Source: Eukaryota sp. GEM-RC1 (Eukaryota). From it: a stretch of DNA of 64,000 bases. Position numbers and translations under genes: made by a program. The notes below the pieces were generated by a model. It was given only the letters and a program-made list of their open reading frames with translations, searched no databases and was not told the origin of the DNA. Shown here one piece after another: positions 1 to 64,000 of the stretch; position 1 is the stretch's first letter, and each line of letters starts with the position of its first letter. The stretch lies in assembly GCA_040285855.1 (NCBI GenBank), contig JAUFOQ010000003.1, positions 806,001 through 870,000 of the forward strand, given 5' to 3'.

Positions 1-1
1 G

Positions 2-2889
2 ATTGAACCTCATCCTGATTTCCACACCTTCAACTGCCACACTTCCTCTCTCATTGAAGGAGATTCTAACGGTCCTCCAGCTGTTGGTGGTACCATTTGT
101 CGCTCATCCCTTGATAGAACGTCTGAACCCACTCACTATCCCCTTTCCACTAAAGGAATCACTGGGAAGAAGCAGTTAATAACTGTTATCGACTCTGGCT
201 TGGATACCAATCACTGTTTCTTCAAAGATTCTTCCCCAGTTGTTTCTGGATCTCTCCGTTCATCTCTTTCCAAAGCAAGGAGCTCTACCCATAGAAAAGT
301 CCTCTTCTACGACAATGAATTCGGTGATGGTAATGATTCTAGTGGTCATGGTACTCACGTAGCTGGTACTGCAGCTGGATCTACTCATGATGCTAACTCT
401 GCTTTCCAATCTTCTTCTGGAGTTGCTCCTGGTGCTAAGTTAATTATCATCGACGCAGGTAAAGGTTCAGGATCTGGACTATCAATCCCCCGAGACATCG
501 TCAATAGATGGCTTGTCCCCTCATACTCCCTTGGATCTCGCATCTTCTCGAACTCCTGGGGTTCTACCTCACGTACTTCTCCTTACACTTCTGATGCTGC
601 CACCTGGGACTCATTTGTAGTATCTAACCCTGAAGCTCTTGTACTATTCGCTGCTGGTAACTCTGGCCAAAGTGGTACTAGGACTATTGGTTCTCCTGCT
701 ACAGCTAAGAATGCCTTGGCAGTGGGAGCGTCGTTGAACTCTAATAATGGGATTAGAGGTGCATGTGCTTTTAATTCAGCGTATTGTAGAGGTTTTGGGT
801 TAACTACTGAATCGTCTAATAACAATCAGAATGTCGTGTCCTTCTTTAGTTCACGTGGACCTACTGATTATGGATCAATCAAACCTGATTTAGTTGCACC
901 TGGATTACCAATCGCTTCTGCTCGTTCTGGTACCAGCTGCTCCCTCACATTAATGGCTGGCACTTCCATGGCCACTCCTGCAGTAGCTGGAGCAGCCGCT
1001 TTGTTGAGGGAAGTTCTACTTGATCAAGGAATCAACCCAAGGGCTTCTTTAATGAGGTCGTTGTTAGTTGGACTAGCTGTACCATTGGAAAGTGTTGGTG
1101 GGAAAGTTAATTGGAATAGTCGAATGTTTCCTATTGATGAGTCACCATCAACTATTCAAGGATTTGGTAGAGTTACTCTAAAGAATGTGTATTCATCGTT
1201 AGTATTGGTTAATGAAGATACCACGTTGACCAAGTCCAACCCAATGTCTTCTCATTGTTTTAAAGCTAAGTCTCGTGGGAGAGTTGCTGTCACGTTGGCT
1301 TGGAACGATCCACCTTCCTTTCCTGGTTGTAAGAGCTGTATTGTTAATCAATTGAGCTTGGAGGTCGTTGATGGATCGGGTAACGTCATTTCTAGTCAAG
1401 GCTTGCCTTTTCAGTTTGGTACAGTCAATCGAATCGTCATCCCGTCTGCTAATGGAAACTATCGCGTCATCGTTAGAGGACAGTCTCTTTCTACCACCCA
1501 AACTTTCTCTCTTTCAGTTGTTGGTAATGTTGATTCACTTGCATGCCCCTCAGCTTCCCTCTGTCCCAGCAATTGTAACAACAAAGGTACTTGCTCTAAT
1601 GGAGCTTGTCAATGTTCTTCTCCAAGCTTGAATCATTTTGACTGTAGTTCTGCGTGTAAAAATGATTGTTCCAACCGTGGTAACTGTGCTAAAGGATCTT
1701 GTGTATGCGAGTTTCCTTATTTGGGTGACAATTGCTCTAAGTTTCACTCTTTAGGAGACTCAGTGGCTAGAATAGGATCTTCTGATGAAGTAGTTTTCAA
1801 GCTTCAAGAAGGTTTGGGTAAGTATAAAGCAGGAGTTGATAATACCTGGCACTTCATCCGCCAAAATATCCCTGAATTATCTCTCAAAATTTCAAATATT
1901 CAATTAGGTTCAGGTGATTCCGTCGTCGTCTATACTGAAAAGGCTGGAGCTCTGTCACTTGTAGAACGTATTCAAAAGGAAGTACCCACGAATTTAAAAC
2001 TAGAGACAACTTCTACGTGACTTTTCAATCAGATCCTGTCAATGAAGGGAAAGGGTTTTCTTTGAAGGCATTCGACCCGAGTACACATCCTATTCCAGGC
2101 ACGTCATGCGACCCTGAAACCACTTTTGATGATGATTTTGGATCTTTTTCTGCAGTAACTCCAGCAGATTGCCAATGGAAAATCAACAACAATCACGACA
2201 AAGTTGTTGAGCTCAATTTTAATGACGTTATCCTAGCTAATGGTGATTCTGTTGATATCTACTGGACCTTCCGTAACCGACCGCTTCTTTTACACCGAAT
2301 CTCTAAATCTATCACATCTCATTCCCTTCATTCTCTTTATCCTTTGATAGTAGAGTTTAATGGTAAGAGTTCAGGGTCGAGCTTCTCCTCTGATTATGTT
2401 CGTCATGATCGTTCCTCGTGTCCTCCTTATTTGCCTAGAAATCTTTGCAGGGGGTTTTTAACTGCCAAGTCTGCAGTCTACTCGTCTAAAAGAAATCTAT
2501 TGACTATCACGTTAGATGGCGTGATAACTCCGTCCAAAGCACTAGTTAATTGTTCTGAAATTGTTGATGTTTTCGCTACACCTGATCGATGTTTTGTTGA
2601 TAGAAACACCATTCTGGTTCATTTTTCCGACGACTTCTCTCTTACTTTAACAGAACATGGGTCTACTGTTCTCTTAGTAGATGGTGAGTTAGCCACCTTT
2701 ACAGTATCTGAGTTAGAAGTAGAAGACGAGATTGTTGTGTGGACTGTAGCTTTGTTTATTGGTATGGTAGTCTTTGTAATTGTTCTGAGTGTTGGTTATT
2801 TAATGTTCTACTTTGGTAAGAAAGATAGTAATGATGCAGATGTTGTTGGAGTTGTTGGGTCACGTGATGGAGTTGTAGAAACTGTTTAA
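2..2889 (+). CDS. Subtilisin-like S8 serine protease with EGF-like repeats, CUB-like domains and C-terminal TM helix (5' part outside window)
   Basis: Frame open from nt 2. Catalytic triad motifs TVIDSGLD, GHGTHVAG and GTSMATP; oxyanion AAGN; Cys-rich CxNxGxC EGF repeats; hydrophobic C-terminal segment. ORFs 200-2020 and 2017-2889 join if one A is restored in caaaagg near 1973, giving ...KGSTHEFKTRDNFYVTFQSD. Confidence 0.9.
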
Positions 2890-3164
2890 GCTCAATGTTT
2901 GTATTGTTTTTTAGTAATACTCATAAATGTGCTTTACTTTAAATGAAAGAATCAACACTAAACGATGCCTTTAGTTTTGCTGGTCTATTAAATTTATAAA
3001 TATGTTGCTATGAAAATAAAGTAGAGCAGAAATACTTACTTCACCAGATGAAATTCTGATTTTCTTTTAGTAACCTGATTCTTATCATGTCAGTTTAGAA
3101 TCGACCATCATATTTGACAGAACCATGTAGGCAAGATGGCTTAAAAAAAGATTGAACTTTTAAC

Positions 3165-3906
3165 TACAATGTACATCTATCTGATGAAGCTTGGATGATC
3201 AATATGCGTCTTCGTTTGGCTATTTGACCTGCAAATTTATCAAACTGTTCAACTTGCTCATGAGGTGCTAATGGTGTTTTTCGTCATTTAATTAGATGTC
3301 GTTATTTTATTCATCTACGTGCAGTAATTCATGATAGTGTACGTGAATCTTGTTATTCCATGTTTAAAGCACATGGTTTTCACTCTAAAGTTTAACAGTT
3401 TTGATTCACCTCTCAGAAAATGATTATACTGATCAAAAAGAAGGGATCTCCATAGTCCGTGGCTTTAATCGAGTCAATCAGTACTAGTAATGGATTTTAC
3501 TACAGTAGATGTTTGTAACAAATCTTGTGTTAGTAGGATATTAGATTCTTCTTTAAATCCGTTAACAGCTGCTGAAAAGCTCAAACACTCCAAGTATGAC
3601 TCTCAAGTAGAAGAATTAGTTCGAAACTCATATTTCAAATTTGTGTCTCAACCTTTTGCTGTTTCTCTTTCTGGTTCTATTAGTCCTGCTGTTGATCAAT
3701 TTTTCAAGGATTTCGAAGAACTGTGTAAAGAAAAGAAGCGTAAGTTTAGAATGGCTGAATGGAAAAACCGTATAGTGTTTTCCATATATCGGAATATGCT
3801 TTTCTATTTTTCTCGATTAATTGAGAAATTGTACAAGTTTGGTGTGAAGGTTAATGGTGAAAAACGTAATCTTTTACCGGGTGGTGATGAAGTCGTTTGG
3901 ATTTAA
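3165..3906 (+). mobile_element. Degenerate 3' fragment of an RLE-type (CRE-like) non-LTR retrotransposon
   Basis: MRLRL...CxC...H..C zinc-knuckle region, DFTTVD, AEKxKxxKY and PFAVS motifs; internal stops and frameshifts; homologous to 41471-42268. Confidence 0.7.
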
Positions 3907-3939
3907 TCTTAGTATTACCTGTTTGTTTTTGCAATTTCA

Positions 3940-4248
3940 ATTTCATAGTTTTGTAGGAAAGTTACGTTATTGGGTACCGAAAAGAGGTTGATTCAATGTA
4001 CATGTAAGTTCTTCGATGATTTTACAAAGGTTGTTGCTCATAGAACTAACAGAATTGTTGACCGCTCTTTTCAACAGAACAGAATTGTCTTTACAATTAT
4101 AAAAGCAGTTCGCACAATGATATCGAAAGCTTTATTATTCGTCAATGTGCATTATGAAGACAAAGCTTCAACAAGGTTCGATTCTAAGGAATCTTGCTTT
4201 GATGACATTGAGGACATTGATCTATTCAATAGTCTGGACTTAAATTAG
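3940..4248 (+). mobile_element. Short C-terminal remnant of a second RLE-type retroelement
   Basis: FFDDF...NRIVFTI parallels the FFKDF...NRIVFSI tail of the adjacent fragment. Confidence 0.45.
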
Positions 4249-4548
4249 TCTGGTCCAGACTAAATACATGACTATGAATACTGAAGTTGTACAAATTTTT
4301 TTACTCTACAGTAGGATGGAAGTTCCTACAAAATTTTTCCCTAACCCATTTCAACCAGCTTAGTTAATTGAAATATAGTTCTTTCTTCTTTTCCTATCAA
4401 TTATTTATCATTGATAAATAGTGGTAGATCACACTAATTTATTTTCAGCAATTTATGACAGAAAATATATTGCAATATATTTTTGGACATCACTGGTCAG
4501 AAACAAAAACTGAATTTCTTCCAAACTATTTTCTGAACAACAGACTTA

Positions 4549-5123
4549 ATGCTTGACTACTCTTCCCTAACTTATTGGGATAACCGCTATCGAAATGACC
4601 CATCCCAGTTTGACTGGATCTGTGACCTTTCTCCTCTAACTGAACTTTTTGAGAAACATTTACCAAAGAACTGTCCTCTATTAGATGTTGGATGTGGAAC
4701 TTCACGTGTCCCTCTTCAATTTGCTAAACAGGGTTACTCTGTTACAGCTATTGATTTTTCTCTTCCTTGCATAGACTCCGTTTCAACACTGTACCGCCAC
4801 TCTAACCTGAATTACATTCACACTGACATATTTACTTTCGAGCCAATTGAACAAATGAGTGTTGTTTTCGATAAGTGTCTAATTGATTCGGTTTCTTGTT
4901 CCTTTGATAAGACACAAACATCCTCCCTTATTGATGTTATCCATAGTCTGTTGATTCCTAGTGGTGTATTTGTTTCTGTTAGCTTTGTTCCTTCACATGA
5001 GCGCTCTTCTCTTTTGATACTTCTAAGTGGGAACATCTTGATACAATTGAGATCCCAAAGGATCGAAAAATTGAAGAAGGTGAGTTTTATTGTTCAATAT
5101 ATAAGAAAATACAAGAAACGTAG
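4549..5123 (+). CDS. Class I SAM-dependent methyltransferase (METTL13-N/EEF1AKMT4-like)
   Basis: YWDNRY, FDW, LDVGCGTS, IDFS and VFDKCLID motifs. Restoring one T in ctcttttg near 5010 gives a natural C-terminus (...FYCSIYKKIQET*) ending at 5123. Confidence 0.8.
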
Positions 5124-5243
5124 AAGCTATGTTTCGGCCAATCACAACAATAAAATGTATATTACAATGTTGATAAGGAAGGGAATGATGTACATGAAAA
5201 GCAGGGTAGTTGAGGAAAGAAGAATTAATGACCTTAGAAGAAG

Positions 5244-5573
5244 CTAAACAAAGAGCTGCTCTATACTGCTCTGTAGTAGAGGAATATTCAAACCAGTGAA
5301 GTCGCTCACTAGAGACCCTTTATGGAAGAGGAAGAATCGGGGAGCAGCCCCCACAGGACCTAATTTAGAAGCTGCAGATGCTTCAATAAGACCAAATACA
5401 ACGCCATTAGATAAGTACTGAGCCTTCCATCTGCGTGCAGTACTGACAAGAGCTTGGCAACGATCCCAAGTACTGCTATAAACTTCAACAAAACAAATGT
5501 TGTGGTTTGCTATGAACTGGTCTAAAGATGATTCATCATTGAGTTGTTCGAAAGGCTCGTTTTTCTTAGACAT
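5244..5573 (-). CDS. Thioredoxin-fold protein with degenerate active site (WDRC)
   Basis: 109 aa; [12 protein letters not shown]-x-F-x-F and G-x-N-x-P-x-L match the Trx fold; only one Cys remains in the CxxC position. Confidence 0.7.
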
Positions 5574-5641
5574 TAACTATCAGTAAGCTTAAGATTGTGC
5601 CAAATACTGTAAGTGGGTCGAATTTCTCCGTTTCTCTCCAA

Positions 5642-7142
5642 ATGCTTAGCACCCTTTCTGGAAGAAACTCCTCGTTGGCTGCCTCTTTTATTGGTGCCTT
5701 CACTGCTCCTAAAAAGCAATCTACTTCTCCTGGATTGATGCACACTGATCCTCATTTATATACTTTGATCAAGAATGAAGAAGAACGCCAACGCAGTGGA
5801 CTTGAACTTATTGCGTCTGAAAACTTTACCTCTAAGTCAGTCATGGAATGTCTGGGATCGTGCTTAACAAACAAGTATTCCGAAGGTTATCCCGGACAGA
5901 GATACTACGGAGGCAATGAAAACATCGATAAGATCGAACGCCTTTGTCAAGATCGCGCCCTTGCTGCCTTTTCCTTAGATCCTAAAGAATGGGGAGTCAA
6001 TGTTCAGCCTCTCAGTGGCAGTCCCGCCAACTTTGCCGCATACACTGCTGTTCTTCAACCCCATGACCGTATTATGGGTCTGGACTTACCTCATGGAGGC
6101 CATCTCACACATGGATTTATGACAGCTAAGAAGAGAGTTTCTGCCACATCCGTCTACTTTGAATCTATGCCATATCGCTTGGACGAATCCACAGGACTTA
6201 TTGATTACGATCAATTAGCAAAGAACGCTGAACTCTTCAAGCCCAAGATCATCATTGCTGGAGCTAGTGCTTATCCAAGACATATCGATTACAAGAGAAT
6301 GCGTCAAATAGCTGATTCTGTTGGTGCCTATCTATTATCTGACATGGCTCATATCTCAGGCCTTGTTGCTGCTGGTGTTTGTAACAATCCTTTTGAACAT
6401 AGTGATATTGTTGTAACAACTACCCACAAAACTCTTAGGTTTGGAGATCTTCTTTTAATAACCACAGAGGACCTCGAAGTGGATTGATATTCTATCGTAG
6501 AGGCGTTCGTAGTGTAACACCAAAAGGAGTTGAAGTCAAGTATGATTTGGAGTCGAAGATTAATGCTGCAGTATTCCCAGGTCTTCAAGGTTTGGTCAAT
6601 GTCATTTTCTTATCATAGGTGGACCTCACAATCATCAAATCGCAGGTGTTGCTACGTGTTTAAAGGAAGCAATGTCTCCTGATTATAAGGAATATCAAAA
6701 ACAGGTGATTCAAAACGCCAAGGCTTTGGGTGAACAGCTTCAAGGACATGGTCACAAGCTTGTAAGTGGAGGAACTGATACTCATCTTTTGTTGGTAGAC
6801 TTGAAACCAGTTGGTGTAGATGGTGCAAGAGCTGAAAAGACATTGGAAGCCGCTTCCATTACTGTTAACAAAAACTCTGTTCCTGGTGATACTTCAGCCC
6901 TATTCCCAGGTGGAATTAGATTAGGAGCTCCTGCTTTGACTACCAGAGGCTTCAAGGAACATGACTTCCAGGCTGTGGGAGATTTCTTACACCGAGGTAT
7001 TCTGATTGCAAGAGACGTTAAGAAGACTGCTGGTCCAAAAATGAAAGATTTTGAAAAATCTATTAAGGGTAATTCTCAAGTTGCTTCTCTCAAGTCTGAA
7101 GTTATGAATTATGCCCGTAAGTTCCCCATCCCCGGAGTTTAG
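5642..7142 (+). CDS. SHMT: Serine hydroxymethyltransferase; exons 5642-6438, 6468-6589, 6619-7142
   Basis: [18 protein letters not shown] and [14 protein letters not shown]-lysine motifs. Removing two 29-nt GTTTGG..AG introns restores KTLRGPRSG and FPGLQGGPH. Confidence 0.97.
6439..6467 (+). other. 29-nt spliceosomal intron (SHMT intron 1)
   Basis: gtttggagatcttcttttaataaccacag; removal restores conserved LRGPR. Confidence 0.93.
6590..6618 (+). other. 29-nt spliceosomal intron (SHMT intron 2)
   Basis: gtttggtcaatgtcattttcttatcatag; removal restores conserved QGGPHNH. Confidence 0.93.
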
Positions 7143-8202
7143 ATTGTTTATTTTCTATTTGTATTATTGTCCACTCGTAGATATATATTTTTTACCAGTC
7201 GATGCTGTCGTCCGTCATGTATTGTTTTCCTACCAACTACATCATATATTGATTTGGACTTCATTTGAGGATATCATTCTTGAAAACAGCATGGCCAATT
7301 TCCTAGTCCTGGACTTTAAGAAATCACAATATCATGTCATTTGAGTGAAGAAAGATTGTGAGAACTCATAGCACTTCTGTTTCCAGTCAATTCCAAATCT
7401 AAAAAACGACTGAATGTTTCAATGTTATGTTTGCAGTTGCCCTGGACAGCAAAACTCTGAGTATTATCACTCTCACAGTGGAGTGTACAGACTCTGTACT
7501 ACAGAGTCTATAGAGTCAAAATCTAGATGATATATTAATTGAACTGATCTTTTGTGGAAATTAGACTCAAAAAACTAAAAGAGGACACTCTAACACAAGA
7601 TATGTCAAATAAGTGTGTTTGAATGTTATCAGTAATACCAGTTAATCAGCCCTGACCAAGTCGACATTGTTGCTGCTACGCTAAATTGTGGTCAGTCTAA
7701 TGTATGTACAAATGATACTGATAAAACTGAGCACAGTCAAAAATTCTGATTGGATTGTTATACGATTTCTAATTGGCGCTTCGACCAAAATGCCAATTCA
7801 CACAAAATTGAAATTTATATTAATATCACGCTTTCATATAATGCATACATCGAGCTTAACTTCGACTCTTAATAACAACACATCCAACATAATCACTAAA
7901 GAGGGCAACATTTAGGCATCTATCCAAATTCTGCGAAATAATGTACAACTGTATGAAACTGAATCACAGAGTAGATGACCACTGCTAATTAAACAAGTCC
8001 AGTGTCTACTGTTTCATAGAAAGTTATTTGCTTATGATATATGTGTGCAGATATGTTTCAATCAAGTTCAACCAAATGGTTGTCGAATTGGGAATTCTAG
8101 GATTATTATTACATTAAAGCTCAAAAAGACTGTATGAATTATTGCATGTTACTTACAATAATCAAACGTATTAGAACCTATCAAAGGTTCCAGTAACCAA
8201 TA

Positions 8203-8703
8203 TTACTCAAGCTGTAACGACTGCCGCACGCACATCTGGGCTTGACGTCTGTATTCATTAGGGTTTTTCCTGTACAACACCGCTGCGTCCACATTGGCCG
8301 GACTTTCCCAACCAGGATCACTAAGCAGTGATAGAAGAGACAGTAGGATAGACGCGACATTACTAGCGGGTGACCAAAGCTCTGTCTCTTTTTCGTAGCC
8401 TGAAACATCAGGAGTGGTATGAAGGATGGACATACACACTTCTTGAGTGTTAGGATAAACATTTGGATGGATTATGGGGGATGTGAAACGAAGTTTTGGG
8501 GGTTTTAGTGGATAGTCCTTAGGGAACTCCATGATACCAGTAAAATAACCATTCTCATACATGCTTCCTTGTGGACCTAAGAGAGCAAATTGCCAAATAA
8601 AAACATTAGTTTCATCAAGAAGACCAGCTGAGATGTTTTCGGGAGGACTCATGGTCATCTGTTGGTACTCTCGCATAAGTCTATTTTGAGCTGAAAGAAA
8701 CAT
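8203..8703 (-). CDS. Ubiquitin-conjugating enzyme E2, Ubc7/UBE2G-CDC34 type
   Basis: FPKDYPLKPP, HPNVY..VCMSIL active-site Cys, acidic loop insertion, ESPANVDAA; first ATG at 8703. Confidence 0.92.
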   Translation of the reverse strand: MFLSAQNRLMREYQQMTMSPPENISAGLLDETNVFIWQFALLGPQGSMYENGYFTGIMEFPKDYPLKPPKLRFTSPIIHPNVYPNTQEVCMSILHTTPDVSGYEKETELWSPASNVASILLSLLSLLSDPGWESPANVDAAVLYRKNPNEYRRQAQMCVRQSLQLE

Positions 8704-8773
8704 ATGAAGGATGGTGCTTGAGGTATTAGTACACTGCAAAAAAGTAATCAACTGAACCAAAGTCTCAATTCCA

Positions 8774-11464
8774 ATGTCTTACTCGTCATCCGACGAAGAT
8801 GACTATGCTCCCGCATCATTTGTTCTATCTGGAGCACCTCGTGAAGCTCTTCGTCAGGATATTCTTGAACAACTTGAATCCACAAAATCTCTTCTTAAGG
8901 AGAAACAAAACGAACTCAACATTGCTAAAACCAACAAAGACGACCTAGCTGTTCAACTTTACTCCCGTCAACGTGAATTGGGAATCACTCAAACAAAACT
9001 GGATGACATCTCCTACAAAATTGAAGATCTTCAACAACGAAGAACAGAACACGAAGCTCTACGCGATTCAGCTAAGAAAACAGTAGACGAAACTCAAAAC
9101 GACGTATCTGAAATCAACTCCAACATCTCCAAGCTCCAAACAGAACTCAATCGCCTCCACGACGCCCTAAGACTTGCCTCCCAATTCGAAGATGCAGAAG
9201 TAGACCACATTGAGCTTCTACGTAGAGCTACTCACAAAGGAGAGGAGGAGCTCATTCAATTGGAGAAAATGAAGCAAGCCCAAGACCTCAGACTCAAGGA
9301 CTATAGCAGGAAGCTCCAGCAACAGGAGGAAACTCTTGCCATTCTTACATCTAAGATTGCCGCTCAAGAAGATGAAGTAGAGTTGGCGAGGTCTGTATTA
9401 AAAGACGCTTCTAATCAGATTGATCAAATTCAGTCTGACAAGAAGCATATCCTAACTCAATGGCAGAGCACTCTAATAGGCATGCAACAGAGAGATGGGG
9501 TTTTGAGTCAAGTGAAGATTGATATTTCTGATGAGGAACAGAAGTTGATCTCTTGTAAGGCTGAGCTAGCGTCTGTTAATCAGAGTATTGTTAAGAGTCA
9601 GGAAGAATCTGAACGACTTTCGTTTAATCTTAAGAAGTCTAGAGCGGAGTTGACGTCATTGGAATCAAAATTGGAAAAAATTAAAAATGATGAAGATCGT
9701 ATTGCCTTGGAATATTCTAAAATTAAGACTTTGTTGGGAAATGTTGAAGATGAAAGTGCTGACCAGAAAAAGATATTTAAAAATTTGACAAAAGAAAAGG
9801 ATGATTTGTTAAGAACGAAAAGAATCACAGAGGATAGTATTGTAAAGCTCAGACAGCATTTGAGTGATCTCTATTCTGAAGGATTGACTGTTGATCGATC
9901 ACGTCATCATTTGAAGGATGATATTGAAAAAATTCAAACTGAAATTTTAAAAATTGAGAAGGAATACGTAAATCAAGAAAATGAAAAGTATCGAATTGAA
10001 CTCGATATTGAAAACGTCAGCTTTAACGTAGCCTCTATCAATCAAGAACGCAACGGGAAACTGAAAGAGCTCAACGACCTGGAAGAAGTAATCAAGGATT
10101 TGGAAGTTGAAATCAGAAGACGTCATGACAACATCGCTAAGAAGCAAGGTCAACTACAAGCTTTAAACAAGAAGTACGAGAACTTTGTGTCCAAAAGTCA
10201 AGATGAGAATTACGGTGAGCTTGAAGCTAAAATTGTTAATCTAAACAGAGAAATTCGAAAAGGTGAAGAAACTTGTTCTGAATTGGAAGGTCTTTGGCTT
10301 GGAAAACAAACCGAACTTGTTGATAGAAAGACTCATGAAGATAAGATCGCTCTTTCTTTGAGGAATGCTTCAGCAAAGTCGTTGATTTTGAGACAACGTC
10401 AGATGAGGATCAATGCTCACGTCAGCAGTCTTCAGAAGTCCTTACAAAGTCTCGAGCGGTCAATGGACTCAATGCATCGAACCATGACACGTGTTAATCA
10501 TTTTACTGCTAGATTGGAACAAAATCAAAATGAATTAGTTGATATGATCTTTAATACCGAAACAGATTTCTCAGAACGTCTTAAAGAGCTAGAAGAACAA
10601 TCATTGACTTTGGAGGACCAAATTGCCAAATCAAGATCTCAAAAATCAACTCTAATCAACGATATTCCGGAAGCGGAAAGACAAATCCAACTATTTGAGC
10701 GTATGATTCAACTTCAAAGGGAAATGGAAGCCACTCTAGACCCCCAGGCTGATGAAGGAGTTATCAAAACTATGGAGCAGGAGATTCAACGAATGAAACT
10801 TCGATTGAAAGAGCTCAAACGACGACAAAAAGAGTTGACTGATCATATGGTGAAAACTGTGCAAAAGAGGAAGTATATCAGATTGAAGGCTCAAGCTACA
10901 GTTAATAATGGAAAACAAAGTACTACGGGGCTGTCGTCAACAGAGAGCTCCAAAATAGCCAAGTTTAGGCGGCAAATGCAGTTTAGTGATGAGCAGGTAT
11001 CGTCGTTGTCTATTGATATATCAGATTTGCGTGATTCTGAGAATCAGCTATCACATTTGATTGAAAATATTGATAGCGAGTGTAAACAATTGACTGAGAC
11101 GATTAATCAATTAGAAATTGAGCTGTTTAATGGTCGTGATTTAAAGGAACAGTTGGTTTTACGGACGAGTAAGCTTCAAGCAATTGTACGTGCTTACATG
11201 CCGTCCTCTCAAAGTAGCAGTCGACTCTCATCACGTTCCCGTCCTTCCTCTTCTGCGTCTAGACCCACGTCAGCAATGTCTGTGAGCTCTACTGTTTCTC
11301 AGGGAAGTGGAAAGTTGGAACAAATTGTGGAGGATACTCGCAAACTTGGAAACTTGCTTAATCAGTTGATTGATGATCATCAGTTAAATGATGATGCTTT
11401 TGAGAGGGTCAAAAGGCTGAGGAATATCGCGTTATCAGCCCAGAATTTGTTGGCGCAAAATTAA
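8774..11464 (+). CDS. CCDC40: Axonemal coiled-coil ruler protein CCDC40/FAP172
   Basis: 896-aa coiled coil with family-like motifs LAVQLY, QWQSTLIGMQQRD, WLGKQTELV and EIQRMKLRLKEL. Confidence 0.8.
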   Translation: MSYSSSDEDDYAPASFVLSGAPREALRQDILEQLESTKSLLKEKQNELNIAKTNKDDLAVQLYSRQRELGITQTKLDDISYKIEDLQQRRTEHEALRDSAKKTVDETQNDVSEINSNISKLQTELNRLHDALRLASQFEDAEVDHIELLRRATHKGEEELIQLEKMKQAQDLRLKDYSRKLQQQEETLAILTSKIAAQEDEVELARSVLKDASNQIDQIQSDKKHILTQWQSTLIGMQQRDGVLSQVKIDISDEEQKLISCKAELASVNQSIVKSQEESERLSFNLKKSRAELTSLESKLEKIKNDEDRIALEYSKIKTLLGNVEDESADQKKIFKNLTKEKDDLLRTKRITEDSIVKLRQHLSDLYSEGLTVDRSRHHLKDDIEKIQTEILKIEKEYVNQENEKYRIELDIENVSFNVASINQERNGKLKELNDLEEVIKDLEVEIRRRHDNIAKKQGQLQALNKKYENFVSKSQDENYGELEAKIVNLNREIRKGEETCSELEGLWLGKQTELVDRKTHEDKIALSLRNASAKSLILRQRQMRINAHVSSLQKSLQSLERSMDSMHRTMTRVNHFTARLEQNQNELVDMIFNTETDFSERLKELEEQSLTLEDQIAKSRSQKSTLINDIPEAERQIQLFERMIQLQREMEATLDPQADEGVIKTMEQEIQRMKLRLKELKRRQKELTDHMVKTVQKRKYIRLKAQATVNNGKQSTTGLSSTESSKIAKFRRQMQFSDEQVSSLSIDISDLRDSENQLSHLIENIDSECKQLTETINQLEIELFNGRDLKEQLVLRTSKLQAIVRAYMPSSQSSSRLSSRSRPSSSASRPTSAMSVSSTVSQGSGKLEQIVEDTRKLGNLLNQLIDDHQLNDDAFERVKRLRNIALSAQNLLAQN

Positions 11465-11991
11465 GCTGTATTATATTTTCTTTTTTAATTTTGTGTGTTT
11501 ATTCAGGCCATTATGTCGTTTATTTAATTTTAATTTTTGACTTTTCAAGGCCAATTCATTTAGATTAAGGTAGTCACACATTGTATTTTGTTGTTTTCAA
11601 TTTGGGTAATTTGGAATTCTCTGATTTGAGCATATTGTTTAATAAATCTTCATCACTTTGTACTTTCGGTGATTGGACAAACAACAAACAAACATCTGTA
11701 TTTTTCTGGAACATTCTTGAGAGTCCAAGTATTCACTTCTTGTAAGTCAACAATCCAATAGTGATGTCATTTATTGAAAATGTATTCTAGATAGACACCA
11801 GTGCTATTGGTCTGATCCATGAAATTTATATTAAGCGAAATCTACCTAAACAAGTCAAAACCAATTCCAGTGCAATTGGAAAGTAGTGATACCGAAATTG
11901 GTAGAACAAATCTAGTTGATTGCTTCACGCAATAGTCCGTCTTACTGACAACATAAATTCAGTGGCAAATTTTTCAAATTATTAAAAAAAA

Positions 11992-13600
11992 CTACCTAGG
12001 TGGATGATAATATCTCTCATCAAATCGGTCCACCAACCAATCCTCTGGAGTTTCCAATTCAATCCCCTGGATAAACTCCTCTCGTTCTCTCCTCAACTCA
12101 ACTATCCTAGTTCTGGCATCAGCGATCTCTGAACTTGCCCTCTTCAATCGTTCAATCTCTTGTAATCGTAAAAGATCCTTTCTTTCTGCAAACGACACTC
12201 TAGTTTCCATTAACTCTTGATTAATAGAGGTAACAAACGGTTCAAACACGTTTCTATACAGCGTAAAGAGTCCATGTGACGTGACGCCATAGAATAAACT
12301 AGAACTCAAGACAAAGAATGACGTGATTGGGAAAAAGGAAACTGACTGTCAAGCTCTTTCTCTATAAATAATGAGTAAAAGATTGCAGTCGGTCCAACGG
12401 GCCCAAAGTAACCAACGTAAAACTTGTCAACTTTGGAAAGGAAAGGGAAATGAACTACATTGGATATCAGGAGGAAGATAGGTAGTCTTCGTAGAAGAAG
12501 AAGGGCAAGTGATAATAGGAATAATCGTGATCCTCCAATGTTAACAATTTCAGACCAAGGAAAGAATAATCCAAATAATAGGAAAAATGTAAAATTCAGC
12601 AAGGAATCAATCGTGTCTTGGTAAAACACTTCTAAAGCTCTACCCACATAGTCCAACTTTGCATTAAAGAAATAGGCTGAAACAAACACAGCTAGCAAGG
12701 GGCTGAGATTAATTAAAACACTAATACCCAAGACAACAAGAGTTTGAGCAACTGAGTAAGCAATGAATGAATGTTTGTCAAACATGTTGGATTTATGTGA
12801 CCAGTTGAACACCATAGCACCAACTGTCCCCAGTACAAACCCCACAACTATAGATAGGGTGATATCCCACAGAATAGAGCGTAAAAGCCACCACAGAAAC
12901 ACTGAAATAACAGATGACTCTGGAAACTGTAAGAAGAAGAAGGGTAGCGAAATGTATAGCCAAGCCATACCTTCTGTTAAGCTTGACTCTGCTAGTAATA
13001 GATAGGACATTTCAATGGGAAGATGCTGGTGTTAGTAAAAGTCTGTACAACAATACCTTCACAGCATATCGTCCTGAAGTTAGTTCACACTTCATTGACT
13101 TGTCAAACCTCTGGGGGAAACCTTGAGAGAACAACATACTTGAAGAGTTCTGACATTGTGACGGGATCAGTGATCACCAAGAGTAGAGCCTGCAGAGCAA
13201 ACCAAAGGAGTGAAATCGAATATTGACTCCGAAACAGTGCAACTAGAAAAGCAAAGGCTATAGCTGCTGAAGTTAACATGACCATTGTAACTAGTGTTCC
13301 AAGTTGTTTAACTCGTCTGAGAATGTAATGCTGTGGGAGATATATTACTGTGACAAAGATTTGAATTGCCGCTGCCACTTTTGAAATCTCCAGCAGCAAC
13401 GATCGTGATGTAGCAGACATTGGCTGTAACATCGTGGAGAGTATCAGAGAGAGTAAGACACCGAACGCAATAGAGTAGCTAGCGGCAGTTAGATAAAGTT
13501 TGGTTTTCCAAATTCTCCCCAGGGTAGCGTAGGTGGAAACTACAAGACCCCATACGACGTAAGTGAGGAATAAGGGGGTGTTTGGAGTAAGAAACAACAT
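11992..13600 (-). CDS. CPA1 Na+/H+ antiporter, fungal NHA1/Sod2-like; three short introns plus one homopolymer frameshift (~12335)
   Basis: Multiple TM segments; TDPV, AES..EG, RRLP and GYFGPVG motifs. Introns 13111-13139, 13074-13108 and 13026-13056 restore DPVTMSELFKGRYAVKHLP. Confidence 0.85.
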
Positions 13601-14068
13601 AATATCAGTTTACAGTCCTGATATCCTGATATTTGACGGTCGTCAGCACGAAGTGTGAGCTGAAGAGGTTCGTCAGTATGAATTAGACCTGTGCGGTCGA
13701 CTCCGTTTCATGAATCGAGTCGTGCACATGCTAGAAATTACCCGCACATCGATCTTCTGTTAAACGAACAAACACTCCTAAATAGGTTGTCAAACAATTG
13801 TTTTCAGTCTGTTGCAATTGATTGTGACATGCTACTTAGACATAATGTACGTACTACTATAACTAATACAGTAATTCAATGTCATTAAAGGGGTAATAAC
13901 AGTAATGTTAATACACCTTTAATGACAGTGAATCTATCATGGAAAAGTGTTGAACACATGAACAGAAGATATTTTGCTTGGACGGTATTAAATTGGCTTG
14001 TGATGAATCCTTTAGTGATTTCACTAGATATTGATTACGGTCTATTTCAAAACAGAATATGGAATATA

Positions 14069-14593
14069 CAGGGACTTGCAACAATTTATTGGTATTGCAA
14101 TTTATTGGTATTGGCAATAGTTTTTATTGATTGCAACCCGTTTTCCAATACCAATATATTGCAATAATTCTCTATTGTAAAATGTGCCTACTTTTTGAAG
14201 ATTATTTGTTCAGAATTCTTCAAGGTGTACCTTTTGAAACTTCACTTGATTAAAAACAAGTGTCATAAACAGCCACATTCTTTGAAACAGTTTGTGCTTC
14301 ATTTAATTCACCAATGGGTCTACAGAAATGAGCTAGATGCAATTTCTGAACATTTCTTTCGTGATTGAAGATGCTTTTGTTGTAGTTTGCATTTGAGTTG
14401 AATCATGTGACAATTGTTAGTCGCTAACTTCAAACATTTAGTGTAATTTGATCTGTACTTATGTCTCTTTGATATCTGTTTATTCTGATTTTATTGGACC
14501 AATTTATTGCAATATATTGGACCAAAACCAATTATTGATTGGGGGCTGAAATTTCGTAGCAATACTATTGTAATACATTGTTGCCAGTCCCTG
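14069..14593. mobile_element. Non-autonomous TIR DNA element (MITE-like)
   Basis: TIR CAGGGACT(T/G)GCAACAAT at both ends; 9-bp direct repeat tggaatata flanks it (14060-14068, 14594-14602); subterminal ATTTATTG repeats. Confidence 0.8.
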
Positions 14594-14763
14594 TGGAATA
14601 TACAAATAGAATACAGACTAATCAAGTGTGTATCAATTTGGGTCTGTGCGTGTGTCTGTTGCCCATAACATTGAAAACAACACCAGTCTACTCATCACAT
14701 TAGTAGTAATATTTGAAATATTTGAGAATTTGAAATGATGCTTTCCCAGGAAAAAGACGTTTA

Positions 14764-17228
14764 CTACAATAAACTGCGACGTTCTAACTCATCAATTGCC
14801 ACACACGCCTTAAGTTCTCTAAGCTTCTCTTTCCAATATCGCGCCTTGATCACGTCAGCATCAGTGCCGATTCCATTCTTGTAACAAGAAATCAAGAGTT
14901 TAATTCCATGTGAATAATTCAATTCTGCTGATTTTTCAAATAATTGAAAAGCCTCGTGACAGTTCTTGGTCACTCCAATTCCATTCTGATACATTATACC
15001 TAAGTTTCGCATAGCAAAAGAACATTTCCGCTCAATCGCCCATTTGAAGTAGTTTACCGCCTTATATATGTCCTTTTCAACACCCAAACCTTTGTAATAC
15101 AAAAACCCTAACCTGTTCATTGCTCCCGGATGTTCTAAAGCAACTGCTGATCTTAACAACCTAACACTTTCATCAAGATTCTGATTAGTTCCATGCCCAT
15201 GTCTATAACAGTCAGACATCCAATAGAGACTTTCGGAATTATTTAAATCTGCTGCTTTTTTAAACCAATCAAATGCTTCTTTTTTGTTTTCCAAAAGACC
15301 CTCACCCCAGTAGTAACAATATCCCACATTAACCATACCAAATACATGACCTAATTCTGCAGCATTTTTAAAATATTCAGCGGCTAAATTTGAATTCTTA
15401 CCGACTCCCAAACCTAAATAATAACAATTTCCTAATTTGAAAATAGCTTCAACGTTGTTCATATTAGCTGACTCTTGAAACAACGCAAAAGCTGTGGAGT
15501 AATTCTGTTCAACATAAGTGCCATGAAAATAATTCAATGCACTGGAGAAAAGTTGAGGTTTCAATTTGATCTCCTTTTCACGTGACTCCCAGAAATCACA
15601 CGAAATTTTTGCAACATACGAATTGATGAAAACACTAAGTGTTTCATCGGAATTTAATTCCATTAACAATTTTAAATATTCCAGCAAGTTTGAATCATTG
15701 ACTGTAATAGACTCCACACATTTCGGAAATACATTAACAGACAGTTGATAGTTAGAGTGTTTTTCTCTCTTCCAAGAATTCACAAGACTTCTTGCTAACC
15801 ATAAACAATATTCACCAGAAAGTGTTCCACAAAGATGTTCAAGACAAGTAAATGAGAAGCAATAATTGGAGTGATCGTTCAAACAGCATGGAGAAATTAC
15901 AGAGGTGAAAATATCAGATAGAAAAGTTAAATGTTTGGCAAATGAATGATTTTGATCAACTTCGCATAAAATGTTAACAAACCACGACGATGTAATTAAT
16001 TCAAAATTCTCAACTCTTTGGAAAATCTCTATCGACCATTCGATTAAAATTGAAGTAAACTGTGAATATTGAAAAGAGGTTTCAAAATTTCAAAAATTTG
16101 AGAACATTCAGAATCGGAAATTACCAACGAAGATAATATTTCAGACAATTCTGATGGCGAGAATGGATCAACTTTGTGAAGTTTCATTAAGCATCTGAAT
16201 AACCAAACAATATCAATAAATGGAAGTAGCAGAATTATGAAAGAAATTCTTAATGGAATAGGATATTCACTAATATGGGAAAGATTTTTGAAAATCTCAA
16301 TATTGTTTTCTACGAAATTGAACAAATATCGTTGATTTGAAATTTTGAGTATATAGATCAATTCTGTTTCAGAAAACCTGTTGCTAGCAAGAAATTGTTC
16401 ACAAGTCAATTGAAGCTGATCAACTTGGAAATATTTGGACAATTGTAAAAAATCCAACAAGTTTAAAAAATCAAGCTTAATTGCCTGGTAATGGAATAAA
16501 TTGAAAAACGCCACTAAATTATCTTCTGAAACACCAGGAAATTCATCAAAATATTGAAACCTTTTGACAGAGCTGTTAGTGCAGGTTTGTGAAGAAGAAG
16601 TCAAGAAAGTTCTTGAGAATAGAGTCAAATTTAACGAATTCATCATGATATCAGTGTTTTTGTAAGAAACACGTACATCATGAGGACAAGATTCAACAAA
16701 CTTTGAAATACAAGTTTTTGGATCCAATTTAAAATTGTTGCTATCCAAGTGCTTGAGGCCATTGCTCATTCTATCATTAAGGAAATCATTTAACTCATGA
16801 TACTGAAGAAGAGAAGCAATAAAGGAAAACATAGGGACAGATTGGGTGGAAATAGAGAGACTTTGGCCATAGAAAGTGTTGAGAACTGACAGGAGAAGCT
16901 CAGAGTCTATGTCGGAGGACAGTGATGCTAGCTCTAGAGTTGAAGACTGAAGAAGCTTTTCCTTAAGAACGGAACTAAATGGGGTGATGATGGAAGAATG
17001 ACATTTGAATAAGCCGTCATCGTACACTATAACTGTGTCCGTCAGGATGTTCTCCTGCTGTAGAGAGTAGAGGTTGTTGTAGAAATGATCAACATTGAAG
17101 GAGAAATTGATTGAGGAAGCTGAGTTATCTGTATCTCGAGAACGTTTTAGTGGAGGAGGGTTTATGCCATTAGATGACGATTGTGTTTCAAAGTGGAACG
17201 ATAAAAGTCGTAGACACTTGGTAAACAT
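14764..17228 (-). CDS. BTB-BTB + Sel1-like repeat protein, copy 1 (frameshift near 16075)
   Basis: Two BTB-like regions (LTDTVI..FKCHSSII; FQVDQL..CEQFL) and C-terminal Sel1 repeats (LGxxYxxGxGV.K...A...F..AA); collinear with intact copy 2. Confidence 0.8.
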
Positions 17229-18061
17229 GATTGACGATGAACCAGAAAATGAGCTTGTCTTATATTTAAATTTTTGACTTGTTCACAAATCAATCAATTT
17301 AACACGATATCTGTGTAGAATGCATCAGGTAACGTTTTTTAACCATCTACGCTTAGTGGTCAGTCTAATAACAATGGTAATGTTACTGTAAATTGTTGAG
17401 CAAAATACACTCAAATGGAAATCTTTCTGTAAGAGTCCTAGTTGTTGGTACTAACAGTCATGGTATACCAGCAATGAAATCCTATCGTAAACTGCAAGCG
17501 TATATGCTTACCAGAATATATGTCTTGACTGGCGAATATTGTTGTGTTAGCCTCAGGAGTTACTACAACGTAGTAGTACGTTAAATTTGATTTAAAAACA
17601 TCGTTAATCTATCCTTTTGAGCCTTTAGGTACCACATAACAGACTTTTCGCATCTTTCCAATTTTGATTGAATCAAGATCAACATCATTCGAACTAGAAT
17701 CCATGTACAATATTGCACAAGCATCAACCATGAGATAAACTTTGGCTGCTAGTCACTGAGTCGAGTGATATAGATTTGATACAAATTCTTCCCTCAACAC
17801 CAATACTGAATAGAAGTTGTCTAATCAAACAGCTTCTTTTAAGTCGAATCAACTAGTCTATCCATGTCTGCAACAAACTTCACAAAGATAAAATTGCAGA
17901 GCTGATGTATAGAATTATCAACGTGACAATCGACACTTTCGTCCAACTTCAAACATTTTGTGAGGTCAAATAGTTCGCTGACTTCTAATATTTGTAGTAA
18001 TTGAATATATAATTCAAAATTTAAATATTAGACAAGCTCATTTTCTGGTTCCTCGTCAATC

Positions 18062-20545
18062 ATGTTTACCAAGTATCTACGACTTTTATCGTTCCACTCT
18101 GAAACACAATCGTCCTCTAATGGCGTAAACCCTCCTCCACTAAAACGTTCTCATGATACAGATAACTCAGCTTCCTCAATCAATTTCGCCTTCAATGTTG
18201 ATCATTTCTACAACAACCTCTACTCTCTACAACAGGAGAACATCCTGACGGACACAATTATAATCTACGATGGTGACTCATTCCACTGTCATTCTTTCAT
18301 CATCTCTACTTTCAGTTCGTATCTTAAGCAGAAACTGCTCCAGTCTTCTACAAGTACTATTGAACTGGCAAACTGTTGCCTTCTTTCAGATTCTGATCTT
18401 GTCTTTTCTGTTCTCAAAACATTCTATGGTCAATGTCTTCATGTTACCGCTCAATCTCTTCCGCAACTTTCTGCTGTTGCTTCTCTCCTTGACTTTCAGG
18501 AGTTAAGTGAGTTTGTTACTGAGAGAATGACACACGGGTTAAAGAACTTTGATGATAGTTCTTTTGTTTTGGATTTGAATGTTGTTGCTTCCAGATGTAT
18601 ATCATCGTGCTTTCATGATGTGCGTGTTTCTTACAAAAACACTCCTGTTAAGACAAATTCTGTTATTCTGGCTGTATTTTCCCGGACATTCTACACTTCT
18701 TTCATTTGTGATTTTGCAGATAAAGAAACTCGAAATTTTCATTATTCTGGAGAGTTTCCAGGTGTTTCAGAAAATATTTTCAGATTGTTCTTCGAGCTAT
18801 TCCACTGTAAATCTATTAAGTTGAATATTTCAAATGTTCTAGATTATTTCCAATTATCATCTTATTTTCAAGTTGATGAACTTAAATTGGCTTGTAATCA
18901 GTTTCTGACAAACAACTGCTTTTCTGAAACCGAATTAATGTGTTTATTGCAAATTTCAAATGAAAGGGATCAGCTCAATTTCGTCGAATACAATATTGAA
19001 ATTTTCAAAATTCTTTCTAATATTGATGAAGAACCTTTTCCATTAACATCATCTTTCGTAGTTTTGCTACTTCCATTTATTGATATTGTTTGGTTATTTA
19101 GATGTTTAATGGAACTTCACAAAGTTGATCCATTCTCGCCTTCAGAATTGTCTGAATTATTATCCTTGTCAGTAATTTCCGAATCTGAATGTTCTCAAAT
19201 TTTTGAAATTTTGAAGCCGCTTTTTCATCTATCACAATTTACTTCAATTTTAATCGAATGGTCGATAAAGACTTTCCAAACTGTTGAGAATTCCGAAACA
19301 ATCACAATATTGTGGTTTTTTACAATTTTGTGCGAAGTTGATAAAAAAATTTGTTTTGGCAAACATTTAAATTTTCTTTCTGATATTTTCACCTCTGTAA
19401 TTTCTCCATGCTGTTTGAACGATCACTCCAATTATTGCTTCTCATTTACTTGTCTTGAACATCTTTGTTCAAAACTCCCTAGTGAATATTGTTTATGGTT
19501 AGCAAGAAGTCTTCTTAATTCTTGGAAGAGTGTAAAATATTCCAACTGTCCGCTGTCTGTTGATGTGTTTGCGAAATGTGTGCAGTCTATTACAGTCAAT
19601 GATTCCAACTTGCTAGATTATTTGAAATTGTTGATGGAATTAAATTCCGATGAAACACTTGGTGTTTTCATCAATTCGTATGTGGCAAAATGTTCACACA
19701 GCTACTGGGAATCACGTAACAATGACTTGAAATTAAGTAATCAACTTTATTCCAATGGATTACATTTTCTTACTAGTGAGTGTTTAAACAAAAATTACTC
19801 CGCTGCTTTTGCGTTGTTTCAAGAGTCAGCTAATATGAACAACGTTGAAGCTATTTTTAAATTAGGAAATTGTTATTATTTAGGCTTGGGAGTCGCTAAG
19901 AATTTAAATTTAGCCGCTGAATATTTTAAAAATGCTGCAGAATTAGGCCATGTTTTTGGTATGGTTAATGTGGGATATTGTTACTACTGGGGTGAGGGTC
20001 TTTTGGAAAACAAAAAAGAAGCATTTGATTGGTTTAAAAAAGCAGCAGATTTAAATAATTCTGAGGCTATGTATTGGCTGTCCTTCAGTTATCGACATCA
20101 TTCCGGTCTTACACAAAACAGATCCAAGGGTATTCGTTGGTTGAAACTTTCTGCTAAATTTGGAAATGCTAGAGCAATGAACGCATTGATCAGTCGGGGT
20201 TTTATATATTTCAATGGAAACGGTGTGAAAGCGAATGTTGATGAAGCTATTCATCATTACCAAATGGCATCTGACGCTGGGTGCTCAAGTGCAATGAAAA
20301 ATCTTGGAGTTAAGTACTTGAGAGGGATTGTTGTGAAAAAGGACCTTCACACAGCTTTTGAATTATTTGAAAAATCAGCCAAATTGAATAATGTTAATGG
20401 AATAGATCAGCTCATTACTTGTATTAAGAATGGGGTGGGAACTGATTGTGATTTGGAGAAAGCCATGCATTGGGAAGCAAAGAAAGAAGAATTGAAAGAC
20501 TGTCAAGCGACTGATCAATTGCTTAGAAGAGGGTTGTTGATGTAA
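18062..20545 (+). CDS. BTB-BTB + Sel1-like repeat protein, copy 2 (intact 827 aa)
   Basis: Intact ORF with two BTB-like domains and about 7 Sel1 repeats. Confidence 0.85.
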   Translation: MFTKYLRLLSFHSETQSSSNGVNPPPLKRSHDTDNSASSINFAFNVDHFYNNLYSLQQENILTDTIIIYDGDSFHCHSFIISTFSSYLKQKLLQSSTSTIELANCCLLSDSDLVFSVLKTFYGQCLHVTAQSLPQLSAVASLLDFQELSEFVTERMTHGLKNFDDSSFVLDLNVVASRCISSCFHDVRVSYKNTPVKTNSVILAVFSRTFYTSFICDFADKETRNFHYSGEFPGVSENIFRLFFELFHCKSIKLNISNVLDYFQLSSYFQVDELKLACNQFLTNNCFSETELMCLLQISNERDQLNFVEYNIEIFKILSNIDEEPFPLTSSFVVLLLPFIDIVWLFRCLMELHKVDPFSPSELSELLSLSVISESECSQIFEILKPLFHLSQFTSILIEWSIKTFQTVENSETITILWFFTILCEVDKKICFGKHLNFLSDIFTSVISPCCLNDHSNYCFSFTCLEHLCSKLPSEYCLWLARSLLNSWKSVKYSNCPLSVDVFAKCVQSITVNDSNLLDYLKLLMELNSDETLGVFINSYVAKCSHSYWESRNNDLKLSNQLYSNGLHFLTSECLNKNYSAAFALFQESANMNNVEAIFKLGNCYYLGLGVAKNLNLAAEYFKNAAELGHVFGMVNVGYCYYWGEGLLENKKEAFDWFKKAADLNNSEAMYWLSFSYRHHSGLTQNRSKGIRWLKLSAKFGNARAMNALISRGFIYFNGNGVKANVDEAIHHYQMASDAGCSSAMKNLGVKYLRGIVVKKDLHTAFELFEKSAKLNNVNGIDQLITCIKNGVGTDCDLEKAMHWEAKKEELKDCQATDQLLRRGLLM

Positions 20546-21319
20546 GTATCAGTAACGAAGTCCATTTGAATGAGACTGAACTGATAAGCCAAATTTTTTT
20601 AATTTGTATTTCTTTTTCTGTTACTTCCGAATGACATTTTGTTTTGGTAAGCTTTAATTATGAAAAACATGGCATTCTTTCAATTGCTTTTTTGAATTTC
20701 CGACAACATCCGTAACTAGACATTAGAACGTACCAAATACGATTCTGAGCAGGATCCAAATCTTAGTAACAACATGACAATCCCATTTACCGAAGTATTA
20801 CGCAATCCTAATTTTATGAATCAATATATGTTACAGACATGCAAAATCTATTATGTTGTATTAAAAGAAGTTGAACTTTACAGTTTGGTCCAAGATGAGT
20901 TCTCGCCAACACAATCCATTAGTTTTCCATTGTTTTGCTATTACTCTCTACGGAACGTTGGGCTTTTTCGCACATGATTTTGGCACTGATAAACATGCAC
21001 TTAAAGTAGGTATCTTCAATCTTCATTCCCATTCTGTCGGGTTATTCTCACCAAATTTAGAACATAACATCTAGAATTGAAATTTGGCAACTCACAAAAG
21101 GCTCAAAACTAATGATCGTTAAGTGCACGGTACATTTATTACACGTGCCCTAATTTTCTAGAAAGATGTGCTTTCTATAAACGTGCGAACAAATAATTGA
21201 TCTAGTGTATGAAATTGAACAAGTTGTTCATTGTTAACTATACACTTAATATAAACAATGAAAATGAAATATGTAAAATGTATTTATATCAAACAAAAAT
21301 GAAAACAAAATACAAAAAT

Positions 21320-24300
21320 CTACGGAGAATACCGTTCAACAACAACATCTAGTTGTTCAGGTTCTTCAGGAATATTCAAATCAAATACTGGTATTGTTGC
21401 TTGAAGAGTGAACCGGCGACTCAAAAGTCTATCAATACGTTTCTTTCTCTCAACTAGAGCAGAAGGAATCTCATGTAGACCGTTAATTAAATCTAACACC
21501 AAAGTAAACTTGCTACTGAGATCTTGAGAGTAACAAAACTCTAATAATAGAGAAATTTTGGAATAAATTTCCAAACAAATTTCAACAGAACCATTTTGAA
21601 TATATTCCTTGTCAATCAAAGTCAATCCATAATCACAAAGGTAAATATTCTCTAGATTAAGACAATCTACTGGAGAACTCTTGTGTCTAAAAGCTGATAG
21701 AACTGAAACAACTTGTTGCATGTTAGGACGTTCAGTGTATTTAAACTGGAGACATTGACGTAGAAGAGGTAAGAGAGTAGTGGGAAGACCAGAGTGATGG
21801 GGAATATCGGGAATATCACCAGTTCTGAGTGAATCAATAATCAGTTGATCTCTATTAGGAAATCCTTCAAAATCTTGCCAAATTGATTCTTCTGTGAACA
21901 CATAGACTGCAATCAAAGCAAATGAGAAAACGTCAATCGAATCAGCGTAAACGATGTCATCTGAAACGAGCTCAGGACTAGCCCAATTGGGAGTCAAAAC
22001 TCTATTAGAATTTAAAGATAATGACATATTTGAATTTTCAATGTGTTTACCACTTCCCCAATCAATAATAACTGGACAAGCACCTCTAAACAGAATATTG
22101 TCTGGCTTGAGATCTCGATGAAGGAACTTTGACTCGTGGCAAGATACCAAAGCATTAGCTATACTAATTAATACGTCAAGCTTTTTGTTTTCAATTTTGA
22201 TTTTTGAAATTTTGTCCTTTAGAGTTGCACTTGATAGCCGTTCCATTACAAGACCATAGCGTTCCTTGCCATTCTTTGGGACCAAAGTAAGACCATAAAT
22301 TCTGCGTAAAGAAGGAACATTGGGGAGAGAACTTAAAATGGAGAATTCTCTTGCAAGTTCTGGACTAATTTTACCAGTACTATAATACAGTTTAACAACA
22401 ACTTCACTAAGAGCATATTCAGCATGAACGACTTCAGATTGACCACTAAATAGGGAAGTTTCCCAATCAATTTCTAATTCAATTGCAGAAATATTTGATT
22501 GAATTTCTTTTGTTGTTTGATTTTCTAATATTTGGTTTTGAAGAGCCTTACGTTGTTCTGTATGAAGTTGTTGTTGTTCTTCAAGAATTGATTTGAAAGA
22601 TGCTTCAGGAGCAAAAGAGACCCGTTTCTGTAACTCTCGAAATTCTAAACGCATTTCTTTCAATAAAATTTGATTGTGATTGGCCAGTGATGAATGGAAT
22701 TCTTCTTGATCGAAGTCAATGATTGCATCGACCTTTTGTTGTGATAAAGGTGGCAACTTTTCAAAAGTCTTTCCAGCAAAAGCAATTAGCAACTCTGATG
22801 AAAAATCATCCAAAAGTTTGTTACACATTTCAAATTCTCTCTTGAATTTCTCATGAGTGAAAGTTCGCTTAAACCATTGAGCATCGTCATGTTGTGTAAC
22901 CACTGTATTAACTCGATTACAAATATTTGTGAAATTTTTCAAAAGTTCAGAAAACATTGGTGACTCTGCCAGTTCCATGTTAGTTTCTAATTGAGACAGA
23001 GTAAGCTTTGTTAGTCTTAAAACTCTAGCTCCGAGAACTGCAGCTTGAGTCTTATTGATCTTGACGTTTTTGATTGAAGTAAACAAAGTGCCTAGAGCCA
23101 TTCCAATTGGAGAAAATACTGAAGAAGAAGAAGTAAGTAGAGTCAGAGTGTCAAGAATTGGTTCAGTTATTGACTCAATGTACTGATGTGGTTCCCATTC
23201 AGCCAAGTCATCTTTCATGGTTGAAATGGTACTACAAAGGGAGGAAACCACTGATTGGTGGTTAACTTGAAGAGATTTAATCGAATACGTGTGTTCAAGG
23301 ATTTTGTCTTGAGTATTTGTAATAGTTTCAGAAAAGATGGGAATCTTCTTAAGAGGAAGAAGATTTGGAGGATTGAAGTATAACGTAGCCGTTTTCTTTC
23401 GGAAAAACAAACACCATCCGATGGGGACAAGTACGAGGAGTGAAATGATAATGAATACCACAAATTTGAAATCGAAAGTTGCTTTAAGTTGTTCCTTTGG
23501 GTCTTCAGGATCCAAGGCTGTTGGGCAAACAAGTTCATCATCAGTTAACTCCGGAAATACTGAGACAACAACAATAGAAAGAGATCTTTCAGTTTGAATT
23601 TCAAAAGAGCCTCACAATTGATATAAATAGAACTAAATTCAGCATTCCCGTCATTAAAAAATAACAAAGTAAACGAATCATTTAGATTGAGGTGGTGATT
23701 GAAGAAATCAATAATCATGATTCCATTAAAAAGATTGTTCCTTGTACTCGTAAGAACTTGCTATCAGATTTCTTGTTATTGAATATTAACTTCGAAGTAG
23801 GATATAGCATTAAATCATGTTGAATTTCAATTTCAGATGGTTCAAATGTTCCATAATTAAAAACAGTAGAATTAATATAACCAATGCCAATAATAGAAGA
23901 AAATTCTGAAATGAAGAAGTTATGGGCTTCGACAGTCCCTCCATTGAAAACAAAAGTGAACGACGAGTCAAAATCAAGAAATCCATCAATTTTGATTAGT
24001 CCCGAAACTGCAACATTATTCACTAGTTTAATACCTGGAAAAGAGCATATTAAAGAACCATACGAAAGAACATCGACAGAAATATCTAAAAGTAAATAAG
24101 ATTCAAAATTGTTTTCTACATCCAAAGTTCCTTCAATTTCAATATGAGAGTCATCATTTCCAGAAATACTATATTCCATCAACACTTCTTCAAGTAACTG
24201 ATTAGAATGGGAATTCGTTTTTAAGTTCTTCGTTCTAAGAGCTTCTGTTCTACCATCTTCTCCATTACCCCAAGTTGAGAGTGGTGATGACGTGTCACTT

Positions 24301-27300
24301 TGGGCAACAATTAATCTAGCATCTTTTTAACAATCACTCTAGAATTGACAAGAATTAACTGTGGTTCTATTAATTTTCCAAACGCCAAAATAATTAAATT
24401 AATACCAGACAATTTTGTAACACCAATGAACTCATAAGAAAGTGAAGTAAACACTGAGTGAATATCACAAGTAGATTCAATGGAAGAATCAATGAAGGAA
24501 ATGAAACCATTGACTGTGATTGAAGAACAATCAAGAGAAATAACAACATTGGTGAGGTACAGAGAGTTGATGATGACGTTTTGGTCAATAAATACATCTT
24601 GATTAATATAATTACCATCTATAATTACAGTGGAATTCTCATTAGGAGGAGATGGTACCCATATATCATTTCTTGACCAAAGAATATCATAAGAATTATT
24701 GGGAGGTAGATCTAGATTGGTAGGATTAACTACTGGTAAAAGACATTGACCTGAAACAGGATCAATTCCTGGATAGTCCTGGGTAGTTACCACGCTGATA
24801 GAAGAATCATCAAAAACAAGTCAAAATACAGATCACATTGCACTTTGAAGGAGTCATGTTCAGAAAGTAAAGAACCAAATAGAACTAAAGAAAAGGTATA
24901 ATTAGCAGAAATTGAATTGGGAAAAGTAAAAACAAAGGATCCATTTACAGAAAGAATTCCTTTAACAATTAATTGAGTATTGTTGTTATAGTTTAATAAA
25001 ACACTAGAATGTTCAGCAACTACCAAGTCCTTTTGAATTTCAAGTAAACCAGAAGGAATAATTTTTCCATAATTAACAATAGTAGAATTGAATAATCCAT
25101 AGCCTGTAATTGAAGCCAATTCTCGAATTATTACAACTTCAGCTTTTATACTTCCACCATTAAGAATCAAAGTAGATGACGAGTCAAATTCAAGAAGACC
25201 ATCAACACTGATCACTCCAAAATTCTCCAATGATTTTCCAACTTTTAGGCCACTGAAAAAGACAAGAGAGTTCCAGTTGAAGAAATAGAAATAACTGTAT
25301 CCAAAACCAAAGGCAATGTTTCACGAGTTTCGAATAAACCTTCAATTTGAACAACAGAATACTCATTTCCAGAAATATTAGGTTGAATAATGTCACTTTG
25401 GTCAATAAGTAATGCTGCATCTTCTGTAATAATTACTGTAGAATTGACAAGATTTAACTGTGGTTCTATTAATTTTCCAAATTCCAAAACAATTAGATTA
25501 ATACCAGACAACTTTGTAACACCAATAAAATCATAGGTAAGTGAAGTAAACTCTGATGGAGTATCACAAGTAGATTCAATGGAAGAATCAATGAAGGAAG
25601 TGAAACCATTGACTGTGATTGAAGAACATTGAAGAGAAAGAACGACATTGGTGAGGTAAAGAGATTTGATGATGACGTTTTGGTCAATAAATACAACTTG
25701 ATTAATATAATTACCATCTATAATTACAGTGGAATTCTCATTAGGAGGAGATGGTACCCAGATATCAATTCTTGACCAAAGAATATCATTAGAATTATTA
25801 AGGGGAACAACAAGGTAAACATTGGGATCTAATGGTAAAGGACATTGACCTGAAACCGGATCAATTCCTGGATAGTCTTGGGTAGTTACCACGCTGATAG
25901 AAGAATCACCAAAAACAAGTCAAAATACTGATCACATTGCACTGAAAATGAGCCATGTTCAGAAAGTAAAGAGCCAAATAGAACTAAAGAAATGGTATAA
26001 TTAGAAGGAATTGATTTGTCAAAAGAAAAAACAAAGGATCCATTTACAGAAAGAATTCCTTTAACAATCAATTGAGTTTCACTGTGGTTATAGTTTAATA
26101 AAACACTAGAATGTTCAGCAACTACCAAGTCTTTTTGAATTTTCAGTAAACCAGAATGAATAAGTTTTCCATAATTAACAATAGTAGAATTGAATAATCC
26201 ATAGCCTGTAATTGAAGCCAATTCTTGAATTATTACAACTTCAGCCTTTATATTTCCATCATTAAGAATCAAAGTAGATGACGAGTCAAATTCAAGTAAA
26301 CCATCAACACTAATTACTCCAAAATTCTCCATTGATTTACCAACTTTTAGACCACTGAAAAAGACAAGAGAGTTCCAGTTGAAGAAATAGAAATATCTGT
26401 ATCCAAAACCAAAGGCAATGTATCACGAGTTTCGAATAAACCTTCAATTTGAATAACAGAATACTCATTTCCAGAAATATTAGGTTGAATAATGTCACTT
26501 TGGGCAACAATTAAAGTGGCATCTTCTTTAACAATTACTGTAGAATTGACAAGATTTAACTGTGGTTCTATTAATTTTCCAAATTCCAAAACAATTAGAT
26601 TAATACCAGACAACTTTGTAACACCAATAAAATCATAGGTAAGTGAAGTAAACTCTGATGGAGTATCACAAGTAGATTCAATGGAAGAATCAATGAAGGA
26701 AGTGAAACCATTGACTGTGATTGAAGAACATTGAAGAGAAAGAACGACATTGGTGAGGTAAAGAGATTTGATGATGACGTTTTGGTCAATAAATACAACT
26801 TGATTAATATAATTACCATCTATAATTACAGTGGAATTCTCATTAGGAGGAGATGGTACCCAGATATCAATTCTTGACCAAAGAATATCATTAGAATTAT
26901 TAAGGGGAACAACAAGGTAAACATTGGGATCTAATGGTAAAGGACATTGACCTGAAACCGGATCAATTCCTGGATAGTCTTGGGTAGTTACCACGCTGAT
27001 AGAAGAATCACCAAAAACAAGTCAAAATACTGATCACATTGCACTGAAAATGAGCCATGTTCAGAAAGTAAAGAGCCAAATAGAACTAAAGAAATGGTAT
27101 AATTAGAAGGAATTGATTTGTCAAAAGAAAAAACAAAGGATCCATTTACAGAAAGAATTCCTTTAACAATCAATTGAGTTTCACTGTGGTTATAGTTTAA
27201 TAAAACACTAGAATGTTCAGCAACTACCAGGTCTTTTTGAATTTTAAGTAAACCAGAATGAATAAGTTTTCCATAATTAACAATAGTAGAATTGAATAAT

Positions 27301-30300
27301 CCATAGCCTGTAATTGAAGCCAATTCTTGAATTATTACAACTTCAGCCTTTATACTGCCACCATTAAGATTTAGAGTAGATGACGAGTCAAATTCAAGTA
27401 AACCATTAACACTGATCACTCCAAAATTCTCCATTGATTTTCCAACTTTAAGGCCACTGAAAAAGACAAGAGAGTGCCGGTTGAAGAAATGGAAACATCT
27501 GTATCCAAAACCAAAGGCAATGTATTACGAGTTTCGAATAAACCTTCAATTTGAACAACAGAATACTCATTTCCAGAAATATTAGATTGAATAATGTTAC
27601 TTTGGTCAACAATTAAAGTGGCATCTTCTTTAACAATTACTTTAGAATTGACAAGATTTAACTGTGGTTCTGTTAATTTTCCAAATTCCAAAACAATTAG
27701 ATTAATACCAGACAACTTTGTAACACCAATAAAATCATAGGTAAGTGAAGTAAACTTTGATGGAGTATCACAAGTAGATTCAATGGAAGAATCAATGAAG
27801 GAAGTGAAACCATTGACTGTGATTGAAGAACAATCAAGAGAAAGAACGACATTGCTGAGGTACAGAGAGTTGATGTTGACGTTTTGGTCAATAAATACAA
27901 CTTGATTAATATAATTACCATCTATAATTACAGTGGAATTCTCATTAGGAGGAGATGGTACCCAGATATCAATTCTTGACCAAAGAATATCATTAGAATT
28001 ATTAAGGGGAACGACAAGGTAAACATTGGGATCTAATGGTAAAGGACATTGACCTGAAACAGGATCAATTCCTGGATAGTCTTGGGTAGTTACCACGCTG
28101 ATAGAAGAATCATACAAAAACAAGTCAAAATACTGATCACATTGAACTTTGAATGAGCCATGTTCAGAAAGTAAAGAGCCAAATAGAACTAAAGAAATGG
28201 TATAATTAGAAGGAATTGATTTGTCAAAAGCAAAAACAAAGGATCCATTTACAGAAAGAATTCCTTTAACAATCAATTGAGTTTCACTGTGGTTATAGTT
28301 TAATAAAACACTAGAATGTTCAGCAACTACCAAGTCTTTTTGAATTTTCAGTAAACCAGAATGAATAAGTTTTCCATAATTAACAATAGTAGAATCGATT
28401 AATCCATAGCCTGTAATTGAAGCCAATTCTTGAATTATTACAACTTCAGCCTTTATACTTCCACCATTGAGAAACAAAGTAGATGACGAGTCAAATTGAA
28501 GTAAACCATCAACACTAATTACTCCAAAATTCTCCATTGATTTACCAACTTTTAGGCCACTGAAAAAAGACAAGAGAGTTCCAGTTGAAGAAATAGAAAC
28601 ATCTGTATCCAAAAGCAAAGGCAATGTATTACGAGTTTCGAATAAACCTTCAATTTGAATAACAGAATACTCATTTCCAGAAATATTTGGTTGAATAGTG
28701 TTACTTTGGTCAACAATTAATGCTGCAGCTTCTTTAACAATTACTTTAGAATTGACAAGATTTAACTGTGGTTCGATTAATTTTCCAAACTCCAAAACAA
28801 TTAGATTAATACCAGACAGCTTTGTAACACCAATAAACTCATAGCTAAATGAAGTAAACTTTGATGGAGTATCACAAGTAGATTCAATGGAAGAATCAAT
28901 GAAGGAAATGAAACCATTGACAGTGATTGAAGAACAATCAAGAGAAATAACAACATTGGTGAGGTACAGAGAGTTGATGATGACGTTTTGGTCAATAAAT
29001 ACAACTTGATTAATATAATTACCATCTATAATTACAGTGGAATTCTCATTAGGAGGAGATGGTACCCATATATCATTTCTTGACCAAAGAATATCATAAG
29101 AATTATTGGGAGGTAGATCTAGATTGGTAGGATTAACTACTGGTAAAAGACATTGACCTGAAACAGGATCAATTCCTGGATAGTCCTGGGTAGTTACCAC
29201 GCTGATAGAAGAATTATCAAAAACAAGTCAAAATACAGATCACATTGCACTTTGAAGGAGTCATGTTCAGAAAGTAAAGAACCAAATAGAACTAAAGAAA
29301 AGGTATAATTAGCAGAAATTGAATTGGGAAAAGTAAAAACAAAGGATCCATTTACAGAAAGAATTCCTTTAACAATTAATTGAGTATTGTTGTTATAGTT
29401 TAATAAAACACTAGAATGTTCAGCAACTACCAAGTCCTTTTGAATTTCAAGTAAACCAGAAGGAATAATTTTTCCATAATTAACAATAGTAGAATTGAAT
29501 AATCCATAGCCTGTAATTGAAGCCAATTCTCGAATTATTACAACTTCAGCTTTTATACTTCCACCATTAAGAATCAAAGTAGATGACGAGTCAAATTCAA
29601 GAAGACCATCAACACTGATCACTCCAAAATTCTCCATTGATTTTCCAACTTTTAGGCCACTGAAAAAGACAAGAGAGTTCCAGTTGAAGAAATAGAAATA
29701 ACTGTATCCAAAACCAAAGGCAATGTTTCACGAGTTTCGAATAAACCTTCAATTTGAACAACAGAATACTCATTTCCAGAAATATTAGGTTGAATAATGT
29801 CACTTTGGTCAATAAGTAATGCTGCATCTTCTGTAATAATTACTGTAGAATTGACAAGATTTAACTGTGGTTCTATTAATTTTCCAAATTCCAAAACAAT
29901 TAGATTAATACCAGACAACTTTGTAACACCAATAAAATCATAGGTAAGTGAAGTAAACTCTGATGGAGTATCACAAGTAGATTCAATGGAAGAATCAATG
30001 AAGGAAGTGAAACCATTGACTGTGATTGAAGAACATTGAAGAGAAAGAACGACATTGGTGAGGTAAAGAGATTTGATGATGACGTTTTGGTCAATAAATA
30101 CAACTTGATTAATATAATTACCATCTATAATTACAGTGGAATTCTCATTAGGAGGAGATGGTACCCAGATATCAATTCTTGACCAAAGAATATCATTAGA
30201 ATTATTAAGGGGAACAACAAGGTAAACATTGAGATCTAATGGTAAAGGACATTGACCTGAAACCGGATCAATTCCTGGATAGTCTTGGGTAGTTACCACG

Positions 30301-33300
30301 CTGATAGAAGAATCATCAAAAACAAGTCAAAATACTGATCACATTGCACTAAAAATGAGCCATGTTCAGAAAGTAAAGAGCCAAATAGAACTAAAGAAAT
30401 GGTATAATTAGAAGGAATTGATTTGTGAAAAGCAAAAACAAAGGATCCATTTACAGAAAGAATTCCTTTAACAATCAATTGAGCTTCATTATTGCAATAG
30501 TTTAGAAAAACATTCGAATGTTGAGCAATTGCCAAATCCTTTTCAATTTCAAGTAAACCAGAAATTTTGATGGTTCCATGATTAAAGACAGTCGAAATGA
30601 TTGATCCATAGCCTGAAATTGAAGCAGATTCATAAACAATAATATCTTGAGCATCAACATTACCACCACTAAGATTCAGAACAGATGACGAGTCCAATTC
30701 AAGAAGACCATCAATAATAACTATTCCAGAGTTGTTGATGGACTTTTCAAACCTCATTTCTGAAAGGGTAGAGAAAATACTACCAGAAGTATGAACAAGA
30801 ACTGAAGTGTTGAGTGTCAGAGGAAGTTCCAGATTGATAAGCAACTCTCCTTCGATTTCTAAAAAAGAACCTTCACCAGTAACATGAGATGTAACCAAAT
30901 CTTGTACAAAGAAATGATCATAACCAACAAAAACTTTACCAACCTTAAGTCCAATAGTTTCAGTAGTTGGAGAAGGTAAGTTTGTCCCAGACCAACTATA
31001 CAAAATTCCAGTTACAGATAAGGCAAAGACGATCTCTGAACTGCTATGAATACCAGTAATCCTTTCCAATCCTTCAACTTTCCCAGATGAATGAGATGGA
31101 ACAGTACTGGTAGATCTACCGAGAATCTCACCACAAGAATAAACGTCACCTTGAGAAGTCAAAAGATTGAAAATTTTCTACCACAACTTACTTGAATCAC
31201 GTAAAAATCTTTAGAGTTAGCAATGGGTGTAGGACTATTCCTGTCATTGATATCTCCAACACAAAGCTGACCATTGTCATTCCTACCTGTAGCAAATAGA
31301 TCACCACTTTCAGTGAGGAAAAATGAGTGTTCAAAACATCCTACAACTTTCTTGCTAGGTAAGTTAAGAGAAACTAAATGAGGAGATGACTTACCGGCGG
31401 AAAAACCCGAGGAACTAATACCAAGTTGTCCATAACGGTTATAACCCCAAGACTTCGCTTCTCCATTAGACAAAACTGCTAAGGAATGCGCATATCCGGC
31501 AGATACATAGTTAACATTGGAAAGAAATTCAATTCTTTCGGGAAAATATTGGTTAGGAAAAGTATTGCCATGTCCAAGTTGGCCATACAGTGAAGCCCCG
31601 AAGGAGTAAACATCGCCATTTATTAGTCTAACCAGACTATGACCATAACCAGCAGAAGCTTGGACAATATTGGTCAAATTAATTTTTGTTGGATCCATAC
31701 GACTGTCAGCATCTCCCAAGCCAAGTTGACCAGTTTCACCAAAGTCAGTCACAAAGTTTGTTCCCCAAGAGTAGAGAAAACCGTCTCTTGTAACTCCTAG
31801 AGAGTGTGCTTTACCAGCGGTAACTGAAAAAACTTCTGCTCAGTATTGATTGGTAATAAAATATGATTACCTTGATGCCCAGTTCCTGTTTTCCCATCTT
31901 CTCCGTTACCCCAAGCTAGGAGTGGTGATGACGTGTCACTTTGGTCAACAATTACTGTGGCATCTTCTTTAACAATTACTTTAGAATTGACAAGAGTTAA
32001 CTGTGGTTCTATTAATTTTCCAAGCTCCAAAACAATTAGATTAATACCAGACAACTCTGTAACACCAATAAACTCATAGGTAAATGAAGTAAACTTTGAT
32101 CGAATATCACAAGTAGATTCAATGGAAGAATCAATGAAGGAAGTGAACCCATTGACTGTGATTGAATAACAATCAAGAGAAAGAACGACATTGCTGAGGT
32201 AAAGAGAGTTGATGATGACATCTTGGCCGATGAATACAAGTTGATTAATATAATTACCATCTATAATTACAGTGGAATTCTCATTAGCAGTAGATGGTAC
32301 CCAGATATCATTTCTTGACCAAAGAATATCATTAGAATTATTGAGGGGAACAACAAGGTAAACATAGTCGTCTAATGGAAAAGACATTGACCTGAAACAG
32401 GATCAATTCCTGGATAGTCTTGGGTAGTTACCACGCTGATAGAAGAATCATCAAAAACAAGTCAAAATACTGATCACATTGAACTCTGAATGAGTCATGT
32501 TCAGAAAGTAAAGAGCCAAATAGAACTAAAGAAATGGTATAATTAGGAGGAATTGAATTGGGAAAAGTAAAAGAAAATAACCCGTTTACAGAAAGAATTC
32601 CGTTAACAATCAATTGAGTTTCATTGTTGTTATAGTTTAATAAAAAATTCGACTTTTCAGCAATTGTCAAGTGTTTGTAAATTTGAAGTACACCAGAAGG
32701 TTTAATTTTTCCATAATTAACAACAGTTGAATTAATTGACCCAAAGCCTGTAATTGAAGCATATTGTTGGACGGCAATATGACTAGCTTCTATGTTACCA
32801 CCAAAGAGAGCAATCAGTGAAAATGAGTTAAATTCAAGAAACTGGTCACATTTGACCGTACCAAAAGTTTCCAGTTTTGTGAGAAATTTGACAGGCAAAA
32901 ACGAGGATAAAAATCCACTAGAATGTATGATGACTGAAATATTCAACAACAACGGAAATTCTAGACGGTTCTCCAATTTTCCTGCAATTTCTATAGAAGA
33001 GTCTTCATCTCCAGTTATGTCAGTATGTACAGTTTCTTGGGCAAACCGGTGGAATGTCCCTGGAAAATACTTACCAACCTTTAGTTCAGAAGTTTCTGTG
33101 ACAGGAGAAGGTACCAGTAGTTCCCAGTCAGAGTATCTCCAACTATACAATGTTCCATCAGTCGACAAGGCAATGTTAACACCATATAAACCTTTATATA
33201 TGCTGGAGACCACACCCATACCTTCAACTTTTCCCGGAGTATGGGAAGGGACTGTATCCGTAGATCGGCCAATTGCTCTACCACACGAGAAAACTTCACC

Positions 33301-34566
33301 TTGTGCAGTAAGAAAAATGGTGGTTTCATGATGTTGGTAACTAGACAACTTACATGGTCTAGCTTGAATCACGTGGAAATCTCTAGAGTTAACAATGGCA
33401 GTAGGCACATCTCTGTCAGTGGTATCACCAACACAAAGCTGACCTTTAGTATTTTTTACCTGAAGCAAATAACTCACCACTTTCAGTAAGGAACAGAGAG
33501 TGGCGAAACCCACCACTCACTTTCTTAACTCGGTGACTAATGACAACGGGATAGGGAGAAGTATGAACAAAGGTGTATCTGTTCCAAGGGAACCGGGACA
33601 ACAACCCCAAGCTTTCACTTCTCCATTTGACGATACAGCGAAAGAATTTTGGGCTCCAGTAGATATGTCAACAACATTGGAAAGATTATTAATTTTTCTG
33701 GGCAATAATTCATCTGTACCGGAGGTTCCGTGTCCAAGTACTCCCAAATCAGAACTCCCAAAGGAGTAAACGTCACCATTGTCTAGTCTAACCAGACTAT
33801 GATCAGACCCAGTAGAAACTTGGACAACATTGATTAAATTTAATTTTGTTGGTACTAATCTATTGGTAGTATCGCCTAAGCCTAGCTGACCTCTAGAGTT
33901 AGCTCCCCACGAGTACAGGAAACCATCCCTGGTAAGACCAAGACTGTGTCCTTCACCAGCAGCAATAGAAATAAACTTCTGATCTGTGTGGACTGGCATA
34001 AGACCATGGTTACCTTGATTACCAGTTCCTGTTCTTCCATCAGCTCCCCGACCCCAAGCTATGAGTAGTGATGACGTGTCACTTTGATCAACAATTAATG
34101 TAGCATTTTCTTTAACAATTACTTTAGAATTGACAAGAGTTAACTGTGGTTCTATTAATTTTCCAAAGTCAAATACAATTAGATTAATACCAGACAACTT
34201 TGTAACACCAATGAACTCATAGGTAAGTGAAGTAAACTTTGATAGAATATCACATGTAGATTCAATGGAAGAATCAATGAAGGAAGTGAAACTATTGACT
34301 GTGATTGAAGAACAATCGATGGAAATGACGACATTGGTTAGGTGAAGAGAGTTGATGATGACGTCGTCATTGTTCACAAAGATAGAGGACTCTAGTTGAC
34401 TCCCATCAATGTAGACATTGGAAGTTTCAGTAGGAGGAGAAGGAGTCCAGAGATCAGATCGAGTCCAAAGGAGATCGGTAGAATCTGGAGGAAGAAAATG
34501 AACGTCATTGGCAAGACATAAAGAGCGTAGCAAAAGCATAAACACAGCAAATCTCAAACTAGTCAT
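21320..34566 (-). CDS. Giant single-pass receptor-like kinase: signal peptide - 8 extracellular repeats (2 with RCC1 propellers) - TM - MLKL-NTD-like 4HB - protein kinase (~4,400 aa, split by homopolymer indels)
   Basis: ATG 34566 followed by a signal peptide (MTSLRFAVFMLLLRSLCLA). Collinear same-strand ORF fragments; the breaks checked fall in T/A runs, and one junction is intact in ORF 27416-29200. The last repeat reads ...CEALFEIQTERSLSIVVVSVFPELTDDELVCPTALDPEDPK into the 731-aa TM-kinase ORF (VVVK, HRDLKPDN, DWG, WASPE, DVFSF). Confidence 0.8.
23530..34500 (-). repeat. Intragenic tandem repeat of ~1.1-kb (~367 aa) units, 8 copies
   Basis: The VTTQDYPGIDPVSGQC marker recurs at about 32428, 30299, 29200, 28096, 26994, 25892 and 24793. 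Spacing is 1099-1104 bp, or 2129 bp where RCC1 is inserted. Confidence 0.95.
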
Positions 34567-34809
34567 TGTAGACAACACTTAAAGATGAGAGGGTTCTTTT
34601 AAAGGGAAAAGTACCACAGAAATTCGATTTTGAACCTAGACCAAATGTACCTGCTTCCAACCTTCATGTATTAGCCTGACAGATGCAATAACTCAGTTAC
34701 ACACACGGAACAATCATTTGTCTTCTTCTACTTCTTAAGTCTCTCTTTCAAACTCTTGACAAATACTTCATTCATTAAATTGTTGATGCACAAAGTGTAC
34801 ACTTCTCGG

Positions 34810-35290
34810 CAGTGGAGTTTGTGATTCTTTCCGCAAAGAACATCATCTTATAGCTTTAAAACACCGTATTCTCGAAATACGTCTCTTCTATACTGAAGCT
34901 GAAAGACTTGCTCCTGTCTTTCATCACGACAGCAACACTCAACTACCATTGTCTCTTTCTGAATACAAACTTTTCATGCAACGTTGCGAAGAATGTGTAG
35001 CTTTCATCTCTGCAAACAAGTCTCTTCATTCTACTGACTCTTATCTCAATACATATCAACAATACTTCTCCAGAGCTTACCGACATGTGTTTTATCAAGC
35101 ATCTGCCTGCATTTCTCGTCTTTCATCAGCTTCTCCTCTCTCTTCCGCTCTTGCTGACTTCTCTTCTCTACTTTCTGGAAGACCTGCTGCTCGTTCTTAC
35201 CTCAAAGAACAATTAGACCAGTACGTCAAATTCCGCTTGAATTCTGGAGACTTCTTTATATCAAAGAAAACATTGGAGGTCAGTCAATAG
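34810..35290 (+). pseudogene. Truncated COG3/Sec34-like fragment
   Basis: ...HRILEIRLFYTEAERL...FMQRCEECVAFISAN...YLNTYQQYFSRAY resembles the Sec34 N-terminal region; no clear start and a premature end. Confidence 0.4.
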
Positions 35291-35748
35291 TCCAGCTAGA
35301 TTCAGCAATCATTGGATGTAGAATAAAAGCATTGTTTTTCTGAACAAATCTTTCCAAAGTCAAAGTTGTTTAATCAGAGGCCCAAAGGAACTCTTGAGTT
35401 GTTTGTATGATGGTGGTCTGGGTTTTACTGGTTGAATTCAAGTATTTTTAAATTTTTCTCTTTTATAATTATTATTACTTGACAGATCTGATTTATGTTT
35501 AGATTTTTCCAGAATTGAGTTTTATTTATTACCCATGCGATACACTATATTTTTACTTGATAAATACTTTTGAACTTGGGTGTTGGTGTATGTATTGTGC
35601 ATGTGGAGTTAATCATATGGTTAATTGTTAGTGTTGCACGAAACGTTAGTAGGTCTGTGGAATCGTCAACATACGTTTCCAAAATTTGACAATTACTGTT
35701 GTAAAATGACGACTTGTTACAAAACTTTGTTTTAAAAATGGTATTAGT

Positions 35749-36450
35749 TTGGCTACAATTGAGAATTCCGCTTTTTGTGGTTTCTTGAAAGACATTTCTA
35801 GTGATGAGGCTTCTACTTTGATTACTCGATATCCGCAAAGTTATAGTTTCAACTTAAAAGATCATGAATGGCTTATCAACATTCGTTTGAGGTTAGGTTT
35901 ATGGCCTGATGGTCTCCTTCAAAAGTCTACTTCCGGGTGTGGTTCTTCTTTGGCATCTTTCCATCATGTGGTCAACTGTCATAAGTTTATTCATTTAAGA
36001 TCAATTTTAAATCAATGTTTAGAATTGTTTAAGAGCAATGGTTTTCATGGAAAAATCGAACCGGTTTTAAAGACTTTGACTAAACTATGAGAGATAAGAG
36101 TCCTCACTATAAAAATTATGGACTTTACTACGGTTGATCCTTGTAACTCACCTTCCGTTTACAGAATTTTAGTCGAACACTGTGCAGCTCTTGAAACTGC
36201 TGAAAGGAAAAAATTTAACTCGCTGGTCAATAACTTACCAAGATGAATTCTCTCCAACACAATCCGTTTGTTTTCCATCCTTATGCTATTTCTCCTTATG
36301 AAACGTTTGGTTTTTTCAATAGAAGAGATACTCACATCTTTTGGAAAATTGTGTAAGCAGTATGGACAAAACTTAATGAAAGTTATTGGAGAAGAAGGTT
36401 GACATTTTCCCTCTTCAAAGCGTTGTTTAGGTATTTTGATTGGTTTTCAA
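35749..36450 (+). mobile_element. Degenerate RLE-type non-LTR retroelement 3' fragment
   Basis: WLINIRLRLGLWP, HVVNC, KIEP, MDFTTVDP, AERKK and PYAIS motifs; frameshifts. Confidence 0.7.
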
Positions 36451-36714
36451 ACAGTCTCTTTACATTGAGACATGATTTTGAGACGATGTAGATGTATTGT
36501 GATCTCCTTTGTCAATGATGATGATCTGAATCTGTATGAATAAATTAAAGGGTTTTTTTTGTTTTGAACATCAAAAGAAATTAATTGTTTAAGTAGTGTA
36601 GTAAGAAGTCGAAAATTTTGTGAATACATATTTGAAACAAAAAACGAGTAAACTTCAGAATATAATCTATGAAACACTCGACACTGAAACTGTCTTATAT
36701 AATGGTAGAACTTT

Positions 36715-37150
36715 TCAATCTCAATGATCATGACTGGCTTGTTAATATATGAGACTTCGTTTAGGTTTTTGACCATTTGGACTGTTACAGAACAACATGT
36801 AGATCTGTAAATACAAACCGAAGGCTAGCTTTCACCATTTGGTCAATTGTCCGAAGTTCATTTATTCTCGTTCAATTTTGCACAACAGTTTCTGATATAC
36901 CTGTTTGGAATTGTTCAAGGCGAATAGTTTCCATGGCAAAGTGGACCATATACTTTCTCATCTTTCAGATCACTCTGATTCTACTCAGAAACATGGTGAT
37001 TTCATCGGCCCTTGGTTGTCATGCCAGGAAGTTGAAGTCAATGTTACGACTGTTGGCCCTTGCAAATCTTCAGCTATGAGTTTCAAAATTTGTTTGAAAA
37101 CTTGTGTTCAGAATTCGTTAAGAAGTTTAACAGTTCGTAATGGAAGAGTA
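36715..37150 (+). mobile_element. Degenerate RLE-type non-LTR retroelement fragment
   Basis: LNDHDWLVN..RLRLG, HLVNCP, FKANSFHGKV, GDFIGPW and VTTV, matching the neighbouring fragment. Confidence 0.6.
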
Positions 37151-37455
37151 AATTTGCTATTTCTACTTTTGAGTCATTGCAAAGATATGTGGATTCGATT
37201 TTGGCCAAGCGGTTTGGGTAACTACTGTTCGTAATTGGGTAGTTTGTTTGATAGTTTGTTTTAATAGTGTTTATTTATCTACATTGTATTTGTTGTTTTC
37301 TTGATGTGTGTTTTTCTCCACACGTAAATCCGCTCTTTATGGTAGAACAGTTCATGTAAAACCAATAGAATTTTCATCTTCGTTCATCGATCGGAAAAGA
37401 GAAAACAATCAAACGATTCTGACAAACTGATAAGCCACATAGAAATTCTGAAATT

Positions 37456-39879
37456 ATGCCTTCATCGGGATCTCCAGAAGAACTTACACCTTATACTACA
37501 TGCTCACAAGATCAAAATGGATGTGTTTCTGATTTCTTTTCCTTTACATATGATCATGTCTACAAAGTTCTTTGCTCGTTTCAACAAGCTTACATTCTCA
37601 CAGACACAGTCATTGTGTATGGCAGTATCAAGTTCCACTGTCATTCTTCCATCATCACCCCATTTAGTTCCGTTCTAAAGGAAAAGCTTCTTCAGTCTTC
37701 GACTCTAGAGCTATCATCAATGTCCTCCGATATAGACTCTGAGCTTCTCCTGTCAGTTCTCAACACTTTCTATGGCCACAGTCTTCCAATTTCCACCCAA
37801 TCTGTCCCTATGTTTTCCTTTATTGCTTCTCTTCTTCAGTACCATGAGTTGAATGATTTCCTTGATGATAGAATGAGCAATGGCCTCAAGCACTTGGATA
37901 GCAACAATTTTAAATTGGATCCAAAAACTTGTATTTCAAAGTTTGTTGAATCTTGTCCTCATGATGTACGTGTTTCTTACAAAAACACTGATATCATGAT
38001 GAATTCGTTAAATTTGACTCTATTCTCAAGAACTTTCTTGACTTCTTCTTCACAAACCTGCACTAACAGCTCTGTCAAAAGGTTTCAATATTTTGATGAA
38101 TTTCCTGGTGTTTCAGAAGATAATTTAGTGGCGTTTTTCAATTTATTCCATTACCAGGCAATTAAGCTTAATTTTTTAAACTTGTTGGATTTTTTACAAT
38201 TGTCCAAATATTTCCAAGTTGATCAGCTTCAATTGACTTGTGAACAATTTCTTGCTAGCAACAGGTTTTCTGAAACAGAATTGATCTATATACTCAAAAT
38301 TTCAAATCAACGATATTTGTACAAATTCGTAGAAAACAATATTGAGATTTTCAAAAATCTTTCCCATATTTGTGAATATCCTATTCCATTAAGAATTTCT
38401 TTCATAATTCTGCTACTTCCATTTATTGATGTTGTTTGGTTATTCAGATGCTTAATGAAACTTCACAAAGTTGATCCATTCTCGCCATCAGAATTGTCTG
38501 AAATATTATTTTCGTTGGTAATTTCCGATTCTGAATGTTCTCAAATTTTTGAAATTTTGAAACCTCTTTTCAATATTCACAGTTTACTTCAATTTTAATC
38601 GAATGGTCGATAGAGATTTTCCAAAGAGTTGAGAATTTTGAATTAATTACATCGTCGTGGTTTGTTAACATTTTATGCGAAGTTGATCAAAATCATTCAT
38701 TTGCCAAACATTTAACTTTTCTATCTGATATTTTCACCTCTGTAATTTCTCCATGCTGTTTGAACGATCACTCCAATTATTGCTTCTCATTTACTTGTCT
38801 TGAATTTCTTTGTTCAAAACTCCCTGGTAAATATTGTTTATGGTTAGCAAGAAGTCTTGTGAATTCTTGGAAGAGAGAAAAAACACTCTAACTATCAACT
38901 GTCTGTTGATGTATTTGCGAAATGTGTGCAGTCTATGACAGTCAATGATTCCAACTTGCTAGATTATTTGAAATTGTTGATGGAATTAAATTCCGATGAA
39001 ACACTTGGTATTTTCATCAATTCGTATGTAGCAAAATTTTCATGTGATTTCTGGGAATCACGTGAAAAGGAGATCAAGTTGAAACCTCAACTTTTCTCCA
39101 GTGCATTGAATTATTTTCATGGCACTTATGTTGAACAGAATTACTACACAGCTTTTGCGTTGTTTCAAGAGTCAGCTATTATGAATAACGTTGAAGCTAT
39201 TTTTAAATTAGGAAATTGTTATTATTTAGGCTTGGGAGTTGGTAAGAATTTAAATTTAGCCGCTGAATATTTTAAAAATGCTGCAGAATTAGGCCATGTC
39301 TTTGGTATGGTTAATGTGGGATATTGTTACTACTGGGGGAAGGTCTTTTGGAAAACAAAAAAAGAAGCATTTGATTGGTTTAAAAAAGCAGCAGATTTAA
39401 ATAATTCCGAAAGTCTCTATTGGCTGTCTGACTGTTATAGACATGGGCACGGAACTAATCAGAATCTTGGTGAAAGTATTAGGTTGTTAAGAGCGGCAGT
39501 TGCTTTAGAACATCCGGGAGCAATGAACAGGTTAGGGATGTTGTATTATGAAGGTTTGGGGGTTGAAAAGGACATATATAAGGCGGTAAACTACTTCAAA
39601 TGGGCGATTGAGCGGAAATGTTCTTTTGCTATGAGAAACTTAGGTATAATGTATCAGAATGGAATTGGAGTGACCAAGAACTGTCACGAGGCTTTTCAAT
39701 TATTTGACAAATCAGCAGAATTGAATTATTCACATGGAATTAAATATTTGATTTCTTGTTACAAGAATGGAATTGGCACTGATGCTGACGTGATCAAGGC
39801 AAGGCATTGGGAAGAGAAGCTTGGAGAACTAAAGGGTTGTGTGGCAATTGATGAGTTAAAATGTCGAAGTTTGTTGTAG
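37456..39879 (+). CDS. BTB-BTB + Sel1-like repeat protein, copy 3 (frameshifted)
   Basis: Nearly identical to copy 1 from about aa 50 onward, including the 3' flank, with a different N-terminus. Confidence 0.8.
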
Positions 39880-40916
39880 ACAACGACTTTTCCTGGGAAA
39901 TCATCATTTCAAATATTTCAAATATTACTACTAATGTGATGAGTAGACTGGTTTTGTCTTCAATGATGACGTGGCAATCAAACAACCAAAACACGCACAA
40001 GTGCTGTTGACTAATCGTTATTTGTTTCTATCTGTTTTGCTACTTGCTAATTTGGTCATTGGAAAAGATCAGTTTAATATCGTTGGTTCTATTGTTTGTT
40101 ATAGTTATGGGTTTTCTATATTGTTGTCAAATGAATGTCAGCTAAACGAAGTTCCTCTTCATAGAATTTTCTGAATTCTTGATGGAAATCTTACAAGTGT
40201 TATTTGTTACTGACCGGTTTGTTCAAGAATCTAATGTTATTTTCTTGTCTAAAAATATATGGCTGATTTTTTTTTCTTTTAGCGTCTAATTTTTAGAAGT
40301 TTGATCTGATGACAAAAGGTTTCTGTAGATCTTGTTCTGTTCCTTTGGGTTTGCTCTTTCTATTACCAGTACATCAATAGCGTAGTTATTGTGTCAAAAC
40401 AATTCCGATTTTTATCTCAATTTCAACCAAACAAGCCCAAAAATGAGATGAAAAACGAAAAAATCAGATCTGATAGAAGGCAATAAATAACCAATAATGT
40501 ATAACCTGAAATATAGAGATTATGGCATTGGTTGATGAATTCTTGACCTCTTTGTAAATTCAATTTTTTGGAACAGTTGTCAATAATAATTAAGCAAATA
40601 AAACTAAGCAAATAAAATGACCATAACATTATGTTCTCTTAAAATCTATAATGTAGTCTACAGATAAAGTCAATTTAGTGTCTGTTGTTGATTCAACACA
40701 TACCCGAAAAACCCGCTTTGATATGATACATCACAAAAAACAGAAAAATATAGAATACAACCACAAAAACACAAAAAATGAAGATCCAGTGACGTGCCAA
40801 TCTTCAATCAAAATGAAGTCAATAAATACTGATGCATGTAGTATATATAAGAGATGACACTCTGCAGTGTTCGAAATTTCCCCTGTGCTGCTTAAAAGGA
40901 CACCGTGTCTTTGATG

Positions 40917-42747
40917 CAGGCTGGTAAAAAACGTTGCTCAAAAATAACAAACACCGTTTTTTTTCCGTTTTTTCCGTTTTTTCGAGGTTAATAAAAAACG
41001 TTCATCAGATCAACTTTTTCAACTGTTCACTTTTGCCTCTTCATCTTCATCAACCAAATCTTTTACAGTTCTATCATTGCAGCTATATTCTTTTGAGATT
41101 GGAAGGATAACACCATGAAGACGAAGTACATTGATCATCTAACGATGATCACGTGATCAGGACGGGAAGACAACAACGTATACGCAACAAGAACACTGTT
41201 CGAGTGTATTTGAAGGTAGTTTCACTCAGATACAGAACCAAAGAGCATATACTGTACCAGTAATAGTGTCACCAATTAATACTCTTGCCTTGTTTCAGTC
41301 TTGCTTGGTCAGAAACAACACACATAAAATAACATCTGTCACATTAAGACAAAAGTGGAGTAGTAAGTCGTGCTTTTTGTGTCGATGCAGAATATAAAAA
41401 CATTGACAACAATCAAAAATTAAAATTATTTAAAGAGTTTATTTGCAACAATAAATTAATACATACTAATTCAGAAAATGAAAGAAGTTAAATTCTCCAC
41501 ATCAACACGAGAATTGTCCCTATACAACTTCGAATAAATGGAACATAAATACTTGGGAATGCTTCTATAAAGAGCGAACATAATTCGATTGATCCATACA
41601 GCGCTATTAAACACCTTGCCATTAGAACGACATAAATGACTAAAATCACTGAAAAACTTTAAACCGGCTGGACCAATATTACCAAAAATTGAAATGGCAA
41701 ATGGAACAAATGAAAACTTTGAATATAGATTTTCATTAAGCTTCTGCAAAGCATCCGCATAATTTGAACACTTTCGTTGTTCAGCCTTTTCCAGATGACC
41801 ATTCGAATCATTCAATATGGAGTCTTGGTAGACTTTTGCAAACGGGTCAACTGTAGTAAAATCAACCACAACTTGAGATGAATCCAGGAAAGGAGCAATT
41901 AAGTCACCACGTCGAGAATCAAACACGTTATTGTCACTATAATGTTTCAGAAGAGGTTCAATTTTACAACTATAATTGTAGGATTTGAACATTTCATAAG
42001 TAACGTCACGAACAGCGTTATGTAGAACAGATCGAAATTGCAAAGATTTCTTGCAACTAACAACATGACGAAATGTGGCTGTAGCTCGGTTATCGCAAAC
42101 ACAGATTGAATTATTTAGCAAACCACTAGGGAATAAACCTAAACGAAGACGCATATTTTGCTTCCAAGCATCATTGTTCAAATGTAAACCAAAAGGTCGA
42201 GGTTGTTGAGTGATGAAGCTAGAACATTGTTGAATGTCATAAAAAAGCTGCAAAGACGGGATTATCAATCTTAGTCACACTAAGTCTTTTACTACAATCC
42301 AAGTCTTCCAACCCAAGTAATGTAGCATTCTGTAATTTAACTACAGCAAGAGGTAGAAATTCAATTGACCGATCAGGAATAGATGAAACACTTTTCGGGA
42401 AACTTTTGTTCCAAACTTCAATAGGCAAACCTTGAACTAAGTCCTCCAAAGAGTTCAATAAAGCGTAAGAGCCGTCTACAACTGAATCGAAAATATTTTC
42501 GAATTGAAGCTTACTCTCAAAAGAAAGTTCTTCATACCACCAACGAAAGCACTTTTACATAAATACTGAGCTCTTGAAAAACCAACACCACCAAATTTTG
42601 AACTGAAAAAGGCATGATAAGGAATTTTGGAACTATTGATTTCAACCAAATTCCCTAAAAATTGAGTTCTCAAAGAGTTGAACTCAATCAAAAACGTCGT
42701 TTTTTTCAAAATACGTTTTAAACGGTTTTTATCAAGTGGCAAGCCTG
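40917..42747. mobile_element. Non-autonomous hAT-like TIR element containing a retroelement fragment
   Basis: Termini CAGGCT...AGCCTG; 8-bp TSD ctttgatg at 40909-40916 and 42748-42755; AAAACG/CGTTTT subterminal repeats at both ends. Confidence 0.7.
41471..42690 (-). mobile_element. 5'-truncated RLE-type (CRE-like) non-LTR retrotransposon, best-preserved copy
   Basis: GGVGF end-of-RT motif, MRLRLG, CVC...HVVSC..H, IEP, RGDL, VDFTTVDP, AEQRKCSNY and FVPFAISIFG. Confidence 0.8.
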
Positions 42748-43064
42748 CTTTGATGTGTCTTTTGGGTGTTTTTGCGTGTTTTTATTTTGAAAAAAAATTC
42801 TGATTCAGGGTGCAGAGTTTGATTTCTTTTGGGCCAATTCTTGCCTTTATCTGACAGCTCATCACTGAATTTTGGTTTTTGTGGTTCTGTTGAGTTGAAT
42901 TGGTGTTCTAGGTTTGTTTGACAGTGCATCCGACTTGGGATCCGAAAATCCAAGTCAACCTTGGACTTGGACTCGAGTCAACTTGAACTTCGACTCAAGT
43001 CAAGTCGAAGTCAAGTCGAAACATGGAGACTCAAGTCAAGTTTTGCCTCTATCTTTGCTTCTCA

Positions 43065-43450
43065 TGACTTCGACCCGTTTGTGGATTCTCACAATCCAAA
43101 GTACTGTACGACTCTTTTTCTTCAATGAGAATCTGTCTGATCGGCAGATTCTCTTCGATGAAGAACTTATCTACGTCAACCGCAACGTTTTTGCTCTCAA
43201 CTGCAAGTTGTTCCATCATGTATGGTACTTAGACTTCTCGACACACGAGAGCTTGTGATCTTTCAAATCTCCCTGTTTCCTCCTCTTCTCTAACACTGTT
43301 CTTACGTTCTCTCTATGGTCAAAACACTGGTATCGATAGGCGTTCTCTGATCATATTGTCAGAACAAATAGATTGTCTGTTCGACACTTTCCTTCTTCTT
43401 GGTAATATCAAACAGAAAGATTCTGGAGTGTTCCTGACAACCAGTTCCTT
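43065..43450 (+). pseudogene. BTB-domain fragment
   Basis: FFNENLSDRQILF...VNRNVFALNCKLFHHVW..F, followed after a frameshift by FLRSLYG. Confidence 0.4.
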
Positions 43451-43663
43451 GGTGATCACTTTTTGATTATATTTGATTGAACCGTATAGTGGTAATCAGC
43501 ACCACTGCCGGCTTTTTCTGTTGTTGAAGAGTAGTAGTACCTCACCATAAGTTGACATCTTTGAAATTTTTATTTGATTTAATTTGGCTTTGAAGATGAT
43601 GAAAGCAATTTACTTCATCGTTATTCGATACAGATTTATTGAATCTTAAAATTATTAATTTTT

Positions 43664-45045
43664 TTAAGCTATTGAATTTTTTTTCGGATTAAGTAAACAG
43701 TTACAGGGAAAGGCAAATAAGAACTGCTGAAAGTGATCAAAAGCATTTTGAGTAGAACGACCTGAAGAAACATCGTTCCCTCTATCAAGATAACTGAGAG
43801 ACATTCCATGATCTCCCATAAGATTATCTAGGGTCACATCATACTCTACCATCACATTCACGATTTCCTACTCTACTAGATCTTCTTCAAACTCAAACAC
43901 TGGTTCACCTACTAGTAATTCCCTTCCCTTTAACAACTGTGTGTGAGTCCAGCAATTTTGGATAACACTTTTCTCTACATGCTTCCATCCAGAAGTAACT
44001 AACTGGACGGCATCAAATGCACTAAATTGCTTCATGTCAGGTGTCTCTCCCTTGATAACTTGCTGTAACCAGAATTCCGCCATACCTCTCTTGTAATAAC
44101 ATTTCAAACTTCGGATGATTCCTTGATCGAGTTGTTGCAACAACGCCGTTGTGTTGGGAGACCAAAACGCCAGCCTTAAATGGCTATACCTTACTGAAAT
44201 CTTATGAGAAGGAACGTTGTCAACTAGAAGCACAACTCTTCGATTTTCTCTAGACACCTTGTTGTTTAGTTCCACGCAGTATTCTTCAAATAGTGCCCGT
44301 GTCATGTAGCCCTTTGAGTTGTACTTATATATAACAATACTTCCCTCTGAAAGTGACTGGTCGTTGTGCTTGGTCCGACCATTAATTGTAACATTTTTTC
44401 TCCTACACTACTCCCAGTGACAGCTAAAGTTACACGATGCTGAATCTGTTTCCATCCATGTACTTTCTTACAACTTGTTACGGTTTTTGTAGGAATTCCT
44501 CTCCAAAAGAGCAATGTTTCATCCATATTGAGTATGTTTTCTGGAGGGTATTCCAACAAAGTTTCTTGAAGTTTAGCGATTGCTTCTTTATGGTCTTCCA
44601 AAGATACTGATGTCGATTCCCCTGACCGTATTCTCATTCTTAACTCACGGCGACGTTCAAATTTGGCTATCCAGCCTTTCGATACCTTGAAGTTTGCTTT
44701 TGGTATCTTGAGTCTTCTATCTATGCGTTTTGCCACTTCAGTCACAATAAAATCAGTTAGTACCGCCTTGCCGTCCACTCTATCAATAAAATCGCACATG
44801 ATTGCTTCTAGAAGGGGGTATTTTACTTTGTGTTGCGTTTTATGTTTACCAGGTGAAGGTTCTGGCCCACTAATCATTCTGGAAAGTGTTTTAGGTGTTG
44901 GGTTGAGATGAAACTCTTTTCGATGTAATTAAGGAGATCATCTGGAGCGAGTTCATTGTAGCGAGCTAGTTGCTAGATCCAGCGTTTTTCGTCGTAAGAA
45001 AGATGGCAACGTCTGTTATCTACTACCTTGGCGAGCTTTACAGAA
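43664..45045 (-). mobile_element. Degenerate pogo/Tigger-type transposase (HTH, CENP-B-like HTH, DDE_1), interrupted upstream by the Gypsy element
   Basis: KYPLLE, FKVSKGWIAKF, NMDET, LLVDNVPSH, PNTTALLQQLDQGIIRSLK and IQNCW motifs. Confidence 0.88.
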
Positions 45046-45049
45046 GAAG

Positions 45050-45133
45050 TGATGCTTTGTGTTAGAAGACATACGAAAGTATGGAGTCAAATTAAGATAG
45101 TTTATGATTGCTATTAGCTATTATATACTTACA
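45050..45133 (-). repeat. 3' LTR (84 bp)
   Basis: Preceded on the minus strand by the purine tract GAAGAAGGAGAAGAAGTAG, which includes the pol stop codon. Confidence 0.93.
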
Positions 45134-48100
45134 CTACTTCTTCTCCTTCTTCGAGCCAACGCTTCTTCGAGTTCTCTTTGCTATTGGGGTTTTATTAGGT
45201 TTAGCTTTGGATGAGGTTCTCTTTCTGGGACTCGATGGAGGATTATTATTATTTTTCATGAACTCAACATAAGCTTTAGTGTTTTTAATGCTAGAAGAAG
45301 CAACTGTTGTGATATCACCGCCATACCACAGAACAGAACACATAAGTCCTTCATGTGAGTGGAACTGTTCCAACACTTGGATGATGACATGTTCTTCCTT
45401 ATCACCTGCTGCAACTTGTTGATGTATTCCATGGTTAGATGGAAGGTCAGAGTTATACAGCATGCATTGATGTACACTGGCTTGGGACTCAACGCCAGAT
45501 ACGAGGTTCTTGATTTTCAAGGATGATGGTGAAGGGATCTCGATGACCAGGAATGGGCCAGAGTGTTTGCCATGAAGCTTTGTAGCAGTCTTAGAGGATC
45601 TGAGAATCAGATCGCCAATTACAAATGGATTTGATTTATTGGACTTAGGGGGTCTCTTTGACGATTGATTGCTACTTGCTGATTCCTGCTTTTCCTTTAT
45701 TCTCTCGTTTTTTCTTTGAAGGTCTTCAATAAAAGGGATGCTTAAATTGGATGCTTCTAGAGCTTTGATTATGAGACTGGGATCTGCTTTAGGACCAAAA
45801 GAGGACCCAAACATGAGTTCATAGGGAGTGTGTTCGGTGTAACGGTTCTTGGTAGCGTTAAGCTGGAGTTGGACGAAGGGAATGTATTCAGCCCAGTTTT
45901 CGAATGTACCGAAGTCGATTAGGAAACGTTGAAGATTTCTTAAGACATCGCGATGACGTCTCTCGACTAGCCCGTTGCATTGAGAAAAATGTGGAATGGA
46001 CGTTGATTTTTCAATTGCCAGCAGTTGACATACTGCGTTGAATGTTGCGTTAGCAAATTCAGGACCGTTATCGCTGTGGATGGAGTAGGGGATACCAAAT
46101 ATACCACAAACGTTGAACACGAGTGCATAGGCAGCTTCTTTGGCGTTCAGATCGATTATTGGGACTAATATTGTGAATCTAGTGAAAGAATCTACGAATA
46201 CTAAGATAAAACGGTTACCGTCAGCATCAGGGGATAATGGACCAATAGTGTCAACATTGATTTTGGAGAAGGGCTTATCAGCCCAAAGGGAACCTGAGTG
46301 AGGGATTTGATCTCTTTTGATTGGAGAGGTCTTTTTGGCAAGAAGGGCAGTTCTTGATGTGATTGGTTAAATCATCTTTCATGTTTGGCCACCAGTAGTC
46401 GCTGTCGTTCAGAGTTTTGATAGACGTGGATAAACTGGGGTGACCGGATTGAACTAGTCCATGGATGTTTAGCAAGGTGGATTTCCTGAGGGACAACGGG
46501 ATCAGGATTTTTTTGTTGGGAGTTAGATATAACTGTACTCTATCGTTGAATGTTGTGTTGATGAAGAGAGGTTCGTTTGATTCGACTGCTTTACGCTGTT
46601 CGGAACGGATTCTGCTCAACCAATTGCTGAAAATTGGGAGGTCTCTTTGTGCAACTTCACGGAGACTGTTAATTGATGGGATGTTTGTGTGGTCAATTCT
46701 TGGAGTAGCTACTGGATCATCAGTGAGCTGAGCATCGGAATGCGAGGGGGAACTGCTGTGAGGACATAACCGTGAGAGCATGTCTGCCCAATGGTTGTCT
46801 ACTCCGGATGTGTGTACTATGTCGAATTGGTATTCTGATAGCACGAATAGCCAACTTTTGACCATTCTGTTCTTATCGGGACACGAGATAAGATATGCTA
46901 GGTTCTTGTGATCTGTGAAGATTGTAAGGTGTCTAGTCTTGAGGAAGTTTGCCAGACTCGATTCTGTTAAGATGAGGAGAATGGCATATAGCTCTTCTGG
47001 ATGGTTGCCCAGTTGAGCTGAGATTCGGTCAGTATTTTGCTGTAGAAACTTATAGGTTGAATCTTTCGTTCTATCAGCGGAGTACCTAAAGAACTTGGTC
47101 TAGTCTCATTCCAAATGACTCCTCCCACTGCTAGGTCAGAAGCGTCTGCGCTAATGAGGATGTTGCAATTGGGGCCAGGAAGGTCGAGGGGGATTTGATT
47201 GACTATCAAACTTTTGATTGAGTCGAAAGCCTGTTGATGATGGGGTTCCCATTTCACGCCTTTTGGTTTTCCTTTTGTTAGGGCAATGATAGGGGCTATC
47301 AACTTGGATATTCCTGGTAGCCAGTTTCTGATGTAGTTGATGGAGCCGACGAGGCTTCTGACATCTTTCACTGTCTTGGGAGTTGGAAATTCAAGAACAG
47401 CTTTGATTCTGACATCATCGATGAATCTGGCTTTGTTGTGGAAGATACTACCTAATATCTTGATTGGGTGTTTATAAGTTACAAACTTGCACTTATGGAG
47501 GCCGAGGGTTACTCTGGCAGATTGTGCTTTATTAAAAACTGCTCGAAGTCGAGTTATAAATTCATCGAACGCTGAAGCTATAACTATGATATCATCTAGA
47601 TAGATGAAGACTCCGTCCATTGCGAAGATCTCTGTCATCAGGTTTTGGAAAATTGCTGGTACATTTTTCAAGCCGAATGGAGCTCTGGTGAACGTGATTG
47701 TTCTGCCAGGGATTGATAAAGCAGTTTTGTCCATATCTTGAGGAGCAACTTTGAGTTGCCAGAAGGCTTTTGGGAGATCGAGGGTTGCAATGAAGTTTGC
47801 TGCTGGTAAGAATGTAATCACGTCAGCGATGTTGGGTAGGTCAGATGCTATTGGAACAGTTAGATCATTAACACCACCTGTACCACTGTAGTCTCCAGTC
47901 AGACGTGGTTTCCTATGATCAGGGTACGTGACGAGTACTACAGGGCTTGAGAACTTAGATTGGGGGGAAGACACTGCGAATCCTTGTTCGATAAGTTCAT
48001 CAAAGATGCCATTGGCAATCTTTAGTTTCTCAGGATTGAAGAAACGAGGTTTCCGTTTAACGACAGTTGATTCGTCATGGAAGGGGGATTCTCATTGGTG

Positions 48101-51100
48101 GACAATCAATTCCGTCAGGGTGTGGTGCTGATTGGAATATGATCCTGAACTCTTCTAAGAGGGATGACAGTTGTTGATTTAGAAGAGGATTGTCCAAAGT
48201 GATTGTGCAACCTGATTCAACTGGATTGAATGATGTAGAATGATCGGTGTCTCTGATTGATTTCATTGATGGAGGAGTGCTCATTAGGTGATCGAATTCT
48301 GATTCATCTTTCATGATGATGTTATGTTCTTTATCCAGTTTTATTACTAGACTGTCCTCTGTTAATAGCCCTAGTTTGTTTAATAAATCGATCCCGATGA
48401 GCATTGTTTGGGTACCTGTAACAATTGGGAATGGGTGATCTACAAACACTAGGTTAGCTGCGCTATTCAGTGTGAACGCAAGAACACCTTTGGCTGTGCC
48501 TAAGGACGATGTACGGTTTCCATCTGCAGTGATGTATGATAAAGTATCATGTGAAATCTTCATCTTGCAGGATTCGGCTAAATCGGATGTGATGACTGAG
48601 ATTTGTGCGCCTGAATCGATGGTTCCGGTTACTGGGACATCGTTAACCAATAAATTCAAATTTATGAAATTATTGTGGGGGTTGCTGTTTATACTCATGA
48701 CACGGGGTGTATCGTTGATTAGATCTCTGATAGGGTTGTTGAGTGATTGTGGAGATGTAGAGGTGTCTAAAAAATACAGATAGTTATCAGATTTATTACT
48801 ACGTTTACCTACGTGATTGCCTGAACGGCGTGTCTTTCGGCGGGGGTCTGTATTACCAGTATACAAAGGGGAGGATTTACATCCTGGCTTGGGACACATT
48901 TCTACAGCGTGGCCTGGTTCTTTACAATATTTGCATACGTTGGAATTAGGGGTGCTGGAAGTTGTAGGTTGGGACCTCTGGGCATGGGATTTACCATTCA
49001 ATTCCCGACCACGACGTTTTTTCTGTCTGTGGGAGTGGTGAGCATCATCGTCACTGTCTGACGCAAAACCTCTTGAAAATTATAATACCTTGGAAAGGTG
49101 GGGACGAGGGACGCTTGAATGCCTAATGTCGGCGATTCCACTGTCGGTGAGGGGGAGGGGTGGAGATTCTTGTATCATCCAAGATACGTTGGTCAGCTAA
49201 GGCAAGACTGGCTGGATCCAAGTTTGGGTGTTAACGATCCTTGATGTTCTTGATGATCTCGTTTGTGGTGTATTCTTTGAATATTTCCTTGTCCTTGAAA
49301 AAATACTCGACGTCATGGAAAACGATGGGGATTCCAACGTTCCTTGCGAAATGTTTCATCATGAGCCGAACGTCAAAGCTGTATGAATGCTTTTCGTCGA
49401 TGGGGATGAGAGTGCAGGCGTTGGCAACTCTGGTGAAACGACGTAGATAATCGTCCCACCGTTCCCGATTGGACCTGAACGATCTGTTCGTTGACCAGTC
49501 CATCATACAGTTAGCAATCAAGGCTTCTCCTTGACGAGGATTTTCGGCCTGTGTGTTCAAGATGATACGTTCCCAGATGTACCAATTGTTCAAAAATGTG
49601 GGGATAGTCCCATCATTCTTCCAGGAGGTGAGGATCATTGGATCAACATGCAGCTGTAAGCCGCGGATGTCCACGTTCAAGAGGAGGTCTCTTGCGAGGT
49701 CCAATCCATGGAGGGGCTCACCATGAGTTGGTTTGTTGATTAAGAGTTGATCTTCAAACGGGGAAAGGAGTTCATCCATGGTTTTAGGATCAGCTATTGA
49801 TCGCCAAGCTTGCACTTGGTTTTCTAAGTCATGGAGATGCTTAGCAGCATCAATGCCACGTCCTCTAGCTCTGGAGTATCTTCTCCATTCAAGAGCGAAG
49901 TTGTAGCATGAAAGGGGATCCGTTTTCTGGAGGTACGGGGGTTTGAGCTTAGCTTCCCGGCGAGATTCTTTCTCAAGCTCGGAAGGCTGCGTTCTGGGGA
50001 GAGATGTGGCGGATTGCAGATTCGGTGAATCCGGCTGGATCCTCGACAGAGGAAAAATCGAATCTGGAGGTGGAGAAGGCCGATGGCAGAGCTATACTTG
50101 GCAACTGATCATCAGTACCGATAGTCTGGATGCTGCCTGCTGTGACCTTTTTCTTGGGTTTCACCGGAGAAATAACTGGATGTGAGGGTTGTTTCTTCCT
50201 ATCAGCCCTGACTTCGCTGATAAGTTCTAACATTGAGAGCTTCAACTCATGATTTTCTCGAATGAGGCGCTCAATCATTTTGTCACCAGTTTCATTGGGA
50301 ACCGACTTGGAGGAAGGAGGGGGAAGTCCGTCGTCTGAACTGACGTCTACTAGAGAAGCTGGACTAACTTCCACTAGAGATGAGCTACTACTTTCCGGAC
50401 TAGTAACATGGAGGTCTGTCAAAGTGAGGTCTTCCTCATCATACGATGGGATATACTTGTTGATCAGACTGTTAGTAGCCGTACTCGTTAGCTTACGGAA
50501 CATGGGGGAGCCTCTGTCTTTCTTGGGTCTGGATTTGGACCTTGAGACAGGCTTTGATCTACCCAACTTCTTCCCGACCTTCTTACCTTTGTTGGGGGAA
50601 GTTTTGATGTGGGAAGTTCTCGTATCTATTTCTGGAGAGATGTTGGGAGTACCTCCATCCTTGTCAGGAGAGGATTTGGTACCTCCATCCTTGTCAGGAG
50701 AGGATTTGGTACCTCCATCCTTGTCAGGAGAGGGTTTCGTACCTCCATCCGTTTCAGGAGAGGATTTGGTACCTCCATCCTTTTCAGGAGAGGGTTTGGT
50801 ACCTCCATCCTTTTCAGGAGAGGGTTTAGGAGTACCTCTATCCTTTTCAGGAGAGGGTTTAGGAGTACCTCCATCCTTTTCAGGAGAGGGTTTAGGAGTA
50901 CCTCTATCCTTTTCAGGAGAGGGTTTAGGAGTACCTCCATCCTTTTCAGGAGAGGATTTGGTACCTCTATCCTTTTCAGGAGAGGATTTGGAGGTGTCCG
51001 AAACACCGAGGGGAGAATGAACGGCAAAGTCGGATATTTCCGGCTCGGCAGACTGGGGCTTTCGCTTGGTTCTCTTCGAGGAGCCCTTGCTCTTTGGGAG

Positions 51101-51223
51101 GGGGAGATTCCCTAACCCTTCCGAAGAAGGTACTCCACCAAACAGAGCAGAGAATTCATCTGGGGTGAGTTTCTTCTTGGCATTAGAAGCCAATATATAT
51201 TGATGCTTTGTGTTAGAAGACAT
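45134..51223 (-). CDS. Gag-Pol polyprotein (fragmented by indels)
   Basis: Collinear ORFs 49973-51223, 49231-49815, 48075-49001, 46967-47974, 46278-46865 and 45134-46120. Confidence 0.85.
50645..50992 (-). repeat. Coding minisatellite in Gag, about 11 units of 30/33 bp encoding (P/S)SP(E/D)KD(G/R)GT(P)K
   Basis: Directly visible tandem units. Confidence 0.95.
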
Positions 51224-51284
51224 ACGAAAGTATGGAGTGAGATTAAGATAGTTTATGATTGCTATTAGCTATTATATACTTACA
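51201..51284 (-). repeat. 5' LTR (84 bp)
   Basis: Direct repeat of 45050-45133 with 2 mismatches; TGTAAG...CATCA on the minus strand. Confidence 0.93.
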
Positions 51285-52362
51285 GAAGAGAGTTCTGAGG
51301 GGAACAAAATTCGTCGAACTTGAGGAGAAGTTGGAGATTCAATCGGTGCAACTGGTCTAGGTGGTACTTGTGAGTCGACATCGGTGTCAGTGTCGCTGTA
51401 AAACACAGATGAGAGTGAGATGCATTCATGTATATGTCCACAGTACCACCAAGCGATGTATTTGAACAGGGCATTGAGGTTGGACTATAAGAAAACGGTT
51501 GAAACGACAAGTCTTTATTGCACAGCATCGAGAATCGGAGTGGGATTCGACAAAAAGTCGGGCAGCTGAAATTCGACCTTAATGAGAATTTTCCCTCAAT
51601 GGGAGGACTGTAATGGGTCATTGCTCTACTATTTTCTCTCAATTAATTCACCACCATTTTCTTACTCTTTGGTACAGTTGGTTATGAGGTATAACAGACC
51701 ATCAGCAGCTCAGTACCTCTGGCAAATTTATTTTAGGGAAAAGAACTCAAATAACCATTCCATAAAATTTTGGTCCACTTATAACCACAATCAAATCCTC
51801 TTTGTACCTCCTGTATAGCATTAATGGGTACTGCAGAAGTCTTCAGTAATCAATAGAAGCCAGTGCTGCAAGAAGAATGTTATATCCCCGTGATATTGCG
51901 TGAACTAATTCGACGTATGGGTGTGTCCAATGGTTCACAATCTGCAGCATTATGAATCTGTGATTGGAGCTATTAGTGTTGTTGATGGTTCCTCAGATGA
52001 TGACAGTGACTATTCCGACTCTGAAGAAGAAGACTTGGATTCCGATTAGTTTTTGGTTTTGTTGTTGGACTATAAAACAGACCCTTTAGAGCTGAGTACT
52101 CATAGAGATGCCTTGTGTGCAGATAAATCCATGCAAGAGGAAAAGTATGAACAAACATCACACTTTTCTCTTACATGAGACGCAGACTGACAGGAAAAGA
52201 CCGTGAAATAGAAGTTGACAGTCTCTTCTTACGTTATAAAAACATCATTCAGTAGAAGCGACACATGAATGGAGTATGCAGCTTTTATTCATGGATCCAC
52301 TATTTGGAACGAACAAGACACCACTCAGGAGAAGTGAGTATAAGTGTACCAAAATTTTACAG

Positions 52363-53074
52363 CAGTGATGCGAAAAAATGAATTTAATTATAATTAATTA
52401 ATTCTAGCCGCTTAGAATTATAATTAATTAATTGTTACACCTTAGAATTAAAATTAATTAACGCTAAGTAGTAGAATTAATTTTATAATTTCTTGTCGGC
52501 CACACTAAGTCATTTTCACCAATATTCAACAAGAAGGCATTGTTCATTTATACGTGTGTCGAACTATGATCAGCTTAGTGCATATGAGAACCTTACAAAT
52601 ACCTAGTTTGATAGTATAAAAGTGGAAACATTGAAACCTGGACTGCGAAAGCTCAGCAAACACATGATATCGTCAACAAATGCTTAGTGTCTGAGATTTA
52701 AAACGCAAAAACTCGATAACTGGCCAAGAGAATTGACGATTGGTTCATTAAAATCGTAATATCATCTTGGGGTAAGTAAGAGAATCTGTGAGTTCTCTGA
52801 CGAAGCAATTGTTCCATTTCTAGAACACTGATTTTTGGTAGTTTGCTGTAGTCAAATTAATTGTGACTCGGAACTCTCATGAGACAACGGTACTGAATTC
52901 AGTACAATTGACTATAGATAAAAAGCTACTATAGAATTAACTGTAAACAATTGCAATTAATTAATTGTGAGACTGCAGAATTAAAATTAATTAATTGTAG
53001 GCCATAGAAATTAAAATTAATTGAGAGTGTCGAGAATTAATAATTAAATTTAAACTAATTTCTCCACATCACTG
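52363..53074. mobile_element. Non-autonomous hAT-like element (712 bp)
   Basis: Imperfect TIR CAGTGATG(C/T)G(A/G)A(A/G)AAAT; 8-bp TSD ttttacag (52355-52362, 53075-53082); ~30-bp-periodic AGAATTAwAATTAATTAA subterminal repeats. Confidence 0.85.
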
Positions 53075-53089
53075 TTTTACAGTGAATAT

Positions 53090-54126
53090 TAAGGCTGTAA
53101 AAGATATCAGGTCACAGGTCAGGTCAAAGTCTTGACGCTATCTTGACCTGACCTTTGACCCGATGGAAGGTATCTTGACCCGACCTTTGACCTGTTGCTT
53201 GATATCTTGACCTAACCTTTGATCCGATGGTAGGTATCTTGACCTGACCTGTTGCTTGATGTCTTGATCAACTACATTGAGTGTATAATCTGTCGTGTTT
53301 CATAGCTGAATTAGTTGATGCTAAAAAAATAAAGCTGTTTACCAACAGAGTACCACCATTGATGGACAGCCAAATTAATGACTTCAGAAGTAGTAAGTTT
53401 TGTGGTAAAATTTATTGTATGATATATTATTGTTTGATATCTTTTAGCACCCTTGACATTGAAAGTCTTCCTTACCAGATGTGTTTTCACGACTGTTCAC
53501 AGGCTAGTAAACCGGATTGTCCTTGTTACAATCGGATTGGAGAAAAGGAAGTGATGACATTGTGGGGAAGAGGTAAATGTAGTTTTCGAGCACCATATTA
53601 GACTCTAAACTTGTGCTCTAAACTGTAGAGTGTTGTTGAACAATTAAAACTCGTCTAGGTTTATCACATACATGTATTATATTAATGACTTCACTTCAGT
53701 ATGGATCACATTTGAATCACAAGTGATGTGATCAAAAAAAGGCCAGTGTGATCACATGTGTTTGTGATCCACAAGTATGGTTGTGAGTGTAAAGTTGTTC
53801 GTTTTTGTATATTATTATTAATAGTCCAAACTCACAGCTTATTACACAATAATAGTTTTGTACTAGTTTATGTGTGATTTTGAATTAAAGAACATAATCA
53901 ATGAACATCGAAGACTTGAAGGCAGATATCTTGACCTGACCCGAGACCTGATCTAAGATATCTTGACCTGACCCGAGACCTGATCTAAGATATCTTGACC
54001 TGACCCGAGACCCGAGACAAGGTATCTTAGACTGACCCGAGACCCGATGGAAGATATCTTGACCTGACTTGAGACCTGACCTGACCCGAGTTCCGATGAT
54101 CTTATCTTAACTTTTTAACAGCCTTA
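53090..54126. mobile_element. Non-autonomous hAT-like element (1,037 bp)
   Basis: TIR TAAGGCTGT(T)AAAA; 8-bp TSD gtgaatat (53082-53089, 54127-54134); TATCTTGACCTGACC subterminal repeats at both ends. Confidence 0.85.
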
Positions 54127-55122
54127 GTGAATATACATAAAGAGTAAGTGTCATTAACCTTTCATTTTACCATGTGGTTGAGATGTGTCCAAGTCGAAGC
54201 AAATAGGACCACAACCATTTGTGTTTTGAAACTATAAGTAAAAAATCTAAAAATAATAGATATTGTCATCCGCCTGAAGGATTGCTAGCATGTTTGAACT
54301 ACATTTCTTCACCAAAGACATTTATTATGATCTATTTTAGCGGAGGACAACCAATAGCAATAGCAATACTGATCTCTAATGCCGTACAAACAGATGTAAT
54401 GCTTCTTTACAATGATATGAGGCAACAGATCGTCCCACAAACTACGAGCAGAGCTAGCTTGATATTTCTGTTTCTTCTTCGTTCAAAAGCGCAATCCATC
54501 AAATAACTTTATTGAAGCGTTGTTCAACAAAACGGAGTGATCGATATTCACACGTTAAATCTATGTATTCAAATTTGTCAAAGCTTGAAGAAGCTGCATC
54601 AGATAATATCATATAAATATTGTAGTGGAAAGGTTGAGAAGCGTTAACTGGATTAATCACTCTAAAACAGCATCTTGAAATCAGAACAAGTCTTCCCCAA
54701 TTTATATACTTTTTCATTTTTCTCATCAGATTCAAACATTGTGTGAAACTTTGGGCAATTACCATTTGATAGCTTCTTATGTGTACTAGTCCTGATTGTA
54801 AGTACATTTAAAATAATCGTTCAACTACCACACTATTGGGAGTATACAATAGGAAACCTAGGGAATACCCAAAATTTAAATAATTGGACGGTATTAAGAA
54901 GTTTTCACCGCGAGTAAATATCAGTACCAGTTTGGTCTCGTGTGAATACAATCATAGTGTTTCAGAAATGTAACTAGATGAGCTAAGTATGGCACGATAT
55001 TCTGTGTGATGTTTACAATGCTGTGCACTTGTGATTCGACCTGCACAACAACACATGACGTCATGACACGTCATGTTATTTTCTGGTTCCTTCCAGTTAA
55101 CTTACTCATTTTCCCTATACCA

Positions 55123-56763
55123 ATGACAAACCTTCTACCATATCCGCTTATTTCTCCTCGAGATCATCGTAACAGATACATCAAAGGCATCACGCTGTTT
55201 TTTTGCTTCATCTTTCTTGCAGCTGCATTTTTCGTAGCTCTCATTCTCTTTGCAAAGTCAAACCAAGACCCCGATTTTCTAGATTTTCTGTACTTTGCTG
55301 ATGGAAACTACGGTTATGATCGTCAAATTGATCTCATTCGTAAGGTGGAATATCCAAACTTGAAATCTGTCACGTACATGGACTACGCAGCTGCTGGCAT
55401 CCCATCATCTGCACATGCTGATTTCATTCAGCAAAAGCTAATGTCATCTGTCTTCCCCAATCCCCATTCCGCCTCCTCAGAGAAATACCAAGAAACACGT
55501 GACTTCATTCTTTCTCTTTTCAATGCTCGAGATCAGTACAATATTGTCTTTACTTCAGGAGCCACTCAAGCCATTGACTTGGTTGGTCTATCCCTGTCTT
55601 GGTCAAACTATTCACTTTTCCTTTACTCTACTGATAACCACATCTCTGTCCTAGGAATCCGTGAGTATCTCCCCAAAAGTCAATGGAAGTCTGTTGACTA
55701 TGACGATCTTCTTGCCACCGCCCTCGCTCACAACCTCTGGTTATCACAACAACCAACTGACACGTCATCAACCGTCAATCTCTTAGCTTTCCCTGCCCAA
55801 TCTAACTTCCATGGAGTTCTTTATCCTTATACATTCCTCATGTCTGAAATCAACAATGATGCAAGGAGCAAGGGACTTTCAGATTGGTTGTTGTTATATG
55901 ATGCTGCTTCTTTTGTTACTAGCCACCATCTTGATTTGGGGGTTGAAGATAGTCCTTCTTTTGTTCCAATTTCCTTTTATAAAATGATTGGATATCCGAC
56001 CGGGATTGGAGCTCTAATAATCAAAAAGTCGTTGATTGAAGATTTTTCCCGTGATTATTTTGGCGGTGGTAGCGTCGTTCTAGCTTTACCAGAGCATGAT
56101 GTTTTCATTAGAAAAGGTAATCATGAAGAAAGAATTGAGGTCGGTTCTATATCGTTTATTGACATTTTATTACTTGAAAATGGTTTTACTCTGCGTGAAA
56201 TTCTTGGAATTGGCGCAATTGACAAACACACCACTTCTTTGACACAGTGGCTTGTAAAGCAGTTACGTAACTTGACTCATTCTAATGGAGAGAAAATGGT
56301 GGTTCTGTATGGCAATCATCAGGAAGTTGAAGACAAGGTTGTGATTGAAGGGAATACTAACGGTCCAATCATTACGTTTACATTGATGGGAAATGATGGG
56401 AAACCAATTCATCAGTCAAAAGTCCAAAGCCATGCTCAAAAATCTTCAATCTATGTCAGAACAGGGGCTCTTTGCAATCATGGAGCTTTCGCTCGAGCAG
56501 TTGATGTCCCTGAGAAAGAAATGCATGATAGATTTGTCGAAGGTTGCAGTTGTGATGAAGGAAGGTGTTGGAAAGTTCCTGAATTTGAAACAGTTTCAAA
56601 GTACTTCAACGTTAGCAATAAGTGTTGGCCTGATTATTATAAGGACTTTAAGCCTACTGGTACTGTTAGAGTTTCACTTGGAATTGTCTCAAGTTTTTCA
56701 GATATTCAGAAGTTTTTGAAATTTGTTCGTCAGTTCCAGAACAAGTCCAGTTCTCATTTTTAA
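55123..56763 (+). CDS. Molybdenum cofactor sulfurase-like PLP enzyme (NifS-like domain only) with N-terminal TM anchor
   Basis: YMDYAA, NPHS, FTSGAT, PAQSNF, DAASF, SFYKMIGYPTGIGAL, RTGALCNHG and GTVRVSLG motifs; no C-terminal MOSC domain; hydrophobic ITLFFCFIFLAAAFFVALILF. Confidence 0.85.
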   Translation: MTNLLPYPLISPRDHRNRYIKGITLFFCFIFLAAAFFVALILFAKSNQDPDFLDFLYFADGNYGYDRQIDLIRKVEYPNLKSVTYMDYAAAGIPSSAHADFIQQKLMSSVFPNPHSASSEKYQETRDFILSLFNARDQYNIVFTSGATQAIDLVGLSLSWSNYSLFLYSTDNHISVLGIREYLPKSQWKSVDYDDLLATALAHNLWLSQQPTDTSSTVNLLAFPAQSNFHGVLYPYTFLMSEINNDARSKGLSDWLLLYDAASFVTSHHLDLGVEDSPSFVPISFYKMIGYPTGIGALIIKKSLIEDFSRDYFGGGSVVLALPEHDVFIRKGNHEERIEVGSISFIDILLLENGFTLREILGIGAIDKHTTSLTQWLVKQLRNLTHSNGEKMVVLYGNHQEVEDKVVIEGNTNGPIITFTLMGNDGKPIHQSKVQSHAQKSSIYVRTGALCNHGAFARAVDVPEKEMHDRFVEGCSCDEGRCWKVPEFETVSKYFNVSNKCWPDYYKDFKPTGTVRVSLGIVSSFSDIQKFLKFVRQFQNKSSSHF

Positions 56764-58030
56764 AAAATGGTGGTTTGTGAGGTTTTAGTCTAATTTTTGT
56801 GTATGTATATAGTGTTTTCTTTGTGGTTTAGTTGTAAAAGAAAGGTTTTTTTTAATGTTCGTGATTTGTATGTTTGTTGTGTATCAGCATATACTTGATT
56901 GCATCTATGAATCGCGTTTTTGTGATCAATTTTGCAATATTGTACTTGGATAATTAAATTTCGTTTACACAATTGACCCAAATTGCATGAAATCCTGACA
57001 TCATTCGATTCTGTTGCAGGGAATTAATGTTGTTCTAAAAATCAGTGCTTCAGTTTAAGTCATCTCGTTTGGTATTATCTGTAAACTAAGTGAGCAGTAA
57101 TATCATTTCTTTGAGATTGGTCGACCTCTAGTAACTGTGTTTCGTCAATCACATTACTATAAAACTCCCTTTATTTTCCTATGCAAATCAAGATCATCAT
57201 CAGTAATAACAAACGAGATACTAATGACTATGACTATTTGATGTAACTTTTACATCTTCACTAATAGTATGAACCGTTTCACCACCTTTTTGAACTGAAC
57301 TGAACCGGTGCTGAACCATCGTTCGGTCTAATAAACGAAATCAATTAAAAACTGCAACTCAAATTTGTCAGTAAATTGAATGAAAGCAATATATTATCAG
57401 CTTGAAAATGAAGTTCTTTCCTAATCTAGGTTTGACTTAAGCCATGATTGTAAGAGATTGAACAGACTCTTCACTCAATTTGGCCCTCTTCTTATTGGCA
57501 ATAAGTCCACCAAGTGAAAGTAAACGTTGAGAGGCAATACTATTGGGTTAAACTTAAGCATTCATGTCATGGGAAGATTTTGAGAAGGTAGTAAAGTATA
57601 GAAGATATCAATATACATAGACTTCCTCGAGACGATTTTGATTGTTTTACCTCACTAATACCGTTTCATAAAATCATCTTCTAGGATAATTATAGTTCTA
57701 TGTGTTCAAACTTCCAAAAACGGATCGGTTCAATCGGTTCAGAACCGTTTCAGACACACTTGAACTGAATCATTTAACATCCCTAGTATATATACACTTT
57801 GAACAACAGTTTGCTTAACTTAGGATACACGTGATGACGTTCAGGTGCACATGATTGTGAATACGTCTAAATCAAGCTGGTCGGATGAAACTGGATGGAA
57901 ACCAATCAGAATGATGTACAATCACGTAACAAAGTTATCATGAGCAAAGTAAAGGGAAATGATGAAAATCGAAAACTGTTCTCTGAAAGTCCTGGGAAGA
58001 GGCAAAAATTTCAAAATTTCAGGAATTCTT

Positions 58031-59157
58031 ATGACCATGAATTCAAACCTCTTTTCTTGCTCGAACGAAAACCGCCCTTTTCCAAAGAACTTACCCTCTC
58101 CCATTGTAACGATTCCCTGTGTTGCAGACACTAATAGCCAAGGATCATCCAATGCTAAACCATTGACCAAGCGACCTCCGTTAACCCCAGAAGTGATTCT
58201 GTCACTGAAACGAAGAACCAAACCACTTCCAAGAAGGACCGTACTAAACATTACAGCGATTCTTCAGACTCACACCAAGGCAGTCAAAACAAAGAAGCAG
58301 AAACACAATACTCAAAAATTGGACTCTTGGAACTTTCGAGATCCAGCTGTTTCTCTTTTCAAAAGAGCAATCCCAATGCCTACAACATTACTGAAGAACG
58401 ACAAAAGGTGGCACGTGATGCTCTTTTAGCTACTACCAAGGAGATCAAAGGACTCCTGAATAAGTTGTCTGATGCTAATCATGAGTCTATTCTAAACCAG
58501 TTGTACTTACTGCTATCAGGACACGACCCAATCTCAAGAAACCTTTCTCCACAGCAACTGGCTCAAACTAGAACAGTATTTGCCGAGCTTCTCTACAAGA
58601 AGGCTGTTTCAGAACCAACTTTCATAGATCTGTATTGTCGTTTGTGCAAGGCATTGACACACAGATTTGACACAATAGCTCACGAAATCATCAACCAATG
58701 CCGGCTACTCTTTGAAAGCTTCTTTGTTCATGATGCTTCTCTCTCAGACCAAGTAGGTCAGAATCTGCAACGACTGAAGAAGACTCTTGCCACTAACAAC
58801 CACACCCCTAGTGATTCTCAATTGAAGGCAGAACAGTTCTTTTCTGAAGAGAAGTTGAAGTCTCAGCTTCAGACCAACATGCAGTTGGCAGCTTCGCTAC
58901 TTCTTCACGGAGTTATCTCTGTAAAGGTGGCAAACTTCATTACTGATGTGCTGATACGAAACTATCAGAAGCGCTTCGCTGTTGAAGCTCTGATAACGTT
59001 CTGGTCCAAAATCTTGGACCGCGCTCCAGTTAATGGATATATTGAATCGTTGGCAGTTCAAATATCTCGCTTCTCAAAAGACAAAAATATTGTAGTGAGA
59101 GAACGTATGTTGTGTCTGAATTGGCTGGATCTCTTTTCTGCTAGAAAGGACATGTAG
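58031..59157 (+). CDS. eIF4G-like MIF4G-domain protein, copy 1 (frameshift ~58357)
   Basis: KEIKGLLNKLS, LYKKAVSEPTFIDLYCRLC and IINQCRLLFE are MIF4G hallmarks; the Pro/Lys-rich N-terminus lies in the overlapping ORF. Confidence 0.8.
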
Positions 59158-59734
59158 ATCTAGTTCTTGTTCATTTTTAGTGCACTTGTAATATATTCTC
59201 CTTCTTTTAAATGTTCCTGATCAAACAACAGTCTCGGCGCTTTACATTGATCAGGATTTGGCGTTATCTTCTGCCCAGTTGGGGATATTGCTATTATAAC
59301 TTGACATTATTAACATGAGGTGTTGTACTACGTGCTTGCTACTACTACGAAAACCATGAAAACAGTTCTAGATTCTCTGCTGGTGGATTTTAGTGTTCAG
59401 TATTTGTCATCATTTCTATGAAAATGGTTGCCTTTGAGTTTACACTTGTTTCATAAACCACATTGCTACGTGATATACGTAAAAAATCATTTACATTTAC
59501 AACAACAGTTTGTCTGACATTCGATGCAAGTGACGATGCAAAAGAGATCTTGATTGGGACTACGTCTAAATCAAGACGGTTGGATGAATTTGACTTGGAA
59601 AACCAATGGGAGTGAGGGACAATCAATCACGTATCAAAGTTCACGTCATTTAATAACGGGATATGATGAAAATGTAAAATTTGTCTCTGAAAGTCCTGGG
59701 AAGTGGCAAGAATTTCAAAATTTTAGGAATTCTT

Positions 59735-60861
59735 ATGATCATGAATTCAAACCTCTTTTCTTGCTTGAACGAAAACCGCCCTGTTCCAAAGAACTTACCC
59801 TCTCCCATTGTAACGATTCCTTGTGTTGCAGATACTAGTAGCCAAAGATCACCCGAGACTAAACCATTGACCAAGCGACCTCCGTTAACCCCAGAAGTGA
59901 TTCTGTCACTGAAACGAAGAACCAAACCACTTCCAAGAAGGACCGTACTAAACATTACAGCGATTCTTAGGACTCACACCAAGGCAGTCAAAGCAAAGAA
60001 GCAGAAACACAATACTCAAAAATTGGACTCTTGGAACTTTCGAGATCCAGCTGTTTCTCTTTTCAAAAGAGCAATCCCAATGCCTACAACATTACTGAAG
60101 AACGACAAAAGGTGGCACGTGATGCTCTTTTAGCTACTACCAAGGAGATCAAAGGACTCCTGAATAAGTTGTCTGATGCTAATCATGAGTCTATTCTAAA
60201 CCAGTTGTACTTACTGCTATCAGGACACGACCCAATCTCAAGAAACCTTTCTCCACAGCAACTGGCTCAAACTAGAACAGTATTTGCCGAGCTTCTCTAC
60301 AAGAAGGCTGTTTCAGAACCAACTTTCATAGATCTGTATTGTCGTTTGTGCAAGGCATTGACACACAGATTTGACACAATAGCTCACGAAATCATCAACC
60401 AATGCCGGCTACACTTTGAAAGCTTCTTTGTTCATGATGCTTCTCTCTCAGACCAAGTAGGTCAGAATCTGCAACGACTGAAGAAGACTCTTGCCACTAA
60501 CAACCACACCCCTAGTGATTCTCAATTGAAGGCAGAACAGTTCTTTTCTGAAGAGAAGTTGAAGTCTCAGCTTCAGACCAACATGCAGTTGGCAGCTTCG
60601 CTACTTCTTCACGGAGTTATCTCTGTAAAGGTGGCAAACTTCATTACTGATGTGCTGATACGAAACTATCAGAAGCGCTTCGCTGTTGAAGCTCTGATAA
60701 CGTTCTGGTCCAAAATCTTGGACCGCGCTCCAGTTAATGGATATATTGAATCGTTGGCAGTTCAAATATCTCGCTTCTCAAAAGACAAAAATATTGTAGT
60801 GAGAGAACGTATGTTGTGTCTGAATTGGCTGGATCTCTTTTCTGCTAGAAAGGACATGTAG
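59735..60861 (+). CDS. eIF4G-like MIF4G-domain protein, copy 2
   Basis: Near-identical to copy 1, offset 1704 bp. Confidence 0.8.
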
Positions 60862-61439
60862 ATTTAGTTCTTGTTCATTTTTAGTGCACTTGTAATATAT
60901 TCTCCTTCTTTTAAATGTTCCTGATCAAACAACAGTCTCGGCGCTTTACATTGATCAGGATTTGGCGTTATCTTCTGCCCAGTTGGGGATATTGCTATTA
61001 TAACTTGACATTATTAACATGAGGTGTTGTACTACGTGCTTGCTACTACTACGAAAACCATGAAAACAGTTCTAGATTCTCTGCTGGTGGATTTTAGTGT
61101 TCAGTATTTGTCATCATTTCTATGAAAATGGTTGCTTTTGAGTTTACACTTGTTTCATAAACCACATTGCTACGTGATATACGTAAAAAAATCATATACA
61201 TTTACAACAACAGTTTGTCTGACATTCGATGCAAGTGACGATGCAAAAGAGATCTTGATTGGGACTACGTCTAAATCAAGACGGTTGGATGAATTTGACT
61301 TGGAAAACCAATGGGAGTGAGGGACAATCAATCACGTATCAAAGTTCACGTCATTTAATAAAGGGATATGATGAAAATGTAAAATTTGTCTCTGAAAGTC
61401 CTGGGAAGTGGCAAGAATTTCAAAATTTTAGGAATTCTT

Positions 61440-62566
61440 ATGATCATGAATTCAAACCTCTTTTCTTGCTTGAATGAAAACCGCCCTGTTCCAAAGAACT
61501 TACCCTCTCCCATTGTAACGATTCCTTGTGTTGCAGATACTAGTAGCCAAAGATCACCCGAGACTAAACCATTGACCAAGCGACCTCCGTTAACCCCAGA
61601 AGTGATTCTGTCACTGAAACGAAGAACCAAACCACTTCCAAGAAGGACCGTACTAAACATTACAGCGATTCTTAGGACTCACACCAAGGCAGTCAAAACA
61701 AAGAAGCAGAAACACAATACTCAAAAATTGGACTCTTGGAACTTTCGAGATCCAGCTGTTTCTCTTTTCAAAAGAGCAATCCCAATGCCTACAACATTAC
61801 TGAAGAACGACAAAAGGTGGCACGTGATGCTCTTTTAGCTGCAAAAAAGGAGATCAAAGGACAATTGAACAAGTTGTCTGATGCTAATCATGAGTCTATT
61901 CTAAACCAGTTGTACTTACTGCTATCAGGACACGACCCAATCTCAAGAAACCTTTCTCCACAGCAACTGGCTCAAACTAGAACAGTATTTGCCGAGCTTC
62001 TCTACAAGAAGGCTGTTTCAGAACCAACTTTCATAGATCTGTATTGTCGTTTGTGCAAGGCATTGACACACAGATTTGACACAATAGCTCACGAAATCAT
62101 CAACCAATGCCGGCTACACTTTGAAAGCTTCTTTGTTCATGATGCTTCTCTCTCAGACCAAGTAGGTCAGAATCTGCAACGACTGAAGAAGACTCTTGCC
62201 ACTAACAACCACACCCCTAGTGATTCTCAATTGAAGGCAGAACAGTTCTTTTCTGAAGAGAAGTTGAAGTCTCAGCTTCAGACCAACATGCAGTTGGCAG
62301 CTTCGCTACTTCTTCACGGAGTTATCTCTGTAAAGGTGGCAAACTTCATTACTGATGTGCTGATACGAAACTATCAGAAGCGCTTCGCTGTTGAAGCTCT
62401 GATAACGTTCTGGTCCAAAATCTTGGACCGCGCTCCAGTTAATGGATATATTGAATCGTTGGCAGTTCAAATATCTCGCTTCTCAAAAGACAAAAATATT
62501 GTAGTGAGAGAACGTATGTTGTGTCTGAATTGGCTGGATCTCTTTTCTGCTAGAAAGGACATGTAG
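61440..62566 (+). CDS. eIF4G-like MIF4G-domain protein, copy 3
   Basis: Near-identical, with a local variant AAKKEIKGQLNK. Confidence 0.8.
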
Positions 62567-63143
62567 ATTTAGTTCTTGTTCATTTTTAGTGCACTTGTAA
62601 TATATTCTCCTTCTTTTAAATGTTCCTGATCAAAAAACAGTCTCGGCGCTTTACATTGATCAGGATTTGGCGTTATCTTCTGCCCAGTTGGGGATATTGA
62701 TATTATAACTTGACATTATTAACATGAGGTGTTGTACTACGTGCTTGCTACTACTACGAAAACCATGAAAACAGTTCTAGATTCTCTGCTGGTGGATTTT
62801 AGTGTTCAGTATTTGTCATCATTTCTATGAAAATGGTTGCTTTTGAGTTTACACTTGTTTCATAAACCACATTGCTACGTGATATACGTAAAAAATCATA
62901 TACATTTACAACAACAGTTTGTCTGACATTCGATGCAAGTGACGATGCAAAAGAGATCTTGATTGGGACTACGTCTAAATCAAGACGGTTGGATGAATTT
63001 GACTTGGAAAACCAATGGGAGTGAGGGACAATCAATCACGTATCAAAGTTCACGTCATTTAATAAAGGGATATGATGAAAATGTAAAATTTGTCTCTGAA
63101 AGTCCTGGGAAGTGGCAAGAATTTCAAAATTTTAGGAATTCTT

Positions 63144-64000
63144 ATGATCATGAATTCAAACCTCTTTTCTTGCTTGAACGAAAACCGCCCTGTTCCAAAG
63201 AACTTACCCTCTCCCATTGTAACGATTCCTTGTGTTGCAGATACTAAGATCACCCGAGACTAAACCATTGACCAAGCGACCTCCGTTAACCCCAGAAGTG
63301 ATTCTGTCACTGAAACGAAGAACCAAACCACTTCCAAGAAGGACCGTACTAAACATTACAGCGATTCTTAGGACTCACACCAAGGCAGTCAAAACAAAGA
63401 AGCAGAAACACAATACTCAAAAATTGGACTCTTGGAACTTTCGAGATCCAACTGTTTCTCTTTTCAAAAGAGCAATCCCAATGCCTACAACATTACTGAA
63501 GAACGACAAAAGGTGGCACGTGATGCTCTTTAAGCTACTACCAAGGAGATCAAAGGACTCCTGAATAAGTTGTCTGATGCTAATCATGAGTCTATTCTAA
63601 ACCAGTTGTACTTACTGCTATCAGGACACGACCCAATCTCAAGAAACCTTTCTCCACAGCAACTGGCTCAAACTAGAACAGTATTTGCCGAGCTTCTCTA
63701 CAAGAAGGCTGTTTCAGAACCAACTTTCATAGATCTGTATTGTCGTTTGTGCAAGGCATTGACACACAGATTTGACACAATAGCTCACGAAATCATCAAC
63801 CAATGCCGGCTACACTTTGAAAGCTTCTTTGTTCATGATGCTTCTCTCTCAGACCAAGTAGGTCAGAATCTGCAACGACTGAAGAAGACTCTTGCCACTA
63901 ACAACCACACCCCTAGTGATTCTCAATTGAAGGCAGAACAGTTCTTTTCTGAAGAGAAGTTGAAGTCTCAGCTTCAGACCAACATGCAGTTGGCAGCTTC
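63144..64000 (+). CDS. eIF4G-like MIF4G-domain protein, copy 4 (runs off window; extra indels)
   Basis: Same sequence with a small deletion near 63247 and a T-run deletion near 63530. Confidence 0.7.

Follow-up and report, generated by a model that had tools for sequence, protein, structure and literature searches.

The 64-kb window (the whole stretch of DNA that was analysed) raises two questions: whether a single gene joins an extracellular sensor, an MLKL-type four-helix bundle (4HB) and a protein kinase in one chain, and what such a bundle would do there. MLKL is the protein that ruptures animal cells during programmed death. The earlier note on this DNA had joined about 20 ORF pieces into one frame of about 4,400 aa, and this was borne out. 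In particular, we found 19 minus-strand ORF pieces leading from an ATG at 34566 to a stop at 21320, which were joined with X at 18 breaks into a protein of 4,421 aa. A base was lost at 17 of the 18 breaks and gained at one. Every break sits upstream of the transmembrane (TM) helix and none falls inside the 763-codon TM-kinase frame; TM, 4HB, brace and kinase share one stop-free 763-aa ORF (23611-21320, minus strand).

We found no in-frame stops in the joined reading of the gene. The intact relative P0008 (3,640 aa) was colinear with it over aa 1-1960 (at 50%) and aa 3068-4417 (at 56%), and the alignment bridged all 18 breaks, 14 of them gap-free within 14 columns. Because this intact relative spans every break, the breaks are probably sequencing errors. 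One break site had T6 in the intact repeat versus T5 in 4 broken repeats, and further multi-copy genes of the window show similar breaks; the homopolymer spectrum of the whole window, with long runs mildly depleted, was not decisive. Introns at the breaks were ruled out, since the homology to P0008 leaves no space for them, and programmed frameshifting is unlikely because the ortholog and one repeat copy stay in frame at the identical sites. The public gene models divide the locus into P0055, P0053, P0052 and P0001, the last being a soluble 632-aa 4HB-kinase model that starts from an internal Met, which removes helix aA. Read from the sequence, the receptor is likely to be one gene encoding one polypeptide, and we are highly confident that the architecture (signal/ectodomain-TM-4HB-brace-kinase) is real.

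Table 1. Features of the receptor gene, with positions in the window.
Feature	Position	Strand	Basis or remark
Whole gene	21320..34566	(-)	4,421 aa, 18 single-base breaks bridged with X
Predicted signal peptide, about 19 aa	34510..34566	(-)	Hydrophobic N-terminus, KD10 2.4
Ectodomain, about 3,690 aa	23465..34509	(-)	Eight beta-rich repeats, predicted beta-helix stalk
RCC1-like beta-propeller 1, within repeat 1, variable loops	33034..34074	(-)	Pfam RCC1 / WD40_RLD
RCC1-like beta-propeller 2, within repeat 2	30899..31931	(-)	Pfam RCC1 E 2e-42
Propeller-start remnant (W-G-N-G motif), repeat 8	24245..24290	(-)	Sequence
Single transmembrane helix, then RKK	23402..23464	(-)	KD19 2.86
Juxtamembrane linker, 46 aa, predicted disordered	23264..23401	(-)	pLDDT <50
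Extra helices aA, aB before MLKL helix 1	23117..23263	(-)	pLDDT >90
MLKL-type four-helix bundle, PF22215	22772..23116	(-)	Pfam 34.3 bits
Brace, long helices between bundle and kinase	22496..22771	(-)	AF2 secondary structure
Protein kinase	21677..22495	(-)	Pfam Pkinase E 1e-27
C-terminal helical domain, 100 aa, family-wide	21377..21676	(-)	AF2 helices, high pLDDT

The hydrophobic N-terminus is likewise present in P0008, P0054 and P0003. The repeat ectodomain seen earlier consists of eight beta-rich repeats, with their W-motif at 34467, 32321, 30185, 29086, 27982, 26880, 25778 and 24679, and includes two RCC1 propellers that had been missed. The repeat unit measures 367-368 aa, or 713-717 aa with a propeller inserted. 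Propeller 1 shares 45-67% identity with the other propellers, and comparison among propellers showed that their loops differ by indels. The start remnant that persists in repeat 8 suggests that a propeller was lost from it, and the repeats of P0008 carry comparable remnants. The ectodomain contained 56 N-glycosylation sequons. Its repeat matched no family in Pfam or NCBIfam, and its Atlas neighbours were bacterial autotransporter-passenger-like (0.83-0.89), which we take as a lead, no more. The TM helix lies about where it had been placed, and no other KD19 peak of the protein exceeds 1.9; P0056, P0008 and P0003 also have a TM helix. An N-terminal signal, one TM, a basic inner flank and a cytoplasmic kinase make a type I single-pass topology likely, and this receptor-kinase layout is intact in P0008 and P0003, whereas the window copy needs its 18 breaks bridged. 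The juxtamembrane linker, put at about 80 aa in the earlier note, turned out much shorter (46-63 aa across four receptors).

The helical domain that had been located at about 23140-22770 does contain an MLKL-type bundle, but it starts earlier, at 23263, with two extra helices: in the structural alignment of the bundle model (pLDDT 93.7), MLKL residue 1 pairs with model residue 47. Helices aA-aB are the customary N-terminus of the skoliomonad family, where 9 of 14 relatives carry the aA motif at aa 12-14. The MLKL assignment was confirmed by Pfam, by a profile search of PDB and by fold searches. Pfam MLKL_N scored 34.3 bits against a cut-off of 27 (E 2e-8), and the relatives scored 20-36 bits, several of them under the cut-off. 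The profile search of PDB matched the human MLKL NTD at E 1e-3, while phmmer with the bundle alone found no meaningful match in PDB, so a profile was needed. VIA ranked human MLKL first (6ux8, Z 12.2, rmsd 3.0, 145 aa), a Z close to the range that helical bundles attain by chance, and gave two further MLKL matches (4btf, Z 10.8; 6ka4, Z 9.1). Foldseek with the bundle alone returned nothing at E<=1e-3 (TM(target) 0.62-0.73, E >0.2) and placed a THATCH domain first by E-value, and only MLKL chains had a probability of at least 0.96. HET-S HeLo was absent among the best 50 VIA matches listed, which is still compatible with kinship, and the Atlas neighbours of the bundle include plant MCAfunc proteins (0.88), which have a channel role. 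As four methods agree, the bundle is homologous to the MLKL 4HB.

The 4HB is 100% identical to that of P0056 and is the most conserved receptor region against P0008 (4HB 90%, kinase 82%, brace 65%, linker 41%, ectodomain parts 45-59%). D269/E273 pair with human MLKL D107/E111, which are essential for killing, and both are retained in 9 of 15 relatives; this conservation may reflect protein contacts, because human D107/E111 mutants still permeabilise liposomes. The positions of human K22, K25, R34 and K40 are basic in the receptor bundle too, and those of R29/R30 and of K16/R17, the latter needed for efficient liposome permeabilisation by human MLKL, are non-basic.

Foldseek gave mouse MLKL (4btf) as its first match, over 502 columns, and VIA with the whole cytoplasmic model returned kinases only. 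The motifs VVVK (K407), E422, HRDLKPDN, DWG and SPE were all found in the kinase, and its Gly loop is degenerate, with the consensus glycines gone and one Gly left, in agreement with the first reading. Catalytic motifs were complete in 13 of 16 aligned rows (of the other three, two stop short and P0012 is degenerate), and by its motifs the kinase is likely to be catalytically active. PDB sequence matches were weak, with ZAK, LRRK2 and BRAF best (E 1e-11 to 1e-10) and nothing at E<=1e-15. The C-terminal helical domain after the kinase, unmentioned earlier, has no family in Pfam or PDB. The cytoplasmic module comprises 630 aa and lends itself to expression.

A search for paralogs and relatives, which the earlier note had called for, identified at least 18 skoliomonad proteins with the 4HB-brace-kinase cassette, as counted from protein databases. 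Four skoliomonad metamonad genes have the signal/ectodomain-TM-4HB-kinase layout in common; P0008 and P0003 (1,254 aa) carry it in full and intact, and the paralog model P0056 unites repeats, TM and cassette. A metagenome scan gave 149 pattern matches and 0 confirmed relatives. In skoliomonads the cassette is combined with LRR, RCC1, Sel1, Ras, B-box and reverse-topology ectodomains; it starts at a free N-terminus in 9 of 14 relatives and in others it carries N-terminal fusions: P0018 has Ras there, P0006 a fragment of Hsp70 and P0007 174 additional aa. The bundle of P0018 has decayed (19%) and its kinase is retained (56%), while P0011 has bundle, B-box and LRR without a kinase, if the gene model is correct. 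The receptor gene was kept in all skoliomonad sources examined, with a strongly conserved cytoplasmic part. Judged by sequence, the receptor derives from this cassette family, and a single fusion of a repeat/RCC1 ectodomain onto an older skoliomonad cassette (aA-aB-4HB-brace-kinase-CTD) would account for its origin. Families of immune receptors likewise combine an effector with variable sensors, a pattern that the shuffled partners match.

The best explanation, which we put forward tentatively and with slightly more doubt than belief, is that the bundle is a membrane-acting executioner in a defence receptor. The receptor would lie at the cell surface, where the beta-helix stalk of eight repeats would keep the propellers far from the membrane and their variable loops would bind ligand; binding at the RCC1 propellers would cluster receptors and turn the kinase on, and clustered kinases would trans-autophosphorylate. 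The capping helices aA/aB would be displaced, perhaps through the Ser-rich loop that precedes MLKL helix 1, or else proteolytically, and the kinase would unlatch the bundle, which would act on the adjoining membrane, with ion flux or lysis as the defence response. The mechanism as a whole could nearly as well be right as wrong. Release of the 4HB by linker cleavage, as suggested before, is insufficient to expose MLKL helix 1, because a cut there leaves aA/aB ahead of it.

An executioner bundle is supported by the unbroken TM-4HB-kinase ORF, by the higher conservation of the 4HB than of the kinase, by the D107/E111 equivalents and the four basic positions, and by kinase-less P0011 if its model holds, while the sensor-like domains shuffled around the cassette and the varying propeller loops support an immune receptor. 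Precedents are provided by fungal HeLo receptors (PMC12881547), echinoderm MLKL (PMC11932488) and CRINKLY4 propellers (10.1101/2020.08.10.245050), as far as the accessible text of these sources goes. Against it count the N-terminal tether, since N-terminal tags stop MLKL killing according to the available parts of two reports (PMC7305131, PMC13180255), as well as the two helices before helix 1, the non-basic K16/R17 and R29/R30 positions and the tolerance of the cassette for Ras, Hsp70-fragment and 174-aa fusions. The function of bundles extended by N-terminal helices is an unsettled question in the field (PMC9815663). The fold statistics given above (Foldseek E, THATCH first, Z near the chance range) weigh against an MLKL-like bundle and the degenerate Gly loop against a kinase-driven mechanism; prey sensing suits a bacterivore equally.

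A rather doubtful but serious rival is a Pm13-like receptor kinase, whose bundle would be autoinhibitory, oligomerising or substrate-docking, with phosphorylation as the output and the membrane never entered. The isolated MLKL_NTD of wheat Pm13 failed to kill; killing came from the brace-kinase fragment alone and required an active kinase (PMC11297308), and this counts against an executioner bundle and for this rival. The intact kinase motifs, the tethered and capped bundle that lacks K16/R17 equivalents, the several members with N-terminal fusions and the decayed bundle beside a kept kinase in P0018 point the same way, whereas the greater conservation of the receptors' bundle, the free N-terminus of the cassette in most relatives and the absence of a kinase in P0011 count against it. 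Signalling outside defence is unlikely: here the receptor would sense prey, surface contact or encystment, and the bundle would at most serve a regulated, sub-lethal cation pathway. The 3,700-aa adhesin-like stalk fits contact sensing, the MCAfunc neighbours agree with such a role, the retained gene and conserved cytoplasmic part are unlike fast-turnover immune genes, and skoliomonads are bacterivorous, with cysts in one isolate, in the accessible part of the description (PMC11603281); against this, the family has expanded and shuffled its domains with LRR/RCC1/Sel1 partners, and the characterised 4HB relatives in the cited literature all act in death or immunity. Finally, a broken or split copy, in which either the frameshifts are real and the gene is a pseudogene, or the internal Met yields a soluble 4HB-kinase of 632 aa beside separate ectodomain genes, could explain the 18 breaks, the split public models and the only mild depletion of long runs, but is very improbable given the shared direction of 17 breaks, the T6/T5 site, the lack of in-frame stops, the P0008 alignment without intron space, the break-free TM-kinase frame, the similarly broken multi-copy genes and the loss of aA from the internal Met, and the architecture survives in P0008 and P0003 even if the window copy is dead.

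The range of MLKL/HeLo/RPW8 bundles is hereby extended to Metamonada, as an expanded, domain-shuffled family in which tethered, free, kinase-less and degenerate members coexist. If the executioner reading holds and the bundle kills, a single cell could couple extracellular sensing straight to necroptosis-like death, with a bearing on why unicells retain suicide programmes; if it does not kill, the family would offer a natural test of what makes an MLKL bundle a killer or a regulator. A skoliomonad MLKL-based innate-immune repertoire, of surface receptors in both topologies that themselves supply the activating kinase as well as the pore-forming bundle, is conceivable, though we lean against it; if true, a single chain would unite death receptor, RIPK3 and MLKL, and would do so in unicellular organisms only distantly related to animals, plants and fungi.

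Compared with known systems, the receptor has the same 4HB-brace-kinase-fold order as animal MLKL and plant AtMLKL3, and these proteins are the best structural matches of its bundle, which keeps the D107/E111 equivalents. Animal MLKL, however, is a soluble, RIPK3-activated pseudokinase with helix 1 free at the N-terminus, whereas the receptor kinase retains catalytic residues, has ectodomain, TM, linker and two helices ahead of helix 1 and is followed by a C-terminal helical domain. Echinoderm MLKL is activated by cleavage, according to the accessible text (PMC11932488). Wheat Pm13 / MLKL-K, like the receptor, combines MLKL_NTD, brace and a functional Ser/Thr kinase in one chain (PMC11297308, PMC10951266), but Pm13 has 476 aa, is apparently cytoplasmic/nuclear and is without signal peptide, ectodomain and TM (PMC11297308), in contrast to the hydrophobic N-terminus and TM of the receptor. 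Fungal HeLo/HELL, BaMLKL and Goodbye-like domains are N-terminally extended bundles as well; in the available sections of the sources, these effectors belong to cytosolic NLRs or are amyloid-triggered (PMC9815663, PMC12881547), unlike the predicted extracellular sensing of the receptor, and all-in-one HeLo receptors set a precedent for sensor and effector in one chain (PMC12881547). We found no NACHT/NB-ARC family match in the receptor. The MLKL_N-TKL kinases from rotifers, Blastocladiella and unnamed records (P0020, P0023, P0033, P0049, P0028, P0032, P0043, P0046) are soluble; they likewise have MLKL_N and a kinase with catalytic motifs, often with C-terminal NHL or Sel1 repeats, but their bundle is N-terminal without an upstream TM, and a long, fully supported branch divides them from the skoliomonad cassette in the tree. 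CRINKLY4/ACR4 has a role in development. It resembles the receptor in being a single-pass receptor kinase whose extracellular part has a propeller, here BLIP-II/UVR8-like, and the accessible text describes neither an MLKL bundle nor a giant repeat stalk (10.1101/2020.08.10.245050); we treat the resemblance as an analogy, as the kinase tree is without plant kinases. The architecture had been thought undescribed, and we found no description in the literature searched of a single-pass receptor form of an MLKL_N-kinase or of a receptor topology with an MLKL-type bundle; the combination of MLKL_N with an active kinase is, however, already known from wheat Pm13 and occurs in rotifer and chytrid sequences.

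The receptor gene is read on the minus strand from ORF pieces that overlap one another. Its final piece (23611-21320) is a 763-aa frame free of stops that holds the TM, the helical domain, the brace and the kinase, so the fusion of TM, MLKL-type four-helix bundle (4HB) and kinase requires no frame repair. The upstream part comprised 19 pieces with 18 breaks, a base being lost at 17 of these and gained at one. About 20 pieces had been assigned to a single ~4,400-aa frame in the earlier note, and this was borne out: with an X at each of the 18 breaks, the 19 pieces joined into a protein of 4,421 aa, without internal stop, in which the TM (aa 3708) was the one segment of strong hydrophobicity. 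Homopolymer runs were found in 17 of the 18 break overlaps (regex search), and the 18th had an A5 run at its edge; alone, this is weak evidence, because homopolymers abound in AT-rich DNA. Two recurring sites offer better evidence on the breaks: at one, four broken repeats have a T5 run where the in-frame repeat has T6, and the second is broken in 6 of 7 copies. Across the whole window, the homopolymer-run spectrum showed a mild deficit only.

A single gene is also indicated by relatives. P0008 (RCL1_003930, Eukaryota sp. TZLM3-RCL; 3,640 aa) is an intact gene model that has a signal peptide, the repeats, three RCC1 propellers, a TM, an MLKL_N domain and a kinase. Its alignment to the X-joined protein was colinear and spanned 18/18 breaks, 14 of them gap-free within 14 columns and four with 1–3 gaps; identity was 90% in the bundle, 82% in the kinase, 65% in the brace, 55% in the C-terminal helical domain (CTD) and 41% in the linker. 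P0003 (P9112_009625, TZLM1-RC; 1,254 aa) is a shortened version with one propeller, P0056 holds repeats, TM and the aA-aB-4HB-brace-kinase-CTD cassette in one model (bundle 100% identical), and P0054 and P0051 are additional pieces of ectodomain paralogs; all five are known as gene models, not as proteins seen in cells. All relatives with a name come from skoliomonads, metamonads with an anaerobic and bacterivorous lifestyle (PMC11603281), whose assemblies were made by Nanopore sequencing and corrected with Illumina reads (10.1101/2023.05.03.539051). From homology, we infer that the window DNA is skoliomonad.

The ectodomain consists of eight repeats with a unit of 367–368 aa. Repeats 1 and 2 carry an RCC1-like propeller of ~345 aa inserted mid-repeat, and repeat 8 retains a remnant of the propeller start. 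Identity reached 80–100% across the first 130 aa of repeats 2–8 and 37–79% between propellers, where indels were grouped in loops; the number of repeats and of propellers varies from gene to gene. The repeat had no family match in Pfam or NCBIfam. A beta-helix stalk stays a prediction, because the Atlas neighbours, bacterial passenger-like proteins, scored <0.9 and are a lead only.

The MLKL-like nature proposed for the helical domain was upheld by profile and fold comparisons. It matched Pfam MLKL_N at 34.3 bits (cut-off 27), an 8-row profile placed human MLKL NTD chains at the top of PDB (E 1e-3), and the named top Atlas neighbour was an MLKL_N cluster (0.94; family in 36% of members). Modelled alone (pLDDT 93.7), the domain gave a Z of 12.2 with human MLKL (rmsd 3.0, 145 aa), 10.8 with mouse MLKL, 9.1 with AtMLKL3, 6.8 with NRG1 CC-R and 10.1 with a designed bundle. 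The suggested AlphaFold and Foldseek check succeeded in part: the cytoplasmic AF2 model (pLDDT 80) ranked mouse MLKL 4btf first over 502 columns, but the domain alone retrieved nothing at E<=1e-3, a THATCH domain ranking first and only MLKL chains reaching a probability >=0.96. MLKL residue 1 fell at model residue 47 in the structural alignment, so two well-predicted helices precede MLKL helix 1, an arrangement shared with the fungal BaMLKL/Goodbye-like domains and their putative role in killing (PMC9815663). Receptor D269/E273 occupy the positions of human D107/E111, essential for killing though dispensable for liposome leakage. Efficient leakage requires human K16/R17, and these are not conserved (PMC6013482).

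The kinase retains its catalytic motifs, as first noticed. K407 and E422 were nearly invariant (27-row alignment), and HRD-x-K-P-x-N, DWG and the PE motif were intact in 13/16 rows, the exceptions being P0012 (degenerate) and P0006 and P0017 (ending early). Activity is likely rather than certain, because the degenerate Gly loop reads LFSGQSEV, versus IMGGQGFV in the relative P0007. The nearest solved kinases by sequence were ZAK, LRRK2 and BRAF (E 1e-11 to 1e-10).

A full-library profile search with the domain returned 47 matches, 42 of which start the domain <=45 aa from the N-terminus. Only P0003 had a strong TM upstream of it among these 47 representatives, which were clustered at 50%, a step that conceals the other receptors. 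The paralog search extended the family to at least 18 further skoliomonad proteins with the whole or part of the cassette, a lower bound in which truncated models are counted. Partners at the C-terminus were LRR, RCC1, B-box, Sel1 or several TMs; those at the N-terminus were Ras or an Hsp70 fragment. Helix aA lay <=14 aa from the first Met in 9 of 14 relatives. In a midpoint-rooted 22-row tree, built without P0006, P0009, P0011, P0015-P0017 and most distant matches, type I receptors and the N-truncated P0002 formed one moderately supported clade (84/84) nested inside free-N-terminus members, and the skoliomonad set split from eight outside MLKL_N-kinases at 100/100. Outside matches include MLKL_N-kinases of rotifers and Blastocladiella, so that the combination of a bundle with an active kinase is widespread. 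P0010 and P0050 have a free N-terminal bundle-kinase cassette followed by a TM, a ~540-aa unclassified loop and two TMs; they read as a second, reverse-topology receptor type and may be a better test of killing, since their N-terminus is free.

Among the predicted gene models, some family members are odd in their make-up: P0011 has bundle, B-box and LRR without kinase, P0018 a Ras-like GTPase, decayed bundle, kinase and Sel1, P0006 an Hsp70 fragment and bundle, and P0007 a second, weak bundle-like stretch ahead of the cassette. P0028, P0032, P0043 and P0046 are MLKL_N-kinase-Sel1 proteins; three of them lie on short Logan contigs.

Features of the window
Feature	Position	Strand	Remarks
Subtilisin-EGF protein	1-2889	+	frame change, then piece with C-terminal hydrophobic segment; likely a membrane-anchored surface protease
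BTB-BTB-Sel1 paralogs (three; possibly linked immune or ubiquitin adaptors)	14764-17282; 18032-20545; 37423-39879	-; +; +	around receptor gene; middle copy intact, other two frameshifted
Receptor gene	34566-21320	-	
Unclassified, mutually related ORF fragments	41471-42274; 35710-37234	-; +	no Pfam match; resemble C-terminal end of non-LTR retroelement
Pogo/Tc5-type DDE transposase	43868-44928	-	two frames
LTR-retrotransposon-like element	45134-51268	-	protease, RT, RNase H, integrase, in separate frames
30-bp tandem repeat	50649-50991		upstream of LTR-retrotransposon-like element
30-32-bp short tandem repeats	52386-54079		ORF-poor stretch beyond retroelement
MIF4G (eIF4G-like) gene copies, tandem, at least 4	58159-64000	+	period ~1.7 kb

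We tentatively favour an all-in-one defence receptor as the most likely reading, and every step beyond the anatomy is one that we infer: the propellers would bind a ligand, receptor clustering would activate the kinase, the capping helices would be displaced or cut, and the bundle would then act on the membrane to which it is tethered. The main rival, somewhat less likely, is a design like that of Pm13, the wheat MLKL_NTD-brace-kinase fusion; neither full-length Pm13 nor its MLKL_NTD alone killed, and brace-kinase did, kinase-dependently (PMC11297308, PMC10951266). MLKL killing is blocked by N-terminal tags (PMC7305131, PMC13180255), and echinoderm MLKL is activated by cleavage (PMC11932488).

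In the open-access literature (listings and abstract starts), no paper was found that deals with an MLKL bundle in a transmembrane receptor, or with skoliomonad MLKL, in line with the earlier note, which knew of no described protein of this architecture. A term search of the protist TM kinase survey PMC10463195 gave no MLKL, RCC1 or metamonad, and a Legionellales-symbiont preprint (10.64898/2026.04.11.717937) names MLKL once, where a legend deals with effector domains. PMC10583209 was not relevant. Among known systems, the proposed all-in-one defence receptor can be set beside the fungal all-in-one HeLo receptors reviewed in PMC12881547, and its RCC1-like propellers beside the extracellular BLIP-II/UVR8-like propeller of CRINKLY4 kinases (10.1101/2020.08.10.245050); its parts are known, and its topology and lineage appear new.
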